IMG/VR virus record: IMGVR_UViG_3300010362_000063
Coordinates: 1-33,347 of that record
Direction: 5' to 3' (one strand)
DNA from: a virus
Taxonomy: Duplodnaviria; Caudoviricetes
Length of the DNA: 33,347 nucleotides
The notes under the pieces were generated by a model. That model was not told the DNA's origin, ran no database searches, and saw only the letters and a program-made list of their open reading frames with translations. The position numbers and the translations under genes are program-made. The number at the start of each line of letters is the position of its first letter. Position 1 is the stretch's first letter. Shown one piece after another: positions 1 to 33,347 of the stretch.

Positions 1-1
1 C

Positions 2-415
2 CTGACCGAGGCCGACGGCGACGCCCGCTACTCGCAGCTCGGCCACACGCACGCGCACGTCTTCAACGCCGAATGGTCGCTGTCGACGAACACGACCGCA
101 GGCGACCCCGGCGCCGGCAAGGTGCGTGAGAGCACGCTCGACCTGCAGGCTGCCGGCGACCTCTACCTGAGCACGCTCGACGCCGCCGACACGGACTGGA
201 GCCTCTACCTGCAGGCGCTCGCCGCCGGCGACACGGTCGTGCTCCAGGACCGCGACGACTCGACCCGCAAGGCCGCCTACCAGCTGGCCGCGGCGGCGGT
301 CGACGAGGGCGGCTGGTACCGGCTCCCGGTGACGCCGACGCCGACGCCGAGCACGCTCGCGCCGACCAACAATCAGGCGCTGCTGGTCTCGTTCGCCTCG
401 CCGGGGCATCCGTGA
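2..415 (+). CDS. Virion structural/fibre-like protein, 5' truncated
   Basis: Frame is open from position 2 (LTEADGDARYSQLGHTHAH...). The DARY..LGHTH motif is typical of phage fibre/decoration proteins; location is the neck region. Confidence 0.55.
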   Translation: MTEADGDARYSQLGHTHAHVFNAEWSLSTNTTAGDPGAGKVRESTLDLQAAGDLYLSTLDAADTDWSLYLQALAAGDTVVLQDRDDSTRKAAYQLAAAAVDEGGWYRLPVTPTPTPSTLAPTNNQALLVSFASPGHP

Positions 416-546
416 TCGTGGCGCTTCCCGACGTCGTGTTCGCCTCGCCGCTGTCGTTTCTGGTCGGCGTCCTGGTCGGCTTCTGGCTGACGAGCTTCTG
501 GACGATCACCCGTCGCAACGGCGGCGACCGGGGCGGCCGGCCGTGA
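412..546 (+). CDS. Small membrane protein (44 aa)
   Basis: GTGA overlaps at both ends; MIVALPDVVFASPLSFLVGVLVGFWLTSFWTITRRNGGDRGGRP has one TM helix. Confidence 0.6.
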   Translation: MIVALPDVVFASPLSFLVGVLVGFWLTSFWTITRRNGGDRGGRP

Positions 547-878
547 CCGTCACCGCGTTGCTCAGGACGCCGTGCACGCTCCTCGCGCGCACGCAGGACG
601 GCCCCCCGGACGGCTACGGCGACCCGACCTGGACGGAGGCCGAACAGGCGACCGTCTGTGAGCTGCAACAGGCCGGCTCGCTCGAAGCCAACGGCGACGC
701 GCTGCAGGTCGCCCGCTTCCGCCTCTTCCTGCCCCCGGACGCGCCCGCCCGAGGGTGGGACGCGATCCGGCTCGACGACGGCACCGTGCTCGAACTGACC
801 GGCGACGCGTGGCCGGTCCGCAACCTGCTCACAGACACCGTCTCGCACGTCGAGGCCGAAGTGCTGAGGGTCGAATAG
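543..878 (+). CDS. Head closure / head-tail connector (SPP1 gp16-like)
   Basis: DGYGDPTW and LELTGDAWP...HVEAEV pattern; synteny. Confidence 0.75.
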   Translation: MTVTALLRTPCTLLARTQDGPPDGYGDPTWTEAEQATVCELQQAGSLEANGDALQVARFRLFLPPDAPARGWDAIRLDDGTVLELTGDAWPVRNLLTDTVSHVEAEVLRVE

Positions 879-1198
879 TGGCGGCGAGGACGAAGACCCG
901 GTACCGGCAGGCGCCCGACGCCGAACAGCAGATCGCCCGGATCAGCGCCCCGCAGGTGCTCGACACCGCGCAGGCGATCGCCAACGCGATCCCCGAGGCC
1001 GTCCCCGTCCAGTCCGGGACGAGCCGGCGCCTGTTCCGGCAAGGCCTCCGCGCCGACCGGGCCGAGAACGGGAAGGCCCGCGTCAGCGGGCTGCCGCCGC
1101 ACTGGCACTGGTTCGAGCACGGCACGCGCTGGAACCCGCCCTACACCCCGATCCGGAGCACGGTCGAACGGTTCGGCATGAGGTACGTCCCGTCGTGA
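878..1198 (+). CDS. Neck protein (HK97 gp10-like)
   Basis: GTG at 878 overlaps the upstream TAG; VPVQSG and WHWFEHGT...PYTPIR motifs. Confidence 0.7.
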   Translation: MAARTKTRYRQAPDAEQQIARISAPQVLDTAQAIANAIPEAVPVQSGTSRRLFRQGLRADRAENGKARVSGLPPHWHWFEHGTRWNPPYTPIRSTVERFGMRYVPS

Positions 1199-1656
1199 GC
1201 GCCTACCCGGAGCTGGCGCTGCTCCCCGACGCCGAACGGCTCGTCTCCGCCTACCTGCGCTCCCGGCCACGGATGGTCGCCCTGGTCGGCGACCGGATCT
1301 ACACCGCGTTCCCGGCGAAGGCCGGCGCCGGGGCGCTGCTGCTCGTGCAGCGGATCGGCGGCGAGCCCCCCTTGTCGCAGCCGCTGGTCGCCGACGAGGC
1401 CGAGCTCCAACTCGACGCCTACGGCGGCCCGAAAGCCACCGCGCACGAGCTCGCGGCGACCGCGCGCGCCGAGCTGGCCGCGCTCGAGGGGCAGGTCCGC
1501 CCCGAAGGCGTGGTCTCGGCCGTGCGGTTCGGCGCGCTGCGCTGGCTCCCCGACGACACCTACGACCAGCCCCGACCCCGGTACCTGCTCGACGTCACGC
1601 TCACCCTGACCGTGGCGAAAACCGGGCCGGCGACAGCCCTCGCCGGCCAGACCTGA
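1195..1656 (+). CDS. Tail terminator/completion protein
   Basis: LVGDRIY...LQLDAYG...PRPRY pattern; directly precedes the major tail gene. Confidence 0.75.
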   Translation: MSAYPELALLPDAERLVSAYLRSRPRMVALVGDRIYTAFPAKAGAGALLLVQRIGGEPPLSQPLVADEAELQLDAYGGPKATAHELAATARAELAALEGQVRPEGVVSAVRFGALRWLPDDTYDQPRPRYLLDVTLTLTVAKTGPATALAGQT

Positions 1657-1668
1657 GAGGAGGCCTCG

Positions 1669-2373
1669 ATGGCCCTCGAGCCAACCCACGTCACGGTCGC
1701 CGGCACCGGCGCCGTCTACGTCGCCCCCGAGGGGACCGCGCTGCCGGTCGACCTCGCCGAGCCGCCGGCGCCGTTCGTCGACGTCGGCTTCGTCGGCGAG
1801 GACGGCTGCTCGTTCACGTTCAGCCGCGACCAGGAGGAGATCAACGCCTGGCAGTCGGCCGAACCGGTCCGCGTCCTGATCACCAGCGAGCCGAAGACGA
1901 TCGAATTCGAGCTGCTGGAGTTCGACCGGGACAGCCTGCTGCTCGCGTTCCGCGGCGGCAGCTTCGCCGGCGCCGCCGCCCCCTACACCTACACCCCGCC
2001 TGACCCCGGCGTGAGCGACGTCCGCGCGATGGTGATCGACGGCAAAGACGGCGCGCAGACGTTCCGGTTCTGCTTCCCCCGCGTGCAGCTGCAGGGCGAC
2101 CTCGAGTTCGCGCTGCTCAGGACGGACGCCGTCCGGCTGGCGATGGAGTTCGGGGTGCTCGCCTCGACGACCAAGTGGTCGATCGTCTCCGACCTGCCCG
2201 GGTTCGGCGCCGGAGCGCTGCTGCTCGCCGGCGAGACGGCGCTGCCGCGCACCCATGCCGACCTCGACGCCGCAGCTGCGGCGGCCGGCTACTCGTGGTC
2301 ACGGGCCGACCTGACGATCGCCGAGAAGCAGGCCGAGTTGGAGGCCGCGACCGCCGCGCCCGTCGCCGGCTAA
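1669..2373 (+). CDS. Major tail (tube) protein with C-terminal extension
   Basis: GAVYVAPEGTALP...VGFVGEDG...EINAWQS motif of actinophage tail tube proteins; strong SD GAGGAGG. Confidence 0.9.
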   Translation: MALEPTHVTVAGTGAVYVAPEGTALPVDLAEPPAPFVDVGFVGEDGCSFTFSRDQEEINAWQSAEPVRVLITSEPKTIEFELLEFDRDSLLLAFRGGSFAGAAAPYTYTPPDPGVSDVRAMVIDGKDGAQTFRFCFPRVQLQGDLEFALLRTDAVRLAMEFGVLASTTKWSIVSDLPGFGAGALLLAGETALPRTHADLDAAAAAAGYSWSRADLTIAEKQAELEAATAAPVAG

Positions 2374-2388
2374 CGGGAGGGGAGACAT

Positions 2389-2793
2389 ATGCCCCGCCTA
2401 GAGGTGGCGGTCGTCGACCGCGACGGCCAGGCGATCATCGTCAACGCATCCCGGCCGGCGACCCTGGTCGCGTTCGAGGACGCGCACCCCGGAAAGCAGA
2501 TGCCCTCGTCGATCCGGGAGGTCGCCTGGGTCGTCCATCACGCGCTCGGGATCGAGCAGCCGCTCGACGAGTGGCTCGCCACGCTCGAGGACATCTCCGC
2601 CGTCCCTGAGGACGTCGAGCTCGCCCGCCGCGTCCTGGGCGGCGACGAACGGGCGCGCCGGCAGGCGCTCGGCGAGATCCCGCGCGACGAACCCGACGAG
2701 CCGGAGCAGGGCGAGGAGGTGAACGGGCGCCCCCCCGACCCGGCGCTCGAGCAGGCGGAGGCGGGCATTGGAGGGGGCTCGTCGCGCGCGTGA
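2389..2793 (+). CDS. Tail assembly chaperone G
   Basis: Lies between the major tail and tape measure genes; SD GGAGG; contains C CCC CCC at 2730-2736. Confidence 0.75.
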   Translation: MPRLEVAVVDRDGQAIIVNASRPATLVAFEDAHPGKQMPSSIREVAWVVHHALGIEQPLDEWLATLEDISAVPEDVELARRVLGGDERARRQALGEIPRDEPDEPEQGEEVNGRPPDPALEQAEAGIGGGSSRA

Positions 2794-3116
2794 GCGTCCA
2801 GACCGGGATCCCTCCACAGCAGCTGCTCGACCTCGACGGGCCCATGTTCGACGCGGTCGCCGCCGCCGCCGCCGAGCGCTGGCCCCCGGAGGTGGAGCTC
2901 GCCGCCGCCAGCCTCGAGGTCGCGCACGCGCAGCTGCTCGCGTTCCTGCGCGTCTACTCGAAACCGGGCACGAGGCTGCCGGAGCCGCTGAAGGTCGAAC
3001 GGCCCGGCCAGCCGCCGCCGCCGCTCGCGCGTGAAACCGGCGGCGAGCGCGTCTCGCTCGCCGAGCTCGCCGCGCTGCCCGGGCTGACCGCCGACCTGCG
3101 AGGGGCGGCCGACTAG
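2730..3116 (+). CDS. Tail assembly chaperone T segment (-1 frame; the track starts it at 2790)
   Basis: The -1 frame is open from 2730: PPRPGARAGGGGHWRGLVARVSVQTGIPPQQLLDLD..., matching the typical 'LxAxxxxxTGIPPxxLL' T-segment motif. Confidence 0.7.
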   Translation, partial: PPRPGARAGGGGHWRGLVARVSVQTGIPPQQLLDLDGPMFDAVAAAAAERWPPEVELAAASLEVAHAQLLAFLRVYSKPGTRLPEPLKVERPGQPPPPLARETGGERVSLAELAALPGLTADLRGAAD

Positions 3117-5129
3117 ATGGCCGGCAAGGTCGGCACCGCCTACGTCGACACGGAGCTCGACCCGTCCGGGATCCGGAAGGGGCTGCAGCAGGTCGAAGGC
3201 GAGACCAAGACGCGGATGGGCACCGTCCGCAAGGACCTGAAGGCCGGCTTCGAGAAGGCGTTCGTGCCGGCGACGGTCGCGCTCGGCGCGGTCGCGGTCG
3301 GCGCCAAGAAGGCGATCGACGCCGCCAGCGACCTCGCCGAGTCGCAGAACGCCGTCCGCGTCACCTTCGGGCGCTCGGCGAAGGCCGTCCTCGATTTCAG
3401 CGAGAAGGCGGCCACGAAAGCGGGCCTCTCGATGCGCGAATTCAACGAGCTGGTGACGCCGGTCGGCGCGTCGCTGCGAAACGCCGGCCTCGGCGCCGAC
3501 GAGGCCGCCAAATCGTCGATCGCGCTCACGAAGCGCGCCGCCGACATGGCGTCCGTGTTCAACACGTCGGTGCCCGAGGCGCTGCAGGCGATCCAGGCCG
3601 GCCTCAGAGGCGAGGCCGACCCGCTCGAGCGGTTCGGTGTCGGCCTCTCCGACGCCGCCGTCAAGGCGAAAGCGGCGGCGATGGGACTCAAGACGCAGCA
3701 CGGCGAGCTCGACGCGCACGCGAAAGCGCAGGCACGGATGGCGCTGCTGATGGAGCAGACCAACCGGCTGCAGGGCGACTTCGAGAACACGAGCGACGGC
3801 GCCGCCAACCAGCAGCGGATCCTGCACGCGCAGATGGAGAACGTGAGCGCCGAGCTCGGGAAGGCGCTGCTGCCGGCGTTCACGCAGCTGGTGAAGATGC
3901 TCGGGAAGCTGGTCGGCCTGATCGCCCGCCACCAGACCGCGTTCAAGATCCTCGTCTCCGTGTTCACCGCGTTCGCGGCCGCGATCGTCGCCGTCAACCT
4001 CGCCATGAAGGCCTACGCCGCCGGCACCGTGATCGTGAAAGCGGCGGTCGCCGCCTGGACGGCCGTGCAGTGGCTATTGAACGCGGCGCTGTCGGCGAAC
4101 CCGATCGGCCTGGTCGTGATCGCGCTCACGGCGCTGGTCGCCGGCCTCGTGCTCGCCTACCAGAAATCAGAGACGTTCCGGGACATCGTCGACGCCGCGT
4201 TCGAGGCCGTGCTCGACGTCGCCAACGAGGTCGCCGACTTCTTCACCGACGACATCCCGGCCGCGTTCCAGGCCGTCCTCGACTGGGTCAAGAAATACTG
4301 GCCCGCGATCGCGATCCTGATCGCCGGCCCGTTCGCGCCGCTGGTCATTCTCGCCGGCGACGGATTCGGGATCCGCACGGCGCTCCAGAACGCGATCACC
4401 GGCCTGATCTCCTGGATCAAAGGCAAAGCGAGCGCGCTCTACAACGCCGGCGCCGACCTCGGCCGCCGGCTCAAGCAGGGCGTCGTCGACGCGGTCACCG
4501 GGATCGGCAACGCCGTCTGGGCTGTGGTCGACAACATCCGCGCCCGGATCGGGCAGGGCGCGCAGACGATCATCGGCTGGGGCAAGAGCGTCGGCGGCTG
4601 GGTCAAGCAGGGCGTGGTCGACGGCCTCGTCGGGATCGGCCTCGGCGCCTGGGGGCTCGTCGACAACGTGTGGCAGATGCTGAACGACAACTCGAAGACG
4701 ATCATCGGCTGGGGCAAGAGCGTCGGCGGCTGGCTGAAGGCCGGCATCCTCGCCGCGCTCAAGGGACTCAAAGACGCGATCAAGTCGCTGCTCAGGAAGG
4801 CGCTGCCGGGGCCGCTGGAGAAGATCGCAGGCCTCCGCTCCGCCGCCCCGGTACCCGGGCCGGCACCGGCACCCCAGAGCGGCCTCCGCGCAGCCGCAGG
4901 ACCGCAGGCCGCCGGCACGGCCGGCGGCGGGCTCGCCGGGCCCGCGCCGGTCGGCTACCAGCTGCGACGCGCGCTCTCCGGTCTCACACCGGCCGCGGCC
5001 GCGGCCGGGCAGCAGCCGCTCGAGGTGCGCGTCTTCATCGGCGACACGGAGCTGCGCGGCATCGTCCGCACAGAAGTCAGGACCGCCGACAACCGGACCG
5101 CGCAGACCCTGCTCGCAGGAGCCCACTAG
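3117..5129 (+). CDS. Tape measure protein (670 aa)
   Basis: Ala/Gly-rich, with AIQAGLRGEADPLERFGV, QWLLNAALSANPIGLVVIAL..LVAGLVLAYQKSETFR and Trp-periodic repeats. Confidence 0.95.
   Translation: MAGKVGTAYVDTELDPSGIRKGLQQVEGETKTRMGTVRKDLKAGFEKAFVPATVALGAVAVGAKKAIDAASDLAESQNAVRVTFGRSAKAVLDFSEKAATKAGLSMREFNELVTPVGASLRNAGLGADEAAKSSIALTKRAADMASVFNTSVPEALQAIQAGLRGEADPLERFGVGLSDAAVKAKAAAMGLKTQHGELDAHAKAQARMALLMEQTNRLQGDFENTSDGAANQQRILHAQMENVSAELGKALLPAFTQLVKMLGKLVGLIARHQTAFKILVSVFTAFAAAIVAVNLAMKAYAAGTVIVKAAVAAWTAVQWLLNAALSANPIGLVVIALTALVAGLVLAYQKSETFRDIVDAAFEAVLDVANEVADFFTDDIPAAFQAVLDWVKKYWPAIAILIAGPFAPLVILAGDGFGIRTALQNAITGLISWIKGKASALYNAGADLGRRLKQGVVDAVTGIGNAVWAVVDNIRARIGQGAQTIIGWGKSVGGWVKQGVVDGLVGIGLGAWGLVDNVWQMLNDNSKTIIGWGKSVGGWLKAGILAALKGLKDAIKSLLRKALPGPLEKIAGLRSAAPVPGPAPAPQSGLRAAAGPQAAGTAGGGLAGPAPVGYQLRRALSGLTPAAAAAGQQPLEVRVFIGDTELRGIVRTEVRTADNRTAQTLLAGAH
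4564..4733 (+). repeat. Perfect 38-bp direct repeat inside the tape measure gene (4564-4601 / 4696-4733; 132-bp period)
   Basis: AGACGATCATCGGCTGGGGCAAGAGCGTCGGCGGCTGG occurs twice (TIIGWGKSVGGW). Confidence 0.9.
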
Positions 5130-5968
5130 TGGCGGTCACGCTCCTGGCCGAGCTCGACGCGCCGAGGCTCGCCGCCAGGCTCGAGGTCGACGGCATCCCC
5201 GCCGGCGCCGACACGGTCACAATCGACCGCACCTCCCCCAGCGGGCATGTCGCCGGCGTCCGCGGCGCGATCGACGCGCCCGTCACCGGCGCCACGTTCA
5301 TCGTCCGCGACTACGAGCTCCCCTTCGACCTCCAGCTGACCTACAAGGCGACCGTCTACGACGGGACGACCGTCGTCGGCACCGCGACCGCCACCTTCAC
5401 GATCGACTACCCGGACCTCGGCGACCCGTGGCTGGTCGACCTCGCCCGGCCGACGAACAGCCTGCCGGTCACCGTCGAGTCGCTGGCCGAGCTCGCCTAC
5501 GAATCGGCGGTCGGCGTCCACCGCGTCCTCAACCGCCGCGGCCCGGTGCTGACAGCGCTGCCGGCCTGGACACCGGCGAGCGAGCTGGTCGCCGTCACCG
5601 CGACCGACGACGAGCGCGACCGCGTCCGCACGATCCTCGGCTCCGGCTACCCGTTCCTACTGCGCACCCCGCCGGCGCAGGGCGTCGGCAACCTCTACCT
5701 CGGCGTCACCGGCTTCACGGAGGAGCGCCCCTCGAGGATCGCCATGCACCCCGACCGGCGCTTCCGGGTCGCGGTCGTCCAGGTCGAACGGCCGAGCCCG
5801 TCGATCTACGTGCCCCGGCCGCCGATGACGTACGCCGTCGTCAAGGCCACCTACGCCACCTACGCGGCGCTGAAGGCGGCGGTCGGCAGCTACGAGGAGC
5901 TCGCCTACACCTTCCCCGAAGGCGGCGAGGGCTCCGGCAGCGTCCCCTGGCCCCCGGACGACGTCTGA
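5129..5968 (+). CDS. Minor tail protein (Dit-like, 279 aa)
   Basis: GTG at 5129 overlaps the tape measure TAG; DYELPF, PWLVD and LLRTP motifs; first gene after the tape measure. Confidence 0.75.
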   Translation: MAVTLLAELDAPRLAARLEVDGIPAGADTVTIDRTSPSGHVAGVRGAIDAPVTGATFIVRDYELPFDLQLTYKATVYDGTTVVGTATATFTIDYPDLGDPWLVDLARPTNSLPVTVESLAELAYESAVGVHRVLNRRGPVLTALPAWTPASELVAVTATDDERDRVRTILGSGYPFLLRTPPAQGVGNLYLGVTGFTEERPSRIAMHPDRRFRVAVVQVERPSPSIYVPRPPMTYAVVKATYATYAALKAAVGSYEELAYTFPEGGEGSGSVPWPPDDV

Positions 5969-7149
5969 TGCTGCCGACGAGCGCCCGCTTCCTGGCAGCG
6001 CTCCGGCAGTCGCACACGATCGCCGACCGCGTCCGCCTCTACCGGCCGGGCGCACCCACGGCCCCGATCGAGGTCAAGGTCGCCGGCGGCTCCGTGCGCG
6101 CCGACGCCGACGCGCGCGTCATGCGGCAAGGGGCGCTCGAGATCGCGTTCGACCTCGCCGACCCGGTCACGACCGACCTGATCCGCGAGCTGCCGTTCGG
6201 CGGCTACGCAACCGTCGAGCGCGGCATCCGCTACGCAAACGGCGACCTCGAGCTCCTCCAGCTCGGCCGGTTCCGCGTCGAGAACGTCACCTGGCCCGAA
6301 CTGCAGGGCACGGCGACGGTCACGCTCGCCGACCGGATGGCGCAGGTCGCCGACGAGTCGTTCACGACCCCGTACACCCCGGGCGGCCAGAAACCCACGA
6401 ACGCGATCGTCGCGCTCGTGCAGGCCGTGTTCGGCGCCACGATCGACTACCACGTCACGACCAACCCGGCCGGCGAGCCGACCCTGGTCGACGTCGTCTA
6501 CGACGAGGACCGCGCGCAGGCGATCTCCGACCTCGCCGCCGGCGTCGACGCGCAGGCCTACTTCGACAACCTCGGCGACTTCGTGCTGCGCCCGAAACCG
6601 GCCGAGGGCGCCCCGGTGTGGACACTCGACGGCGGCGAAGCGGGCGTCCTGATCTCCAGCGACGAGTCGCTCGACCGCTCCAGCGTCAGAAACGGCGTCG
6701 CCGTCCGTGCCGTCCCCGACCCGACCCTGCCCGCGATCTACTCGCTGGTGACCGACGACGACCCCGCCAGCCCGACCCGCTGGGGCGGCCCGTTCGGGAA
6801 GGTCCCGCTGATCGTCAACTCGACGAGCATTCAGACGCAGGCGCAGGCCGACCAGACCGCCCGGTCGCTGCTCAACCTGCGGCTCGGCCTCTCCCGGACG
6901 CTTGAGCTGCGGTCGGTGCCGAACCCGGCGCTCGAGCCGGGCGACCTGCTCCAGATCGACCATCCCGACGGGCGCGCCGAGACCGCGATCATCAACGCGG
7001 TCGAGATCGGCCTCGAACCCGGCGGCGACGTCCACCTCTCGACCCGCACGAACTGGCGGCCGCAGCCGATCGGCATGCCGACCGTCGTGCGCGCGTTCAC
7101 CGGCGACGCGGCGATGGTCGAGCTCGCCGAAGCCGAGGCCGGCGCGTGA
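5968..7149 (+). CDS. Minor tail/baseplate hub protein (DUF5047-like, 393 aa)
   Basis: ATG at 5968 (TGATG); SARFLAALRQSH, ERGIRYANG, DDDPASPTRWGGPFGKVP and VPNPALEPGD motifs. Confidence 0.8.
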   Translation: MLPTSARFLAALRQSHTIADRVRLYRPGAPTAPIEVKVAGGSVRADADARVMRQGALEIAFDLADPVTTDLIRELPFGGYATVERGIRYANGDLELLQLGRFRVENVTWPELQGTATVTLADRMAQVADESFTTPYTPGGQKPTNAIVALVQAVFGATIDYHVTTNPAGEPTLVDVVYDEDRAQAISDLAAGVDAQAYFDNLGDFVLRPKPAEGAPVWTLDGGEAGVLISSDESLDRSSVRNGVAVRAVPDPTLPAIYSLVTDDDPASPTRWGGPFGKVPLIVNSTSIQTQAQADQTARSLLNLRLGLSRTLELRSVPNPALEPGDLLQIDHPDGRAETAIINAVEIGLEPGGDVHLSTRTNWRPQPIGMPTVVRAFTGDAAMVELAEAEAGA

Positions 7150-7739
7150 GCGTTCCGTTCACCCGGACGCTCCCCTACGTGCTGCGCGAGCAGCTGCAGG
7201 GCCAGCAGGGGACCGGGATCCTGATCGGCAACGTCGTCTCCGTCCCCGACCGCGCCCATGTCCGCGTCGACATTCTCGGCACGCAGGTCACGATCCCCAA
7301 GCTCGCCTCCTACACAGACCCGAAGGTCGGCGAGGCCGCCCTGGTGCTCGCCGACCCGCTGGTGACGGCGGCGCTCGGCGCCGTCTCGCCGACCGTCCCG
7401 CCGACCGGCAACGCCGACACCCTGGACGGGATCGACTCGACCGGGTTCGTGCAGGTCGGCGCCGTCCCCGGCTACCTGCAACGCCAGCAGCCGGGCGCGA
7501 CCGAGCGCGTCTGGTGGCAGAAGACCGCGGCCGCCACCTCGGACGCCGGCGGCACGACCGTCCACGCGCATCCGCTCGGCCGCGTCCCGCAGATCTGTCT
7601 CGCCGTCGCCGACAACCTCGCCTCGCCGGCCGGGGCCGCGGTCACGCGCGTCGACGCCGGCACGGCCACACAGTTTTTCCTGGTCTGGAATCAAGTCAAC
7701 AAGGCGGGCCTCGTCGCCCACGTCCTACTAATCGGATAG
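7146..7739 (+). CDS. Minor tail protein
   Basis: LASYTDPKVGE spike-like motif and NADTLDGIDSTGF fibre motif. Confidence 0.7.
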   Translation: MSVPFTRTLPYVLREQLQGQQGTGILIGNVVSVPDRAHVRVDILGTQVTIPKLASYTDPKVGEAALVLADPLVTAALGAVSPTVPPTGNADTLDGIDSTGFVQVGAVPGYLQRQQPGATERVWWQKTAAATSDAGGTTVHAHPLGRVPQICLAVADNLASPAGAAVTRVDAGTATQFFLVWNQVNKAGLVAHVLLIG

Positions 7740-7750
7740 GAGGAAACCCG

Positions 7751-8440
7751 ATGGGCCAGACCGCGACCTACCAGCTGCCATTCCCGGAGCCGACCGACCC
7801 GGCCGACGTCCCGACCGACCTCAAAGAGCTCGCCGAACGGATCGAGGCGGTCGTCGGGCCCGGCACCGCCAGCGGCCAGGTGCCCGTCTGGGACAACACG
7901 GCGAAGAAGTGGGTCGCCGGGTCAGCCCCCGGCTCGGCGAAGATCGGCGAGGTCGTCGTCGCCGCGCCGCAGCAGCTGATCGACTTCCAGAACATCCCGC
8001 AGACCTACTCCGCGCTCGAGGTCGTGCTCTACCTGCGAGCCGACACCGCCGCGACCTCGGTCACAAGCGGCCTGCGCTTCAACGGCGACGCCGGCAACAA
8101 CTACGACTGGGAGCGGCTCGCCGCAGCGGCGGCGAGCGTGACGGCGACCGAGAACCTGGGCGCGTCGGCGATCGACTGCGGCAACATGCCCGGCGCCTCC
8201 GCGCCGGCGAACGTGTTCTCGGCGCATTCGATCCGGATCCCCAACTACGCCGGCGCGCTGCAAAAAATCAGCGAGATCGAGGGTGCGCTCAAGTTCGGCA
8301 CGACGACCGGCACCGTCGTCCGCTACTCGGCGACCGGGGCGTGGCGCTCGAACGCGGCGATCAACCGGATCACCTTCAACGTCGGCGGCAACGCCAACTT
8401 CGTCGCCGGAGCGAAGGCCGTCCTCTACGGGCTGGTGTGA
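7751..8440 (+). CDS. Tail fibre / receptor-binding-like protein (229 aa)
   Basis: SD AGGAGG then ATG 7751; TYQLPFPEPTDPADVP..LAERIE N-terminus; IDFQNIPQTY..LRFNGD..NY..W...AAINRITF beta-sandwich. Confidence 0.75.
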   Translation: MGQTATYQLPFPEPTDPADVPTDLKELAERIEAVVGPGTASGQVPVWDNTAKKWVAGSAPGSAKIGEVVVAAPQQLIDFQNIPQTYSALEVVLYLRADTAATSVTSGLRFNGDAGNNYDWERLAAAAASVTATENLGASAIDCGNMPGASAPANVFSAHSIRIPNYAGALQKISEIEGALKFGTTTGTVVRYSATGAWRSNAAINRITFNVGGNANFVAGAKAVLYGLV

Positions 8441-8565
8441 GGGGAGCGCCGCCGGCGGCGCAGACGATCGAGCAGGCGAGACCGGCGAGCCCGCCGGCGA
8501 GCGTGGTCGAGCTGGCGTGCGGCGTCCTCGCGCGCCTGCGTCCACGGCTCCCGCGGCACCGTCAC
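8425..8565 (-). CDS. Possible Arg-rich micro-ORF (46 aa)
   Basis: GTGA-coupled to the HTH gene stop; MTVPREPWTQAREDAARQLDHARRRARRSRLLDRLRRRRRSPHTSP. Confidence 0.4.
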   Translation of the reverse strand: MTVPREPWTQAREDAARQLDHARRRARRSRLLDRLRRRRRSPHTSP

Positions 8566-8765
8566 TCGTCGGCCTCCGCGCGCGCCTCGACGAGCAGATC
8601 GTGCACGCGGCTATACGAGAGCCCGGCGTAGGGGGCGATGTCGCGCAGCGACTCCCCCGACTCGTGCGCGGCCAACACCGCACGGGCGAGCTCCGCCCGC
8701 GCCTTCTCGATCCGCGCCGCAGCGCGGGCGACTCGACGGAGGTCTGCCTGTGCCAAGCCGGTCAC
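8562..8765 (-). CDS. Small helix-turn-helix protein (candidate regulator)
   Basis: AHESGESLRDIAPYAGLSYSRVHDLL HTH; likely start GTG 8765 downstream of the predicted promoter. Confidence 0.7.
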   Translation of the reverse strand: MTGLAQADLRRVARAAARIEKARAELARAVLAAHESGESLRDIAPYAGLSYSRVHDLLVEARAEADE

Positions 8766-8782
8766 CTTCTCACGGGCCAACA

Positions 8783-8816
8783 CCCGAACCGTACCGCCGT
8801 TCGGGAAACCGAACAA
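8783..8816 (-). promoter_or_regulatory. Leftward sigmaA-like promoter with overlapping palindromic operator
   Basis: -35 TTGTTC (8816-8811), 17 bp, -10 TACGGT (8793-8788); palindrome GTTCGG-GAAA-CCGAAC at 8799-8814; extra half-site CCCGAAC at 8783. Confidence 0.55.
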
Positions 8817-8882
8817 ACCTCAACAGGCCGCCAGGGACGCTCTGTGGAAGGTGTGGAAAAGCGCCGAGCGCCTTTCGAGCCG

Positions 8883-8891
8883 TGCTAGCGT
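8883..8891 (+). promoter_or_regulatory. Rightward extended -10 promoter
   Basis: TGc-TAGCGT fits TGn-TANNNT, ~70 nt upstream of the PAS gene. Confidence 0.4.
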
Positions 8892-8963
8892 CGCCCCTTC
8901 TGCTCGGCGGCCGAGCCCCGGAACAGGACGACAAACCGCTCTGCGGCAAGGGGGAAAGGGCTG

Positions 8964-9599
8964 ATGCGACCGACCATCACGACGACCGGCAGCGACGGCT
9001 TCGGCGACCTCGACCCGAACGAGCTCTGCGCGATCGCGCGCCGACTCCGCAGCGCGATCGGCGCCGGCCCGCACGCGATCGACCCCGACACGCACGCGCT
9101 CGAGGTCGCGCTGCTCGTGCTCACCCTGCGCGCACCCGTCGAACCGGCGCTGCGGCGCCAGGTCGAACGCGCAGCGGCCTGCGTCGCCGTCCTCGACGGA
9201 AGCGGCGTCCTCTGCGCCGTCAGCCACGACCTCGCCGCCCGGCTCGGCTACGAGCCGGCCGAGCTGGTCGGCCGCGTCGGCTGGAGCCTGAGCGTCGACC
9301 CCGACCGATCCCGAGGCCGGATGGACGAGCTCGTCACAGACGGCCAGCGCGCCGGCGTCTCCCAGCTGCGCCACCGTGACGGGCGCACGCTCGCCGTCCG
9401 CTTCGACGCGCGCGCCGTCCAGGTCGACGGGCGCACCCTGTACCTGGCGATCGGCCACGAGATCGACGCCGACCCCGGGCGCGCGCGCCTCCTCGACGTC
9501 GACCGGCTCGACGTCGCCGCCGCCGTCGCCCCCGCGTGCGCCTGCGGCTGCGAGCTCGCGCACGCCGCCGGGATCCTGCTCGAGCCGGAGGCCGCATGA
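8964..9599 (+). CDS. PAS-domain protein with no output domain
   Basis: VAVLDGSGVLCAVSHDLAARLGYEPAELVGR...LRHRDGRTLAVRFDARAVQVDGRTLYLAIGHEI is a PAS+PAC signature. Confidence 0.75.
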   Translation: MRPTITTTGSDGFGDLDPNELCAIARRLRSAIGAGPHAIDPDTHALEVALLVLTLRAPVEPALRRQVERAAACVAVLDGSGVLCAVSHDLAARLGYEPAELVGRVGWSLSVDPDRSRGRMDELVTDGQRAGVSQLRHRDGRTLAVRFDARAVQVDGRTLYLAIGHEIDADPGRARLLDVDRLDVAAAVAPACACGCELAHAAGILLEPEAA

Positions 9600-9715
9600 G
9601 CGGCTGGCTGCTCGTCGCCGCGGTCGCCGTCGCCGCCGTCGCCCTGTTCGCGGCGATCGCCGCCGAGGCCGCCGACCACCTGGCCGCCGGCCGCCGACGA
9701 CGGAGGCAGCCGTGA
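9596..9715 (+). CDS. Small membrane peptide (39 aa)
   Basis: ATGA/GTGA coupled; MSGWLLVAAVAVAAVALFAAIAAEAADHLAAGRRRRRQP. Confidence 0.6.
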   Translation: MSGWLLVAAVAVAAVALFAAIAAEAADHLAAGRRRRRQP

Positions 9716-10095
9716 GCGGCGACTGGCTCGACGAGCTGACCCCCGACGAGCGCGCCGAGTGGGAGCGCTTCGTCGACCACGTCCGCCGCAGCACGTTGCA
9801 GGGAATCGACAAATCGGCGTTCGTGATCAGCCTCGTCCCGCGCGGCGAGACCGACATCAAGTTCGCGGTCGAGCTCGGCCTGTCGATCATGCTCGACAAG
9901 CCGATCCTCGCCGTCGTCATGCCCGGCGCCGAGGTGCCCGACAAGCTGCGCCTGGTCGCCGACCGGATCATCCGTGCCGACGTCGACCTCGAGGCCGGCC
10001 GGCAGCAGGTCGCAGCCGCGATGCGCGACCTGCTCGACGACGACGACCCGGGCCCGAAGCCCGGCGACAGCACAGCGCTCGGAGGCGCATCGTGA
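9712..10095 (+). CDS. Nucleoside 2-deoxyribosyltransferase/TIR-like fold protein (127 aa)
   Basis: IDKSAFVISLV...DIKFAVELGLSIMLDKPILAV resembles the 'ELG.A.ALGKPI' motif; SD GGAGG. Confidence 0.55.
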   Translation: MSGDWLDELTPDERAEWERFVDHVRRSTLQGIDKSAFVISLVPRGETDIKFAVELGLSIMLDKPILAVVMPGAEVPDKLRLVADRIIRADVDLEAGRQQVAAAMRDLLDDDDPGPKPGDSTALGGAS

Positions 10096-10214
10096 GGATC
10101 GTGCTCGGCTCGGCGACCGCGACCGGCTTCCTCACCTGGCCCGGCCGCGGCCCCTGGCCGGCGCCGGCGCCGAAGCCGAAGCCGAAGCCGAAGGCCGCCA
10201 GGAAGGCCGCGTGA
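10092..10214 (+). CDS. Micro-ORF with PKPKPKPK tail (40 aa)
   Basis: GTGA coupled at both ends; SD GGAGG; contains (CCGAAG)x4. Confidence 0.5.
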   Translation: MRIVLGSATATGFLTWPGRGPWPAPAPKPKPKPKAARKAA

Positions 10215-10645
10215 CCCGCGCGCAGCTGGAGGCGATCGTCGCCTGGTGGCGGCCACGGCTCGGCCTCGAGCGCTGGGCGCTGGAGGTGCGCTGGGACCGC
10301 GACCCCGACGAGCCCAGCTTCACCGACACCCAGAACGCGTTCATCTGGCGCGCCCGCGACTACGAGGAGGCACGCCTCTACTTCAACCCTGCCAAGCACG
10401 GCGACTGGGACCGCGAGCGCGCGAACCAGATCGCCGTCCACGAGTTGCTCCACCTCGTCTGCCGCGAGGCCGAATGGATCCTCGACCTGCTCGACGAGCA
10501 GCTGCACCGCGACGTCGACACGATGATCTCCCGCTCGCACCATCACGCGCTCGAGGGCGCGATCGACCGGGTCGCCTGCCGCCTAGTCGAGCTCGTCGCC
10601 GAGCTGGGCGAGCTGCCACCGCAGGCGAAGGCGAAGGCCGCGTGA
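10211..10645 (+). CDS. HExxH zinc metallopeptidase-like protein (144 aa)
   Basis: IAVHELLHL plus a downstream LEGAIDRVA candidate third ligand. Confidence 0.7.
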   Translation: MTRAQLEAIVAWWRPRLGLERWALEVRWDRDPDEPSFTDTQNAFIWRARDYEEARLYFNPAKHGDWDRERANQIAVHELLHLVCREAEWILDLLDEQLHRDVDTMISRSHHHALEGAIDRVACRLVELVAELGELPPQAKAKAA

Positions 10646-10872
10646 GCGACGAGCTGCCGGAGCTCTTGACCGTCGACGAGCTCGCCGCCCGCTCACGCGA
10701 AAGCCGACGCACGATCCAGCGCCGGATCGCCGCCGGCGACATCGACGTCGTCCGCCTCTCCCCGCGCACGATCAGGATCCCGCGCGCCGCCGCCGCCCGC
10801 TACCTCCACGGCGATTCGGGCATGATGGGTGACGAAACAACACTTCATCCGCTACCGAGGAGGACCGCGTGA
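10642..10872 (+). CDS. xis: Excisionase (HTH_17-type)
   Basis: LLTVDELAARSRESRRTIQRRIAAGDIDVVRLSPRTIRIPR; directly upstream of the integrase. Confidence 0.85.
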   Translation: MSDELPELLTVDELAARSRESRRTIQRRIAAGDIDVVRLSPRTIRIPRAAAARYLHGDSGMMGDETTLHPLPRRTA

Positions 10873-12155
10873 CCGACAACACGCACCTGCTTCCCGGCGT
10901 CGACCAGCACGGCTCCGGCTACCGCGTCCGGCTCAGCTTCAACGGCCGCCCCTACATCCAGACCGGCCTCACCAGCCCCGACCAGGCAAACGAGCTCCGC
11001 ATCCAATGGGGGCGCCTCCGCGACGCCGGCCTGACACCGGCGCACGCGCCGCGCGAAGAAACCCTCGCCGAGGCGTGCGAGGCGCTGCTCGCCCGGAAAC
11101 GCACGACCGTCAGCCGCAAAACGAAACGCAGGCTGCGCCGCCGCGGCATCGAGTGGTGGGAACGCGCCACCAGACCGTGGCGCGAAGGCGACTTCGCCTC
11201 CACGCCGCTGTCGCTACTCGACCGCAACCGGCTCGAGGACCGCATCCTCGCGCGCGCCCTCGAAACGCCGAAGACCGCCCGTGACGAGCTCGACGGGCTG
11301 AAGGCGGCGCTCCGCTTGGCCGGCAGCCGCAACGTCCGCTTCGACCCGGCGATCCTGACGATCGAACGGCCGGTCGTCACCCCGCGCCAGCGGCGCGCCG
11401 CCGACGCCCACCAGCTCGAACTGCTCGCCGACCTGGCACCGCCCTACGCTCAACGGATGCTCCGAATCAAGGGCACGGTCGGCAACCGCTTCGAAGAGCT
11501 CGCCACCCTGACCGACGACCGCGTCGACCTCGAGCAGGCGACGATCTTCATCCCCGCCCACCTCTGCAAGGAGGGCGAGGACAAGACGATCGACCTCACG
11601 CGCGAGGAGGTGCACGAGCTCCGCCACCAGCTGCTCGAACGCGCCCCCGGCACGCCGCTCGTGTTCCCGACCAAGACCGGCCGGCCGTGGCGGCACTACC
11701 AATTCCTGCGGCTCGTCTGGTACAAGGCGCGCGCCCGCGCCGACCACGCCTGGCGCGAGACGCACGGCCTCGACGAGCAGGCCGACACGCCGTTCCTCTG
11801 GCGGCTGCTCGACCCGGACGGCCGACCCGTCGTCGACGAGGACGGCGACCCGGTCTGGGACGGACTCAAGCCGCACGACCTGCGCGCGACCGCGGCCACG
11901 CTAATGCGCGACGCCGGCTTCCCGAAAGAGGAGGCCGCCGCCAGGCTCGGCCACGCCGACTCCGGGGCGCTGATCGACCGCCTCTACGACCAGGGCGACC
12001 GGCGCGCCCGCGTGCGCCGCGCGATCGACGAGCACGCCCCGCACGGCCTCCGCGCCGCAACGAAAAGCGGGGCGCCGCGACCGTCCGCTAAGCCGGCCGC
12101 GACGCCCCTGACGCAGCCGTCCGACAAGCCGGCTGCGACTCGGAAGGCAGGGTAG
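10869..12155 (+). CDS. int: Tyrosine integrase
   Basis: Catalytic set present: R (GNRFEEL), K (LCKEG), HxxR (PHDLRAT), H (RLGHAD), Y (LYDQ). Confidence 0.93.
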   Translation: MTDNTHLLPGVDQHGSGYRVRLSFNGRPYIQTGLTSPDQANELRIQWGRLRDAGLTPAHAPREETLAEACEALLARKRTTVSRKTKRRLRRRGIEWWERATRPWREGDFASTPLSLLDRNRLEDRILARALETPKTARDELDGLKAALRLAGSRNVRFDPAILTIERPVVTPRQRRAADAHQLELLADLAPPYAQRMLRIKGTVGNRFEELATLTDDRVDLEQATIFIPAHLCKEGEDKTIDLTREEVHELRHQLLERAPGTPLVFPTKTGRPWRHYQFLRLVWYKARARADHAWRETHGLDEQADTPFLWRLLDPDGRPVVDEDGDPVWDGLKPHDLRATAATLMRDAGFPKEEAAARLGHADSGALIDRLYDQGDRRARVRRAIDEHAPHGLRAATKSGAPRPSAKPAATPLTQPSDKPAATRKAG

Positions 12156-12165
12156 CCAAGTGCCG

Positions 12166-12431
12166 TTTGTCCAGAACCTGTCCATTCCCGCCTCCCACAC
12201 GACCCTCAGCCGCCGCGAAAGACCTGCTCTCGCGAGGGTTTTGGGTCGAAGGCGCATACGGGATTCGAACCCTGATGCGCCGGTAACGACAGGAGGCGCC
12301 GACAGGCGCCAGGAGGCGCCAGAAACGGCGTAGTTGACCGGGATCCCGGCACCCCGGCACACGCCACGACGCGACACGTCGCGCCACGAGATGACGCCGG
12401 ATCCGGCACGGTTTTGTCCAAAACCTGTCCA
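12166..12431 (+). repeat. Integrase arm-type sites flanking the att core, plus Xis-like 10-bp periodic repeats
   Basis: TTTGTCCAGAACCTGTCCA (12166-12184) and TTTGTCCAAAACCTGTCCA (12413-12431); periodic AGGCGCC repeats (12288-12330) and CGCCACGA-like repeats (12360-12392). Confidence 0.75.
12251..12280. other. attP core matching a tRNA 3' half (minus strand GGGTTCGAATCCCGTATGCGCC)
   Basis: T-arm plus acceptor 3' strand at 12251-12272; imperfect inverted repeat GCGCATacGGG-[ATTCGAA]-CCCtgATGCGC around a 7-bp spacer; ~100 bp downstream of int. Confidence 0.85.
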
Positions 12432-12542
12432 GGCCGGGGCCGACGACGGCCGCCCCGGGGTGATTCCGGTGGCGCGCGCGGCAGGCCGCAGCGCCGCGCG
12501 ACGGGCACCCCGGGCGGCCGACCTCGAGCTCGGAGGCGCCGC

Positions 12543-12593
12543 GTGACCCGGGCTCGCACCCCGTACGAGGACACCTCGGTCCCGGCTGAGCGC
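12543..12593 (+). pseudogene. N-terminal fragment of an interrupted conserved phage gene
   Basis: SD GGAGG at 12532 then MTRARTPYEDTSVPAER. The matching C-terminal part resumes at ~13500. Confidence 0.6.
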
Positions 12594-12611
12594 CGCGCTT
12601 CAACGGAGGCC

Positions 12612-12648
12612 AGCATGAGCGAGCATGAGCGAGCATGAGCGAGCATGG
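12612..12648 (+). repeat. 10-bp tandem repeat containing four ATGs
   Basis: cAGCATGAGC GAGCATGAGC GAGCATGAGC GAGCATGG; ATGs at 12615, 12625, 12635 and 12645. Confidence 0.9.
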
Positions 12649-12892
12649 CACCGAGAGCAGGTACTCGCGCGGATGCCGCTGCGGCGGCTGCCGTGACGCC
12701 GCGACGATCGCACGCCGGAAACGCCGGCAGGGTGAAGGGCCGGGCATCCTGGTGGGGCAACACACGCATGGCAAGTGGGCGTATCAGCGGTGGGGGTGCC
12801 GGTGTGCCGTGTGTCGAGCCGACCACGCCAGGCATCAGCGCCTGTTCCTGGCCCGCCGCCGAGAACGAGCGCTTCAGCGGAGGGAACAATGA
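12635..12892 (+). CDS. Cys-rich protein with two HG..Y..GCRC..CR repeats
   Basis: HGTESRYSRGCRCGGCR and HGKWAYQRWGCRCAVCR, a common actinophage Zn-binding motif. Confidence 0.75.
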   Translation: MSEHGTESRYSRGCRCGGCRDAATIARRKRRQGEGPGILVGQHTHGKWAYQRWGCRCAVCRADHARHQRLFLARRRERALQRREQ

Positions 12893-13140
12893 CCCGGCGT
12901 CTGCGAAAGCCAGGTGAGTGCGTTCCGCTCTGCGGTGCCAGCCAGCGCTACGGGCGGTTTGTCAAGCCCTGGTATCACGACCGGCGCTGCCCTGCCCATC
13001 CCGACAATCACACAGAGCAGCTCTACGGCACCGCCGACCACTGGCCTCCAGCCGCCCAGCTCGCCGTCGGCGAGATCGCCGTCTACTCCGGCCGCGGCTT
13101 CGGGCCGTGGCCGCAGACACGGAAGGCGTGCGGGCTGTGA
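12889..13140 (+). CDS. Chimeric ORF (83 aa) ending in a copy of the Rpf-like C-terminus
   Basis: ATGA coupled; the last 37 aa match 14939-15052 except one F/Y change. Confidence 0.55.
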   Translation: MTRRLRKPGECVPLCGASQRYGRFVKPWYHDRRCPAHPDNHTEQLYGTADHWPPAAQLAVGEIAVYSGRGFGPWPQTRKACGL

Positions 13141-13336
13141 ACGCGAGCGACCGGGCGCAGGAACGCGTCGCAGCCTGCCGCAGCTGGCTCACACACGAAA
13201 GCCCACGCTGGTGGGAGAACTGGACGGGCCTGCTCGACGACGTCGACAAGCTCTCCCAGGCGCTCGAGGAGGCGACCTACGAGCGCGACCAGTGGGAGGA
13301 GCGCTACCACGAGCTGCTCCAGTCGCCCCCTCATGA
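13137..13336 (+). CDS. Small coiled-coil protein; as read, its frame runs on to 13850
   Basis: GTGA coupled, VNASDRAQERVAACRSWL...WEERYHELLQSP. One extra C in the 13326-13330 run would give an ATGA-coupled stop at 13336. Confidence 0.45.
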
Positions 13337-13461
13337 GCCCGACACTCGAAGACGGTGCGCGCCGCGCCTGGCTCGAATGGGGTCACGCCTACGCGCTATC
13401 CACGGTCTGCTCCTGCTGCGGCCGAATCCAATACTGCCGCGGCCGCCACCGCCGGCCGTGA
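13333..13461 (+). CDS. Cys-rich micro-ORF (42 aa)
   Basis: MSPTLEDGARRAWLEWGHAYALSTVCSCCGRIQYCRGRHRRP, ending in a GTGA overlap. Confidence 0.45.
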   Translation: MSPTLEDGARRAWLEWGHAYALSTVCSCCGRIQYCRGRHRRP

Positions 13462-13850
13462 CCGCCCCGTTTTTTTGGGCGGCGCGCGCGCGGATGCCCG
13501 CCGGCGCGCGCGGCGTCCAGTTCGACGAGGAATGGGGCGAGCAGGGATCGACCTGCCGCGTCCGCTTCGCCTGGCCGCACGCCGGCGCGCACGTCTCGAT
13601 CGTGCGCCTGCAGGCGACAACCCTGCCCGCCAACGGCCGGGTCGGGCTCGAGCAGCGCGAACGGCAGGCCTGGCGCGGCCTCGCCTGGTATCTCGACTCG
13701 AACCTGAAGGCGGCCACGTTCGGCCTGATCCCGTTCGAGGCGATCTTCCTCGCCCACTTCGAGGTCGCAGGCGGTGCCACCGTCGGCGAGAACCTGATCC
13801 CCCAGCTCGAACAGGGCCGGCTCGCGCTTCCGGCCGGGAGCGAGACATGA
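13458..13850 (+). CDS. C-terminal part of the interrupted conserved phage protein
   Basis: GARGVQFDEEW...EQRERQAWRGLAWYL..NLKAATFGLIPFEAIFLAH..GATVGE family pattern. Confidence 0.6.
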   Translation: MTAPFFWAARARMPAGARGVQFDEEWGEQGSTCRVRFAWPHAGAHVSIVRLQATTLPANGRVGLEQRERQAWRGLAWYLDSNLKAATFGLIPFEAIFLAHFEVAGGATVGENLIPQLEQGRLALPAGSET

Positions 13851-14014
13851 GGGCGCGCCGGCGCCGGCTGCGCCGAAACCCGCCCGTCCGCGTCGACGGC
13901 CGCTGCGTCGTCTGCGGCCGCCCCCGGCCGGCGCTCGCCGCCCGCCACGGCGACCCGTTCTGCAAGACCGACTGCGCACGCGGCTGGCACGAAGCGCTGC
14001 GAGGACCGGCATGA
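13847..14014 (+). CDS. Treble-clef zinc finger micro-protein (55 aa)
   Basis: CVVC-x15-CKTDC with PFC; ATGA coupled. Confidence 0.65.
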   Translation: MRARRRRLRRNPPVRVDGRCVVCGRPRPALAARHGDPFCKTDCARGWHEALRGPA

Positions 14015-14427
14015 GGACCGCGACCTGCCGCAGCTGCGGCGCGCAGATCGTGTGGGCCGAAACCGAGAAGGGCCGCCGCATGCCCGTCGACGCCGACCCG
14101 AACCCGCTCGGCCAGATCGTGCTCCGCGGCCACGGCACGACACCGCTCGCGATCTGCGGCGTCCCCGACGACGCCTACCCCGGCGAGCCCCGGTACGCCT
14201 CCCACTTCCAGACCTGCCCCCAGGCCGGCGACTGGCGCCGCCGGCGACCCCCGGAGCGGGCCTCGACGCGGTGGCGGATCGTGAGCGCACCCGACCCCGA
14301 CATCGACCGCACGAAGCTGGCGGTCGAGCTCGAGGTGACGACCGCCTCCCCCGAGGTCGTCGCCGCGATCGAGGACGCCGCCAGCCGCGCCGGGATCGAG
14401 CTCGAACGGATCGAGGAGCAGGCGTGA
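14011..14427 (+). CDS. Zn-finger phage protein
   Basis: CRSCGAQIVWAETEKGRRMPVDADP...SHFQTCP motif. Confidence 0.75.
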   Translation: MRTATCRSCGAQIVWAETEKGRRMPVDADPNPLGQIVLRGHGTTPLAICGVPDDAYPGEPRYASHFQTCPQAGDWRRRRPPERASTRWRIVSAPDPDIDRTKLAVELEVTTASPEVVAAIEDAASRAGIELERIEEQA

Positions 14428-14501
14428 GCTGGCTCGTCCCGGTCGCCGCCGCCGTGCTGCTGGTCGCAGCGCTCGTCTACGCGTTCACGAGGGGCGAATG
14501 A
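14424..14501 (+). CDS. Small membrane peptide (25 aa)
   Basis: MSWLVPVAAAVLLVAALVYAFTRGE, coupled at both ends. Confidence 0.55.
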   Translation: MSWLVPVAAAVLLVAALVYAFTRGE

Positions 14502-15052
14502 CGACCAAGCGACGTCGGCGGCGGGTGCGCGTCCTCTGGGCGAGGGTCGCCGGGCTCGCCGCCCTGCTCGTCGCCGGGATCGCGGTCGGCGGGCCGCTGC
14601 TCGCCGCCGCCGGCGCCGACGTCGACGGCGACCCGCCACCCCGGCCCCTGGACCCGACCGACTGGCGCGCCGTCGCGCTCGACGCCCAGACACAACTCGA
14701 GCGCACGCGGCGGCGGTCGCGCCGTGCGCATCGCCTCGCGGCCCGCCGCGGCCGGATCATCGGCCGGCTGCGGCAGGCGATGCGCGCACACGACGAAGGC
14801 TGGGCGCGCACCGGGCTGCGCTGCATCCAGCCGCACGAAGCCGGCTGGCAGGCCTCGACGGGCAACGGCTACTTCGGCGGCCTGCAGATGGACCTCGACT
14901 TCCAGCGCACCTACGGGCTGCCGCTGCTCGAGGCGCTCGGCACCGCCGACCACTGGCCGCCGGCGGCGCAGCTCGCGGTCGGCGAGATCGCCGTCTACTC
15001 CGGCCGCGGCTACGGGCCGTGGCCGCAGACACGGAAGGCCTGCGGCCTGTGA
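14498..15052 (+). CDS. Resuscitation-promoting factor (Rpf)-like lytic transglycosylase, membrane-anchored or secreted
   Basis: N-terminal TM; CIQPHEAGWQASTGNGYFGGLQM...Q...GYGPWP..CGL (catalytic Glu, GNG..GGLQ, WP motifs). Confidence 0.85.
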   Translation: MTTKRRRRRVRVLWARVAGLAALLVAGIAVGGPLLAAAGADVDGDPPPRPLDPTDWRAVALDAQTQLERTRRRSRRAHRLAARRGRIIGRLRQAMRAHDEGWARTGLRCIQPHEAGWQASTGNGYFGGLQMDLDFQRTYGLPLLEALGTADHWPPAAQLAVGEIAVYSGRGYGPWPQTRKACGL

Positions 15053-16368
15053 GCGTCGTCCTCGCCGACCCGGACGTCGCGCTCTACCACGGCGACGCGC
15101 TCGAGGTGCTCCGCACGCTCCCTGACGCGTCGGTTCATTGCTGCGTCACCTCGCCGCCGTTCTACGGGCTCCGCGACTACGGCACCGGCAGCTGGGAAGG
15201 CGGCGACCCCGACTGCGACCACCGCCGGCCCGTCTCGCAGCGCTCGCGCGCCTCCTCCAGACTCGAGGGCGGCAAGGCGACCGTCGCCGAGGCGCAGACC
15301 GGCTACCGCGACCGCTGCCGCTGCGGCGCCGAGCGCGTCGACGACCAGGTCGGCCTCGAACCGACCCCCGACGCCTACATCACCCGGCTCGTCGAGATCT
15401 TCCGTGAGTTGCGGCGCGTGCTGCGCGACGACGGCACGCTCTGGCTCGAGCTCGGCGACAGCTACGCAAGCCAGCCGGGCGGCGACCCGCGCACCGGCTT
15501 CAACTCGCGCTACTTCGGCAAGGATTACCGGCCCGGGAAGCAGGCCGCCGCGGCCGACCATTTCCCCGCCACGCTCGACCGGCGAGCGGCGGGCACGAAA
15601 CGCAAAGACCTGCTCGGCATCCCCTGGCGGGTCGCGTTCGCGCTCCAGCAGGATGGCTGGTGGCTGCGCGCCGAGATCATCTGGGCGAAACCGAACGCGA
15701 TGCCCGAATCCGTGCGCGACCGGCCAACACGCGCACACTCGACCCTGTTCCTGCTCGCCAAGAGCGGCCGCTACTTCTACGACCAGGACGCCGTCCGTGA
15801 GCCGTGGGCCGACAACCGAAACGGCGCCAGCGGCGCCCGGCCCGGAACGCCGGAGGCCTACGCCGACGCCGCCGGCCGCGCAGGCGACACAGGACTCGCC
15901 CGCTTCAACACCGGCGCGCGGCACGGCCGCGGCGGCCTCGAAGGCGGCGCCTACGCCCCGCCCGGGCAGACCCCACACGGAAACGCGCGCGGCCCCGACG
16001 GCCGCCACAAGACCACCGTCACCGCCGGCGACGGCTCCGTGCAGCACCGCGACGGCGAGCGGTGGCCGAACCCGAACGGCCGCAACATGCGGTCGGTCTG
16101 GACGATCCCGACCTCGGGCTACGACGGCGCCCACTACGCCGTGTTCCCGGCCGAGCTCGCCCGCCGCTGCATCGCCGCCGGCTGCCCCGAAGGCGGCACC
16201 GTGCTCGACCCGTTCGTCGGCTCCGGCACCGTCCCCGACGTCGCCCGCCGCATGGGCCGCCACGCGATCGGGATCGACCTCAACCCCGCCTACCTGCGCG
16301 AGCACGCCGCCGCCCGGCTCGCGCAGCTGTCCCTGTTCGCACAACCGACCGAGGAGGTGCCCGCATGA
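15049..16368 (+). CDS. DNA methyltransferase, beta class (N4-C/N6-A)
   Basis: TSPPF motif IV precedes the DPFVGSGT motif I; WAKPNAMPESVRDRPT, HYAVFP. Confidence 0.92.
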   Translation: MSVVLADPDVALYHGDALEVLRTLPDASVHCCVTSPPFYGLRDYGTGSWEGGDPDCDHRRPVSQRSRASSRLEGGKATVAEAQTGYRDRCRCGAERVDDQVGLEPTPDAYITRLVEIFRELRRVLRDDGTLWLELGDSYASQPGGDPRTGFNSRYFGKDYRPGKQAAAADHFPATLDRRAAGTKRKDLLGIPWRVAFALQQDGWWLRAEIIWAKPNAMPESVRDRPTRAHSTLFLLAKSGRYFYDQDAVREPWADNRNGASGARPGTPEAYADAAGRAGDTGLARFNTGARHGRGGLEGGAYAPPGQTPHGNARGPDGRHKTTVTAGDGSVQHRDGERWPNPNGRNMRSVWTIPTSGYDGAHYAVFPAELARRCIAAGCPEGGTVLDPFVGSGTVPDVARRMGRHAIGIDLNPAYLREHAAARLAQLSLFAQPTEEVPA

Positions 16369-16676
16369 CCACAACCGAACCCGATGTCCGGCTGCTCGCC
16401 GCCGCCGACCGCGGCGAAGGCCTCCACCGCCGCGCCGCCGAGATCATCGACGACCTCGACCGGCTCGACGACGAAGAAACCCGGCTCTTCCGGCGCATGG
16501 AAGACGCACGCGCCCAGCTCTTAGAGATCGGGTCGCGGTGGGAGCCCGTCCTCAGCCCCGCCCGGCAGGCCGCCTACGGCGCCTGGCGGCAACACGGCAA
16601 CCGCGAGCACCGGCTCGAACTCGCCAGCCTGGCCGAAGCGCCCGTCCCGCCCGAGGCGCCGTCCGAGGCGCCGTGA
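16365..16676 (+). CDS. Hypothetical helical protein (103 aa)
   Basis: SD GAGGAGG, ATGA/GTGA coupling. Confidence 0.65.
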   Translation: MTTTEPDVRLLAAADRGEGLHRRAAEIIDDLDRLDDEETRLFRRMEDARAQLLEIGSRWEPVLSPARQAAYGAWRQHGNREHRLELASLAEAPVPPEAPSEAP

Positions 16677-17122
16677 GCGTCCGCACCGCCGTCCGGGTCG
16701 CCGTCCACGACCGCAAACCCGAACCCGCCAGCTACCGGCTCGCACGCGGCCGCATGTTCGAAGCCGACACCACACGCGAGTGGAAACAGATCGTCCGCGA
16801 CCGCGCGATCCTCGCCATGGGCGGCGAACCACCCTTCGAAGGGCCGCTCCGGCTCAACCTCAAGGTCACCCTGCGCCGGCCGAAAGGCCACTACCTCGGC
16901 GGCGACCCCAAACGCGAGCTCTCCGCCGAAGGCCGCCGGCACGCCCGGCCAACAACGAAACCCGACCTGACCGCCCTCCTGCGCGCGGTCGAAGACGCGC
17001 TCACAGACGTCTGCTACCGCGACGACTCCCAGGTCGCCGAACAGCGCACCGCGAAGGCCTACGGGAACAGGCCCGGCGTCGAGGTCGAGCTGGTGATGCT
17101 CTCCCCTTTAGGCGACGCATGA
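16673..17122 (+). CDS. rusA: RusA-family Holliday junction resolvase
   Basis: FEGPL...RPKGHY...KPDLTALLRAVEDALT..YRDDSQV....KAY. Confidence 0.85.
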   Translation: MSVRTAVRVAVHDRKPEPASYRLARGRMFEADTTREWKQIVRDRAILAMGGEPPFEGPLRLNLKVTLRRPKGHYLGGDPKRELSAEGRRHARPTTKPDLTALLRAVEDALTDVCYRDDSQVAEQRTAKAYGNRPGVEVELVMLSPLGDA

Positions 17123-17238
17123 GACGGCTCAGGGCGGCGATCGGCGACGCCGTCTTCGCCTGCGGCTGGACCGCCGAGCAGCAGGTCGAAGCCGTGATCG
17201 GAATGCTCGAACAGGCCGGCGCCGGAGTCGAACCGTGA
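17119..17238 (+). CDS. Micro-ORF (39 aa)
   Basis: ATGA coupled; MRRLRAAIGDAVFACGWTAEQQVEAVIGMLEQAGAGVEP. Confidence 0.45.
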   Translation: MRRLRAAIGDAVFACGWTAEQQVEAVIGMLEQAGAGVEP

Positions 17239-17311
17239 CCCGGCCACTGACGTCAGCGGCGAAACGGGCTGCACGCGTGCCCCCGGAGCCGAAAAACCCG
17301 CAAACAGCGGC

Positions 17312-18043
17312 ATGAGCGTGGCCGCCGACAGCGTCCTGCTCACGCTCCTGCTCCGCGAGCAGAACACGGTCTGGATCCCGATCGGCGAGCTCGCCGACGA
17401 ATGCGACCTGACCGACTCGCAGGTCCGGCGGGCGCTCCGCGAGCTCCGGCAGGACGGCCGCATCCTGCCGGCCGGAAAACGCGGAAACACGACCGGCTGG
17501 AGCTTCCCCGACGACGACTCGGAGGCTCGCAGCGCGGCGACGTCACCGGAAACGACGTCCCCCGAAGGGGGGCCGTCGGTTCCCGGTGGCCGGTCGGCCG
17601 AGCGGCTGACCGAGCCTGCGACCCCCACCGCACCCGTTGCCAGACCCGACGACGGCGAGCCGACCGGCGAGGAGGCGGCTGAGCTGCGGCGGCTCGGCCT
17701 CGCGCACTGCTACTCGATCCTCGACCACGTCTACGACGACCTGCTCGGCCAGCCCGACCTGCCCGCCGGCGAGTGCGGCGAATGCGACCAGGAGGCACGC
17801 CGCCGGTACCGGCTCGGCCGGTTCGCGCTCTGCCGCGACTGCCGCCTGCGCCGGCTGAGGGCGAAGCAGCAGCTCGAGGCGGCCGCGGCGGTGCTCGAGA
17901 TCGACCTGCCCACGATCGAACCGGCACCGGAGCCGGTCGAGATCGCGGCTCTGCCCGACGCCGAGGTGGTGCTGCTCGAACGGGCCCGCGACCGGCGCAA
18001 CGGCAACACGCCGAACCCGCTCTGGGACGACCCCGACTTCTGA
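17312..18043 (+). CDS. Winged-HTH plus Zn-finger protein (possible replication initiator)
   Basis: IGELADECDLTDSQVRRALRELRQDGRI; CGEC...CRDC; acidic tail WDDPDF. Confidence 0.6.
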   Translation: MSVAADSVLLTLLLREQNTVWIPIGELADECDLTDSQVRRALRELRQDGRILPAGKRGNTTGWSFPDDDSEARSAATSPETTSPEGGPSVPGGRSAERLTEPATPTAPVARPDDGEPTGEEAAELRRLGLAHCYSILDHVYDDLLGQPDLPAGECGECDQEARRRYRLGRFALCRDCRLRRLRAKQQLEAAAAVLEIDLPTIEPAPEPVEIAALPDAEVVLLERARDRRNGNTPNPLWDDPDF

Positions 18044-18840
18044 TGATGAAGCCCGAGCAGGCGAATGAATTCACGGACGGACTCGGCCAGGTCTTCGCTG
18101 GAGCGGTCCGCCTCGCCGGGCTCGCCGTCGAGCTCGACGTCCCGCAGGCGCTCGGGCTGACCCCGGAGGAGTGGGCGCAGCGGCGCCTCGCCGGGCATGT
18201 TCGTCTCAGCATCGCGGAGCGGCGCGCGGTCGTCGACGCGAACCCGGAGCGGTCGAGCCGCGAGCTCGGCGAGGCGCTCGGCGTCGACCACGCGACCATC
18301 GCCCGCGACCGGCAAGCCGTCGCAGATGCGACAGCGCCGACCCGCGACGAGCCGAGCGAGCAGGCCGCGCCCGTCGCAAATGCGACAGCGAATGGCCGTG
18401 ACCGCTCGGCCCTGTTCACGTCCGAGACCGCCGAATGGTCGACGCCGCAGGATCTGTTCGACGAGCTCGACGCCGAACTCGGCTTCGACCTTGACGTCTG
18501 CGCGACCGCCGCCAACGCGAAGTGCGAGCGCTACTTCACAGAGGCCGACGACGGACTCACGCAGCGCTGGGTGGGCGCCTGCTGGATGAACCCGCCCTAT
18601 GGCGACGCGATCGGCCGCTGGATCGCTAAGGCGTGGAGCTCGGCCGAGGAGGGCGCAACCGTCGCCTGTCTCGTCCCAGCGCGCGTCGACACCGGCTGGT
18701 GGTGGGACTACTGCCGACGCGGTGAGATCCGCTTCCTGCGCGGTCGCCTCAAGTTCGGCGGTGCCGAGGCCTCGGCGCCGTTCCCTTCGGCGCTCGTCGT
18801 CTTCCCGCGCGAGCCGTGCGTCCTCTGGTGGGAGCGATGA
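18043..18840 (+). CDS. HTH fused to phage-type N6-adenine (Dam-like) methyltransferase
   Basis: HTH SSRELGEALGVDHATIARDR; EWSTPQDLF, LDVCA, DGL.Q.W, NPPYG, LVPARVDT.WW, FLRGRLKF and APFPS motifs. Confidence 0.9.
   Translation: MMKPEQANEFTDGLGQVFAGAVRLAGLAVELDVPQALGLTPEEWAQRRLAGHVRLSIAERRAVVDANPERSSRELGEALGVDHATIARDRQAVADATAPTRDEPSEQAAPVANATANGRDRSALFTSETAEWSTPQDLFDELDAELGFDLDVCATAANAKCERYFTEADDGLTQRWVGACWMNPPYGDAIGRWIAKAWSSAEEGATVACLVPARVDTGWWWDYCRRGEIRFLRGRLKFGGAEASAPFPSALVVFPREPCVLWWER
18317..18390. repeat. Two 20-bp repeats, each containing a 14-bp palindrome
   Basis: GTCGCA-GA-TGCGAC (18319-18332) and GTCGCA-AA-TGCGAC (18373-18386). Confidence 0.9.
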
Positions 18841-19191
18841 AGCCCGCGTTCCAAGTGGGCGACTGCTTCAAGCTCGCCGCGATCAAATTGCGCGTCGAGG
18901 CCGGCCGCCACGGGAACGGCGACCAAGTGCTCAGCCTACGGTCGCCCGGCGGTACCTGGGCGAAGCTGCCGATGGACCTCGGCGCGCTACAGGCCGACTT
19001 CTACGACCAGAACGAGCCGCGCCGCTATCGCTGGACGGGCGAGCACGAAGGCCGCTCGATGTATCCAAGCCTGCTCAACTGCGCCGTCGTCGAGGGCTGG
19101 CGCGAGGCGGTGCGGCGCAAGCTCGAGCCGTACCGCAAGCGGCCGCCGCCCGAGCGCGCCGTCGATCCGTGGAGCGACCCCGACTTTCTAA
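18837..19191 (+). CDS. Hypothetical protein, read in-frame into the RecT-like gene
   Basis: ATGA coupled; ends DPWSDPDF with TAA (19189-19191) one base out of frame. Confidence 0.55.
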
Positions 19192-19208
19192 GCGAGGGAG
19201 GTACCAGC

Positions 19209-19847
19209 ATGAGCACGACCGAACAGCAGCAGAAGTCGCAGGCGCTGATCCCGGCCCGCGACGACGCCGACATCCAACGCATCGCCCGGCTCGGCCAATG
19301 GCTCGCCGCCAGCGAGCAGCGCGACCCGACCCCCGCCGAACAGGGCGCCGCGGCCGCGCTCCGGCTCTGGCTCGCGCAGGAGCTCGGCCTCCCCCTGCGC
19401 GCCGCCTCCGAGCTGTCGATGGTGAAGGGCCGCCTCGTCGTCAGCGTGCAGCTACTGCGCGCGCTGGCGCGGCAGGCCGGCTACCGCGTCGAGCGGGTCG
19501 AGCTCGACGACGAGCACTGCACGGCGGCCGTGATCCGCGCCGACAACGGGGCCGAGCTCGGCCGCGCCACGTTCACGATCGACGACGCCCGCCGGGCGAA
19601 CCTGATCAAAGACCGCGGTGCCTGGGAGACCTACCCACAACGGATGCTCTGGGCCCGGGCCGCAGGCTGGGCGATCAAAGACACGATCCCTGAGGTCGCG
19701 CTCGGCCTGGTGCTGCACGAGGAGGCCGACGAGATCCGGGGCGGCTACGGCGTGATCGACGCCGAGGCGATCCCCGTCGACGAGCTCCAAGCCGACGAGC
19801 TACCCGACGACGACGAGCCGCAGCCGGCACCGGAGGCGCAGCCGTGA
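19209..19847 (+). CDS. RecT/Redbeta-like single-strand annealing protein
   Basis: Own SD GGAGG at 19197; TFTIDDARRANL...WETYPQRMLWARA..WAIKDTIPEV..GL..HEE. Confidence 0.75.
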   Translation: MSTTEQQQKSQALIPARDDADIQRIARLGQWLAASEQRDPTPAEQGAAAALRLWLAQELGLPLRAASELSMVKGRLVVSVQLLRALARQAGYRVERVELDDEHCTAAVIRADNGAELGRATFTIDDARRANLIKDRGAWETYPQRMLWARAAGWAIKDTIPEVALGLVLHEEADEIRGGYGVIDAEAIPVDELQADELPDDDEPQPAPEAQP

Positions 19848-19957
19848 GCGGCGGCCAGATCTTCGCGCTCGCCTGGCTGATCCTTGCCGCCCTGGTCGCG
19901 GTCGGCCTGCTCGCCTACCTCTACCTCGGACCGGGGTCGAGCCGGTGGTACCGGTGA
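19844..19957 (+). CDS. Small membrane peptide (37 aa)
   Basis: MSGGQIFALAWLILAALVAVGLLAYLYLGPGSSRWYR, GTGA coupled at both ends. Confidence 0.6.
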   Translation: MSGGQIFALAWLILAALVAVGLLAYLYLGPGSSRWYR

Positions 19958-20433
19958 CCGGCTCCGACCTGGTCGTCCCGGTCACCGGCGAGCTCGTCCC
20001 CGCCGACGACCCGGCCGCGATCGCACGCGCGCTCGACCAGCTCGCCAGCTGGCAGCGCGCCCTCGCCGACTTCCGGCGCGCCCTCACCGGGCTGCTCGTC
20101 GAAGAGGCACAACGCCAGGGCACAAAAACGCTTCACCTGCAGGGGGCCGAGGTCACGCTCACGGGCGGGTCGAAACGCACCTGGGACGTCGACCGGCTGC
20201 TCGAGGAGCTCGCCGCCGCCGGGCTGCCACACGACCGGCTCGTCGACCTCGTCAAATGGACACCCAGAGTCAACGCGTCCGTGGCGCGGCAGCTGCGGGC
20301 CGCCAACCCGGAATACGCGCGCATCCTCGACGACGCGCAGAGCGAGGAGCCGGCGCCGTGGCGGGCGACCGTCGAGCTCGCCCCCGACCCGGCGCTGCCC
20401 GCCGGCCACGACGACGACGTCGTCGACGAATGA
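19954..20433 (+). CDS. Hypothetical phage protein (coiled-coil)
   Basis: GTGA coupled; VPVTGELV...QGTKTLHL; GC3-rich codon usage. Confidence 0.7.
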   Translation: MTGSDLVVPVTGELVPADDPAAIARALDQLASWQRALADFRRALTGLLVEEAQRQGTKTLHLQGAEVTLTGGSKRTWDVDRLLEELAAAGLPHDRLVDLVKWTPRVNASVARQLRAANPEYARILDDAQSEEPAPWRATVELAPDPALPAGHDDDVVDE

Positions 20434-20636
20434 AGGGTCGCCTGCTCACCTGCACCTGCTGCCGCGGCCGGATCCTCGTCCACGAGCTGCCGGGCCCGTT
20501 CATCGACCCGAACCTGTACGTGTGCACGGACTGCCTGCGCCCCGTCGACGACCCGCAGGGCCGGCAGCTGGCGTTGGCCGAGGGGCGCGAGGAGACACGC
20601 GACTACGACCCGTCGATGGCCGAGATCCCGTACTGA
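20430..20636 (+). CDS. Zn-ribbon micro-protein (68 aa)
   Basis: CTCC...CTDC; ATGA coupled; ends AEIPY. Confidence 0.6.
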   Translation: MKGRLLTCTCCRGRILVHELPGPFIDPNLYVCTDCLRPVDDPQGRQLALAEGREETRDYDPSMAEIPY

Positions 20637-20638
20637 CC

Positions 20639-20839
20639 GTGGGCGCACCCGTCGACCTCGAGCTCGACCGGCGGCGCCGCCACCGCAGCGCCGCCGCCGA
20701 CGGCTGGCGGCCACGCGAAACCTGCGGCTGCCAGCGGCCGGACCGGGTCGCGCTCGCCGGCGGCAACGGCTACCACCTCGCCAACATGTGCGGCCGTTGC
20801 CGACGCCGCCTCGGCCGACCGGGCATAGTCCGGCCGTGA
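20639..20839 (+). CDS. Cys-containing micro-protein (66 aa)
   Basis: CGC...CGRC; fills the gap and ends in a GTGA overlap. Confidence 0.5.
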   Translation: MGAPVDLELDRRRRHRSAAADGWRPRETCGCQRPDRVALAGGNGYHLANMCGRCRRRLGRPGIVRP

Positions 20840-21162
20840 CCGGAATCCCGAACAGCGGCCGGCTCGAGGTGCAAGGGATCGTCTCCGCGCAGAGCGGCGA
20901 GCCCTTGGTGCAGTTCCGCCAGCTCGACGGCGACGGGAAGGTCGAGGCCGAATGGCAGGCCGGCGTCGCCGACGCGCGCGAATGCGCACAGCAGATCGTC
21001 GAGGCGGCGATGAACGCGACCTACGACGCCGCCCTGATCGCCTGGGCGAAAGAGACCTGGCCCGACGACGAGCTGATGGGCGCACGGATGCTGCAGCTGA
21101 TCCGCGACTACCGCGCCGACTCCTGGGGCCTTCCCGACCAGCCCGAGGACTGGCGCACGTGA
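20836..21162 (+). CDS. Hypothetical phage protein (108 aa)
   Basis: IVSAQSGEPLVQF...AR..AQQIVEAA.NA.YDAAL; coupled at both ends. Confidence 0.7.
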   Translation: MTGIPNSGRLEVQGIVSAQSGEPLVQFRQLDGDGKVEAEWQAGVADARECAQQIVEAAMNATYDAALIAWAKETWPDDELMGARMLQLIRDYRADSWGLPDQPEDWRT

Positions 21163-21395
21163 GCGACGCGCCGTCCTGCCCGGCCGGGCATCCGATGGTC
21201 GTCCGCGACCGCTTCCGCTTCGACCACGAACCCGGCGACACGCCCCGCGACAGCTTCCTGCTCGCCCGCTTCGCCGAGGCCGGCGTCGAGCTCGGCGCCG
21301 AGGTCACGCTCTACTACTGCGCCGCCTGCGACTACGCGCAGGCCGCGTTCGCCTACCCCGACCCCGGCGACGAAGCCGGCACGGCGACGCCCTAA
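21159..21395 (+). CDS. Hypothetical Zn-binding protein (78 aa)
   Basis: CPAGH...YCAACDY; GTGA coupled. Confidence 0.6.
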   Translation: MSDAPSCPAGHPMVVRDRFRFDHEPGDTPRDSFLLARFAEAGVELGAEVTLYYCAACDYAQAAFAYPDPGDEAGTATP

Positions 21396-21406
21396 GCTTC
21401 CCTGAC

Positions 21407-21904
21407 ATGAGCGGTGCCGCCACGGTCTGCGCCAGCGCCGGCTGCCCGAGACCAGCCGTGCGCCGAGGCCGCTGTGACCAGCACGCCCCGCCTGCCTGGC
21501 ACGGCAACCGCGCACGACGGGAACGGCTCGGGCTCGCGTTGCCGATCCGTGTCCGCCGAGCGGTCCGCGCCGCCGCCGGCGACCGCTGCGCCCACTGCCG
21601 CCTCGACGTTCCCGCCGGCACCGGCGGCGTCGACCACGTCCATGCCGGCGACCCCGCCTCGCCGCTGCAACTCCTCTGCGACCGCTGCCACCAGGCGAAG
21701 ACCCGCCTCGAGCAGGCGCGGCGGCGGAGGGGGCCCCTCCCCCCGGCGGCGGCGGCGAACCCCGACGGGGACACTCCCGGCGAGAAAGACCGCGCCCGCG
21801 CGCGCGAGGGGGGTGCCGAAATAGGCGCCCGGGCGCGCCCAGGGCGCCCAGGGCGGCCTGCGACCCTCGACCCCGGCCGGGACGTCGCCGGATCCGGCAG
21901 ATGA
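21407..21904 (+). CDS. HNH endonuclease (packaging-associated type) with low-complexity extension
   Basis: C...GCP......RC..H; CAHC..VDH...LQLLCDRCHQAKT..E. Confidence 0.85.
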   Translation: MSGAATVCASAGCPRPAVRRGRCDQHAPPAWHGNRARRERLGLALPIRVRRAVRAAAGDRCAHCRLDVPAGTGGVDHVHAGDPASPLQLLCDRCHQAKTRLEQARRRRGPLPPAAAANPDGDTPGEKDRARAREGGAEIGARARPGRPGRPATLDPGRDVAGSGR

Positions 21905-23268
21905 CCGCCCAGAGGCCCGGAGGCGACCGGATCCCGGCGACCCTGCGCGAGCTCGAGGTGCCGATCGGCGCGCTGAAGCCGTACCGGGCGAATCCGCGCC
22001 GCGGCGACCTGGAGGCGATCAAGGCGTCGCTGGAGGCGCACGGCCAGTACCGGCCGGTCGTCGCGCGCAAGGGCAGCGGCGAGGTGCTGGCCGGCAATCA
22101 CACGCTCGCCGCGGCGCGCGAGCTGGGATGGGAGTCGCTGGCGGCGACGTTCGTGGAGGTCGACGACGACCAGGCGGCCCGGATTGTGCTGGTCGACAAC
22201 CGGACGGCCGACCTCGCCGGCTACGACGACCAGGCGCTCGCCGACCTGCTCGCGGCGATCCCGGATCTCGAAGGGACGGCGTGGCGGCAGGCGGAGCTCG
22301 ACCAGCTGCTCGACCGGCTCGCCGACCAGGGTGACGCCGGCCGGGACACGGAGCCTGGTGAGCGGCCGGCGAAACCGGCCGCCAGGCCGGGCGATCTGTG
22401 GCGGCTCGGCGAGCACCGGCTGGTCTGCGGCGACTCGACCGACGCGGCGACGGTCGCCCGGCTGTTCGCCGGCGGCGAGCAGGCGGAGATGGTGTGGACC
22501 GATCCGCCCTACGGCGTCGACTACCACGCGCCGACGGCGCGCCGGCCACCCGGCCAGTACGGGCTCAACCGGGCAGGGGGCGCCAGCTTCCTGAACGACC
22601 ACCGTGACCACGAGCGGCTGCACGCGCTGCTGCTCGGGGCGCTGCGGCTGGCGCACGAGCACACGAAGGCGGGCGGCGCGATCTACGTCGCCCATTCCGA
22701 CGTCGCCTACACGCACGGCGGCTCCGTGTTCCGGTCGGCGCTGCTCGACGCCGGCTGGGACCTGCGGCAGGTCGTCGTCTGGGTCAAGAACTCGTTCGTG
22801 CTCTCCAGGCAGGACTACCACTGGCAGCACGAGCCGATCCTGTACGGCTGGAAGCCGGGTGCCGGTCACCGCTGGCGCGGAGGCCTCGACCGGGCGACGG
22901 TGGTCGACGACGACGTCGACCCGACGAAGCTGGACAAGCGGCAGTTGGTCGCGCTGGTGCGGCAGTTGCAGAACGAGCGCGGCACGACCGTTGTCCGGGA
23001 GGACAAGCCGCACCGCAACGACCTGCACCCGACGATGAAGCCGGTCGCGCTGGTCGCCCGGCAGGTCGCCAACTCGAGCCTGCGCGGCGAGATCGTCTAC
23101 GAGCCGTTCGGCGGGTCCGGGACGACCCTGATCGCGGCCGAGAACCTCGGCCGCCGCTGCCGGCTGGTCGAGCTCGACCCTGGCTACTGCGAGGTGATCG
23201 TCGACCGCTGGCAGCGACACACAGGCCAGACGGCGAAACGGGAGCCGAGGCGCAAGCGTGCCGCCTAG
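21901..23268 (+). CDS. ParB-N domain fused to DNA methyltransferase
   Basis: LKPYRANPRR..GQYRPVV..VLAGNH..DNRTADL; TDPPYG; HPTMKP; EPFGGSGTT; ELDPGYCEVIVDRWQ. Confidence 0.92.
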   Translation: MTAQRPGGDRIPATLRELEVPIGALKPYRANPRRGDLEAIKASLEAHGQYRPVVARKGSGEVLAGNHTLAAARELGWESLAATFVEVDDDQAARIVLVDNRTADLAGYDDQALADLLAAIPDLEGTAWRQAELDQLLDRLADQGDAGRDTEPGERPAKPAARPGDLWRLGEHRLVCGDSTDAATVARLFAGGEQAEMVWTDPPYGVDYHAPTARRPPGQYGLNRAGGASFLNDHRDHERLHALLLGALRLAHEHTKAGGAIYVAHSDVAYTHGGSVFRSALLDAGWDLRQVVVWVKNSFVLSRQDYHWQHEPILYGWKPGAGHRWRGGLDRATVVDDDVDPTKLDKRQLVALVRQLQNERGTTVVREDKPHRNDLHPTMKPVALVARQVANSSLRGEIVYEPFGGSGTTLIAAENLGRRCRLVELDPGYCEVIVDRWQRHTGQTAKREPRRKRAA

Positions 23269-23704
23269 GAAACGCGTCGGCAGGCCGACCGCGCTCACTC
23301 CGGAGCTCGCCGAGCGGCTGGTCGAGCTGCTGCGCGCCGGGTCGCATCCCGACGTCGCCTGCAAGGTCGTCGGGATCGGGCGGCGCACCTACTACCGCTG
23401 GCTCGCCCGCGGCCAATCGAACCGGGCCCGCGACCGCCCCTACGCCGACCTGCGCGACCGGATCGGGCAGGCGCGCGCCGAGGCCGAAGCCCGGGCGGTC
23501 GCGCAGATCGCCAGGGCGGGCGCCGACGACTGGCGCGCCGCCGCCTGGTTCCTCGAGCGTGGCTTCCCCGACCGCTGGGGCCGGCCGGCCGAACGGGAGC
23601 GGCTGATCGAGATCCCGGCGCCGGCCGAGCCGGCGCCCGCCGAGGACCCGTTCGCCGAGGTCGACGAGCTCGCAGCGCGCCGCCGCACGAGCGGTGGCCC
23701 GTAG
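23258..23704 (+). CDS. terS: Terminase small subunit
   Basis: GRPTALTPE...VGIGRRTYYRW HTH and DWRAAAWFLER..PDRWG; overlaps the terL start. Confidence 0.75.
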   Translation: MPPRKRVGRPTALTPELAERLVELLRAGSHPDVACKVVGIGRRTYYRWLARGQSNRARDRPYADLRDRIGQARAEAEARAVAQIARAGADDWRAAAWFLERGFPDRWGRPAERERLIEIPAPAEPAPAEDPFAEVDELAARRRTSGGP

Positions 23705-25124
23705 CGACCTGCCGGCGTTCCGGCGCTTCTGCGCCGCGCTGCGGATCGAGCAGGGCGGCCCGATGCTGCTCGAACCGTTCCAGCTCGCCATGCTCCGCGA
23801 CTACTTCGCCGGCGCCCGCGAGACGCTGATCCTGCTCGCCAAGAAGAACTACAAGACGACGACCCTGGCCGCGCTCGCGCTCTTCCACCTGCTGGTGACC
23901 GAGGACGCCGAGTGCGTGGTCGGCGCCACCTCGCGCGAGCAGGCCGGGATCATGTACGACCAGGCGCACGGCTTCGTGCGCCGCTCCCCCGGCCTCGAGG
24001 AGCGCGTCTCGGTCAAGCGCGGCTACCGGGAGATCCGCTCGCGCCGTGACGCGGGCCGGATCCGTGTGCTGGCCGCCGACGCCGACACCGCCGACGGCGT
24101 GATCCCGACCCTCGCCCTCGTCGACGAGCTGCACCGCGCACGGTCGGCCGGCCTCTACGCCGTGTTCCGTGACGGGCTCGGCCCCCGCGACGGGCAGATG
24201 CTGACGATCTCGACCGCCGGCGACCACGAGCTCTCCCCGCTCGGCCAGATGCGCACCGCCGCGCGCAACCTGCCCGACCGCCGCCGCCGCGGCCGCCACC
24301 TGCACGCCCGCTCGAGCGACGGCAGCTACGCCTACCACGAGTGGGCGCTCGACGACGACGACGACGAGCACGACATGCGCACGGTCAAGCTGGCGAACCC
24401 GGCCGCGATGCAGACGCTGGAGCTGCTGGCCGAGCGGCACGCGTCCCCGTCGACGCAGCCGTGGCAGTGGGCCCGGTTCGCGTGCAACAAGTGGGTGTCG
24501 GCGGAGGCGTGGTGGCTCGACCCGGACCGCTGGCGCGCCGCTGCCACCAGCGCACGCCTCGAGGATCATGATCGGATCACAATCGGCTTCGACGGCGCCC
24601 GCCGCGGCGACGCGACCGCCCTGATCGGCTGCCGGGTCGACGACGGGCTGATCCAGCCGCTCGCCGTGTGGGAGCCGCCCGTCGACGACCAGGGCCGGCC
24701 GCTGCCCGAATGGGAGACGCCCGCCGGCGAGGTCGACGCCGCGATCGCCGACGCGTTCGACCGCTACACCGTGGTGCGCGGCTACTTCGATCCGCCGCTG
24801 TGGCAGTCCGAGGTTGACGAGTGGGCGCGCACCTACGGCGACGAGGTCGTGTTCCGGTTCTCGACCGCGCGCACGAGGATGATGGCGGCGACCGAGCGGT
24901 TCCGGACCGACATGCCGGCGCACACAGGCGACGAGCTGCTGACCCGGCACGCGCTGAACGCGCAGGTCCGGGAGGTCAGGGGCGGCTACTGGCTGGCGAA
25001 GGGTGGCGCCGACTCGCCGAACAAGATCGACGCCGCGGTCGCCGCCGTGCTCGCCTACGAGGCGCGCTGCGACGCGCTGGCCGAGGCCGAGCAGGAGCGG
25101 CCACGGCAGCTGCTCACGTTCTGA
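23694..25124 (+). CDS. terL: Terminase large subunit
   Basis: LEPFQ Q-motif, AKKNYKTT Walker A variant, LVDELH Walker B, ISTAG, IGFDGA..DATA and KIDAAVA. Confidence 0.95.
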   Translation: MARSDLPAFRRFCAALRIEQGGPMLLEPFQLAMLRDYFAGARETLILLAKKNYKTTTLAALALFHLLVTEDAECVVGATSREQAGIMYDQAHGFVRRSPGLEERVSVKRGYREIRSRRDAGRIRVLAADADTADGVIPTLALVDELHRARSAGLYAVFRDGLGPRDGQMLTISTAGDHELSPLGQMRTAARNLPDRRRRGRHLHARSSDGSYAYHEWALDDDDDEHDMRTVKLANPAAMQTLELLAERHASPSTQPWQWARFACNKWVSAEAWWLDPDRWRAAATSARLEDHDRITIGFDGARRGDATALIGCRVDDGLIQPLAVWEPPVDDQGRPLPEWETPAGEVDAAIADAFDRYTVVRGYFDPPLWQSEVDEWARTYGDEVVFRFSTARTRMMAATERFRTDMPAHTGDELLTRHALNAQVREVRGGYWLAKGGADSPNKIDAAVAAVLAYEARCDALAEAEQERPRQLLTF

Positions 25125-25190
25125 CACAGGCGCCGACCGGGAATCTACGATCCAGCACGACCACCCCGACCCCGCGACCAGGGAGGACCC

Positions 25191-25325
25191 GTGAGCGACC
25201 AGGAGACGACCGAGCCGGCCGAGCAGCCGGAGGCGGAGAACGAGCAGGCCGACCCGGCCGAGGCCGGCCTCTCAGACGACGAGCTCGCCGCCGAGCGCCG
25301 CGGCGAGGGCGAGGAGGAGGCGTGA
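25191..25325 (+). CDS. Highly acidic micro-protein (44 aa, 17 D/E)
   Basis: SD GGAGG at 25182; MSDQETTEPAEQPEAENEQADPAEAGLSDDELAAERRGEGEEEA. Confidence 0.65.
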   Translation: MSDQETTEPAEQPEAENEQADPAEAGLSDDELAAERRGEGEEEA

Positions 25326-25516
25326 CCTACAGCATCTCGATCAACGGGCACAAGCAGACCTCGGGCGAGGAGGAGTCGCGCGCGTTCGAGCACGAGATCG
25401 CCGAGGCGGCGGCGGAGTTCGTCTCCGCGCTCGAGGGCGTCACCGCCGCCTCGTTCAGCGGCGGCACGGTGGGTACGCGCGACCTGCTCGCGCCGGCGGC
25501 GGCCGAGGAGGCCTAA
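25322..25516 (+). CDS. Small acidic protein (64 aa)
   Basis: GTGA coupled, SD GAGGAGG; MTYSISINGHKQ... Confidence 0.65.
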   Translation: MTYSISINGHKQTSGEEESRAFEHEIAEAAAEFVSALEGVTAASFSGGTVGTRDLLAPAAAEEA

Positions 25517-25522
25517 GCGGCG

Positions 25523-25822
25523 ATGGCGCCGCTGAGGGCACGGCGGCGCAAGCGGCTGCCACGGTCGGCGTTCGCCTACCCGGCGACCCGCCGCTACCCG
25601 ATCGACACGCTCGCGCGGGCCCGGAACGCGCTCGCGCGGGCGGCGCAGCCGCAGACCAGGGGCAGCTACCAGCACGTCGCCCGTGCCGTCCGCAAGCGCT
25701 ACGGCGACCGGGTCGCCTCGGTCGGGCCGCGCAAGGGCGTCCTCTCCCGGCCGGGCACGAGAAAGAGGCGCTCGAGCGGCCGCCGGCGTGCCGGCGGCCG
25801 CAAGCGCACGCGCAGGCGTTAG
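25523..25822 (+). CDS. Very basic protein (DUF6582-like)
   Basis: LPRSAFAYP..RRYPIDT..RARNALAR..Q motif plus Arg-rich tail; SD GAGGAGG. Confidence 0.7.
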   Translation: MAPLRARRRKRLPRSAFAYPATRRYPIDTLARARNALARAAQPQTRGSYQHVARAVRKRYGDRVASVGPRKGVLSRPGTRKRRSSGRRRAGGRKRTRRR

Positions 25823-26046
25823 CCGCGACGGACGAGCTTCAAGGCCGTCGCCTTCGAGACGCCGGCCGCCTCGCCGATCGCGCGCAGCGACGCACCCTCG
25901 GCGGCGGCGGCGGCCGCGCCGGCGGCGAGCTGCGCCTCCGCCGCCTCGAGCGCGGCACGCCGCCACGCGACCGCGGCCGCGAGCCGGACGAGCCGGCGGC
26001 GCTGGTCGCGCGTCAGCTCGGCAGGAGGCCGACCGCCGACGCTCAC
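25819..26046 (-). CDS. Small HTH protein, paralog-like to 8562-8765
   Basis: AEGASLRAIGEAAGVSKATALKLV; GTG 26046 coupled to the upstream TGA. Confidence 0.7.
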   Translation of the reverse strand: MSVGGRPPAELTRDQRRRLVRLAAAVAWRRAALEAAEAQLAAGAAAAAAEGASLRAIGEAAGVSKATALKLVRRG

Positions 26047-26297
26047 AGCTGCTCGCCCCCGTGAAACCAGCAGGCCGGATCGCGCTCGACGAGGCCGCCG
26101 CCGCCGATGCCCCAGACGCATGAGCACTTCGGCCGCCAGCCGCAGAAGCGGCAGCGCGGGCCCGGGTTGTCGTCGGCGTAGTCCATGACCGCGAGTCGCC
26201 GGTCGCAGGACCGGCAGGCGAGGCGCGTGGCCCGTGCGCGCATGGTCGCTCGGGCCTTCGCGGTCGCCGCCTGGCCGCCCGGACGTTCGCGCGCCAT
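26043..26297 (-). CDS. Cys-rich Zn-finger protein (84 aa)
   Basis: CRSC...CRFCGW..CSC...DPACWFHG; TGATG coupling. Confidence 0.65.
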   Translation of the reverse strand: MARERPGGQAATAKARATMRARATRLACRSCDRRLAVMDYADDNPGPRCRFCGWRPKCSCVWGIGGGGLVERDPACWFHGGEQL

Positions 26298-27166
26298 CAG
26301 GCCTCCCCCCACGACCCGGCCGTGCCGGGCGGACGGCCGGCCTCGGCAGGCGCGTCGTCGAACGAATAGGCGTGCTCGCAGTCGGGCGGGCACGCGCCCG
26401 CCTCGTGCACCTCGCACAGGGTCGCCATCACGCCGGCGCCGGCGACCTCGCCGGCCGCCGCGCGCAGAACGCCGGCGACCTCGCGCAGGCGGTCGACGTC
26501 AACGTGCTCGCCCTCGTCGATACCGGCGAGCAACTCGCAGGCGTCGGCGGCGTCGGCGGTCGCGCGCGCGTCGGGCCGCGGCCGCTTGTCCTCGCCGAAG
26601 TACAGGGTCGAGACGGCGTCGACGACACGCTGGCGCGCGTCGAGGCGAGCCTCGACCGGGCGGTCCTCGCCGGCGACCTGCGCCGCCAACAGCGCGTGCC
26701 GCCAGAGCGCCTCGGCGAGGTCACGGTCCTCGCCGAACCCGGGCAAGTGGAGACGGTCGAGATCGGCCTCGATCGCGTCGACGTCGGCCGACCGCAGCGA
26801 CACGTCGGACCCGCCGGCCTCGACCATGACCGGGACGTCGACCGGCTGCAGATGGCCGAAGGCCGGCTCGCTCGAAGCGGTCGTCGCCGGCGGCTCGACG
26901 CCGGCCGGTGGCTCCGGGTCGCCGCGCAGCGCGTAGTCGGCCGGATGGCCGACCGCCAGATCGGTCAAAGCGGTCGGCGCCGGCGGAGCCGGCGCGCGCC
27001 GGACCTCGGCCTGGTCGCGCCAGACCTCACGACCGTCGGCCAGCGCGACCCGGTACCGCGGCGGCCAGCCCCGGAAGGCCGGCTCGATCTCGGTCACCGC
27101 GCAGATGCCGTGGCCGACCACGCACACGCGGTCGCCGACGGCGAAACGGGAATCGGACTGGGACAT
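26297..27166 (-). CDS. Protein with N-terminal CarD/TRCF-RID-like (Tudor) domain (289 aa)
   Basis: SD AAGGAGG; FAVGDRVCVVGHGICAVTEIE resembles CarD F.VGD.VVYP.HG...I..IE. Confidence 0.6.
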   Translation of the reverse strand: MSQSDSRFAVGDRVCVVGHGICAVTEIEPAFRGWPPRYRVALADGREVWRDQAEVRRAPAPPAPTALTDLAVGHPADYALRGDPEPPAGVEPPATTASSEPAFGHLQPVDVPVMVEAGGSDVSLRSADVDAIEADLDRLHLPGFGEDRDLAEALWRHALLAAQVAGEDRPVEARLDARQRVVDAVSTLYFGEDKRPRPDARATADAADACELLAGIDEGEHVDVDRLREVAGVLRAAAGEVAGAGVMATLCEVHEAGACPPDCEHAYSFDDAPAEAGRPPGTAGSWGEA

Positions 27167-27203
27167 GGAAACCTCCTTGCTGGACAAAACGAACACGACC
27201 ACC

Positions 27204-27232
27204 ACGGTACCAGCAATCGGACACGACCGAAA
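27204..27232 (-). promoter_or_regulatory. Leftward promoter of the CarD-like operon
   Basis: -35 TTTCGG, 17 bp, -10 TACCGT in an AT-richer gap; TCGG-N6-CCGA palindrome in the spacer. Confidence 0.5.
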
Positions 27233-27288
27233 CCGAAACCGGCGCTCTTCACAAACTCTTAGCGGCCGGCGCCGGCCGGGGCCGGCGG

Positions 27289-27317
27289 TCGACGCCGACA
27301 CGCGCCCGCTCTACCAT
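27289..27317 (+). promoter_or_regulatory. Portal promoter, probably giving a leaderless mRNA
   Basis: TCGACG-17bp-TACCAT, 7 nt before GTG 27325; no SD. Confidence 0.5.
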
Positions 27318-27324
27318 TCACGGC

Positions 27325-28740
27325 GTGAGCGTCCTCGTGCCCGAGCCGACGGCCGCCGACCTCGACGAGCTCGACGAGCTGCAACTACTCGAGGCGCAGC
27401 GCGATCGGCTGCTCGCCCGGCTCCGGCTGCAGCGCGAGCATGGCCTCGACATGTACGCCTGGTACGAGGCGACCCAGGAGCCGCCCGGGCAGCCGATCGA
27501 CCCGTCGTTCGGCTACGGCACCGCGTTCGTCCGGCTGCGCGAGATGGCCCGCGGCGCCTGGGCGCGCCTGGTCGTCGACACGATCGCCGAGCGGCTCGCC
27601 GTCCAGGGTGTCCGCTCGACGGTCGGCGAACAGGCCGACCGGCAGGCGTGGGAGCTGCTGCAGGCCAACCGGATCGACGCCGACCAGGCCGACGTCCACC
27701 GCGAAGCGTTCATCATGGGCGTCAGCTACGTGTCGGTCGCCGGCTCAGGCGAGAACGTGCGGCTGACCCCGGAGACGGCGCTCGAGGTCACGCACGAGCA
27801 CGAACCCGGCGACCGCCGCTCGGTCGCCGCGGCGCTCAAGGTCTATCCGGTCGACCGCACCGTGTGGGCGGCCGAGCTCTACACCCCGGCCAGGGTCGCC
27901 GTCTGGACCGCCGAATACCGCGACGCGGAGCGCTCCCCGTTCTCCGAGCGCGCCCGGCCAGTGTGGGACGACGAGCCCGCCGTCAGCTCGAACACGCTCG
28001 GCGTCGTCCCGTTCGTGCCGTTCGAGAACAGGCCGACCGCGGCGACCGCCGGCGAATCGGAGTTGCGCGAGCTGGTGCCGATCATGCAGCGCATCCAGGA
28101 GCTCGAATTGGCGAAGCTGGTCGCCGCGCACACGGCCGTGTTCCGGCAGAAGTGGGCGACCGGGCTCGAGGTGCCACGCGACCCGGAAACCGGCCGGCCG
28201 GTCGAGCCGTTCAAACAGTCGGTCACCAGGCTCTGGGTCTCGGAGGACGACAAGACGAGGTTCGGCACGTTCGAGGCGACCGAGATCGCCCAGTACCTGC
28301 GCGCGATCGACGCCGAGATCGCCGAGCTGGCCGCGATCAGCCGCGTCCCGTCCTACTACCTGGTGCAGACCGAGCTTGCGAACCCGCCGTCGGCGGAATC
28401 GCTGATCGCGGCCGAGGCCGGCCTCGTAGCGAAGTGCGTCGACCGGATCGGGTCGCTCGGCGAGTCGTGGGAGCAGGTCGTCCGGATCGGGGCGCGCGCG
28501 GCCGGCGCCGACGAGCTCGCCGGCGACGTCGGCCTCGAATCGGTGTGGCGCTCACCCGAGCGGCGCAACCCGGCCGTGCTCGCTGACGCGGCGACGAAGA
28601 TGCAGGCGGTCGGGATCCCGCGCTCGGAGCTGTGGGCGTTCCTCGGCTACAGCCCGCAGGCGATCGACCGGATGCGCGTCGAGGCCGCCGGCGAGCAGCT
28701 GGCAGCGGCCGCGCTCGCGCCGACGCCGGCGACGCCGTGA
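27325..28740 (+). CDS. Portal protein (SPP1 gp6-like, 471 aa)
   Basis: WARLVVDTIAERL.V.G, WQAN-like segment, GVSYVSV, NTLGVVPFVPFENR, GESEL, FRQKWATG, PSAESL.AAEAGLV.K. Confidence 0.93.
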   Translation: MSVLVPEPTAADLDELDELQLLEAQRDRLLARLRLQREHGLDMYAWYEATQEPPGQPIDPSFGYGTAFVRLREMARGAWARLVVDTIAERLAVQGVRSTVGEQADRQAWELLQANRIDADQADVHREAFIMGVSYVSVAGSGENVRLTPETALEVTHEHEPGDRRSVAAALKVYPVDRTVWAAELYTPARVAVWTAEYRDAERSPFSERARPVWDDEPAVSSNTLGVVPFVPFENRPTAATAGESELRELVPIMQRIQELELAKLVAAHTAVFRQKWATGLEVPRDPETGRPVEPFKQSVTRLWVSEDDKTRFGTFEATEIAQYLRAIDAEIAELAAISRVPSYYLVQTELANPPSAESLIAAEAGLVAKCVDRIGSLGESWEQVVRIGARAAGADELAGDVGLESVWRSPERRNPAVLADAATKMQAVGIPRSELWAFLGYSPQAIDRMRVEAAGEQLAAAALAPTPATP

Positions 28741-28820
28741 GGATCCTGCTCGCCCCGTACCTGCTGCTGAAGCGGGCGTGGCTGCGCAGGCGGCTGCGGC
28801 GCCTCGAGCACGGCCGGTGA
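28737..28820 (+). CDS. Cationic amphipathic peptide (27 aa)
   Basis: MRILLAPYLLLKRAWLRRRLRRLEHGR, GTGA-coupled to the portal and to the next gene. Confidence 0.55.
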   Translation: MRILLAPYLLLKRAWLRRRLRRLEHGR

Positions 28821-29455
28821 CGCCGCTCGACGAGCGGCACCGGCTCGCGCAGCGGCTGCTCAGCGCCCAGGTCGACCGGGCGCTCGCCGGCCTCGTCGAC
28901 CAGCTGGACACGCTGTCGGAGGCGGAGCTCGCCGCCTACCATGACGCCGCCTACCCGATCGTCGCCGGCGGCCAACGGCAGGCCGCCACCTACGGCGCCG
29001 GCTACGGGCTCGAGCTCACCCGGCAACCCGGCGTCCAGCCGACCGCGCTCGAGCTCGCCGGCGCGCTCCAGCGCTCCGGCGTGATGGTCACCCCGGAGAG
29101 CCGGTCGCTGGTCGCCCCGGTGCTGCGCACGCGCCGGCTGGTGAACGAGGGCGCGACGCTCGGCGAGGCGAAACAGCAGGCCGCCACCTACGCCGCCGAG
29201 CTCGCCTCCGGCGACCTGAACGCGGCGCAGCGGGTCGGGATCGACGAGGGCGCAGCAGCCGGTGGCGCCGACGTCGCCGGCTACCGCAAAGAGACCGGCG
29301 GCGACGCGTGCGACTGGTGCCGGGGGGTCGCCGACGACCGCCTCTACAGCTCGGCCGACTCGGTCCCGTTCCATGCGCACGACCGCTGCTCGGTGTCGGT
29401 CGTCCTCGACCGCGACCGGCCACCAGCGGCGGGCGACGCCGACATTCCGTTCTGA
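28817..29455 (+). CDS. Minor head protein (Mu gpF / SPP1 gp7-like)
   Basis: Follows the portal; GYRK....ACDWC....Y.....PFHAHDRCSV. Confidence 0.75.
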   Translation: MTPLDERHRLAQRLLSAQVDRALAGLVDQLDTLSEAELAAYHDAAYPIVAGGQRQAATYGAGYGLELTRQPGVQPTALELAGALQRSGVMVTPESRSLVAPVLRTRRLVNEGATLGEAKQQAATYAAELASGDLNAAQRVGIDEGAAAGGADVAGYRKETGGDACDWCRGVADDRLYSSADSVPFHAHDRCSVSVVLDRDRPPAAGDADIPF

Positions 29456-29554
29456 CCCGTCCGGGGGCTGCTTCTACACTTCGGCTGGTGGCCAGGGGCT
29501 TCGAGGCCTCGCCCCTGGGCACCTCGTCGAATCCGACCGATCGGAGGCCTCACC

Positions 29555-29683
29555 ATGACCGAGCCGACCCCGGAGCCGCAGCCGCCAGACGGCGACGACC
29601 AGGAGCTCGGGCCGCCGCCGCCGCTGCCACCTGACGCCGACCAGCCACCCCCCGGCGACGGCGACGAGGACGAGACGCGATGA
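29555..29683 (+). CDS. Acidic Pro-rich micro-protein (42 aa)
   Basis: SD GGAGG at 29543; ATGA-coupled to the endolysin. Confidence 0.6.
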   Translation: MTEPTPEPQPPDGDDQELGPPPPLPPDADQPPPGDGDEDETR

Positions 29684-30828
29684 CGGCCGCGGGCCCGGCG
29701 TTCTACCGTGACCTGTGGGGGCCGGCATATGACCCGCACGACCGCTACCCGATGAGCGGCGACGACGTCGTCGCGGTCAAGCGCGTCCTCTCGAGGGCCG
29801 GGTATCTGCCGTGGACGCAGTTCACGAACACGTACGGCCCCGACACGGAGAAGGCGTGTGCCGCCTTCCAGGCCGACGTCGGCATCCGCGGCGACGGCGG
29901 CGGCCCGCCCCGGGGCCACTACGGCTCCAAAACGCACGAGGAGCTGCGCGCGGCGTTGCGCGCGGGCGGGTCGGGCGAGTGGGCGTGGGACGACTACTCG
30001 ACCCAGCTTTACCGGCAGGCGATCGTCCCCAACACGCCCCCGTCGTTCGCGTTCGCGCGCGACCTCTGGGGCCCCGGCTACGACCCGCACGAGCGCTATC
30101 CGATGAGCGGCGACGACTGCCTGGCGGTCAAGCGGGCGCTCTCACGGGCCGGCTTCATCGGCTGGCAGCAGTTCACGAACGTGTACGGCACGCAGGCCGA
30201 GGACGGCTGCCGGGCGTTCCAGCAGGCGGTCGGGATCAAAGGCGACGGCGGCGGCCCGCCCCGCGGCCACTACGGCGCCTCGACGCACAAGAAGCTGCTG
30301 CAGGCGAAGGCCGCCAACAAGGATCACCAGTGGGCGTTCGACGACTACTCGATCCAGCTCTACAAGGGCTACCGGGCGCCGTCCGCGCCAACGGGGTCGA
30401 AGCGCGACACGATCGTCTCGACCGCCAAGCTCGGCGTCTCGAAGGCCCCCCAGATCCACTACACCCAGGACTCCAGGCGCATGCAGGGCGTCCGTGAGCA
30501 GATCCGCCCCCAGGCGGTGCCCAGCTGGGAGGACTGCTCGAGCTTCGCCACCTGGACCTACTGGGTGGCCGGCGCCCCCGACCCGAACGGCCGCGGCTAC
30601 GACGGCTACGGGTACACCGGCACCCTCGTCGAGAACGGGAAGCGGATCCCGGTCGGCTCGGCGCAGCCGGGCGACCTGATCTTCTACGGCACCGGCTGGG
30701 GATCGACCAGCCACGTCGTCATCTGCATCGGCGGCGGCCGCTGCGTCAGCCACGGCTCCGAAGGCGGCCCCTACAACTCCGACATCTACTACCGGGCCGA
30801 CATCGTCGGCGCGATCAGCTACCTGTGA
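29680..30828 (+). CDS. Endolysin: two ~117-aa peptidoglycan-binding-like repeats plus NlpC/P60 peptidase
   Basis: Duplicated GDD..AVKR.LSRAG..YG..T/AE....AFQ..VGI; DCSS...QPGDLIFY...HV......SHG. Confidence 0.9.
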   Translation: MTAAGPAFYRDLWGPAYDPHDRYPMSGDDVVAVKRVLSRAGYLPWTQFTNTYGPDTEKACAAFQADVGIRGDGGGPPRGHYGSKTHEELRAALRAGGSGEWAWDDYSTQLYRQAIVPNTPPSFAFARDLWGPGYDPHERYPMSGDDCLAVKRALSRAGFIGWQQFTNVYGTQAEDGCRAFQQAVGIKGDGGGPPRGHYGASTHKKLLQAKAANKDHQWAFDDYSIQLYKGYRAPSAPTGSKRDTIVSTAKLGVSKAPQIHYTQDSRRMQGVREQIRPQAVPSWEDCSSFATWTYWVAGAPDPNGRGYDGYGYTGTLVENGKRIPVGSAQPGDLIFYGTGWGSTSHVVICIGGGRCVSHGSEGGPYNSDIYYRADIVGAISYL

Positions 30829-31112
30829 CCGACGAGCGCCGGGGCGAGCTGGGGCAGGCGCTCGGCTGGGTGGCGATCCTGCTCGCGATCGGGCTCGCGA
30901 CCGCGCTGAACATGATCACGTTCGCCGTCCTGTATGTCGCCGTGTTCGGAAGCTCGGACGTCCCCGGCGGCCTGTCCGAGAACGCGACCCAGGTGCTGAC
31001 CGGATGGGGCGGCGGGATCGTCGGCATCCTCGGCGCGTTCGTCGGCTACCGGCTCGGCGCCACGTCACGCAGTAGCGTTCCCGGAACCGACGAGGAGGCT
31101 TTCGATGGCTAA
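30825..31112 (+). CDS. Putative holin (2 TM)
   Basis: Two hydrophobic segments; coupled to the endolysin. Confidence 0.65.
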   Translation: MTDERRGELGQALGWVAILLAIGLATALNMITFAVLYVAVFGSSDVPGGLSENATQVLTGWGGGIVGILGAFVGYRLGATSRSSVPGTDEEAFDG

Positions 31113-31710
31113 CGACGACGACCGCCACGACGACCAGCACGACGACGACGACCAGCACGACGACGACGACGACCGCGACGGCGGCGACGGCGGCGACCAG
31201 GGGCCCGCGACGCTCGAGGCGGCCCGCGACCGGATCGGCGTCCTCGACCGCGAGCTGGCCGAGACGAGACGCGAGTCGATCAAGCGCCGCGACCGGATCA
31301 AGAAACTCGAAGGGGAGCTCGCCAAGCTGCGCGAGCAGGGGATGGGTGACCAGGAGCGCGCCGTCGAGCAGGCCCGCCGCGAGGAGCGCGAGAAGCTCGA
31401 GGGTGAGCATCGCGCCGACCGTGTCCGCTCGGCCGTGCTGCTGGCGGCGGCGACGAAGCTGCGCGACCCGCAGGACGCCGTCCGCTACATCGACCTCGCG
31501 GAGCTCGCCGAGCACGACGACGGCCAGCTCGACAAGCAGGCGGCGAAGGCCGTCGACGAGCTCGTCGCCGACAAGGACTACCTGGCCGCCGACGGCGACG
31601 AGGGGCAGTCCGGGGCGCGCTCACCGGGCCCCCGGAGCCGGCAGCCGGCCGGGTCGAGGCAGTCGAGCTCCGACGTCAACGCGCGCATCCGCAAGAGCCT
31701 CCGCCGCTGA
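31105..31710 (+). CDS. Capsid scaffolding protein
   Basis: Acidic low-complexity N-terminus, coiled coil, LRDPQDAV...LV..K.YLA, ending SDVNARIR. Confidence 0.85.
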   Translation: MANDDDRHDDQHDDDDQHDDDDDRDGGDGGDQGPATLEAARDRIGVLDRELAETRRESIKRRDRIKKLEGELAKLREQGMGDQERAVEQARREEREKLEGEHRADRVRSAVLLAAATKLRDPQDAVRYIDLAELAEHDDGQLDKQAAKAVDELVADKDYLAADGDEGQSGARSPGPRSRQPAGSRQSSSDVNARIRKSLRR

Positions 31711-31858
31711 CTCGGTAGCGGCGTCCGGCTGGCGGCGCTAACCTCCCTGCCGAGGCGCCGCTCGGAGCGGCGCCGGGCAACCCGCTCGAGGCGGGCCGAT
31801 GATTCGGGCGCTCGGGGCGCCGGTCGGACATATCGATCCGACCGAGAGGAGCCCCGCA

Positions 31859-32725
31859 ATGGCAACTGACTACGACGCGCTGACCACGCGCGAGGTGACC
31901 GAGTTCTTCGCGGCGATCAGGACGCAGTCGGTCGTGCTCCGGCTCGCCAACGTGCAGCGGATGAGCGCCGGCCAGGAGTCGCTGCCGGTCGTCTCGTTCC
32001 TGCCCGTGGCCGGCTTCACGAACGCCCGCTTCGGCGGCCGCAAGCCGGCGACCAAGATCGAATGGTCGGCGGAGGCGGTCGTGCCGCGCGAGATCGCGTG
32101 CACGTTCGCCATCCCCAGGGCGTGGGTCGACGACGCCGGCTTCGACGTCTGGGGGCAGGCGAGGCCGCTGGCCGCCGACGCGATCGCGCGCGTCCTCGAC
32201 GCCGCGGCCCTGTTCGGCACGAACGCACCCCCGGAGTTCCCGCCGAACGGCGTCGCCGGCGCCGGCGTCCCGCTCGCCGGCACGGACGCGCTCGACGCGA
32301 TCGACAAGGGCATGGCCGCGGTCGAGGCCGGCGGTCTGCTGCCGGACGGGATCGCGTCCGGGACCGCGATCGGGTCGGCGCTGCGGCAGGAGTACCGGGC
32401 GCAGGGGGCGCTGCCCTCCGAGACCCCGGCACCGTCGATCTACGGGCTGCCGGTCGTGACGACCCCGGTCTGGGAGGCCGACGAGGGCGACGCGATCGTC
32501 GCCGACTGGACGAAGCTGCTGGTCGGGATCCGGGAGGACGTCACCTACGACACGTCGGAGGACGCGATCCTGCAGGACCCGGCGGGCGTGATCATCGCCA
32601 ACGCGTTCCAGGAGAACCTGGTCGCCATGCGCGTCTACATGCGCGTGGGCGTGGCGGTCGGCACGCCGGTCAAGCCGGACAACACGCCGGCCGACGCGTT
32701 CGTGGCGGTCGACTGGACACCATGA
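31859..32725 (+). CDS. Major capsid protein (288 aa)
   Basis: SD GAGGAG; QSVVLRLA, KPATKIEW, EIAC..AIP, LDAAALFGT, IYGLPV, DWTKL.VGIREDVT, NAFQENLVAMR. Confidence 0.95.
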   Translation: MATDYDALTTREVTEFFAAIRTQSVVLRLANVQRMSAGQESLPVVSFLPVAGFTNARFGGRKPATKIEWSAEAVVPREIACTFAIPRAWVDDAGFDVWGQARPLAADAIARVLDAAALFGTNAPPEFPPNGVAGAGVPLAGTDALDAIDKGMAAVEAGGLLPDGIASGTAIGSALRQEYRAQGALPSETPAPSIYGLPVVTTPVWEADEGDAIVADWTKLLVGIREDVTYDTSEDAILQDPAGVIIANAFQENLVAMRVYMRVGVAVGTPVKPDNTPADAFVAVDWTP

Positions 32726-32943
32726 CCAGCGAGGCTGACCTCGAGCGGCTGACCCGCGACGAGCTGAACGCCCGCGCGGCCGGGCTCGGCATCGACGCCG
32801 CCGGGCTGCCGAACAAGGCGGCGGTCGTGGCGGCGATCGCCCGGGCCGAGCAGGCCACCGGCGGCGGGCCCGCGTCGAGAACGGCACGGACGGCGGCACG
32901 CGCGCGGCTGCTCCGCATCCGCCGTCGAAGGGGCCGGCTCTGA
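32722..32943 (+). CDS. Rho-N/HeH-like small protein
   Basis: LERLTRDELNARAAGLGI.....NKAAVVAAI; ATGA coupled to the capsid gene. Confidence 0.7.
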   Translation: MTSEADLERLTRDELNARAAGLGIDAAGLPNKAAVVAAIARAEQATGGGPASRTARTAARARLLRIRRRRGRL

Positions 32944-33347
32944 TCGAGTCGGCCCCTCGCGCCCTGCCGCCGCCGGCGATCCCGCCCGAGGACGTCCAGG
33001 CGGTGCTGCCCGGGCTGACCCCGGAGCAGGCGACCCTGGCCGCGCAGCTGGCGACCGTCGCCGTGCAGGCGGCGCTGTGGCCGGCCGCGATCCCGTCGCC
33101 GACGCCGGAGCCGATCTACGCCGTGCTGCTCTCGGCCAGCGTCCGGTTCGGGCAGGCGATCCTGCAGGGCACGACGCTGCCGGTCGTCTCCGAGTCGCTC
33201 GGCTCCTACTCCTACCGGCTCGCCGCGCCGGCGACGCTCGGCGCCGGCTTCGGGCTGACCGAGGCCGAGCTCGAAACGCTCGACCCCTGGATCGCGCGCG
33301 ACTCCGCCTACGACCTCTCCACGGCCGGCCCCCCGGTCGTGTGGCCG
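32940..33347 (+). CDS. Head-tail adaptor (gp15-like), 3' truncated, probable CTG start
   Basis: EDVQAVL...VVSESLGSYSYRL...GLTEAELETLDPW. Confidence 0.75.
   Translation, partial: MIESAPRALPPPAIPPEDVQAVLPGLTPEQATLAAQLATVAVQAALWPAAIPSPTPEPIYAVLLSASVRFGQAILQGTTLPVVSESLGSYSYRLAAPATLGAGFGLTEAELETLDPWIARDSAYDLSTAGPPVVWP

Follow-up and report, generated by a model that had tools for sequence, protein, structure and literature searches.

Integration at a tRNA-Glu gene as a candidate lysogeny switch in a siphovirus without a recognised cI repressor

We propose that integration into a tRNA-Glu gene would silence lytic growth of this phage by cutting its early genes off the promoter P_R, without a cI repressor, a reading based on sequence comparison towards which we lean with modest confidence. 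The only recognisable early promoter, a predicted one, lies upstream of xis-int, and the replication genes lie beyond attP. The layout promoter-[cargo]-xis-int-[cargo]-attP-early genes was found in 13/13 phages compared, which are kin, their counts not being independent. These are the window (the whole stretch of 33,347 nucleotides analysed here), L016 and 11 phages from the 13 related loci yielded by an integrase-alignment search of viral contigs; a search of these contigs with the single integrase protein returned no locus.

Results

Genome and host

The window is the complete circular genome, of 33.4 kb, of a soil siphovirus, with a GC content given as 73%. Its contig ends share a 7-bp overlap that is in frame within a 277-aa open reading frame, and a homolog spans the junction of the two ends, so there is no unsequenced gap in which a cI gene might hide, as the initial annotation had allowed. 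A profile search found no Xre/HTH_3 protein on the contig, and HTH_3 was over cut-off in 0/15 records, six of which are at least 90% complete, in agreement with the earlier statement that no cI-like repressor is present. No Logan contig bridged the contig-end junction. One Logan contig, possibly from the source sample, runs unbroken over attP at about the same depth as the rest, and no attL/attR junction was seen in Logan contigs among the matches listed.

The host is probably a member of the Gaiellaceae and not of the lineage of the bin. The Glu tRNAs of genome G000 do not match the attP core, and the integrase family occurs in 0/400 other genomes of its order. Seven host regions carrying this integrase are islands without phage genes; no intact integrated prophage, and no attL of a real lysogen, was seen in them. 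For Gaiella prophages, nothing relevant was present among the matches listed in the open-access literature.

Control region, rightward operon and attP

The features of the region are the following.

8562..8756, minus strand: small HTH_58 protein of about 64 aa, start TTG 8756 deduced from homologs
8788..8793, minus strand: predicted -10 hexamer TACGGT of the leftward (HTH) promoter, from the -10 pattern
8799..8814, no strand: 16-bp palindrome GTTCGG-N4-CCGAAC, single copy, over the -35 of the HTH promoter
8843..8860, no strand: DnaA-box-like pair TGTGGAAGG/TGTGGAAAA
8886..8891, plus strand: predicted -10 hexamer TAGCGT of the rightward promoter P_R, from the -10 pattern
8964..9599, plus strand: PAS protein, comprising the N-terminal extension and PAS of the phage PAS-HTH_17-TM family, without HTH core and TM helix
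9596..9715, plus strand: 39-aa hydrophobic (TM) peptide, cargo
9712..10095, plus strand: NDT-like protein (phrog_18163), mobile actinophage cargo
10092..10214, plus strand: 40-aa PK-rich peptide, cargo
10211..10645, plus strand: protein with the fold of a small zinc-metallopeptidase (HExxH+E; selecase/SprT-like), a phage gene of variable position
10642..10872, plus strand: xis, Pfam HTH_17
10869..12155, plus strand: tyrosine integrase, catalytic residues intact
12166..12184, plus strand: P-arm integrase-binding-type repeat
12249..12272, minus strand: attP core, equal to the 3' end of tRNA-Glu(CTC)
12288..12332, plus strand: direct repeats, four copies spaced 10-12 bp apart (GGCG at 12295, 12305, 12315 and 12327), predicted Xis sites
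12413..12431, plus strand: P'-arm integrase-binding-type repeat
12543..21395, plus strand: co-directional early genes (methylases, RusA, replication initiator, RecT-like)

The gene order given by the initial annotation, a small leftward HTH gene opposite a tightly coupled PAS-TM-NDT-PK-HExxH-xis-int operon, followed by attP and co-directional early genes, was recovered in full. All six junctions from PAS through int are 4-nt stop/start overlaps with purine-rich RBS; the C-terminal 'AA' ends, considered as degradation tags, were rejected as a product of the coupling sequence. The attP core is intergenic and identical to the tRNA-Glu(CTC) 3' end over 24 nt. The integrase residues R207, K234, D337-L-R339, H362 and Y373 are invariant in 33/33 sequences, and the integrase, xis, core, arms and Xis-type repeats of the window are all intact, the direct repeats being likely Xis sites. 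Across the 13 phages, attP is marked by a tRNA remnant in 10 and by arm repeats only in 3, three core positions having been placed by eye. In 6/7 host regions the tRNA is convergent and comes right after int; because of this convergence at attR, all that lies right of attP ends up at the far end of the integrated element.

The leftward gene matches Pfam HTH_58 (E 1.3e-7) and is likely autoregulated, with the palindrome as its likely operator. The palindrome was rejected as a LexA box, since the boxes present in G000, CGAAC-N4-GTTCG, are its inverse; G000 is a genome in which no lexA was over cut-off. The TGTGGAAGG/TGTGGAAAA pair resembles a DnaA box, and its first unit is also found upstream of the PAS gene in G854, the closest relative of the window by capsid (83%).

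Promoter hexamers and terminators around attP

TANNNT is a real -10 hexamer in this lineage, with a peak 12-16 nt upstream of ATG and T at position 6 in 240/350, and TAGCGT is among the commonest hexamers 10-16 nt upstream of ATG starts in G000. TANNNT is present at most 300 nt upstream of the xis operon in 10/13 phages and at most 300 nt upstream of the first early gene in 3/13 (background 116/836 tiles), and from the attP core to the first early gene in 1/13; this pattern covers SigA-type promoters, those depending on other sigma factors or on activators being invisible to it. Widening the pattern with TAGAAN gave 13/13 phages and was set aside, having been chosen after seeing the data.

The statement that no TANNNT lies between the att core and 12543 holds for the plus strand (12275-12543), and the first one among the early genes occurs only at 18937, inside a gene. 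Taken in the window alone this lack is at chance level, because 91% of its 269-nt stretches lack one too, as do 1697/2000 dinucleotide shuffles. Among the intergenic stretches of the window that were checked, 6/10 contain the hexamer, and the 387-nt att stretch does not. A sigma-70 promoter scan of the window, unsuited to 73% GC, returned nothing. A strong hairpin followed by T4 stands right of the core in 4/13 phages (L016, L064, L066 and L070), and no clear terminator was found behind att in the window. In a crude test of canT-like pairing between leader and terminator, cognate complementarity was not above that of non-cognate pairs.

Repeats shared by P_R and attP

Each phage's own direct repeats, common to P_R and attP, rank 1-2 of 13 in 10/13 phages, with a permutation p<1e-4 and a score higher than in any of 200 random windows from the same phage, which points to an Xis of Cox/Apl type that would act also at P_R in most relatives. 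The window is an exception, its own attP repeats ranking only 9-11 of 13 at P_R. Furthermore, a motif found post hoc upstream of 8/13 P_R regions is absent from it. Since its P_R lacks both family marks, Xis feedback in the window phage is conjectural.

PAS protein

The PAS protein matches Pfam PAS_9 under cut-off (E 2.7e-4) and a phage-PAS HMM with E 9e-27; Atlas features gave 0.99 for a PAS fold, and the family model matches LOV/PAS structures (E ~1e-6). Neither a DNA-binding domain nor a ligand motif was identified in the window protein. About 30 PAS-HTH_17-TM fusions, at <50% identity, were collected. Judged by sequence, this family is one of phage regulators not previously described, with an Xis-like HTH_17 in the repressor slot of relatives, and no account of a prophage PAS-domain protein linked to an excisionase-type HTH was found in the open-access literature. 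A PAS-HTH profile run over 401 host genomes was uninformative, its best 150 listed matches being single-domain or weak. The idea that the PAS gene of the window is mere decay is weakened, since the HTH-less form recurs in G854 at the same place; the window gene would be regulator-derived.

Cargo between P_R and xis

Among the PAS, NDT-like and protease genes, joined by the initial annotation into one sensing module, the PAS gene alone is a real control-region gene. The NDT-like protein has a clear phrog_18163 match (E 4.5e-24) and falls below the cut-off of Pfam PF05014 (E 0.005, 17.3 bits against 28.8); a search for an NDT-like/TIR-like defence role gave no PADLOC match and no PDB sequence match under E 0.85. 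Its gene is present in 0/15 records. The HExxH gene occurs in 1/13 records of the integrase family, where it sits with early genes to the right of attP. Elsewhere its homologs occupy positions between the terminase and portal genes or within the head-tail genes. At 41 HExxH loci, 18 of which had sufficient flank on both sides, neither an Xre, PAS or xis gene nor an integrase belonging to this family was found within 2 kb. The PAS-NDT-HExxH-xis-int synteny that had been suggested is not conserved in relatives, where, of the three supposed sensing genes, only PAS recurs as a control-region gene.

In the protease, HELLH (H77-E78-H81) and E115 are invariant in 20/20 aligned homologs. The fold is nearest to selecase/abylysin/SprT, with selecase (Z 8.3, rmsd 4.4, 96 aligned) ranking ahead of PprI (Z 5.7, rmsd 4.2, 93 aligned), though each of these similarities is weak; IrrE/PprI, which have the zincin core in common with it, appear at low rank. 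Peptidase_M78 (PF06114) matches 0/20 family members at E<=0.1, and comparison with the Atlas M78 cluster gave only 0.87, for 10% of members. Codon scores of the window cargo genes are normal. Homologs right of attP in another phage were found for 11/54 genes left of attP, against 2/42 late-side controls, and the genes between P_R and xis appear to be interchangeable, mobile early cargo.

Discussion

In the mechanism that we favour, one transcript would run in the circle from P_R across attP into the early genes, and after integration these genes would stand at attL without a SigA-type promoter. Xis would bind attP and, in most relatives, P_R too, so that xis-int would be held down in the prophage as by Apl/Cox, while the small HTH probably represses only itself. 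In the four relatives with an insulator terminator, which would stop such a transcript and counts against the model, read-through or antitermination would be demanded. The proposal of the initial annotation that integration separates the early genes from the promoter at ~8886 thereby gains a family-wide layout without cI, by comparison, and keeps a promoter that is itself predicted.

An ordinary divergent switch, in which the small HTH_58 or another gene of the leftward slot serves as immunity repressor, the early promoter is unseen and the place of attP is incidental, would account for several observations. Indeed, in 10/11 loci the small HTH is oriented toward the tail/lysis block and away from the xis operon, and it stands directly behind an Xre cI in 2 of these; L084 and L088 are relatives with the same small HTH plus a normal cI. 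Moreover, the leftward slot is occupied by a small HTH, HTH_17-TM or PAS-HTH_17-TM gene in 6/13 phages, with a decayed piece in a seventh. However, no leftward regulator was seen in L058, L060, L065, L067 and L068, the single-copy palindrome covers the HTH's own -35, at a distance of 72 bp from the rightward -10, with no copy at attP or among the early genes, and 12/13 phages have no -10 right of the core; we regard this explanation as doubtful. The control region of the window could also have arisen from the family switch by rearrangement and partial decay, in a mostly lytic phage, its layout having no role in switching. The inversion of the PAS/HTH pair with respect to L064, the lack of the family repeats at P_R and the Logan contig that crosses attP unbroken would all fit, but the integration apparatus is intact, the cargo has normal codon scores and the HTH-less PAS has its counterpart in G854, and we consider such decay quite unlikely.

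PAS alone could be a sensor tuning the switch, reading a host signal and acting on P_R, Xis or the small HTH, so that lysis or induction would follow host state without SOS. The confident PAS model, the roughly 30 fusions collected, those divergent from xis-int in L059, L064 and L157, the HTH-less form shared with G854, and the lack of any Gram-positive LexA box in the window, versus 10 in G000, speak for it. Against it, the window protein has neither DNA-binding domain nor recognised ligand motif, an intact PAS gene is at this place in only 3/13 phages, and the G854 copy adjoins a serine recombinase without the small HTH; such a role is possible and in our view improbable. That PAS, NDT-like protein and protease form a single pathway, the protease cleaving an HTH repressor as ImmA/IrrE do, draws on the translational coupling of the three genes upstream of xis-int, the invariant zinc ligands and the shared zincin core. 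The three genes do not co-occur in relatives, however, the genome offers no Xre substrate, and the absence of M78 matches and the terminase-portal or head-tail positions of the homologs weigh against an antirepressor; we hold this pathway to be very improbable.

If silencing by disconnection at attP is true, it would account for temperate phages in which no repressor is found; the prophages would confer no superinfection immunity, and induction would proceed without LexA. With the PAS-HTH_17-TM family, an abundant soil lineage gains a candidate phage sensor. A broader model is offered only tentatively and seems unlikely to hold as a whole: in Gaiellaceae soil phages a wiring switch would replace cI, lysogeny being the cut at attP, with Xis as sole feedback regulator, and membrane-anchored PAS-Xis-like-HTH proteins (HTH-less here) would sense host state and set the excision-deciding promoter independently of SOS. 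No account of a temperate phage without repressor and with tyrosine integrase and excisionase in one operon was found in the open-access literature, and nothing relevant on integration separating genes from a promoter, or on actinophages without identified repressor, was among the matches listed there.

Comparison with known systems

The protease resembles ImmA/IrrE (Peptidase_M78) in HExxH, downstream glutamate and zincin core, and differs in its lack of an M78 match and of an Xre partner, its nearer relation to selecase/abylysin/SprT and its variable position. VqmA combines a PAS domain with a LuxR-type HTH and responds to a known ligand. The VqmA(Phage) protein from vibriophage VP882 is reported to be a phage-borne regulator tied to the lysis decision (PMC8284805). 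The proteins described here are likewise phage-borne PAS-domain regulators, and unlike it they carry an Xis-like HTH_17 and a TM helix, the window copy being without HTH.

Phages 186 and P2 also carry a CI/C immunity repressor, unlike the phages studied here, in which none is recognised. In coliphage 186 Apl and P2 Cox, the excisionase is reported to have direct repeats one helix turn apart at att and at the early promoter (PMC7498355, PMC3936717). Repeats shared by att and P_R in 10/13 phages are alike in this respect, whereas the P_R of the window has none. In BPs, Brujita and Charlie, three mycobacteriophages, attP is located within the repressor gene, int and rep are oriented leftward and xis is absent (PMC3694055). 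Here too the lysogenic state is proposed to be set by integration itself, but attP is intergenic, xis is present, no repressor is recognised and int is co-directional with the early genes, so the BPs-type immunity named by the initial annotation is a poor analogue and Tn916 fits instead.

In Tn916, with its excision-coupled expression (Porf7, canT, terminator T1), promoter and replication genes occupy opposite ends and are joined only in the circle (PMC11658703). The phages differ from it as tailed phages with site-specific integration at a tRNA, in which no canT-like antiterminator was found. As in Tn916, promoter and downstream operon lie on opposite sides of att (promoters being predicted from -10 hexamers), and an insulator-like terminator precedes the downstream genes in 4/13 phages, none being clear in the window. 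If the proposed reading is true, tailed phages, like Tn916, can use disconnection to maintain lysogeny.

Results

Genome and host

The window makes up nearly all of contig C108 from metagenome bin G000, a 33.4-kb siphovirus carrying terminase, portal, capsid, tail, lysin and early genes. The contig ends overlap by 7 bp and, once joined, keep a 277-aa head-tail gene in frame, and a homolog, locus L163, spans the same point, so we consider the phage genome complete, with no gap for a hidden cI; no Logan contig bridging the ends was found. As HTH_3 has 29 matches in G000 and none on C108, the initial annotation was right that no cI-like repressor can be recognised. An Xre profile built in this analysis matched its own training genes alone.

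The integrase profile matched 46 of 401 genomes from the family of genome G454, including the unpublished G475, on which nothing else here depends, and none of 400 other genomes of the order of G000; two integrase homologs carry the names Gaiellaceae/Gaiella. No Glu tRNA of G000 matches the attP core, which was matched in one genome of that order. Integrase family and attB indicate Gaiellaceae: C108 is probably mis-binned, and the phage host is probably other than the bin lineage.

Three DNA methyltransferases (15049-16368, 18043-18840 and 21901-23268; two N6/N4, one Dam-like, one fused to ParB) are found in this 33-kb phage. Whereas lysin and holin come after the tail genes in most relatives, here (28817-30828) they are placed between the portal gene and the scaffold/capsid genes. 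A 321-bp direct repeat (74%; 3336-3650 and 29698-30012) is common to the tape-measure and lysin genes, and a 118-bp duplication (92%; 13026-13143 and 14938-15055) repeats the end of a transglycosylase-like gene in the small gene 12889-13140.

A probable early operon interrupted by attP

Gene content and tight coupling of the 8562-12546 region are as initially described. The attP core, 24 nt on the minus strand, is identical to the 3' end of tRNA-Glu(CTC) and is accompanied by two arm repeats and four repeats spaced 10-12 bp. In host genomes carrying this integrase family, int directly precedes a full, convergent tRNA in six of seven regions, and a core copy lies 4-31 kb upstream; integration therefore carries everything right of attP to the opposite end of the element.

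We compared 13 phages, namely the window, L016 and 11 phages out of 13 loci (L061 and L062 belong to one contig; L068 and L069 are near-duplicates). All share the order promoter, variable cargo, xis, int, variable cargo, attP and co-directional early genes, attP being recognised by its tRNA remnant in ten and by arm repeats alone in three; on sequence comparison, this layout is a family trait. HTH_3 was above cut-off in none of 15 records, six of them at least 90% complete. TANNNT, a valid -10 proxy for this lineage, occurs within 300 nt ahead of the xis operon in 10/13 phages, within 300 nt ahead of the first early gene in 3/13, and between attP core and first early gene in one (background, 14% of tiles; Fisher p 0.017, overstated since the phages are kin). 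Moreover, 11 of 54 genes left of attP have a homolog right of attP in another phage (one self-overlap dropped; control, 2/42), as expected for a single early operon holding xis-int-attP inside. A strong hairpin plus T4 stands directly right of the core in four relatives (z -4.6 and -5.0 for two), and none right of the core in the window.

The proposal that integration separates the early genes from their promoter draws on the conserved layout and on a -10 pattern mostly before the xis operon; TANNNT is indeed missing from 12275-12543, the next one lying 6.7 kb further on, but this absence is at chance level taken alone. On balance we lean slightly towards such a split. A short tandem repeat, GCATGAGCGA, with three start codons (12595-12642), lies ahead of gene 12635.

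Promoter, repeats and small HTH

In ten phages the region of P_R, the predicted rightward promoter, is closer to its own attP arm than to those of others (rank 1-2 of 13; p<1e-4; exceeding each of 200 random windows from the same phage), a signature of an Apl/Cox-like excisionase at att and early promoter. The window ranks 9-11 and has no second repeat array. A motif found after the fact, ~CCGCAA-N2-WGCGG, lies upstream of the xis operon/P_R in 8/13 phages (L016, L059, L060, L063, L065-L068; background 9%) and is absent upstream of P_R in the window. Related hairpins flank att cores; these hairpins may be host-factor sites, not terminators alone. The control region of the window resembles the PAS/HTH pair of L064 in inverted form; accordingly, the rightward promoter of the window probably belongs to PAS itself.

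Ten of 11 homologs found for the small HTH are oriented toward the tail/lysis block; in two loci the gene is directly behind Xre cI in a classic cI/cro/xis region. A palindrome, GTKCGG-N4-CCGMAC, covers the small-HTH -35, scoring at least 8 of 10 in all nine stand-alone cases with upstream sequence (at least 9 in seven), whereas the two cI-operon cases score 7; a score of at least 9 is seen in 90 of 3000 random stretches. Because the window has one copy, the small HTH most likely represses itself and not lytic promoters. No Gram-positive LexA box was found in the window. A leftward moron between terminase and portal (25819-27205(-)) comprises an unknown gene of 302 aa, a short ORF rich in Cys and another small HTH, and L059 has a similar HTH cassette (19655-19855).

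The PAS gene and the proposed sensor module

The slot held by cI in L084 and L088 is occupied by PAS-HTH_17-TM fusions at three loci, where they diverge from xis-int and point toward the lysis genes:
L059 6986-7699 (-), PAS-HTH_17-TM fusion
L064 8356-9006 (-), PAS-HTH_17-TM fusion
L157 1106-1759 (+), PAS-HTH_17-TM fusion
In L070 this slot holds a decayed piece, in L061 an HTH_17-TM gene. Searching without a profile yielded 80 representatives at E<=0.001; about 30 have both domains, and many have the HTH alone. The predicted structure of the PAS family is a confident PAS fold. Phage proteins that combine PAS, an Xis-like HTH_17 and TM and stand in the place of the repressor form an undescribed family. 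Related proteins span P0094-P0160, with variants that join this PAS to an Xre HTH, as in P0156; P0157 and P0164 have the HTH first.

The PAS protein of the window matches profile positions 7-130 (E 9e-27), HTH core and TM being absent. A PAS protein of this HTH-less form also occurs in the relative with the closest capsid (83%); the two proteins are 33% identical, with the N-terminal extension counted in. Its gene directly follows the tail genes, lies behind a TGTGGAAGG motif that it has in common with the PAS gene of the window, and stands beside a serine recombinase. This large recombinase (L169 855-2387, genome G854) stands in place of the tyrosine integrase module. Repeats upstream of both HTH-less genes (window 8843-8860, L169 3464-3490) are DnaA-box-like; TTWTNCACA has its single match in the window there, and five in all of G000.

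The initial annotation joined PAS, NDT-like and HExxH proteins in one signal-sensing module. Across the relatives compared, PAS is indeed a recurring control-region gene, but its union with the other two was not confirmed and appears highly improbable. The NDT-like gene was found in 0/15 records searched, which held no positive control; its relatives occur in 14 actinophage records, in two inspected ones among small hypothetical genes without integrase. The HExxH gene is present in 1/13 integrase-family records, among early genes 5.2 kb beyond int. Within 2 kb of 41 HExxH homolog loci (18 with flank on both sides) there is no integrase of this family, xis, PAS or Xre; other homologs adjoin terminase, portal or head-tail genes. 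PAS acting alone as a sensor is a possibility, to which we give a low probability.

Discussion

The HExxH protein appears to differ from ImmA/IrrE: the Peptidase_M78 profile matches 0/20 family members, and no Xre lies within 2 kb at the 41 loci. Its model (pLDDT 92.5) is nearest to uncharacterised phage proteins, SprT-like proteins and selecase; the match to selecase (Z 8.3) scores above that to PprI (Z 5.7), both being weak.

Apl/Cox-type excisionases act at att as well as at the early promoter (PMC7498355), which the P_R/attP resemblance recalls in 10/13 phages, the window being an exception. Integration-dependent immunity of the BPs type (PMC3694055) was rejected since its defining tests failed.

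In Tn916 (PMC11658703), promoter and genes are joined only in the circle, and an insulator terminator and an antiterminator have been shown. No canT-like pairing was found in the phages compared, and the window differs from Tn916 in having no clear hairpin terminator behind the core. Four relatives resemble it in their terminator-type hairpin at this place, and all 13 phages in having promoter, here predicted, and downstream genes on opposite sides of att. By this analogy, the integration cut would be a phage variant of the Tn916 logic.
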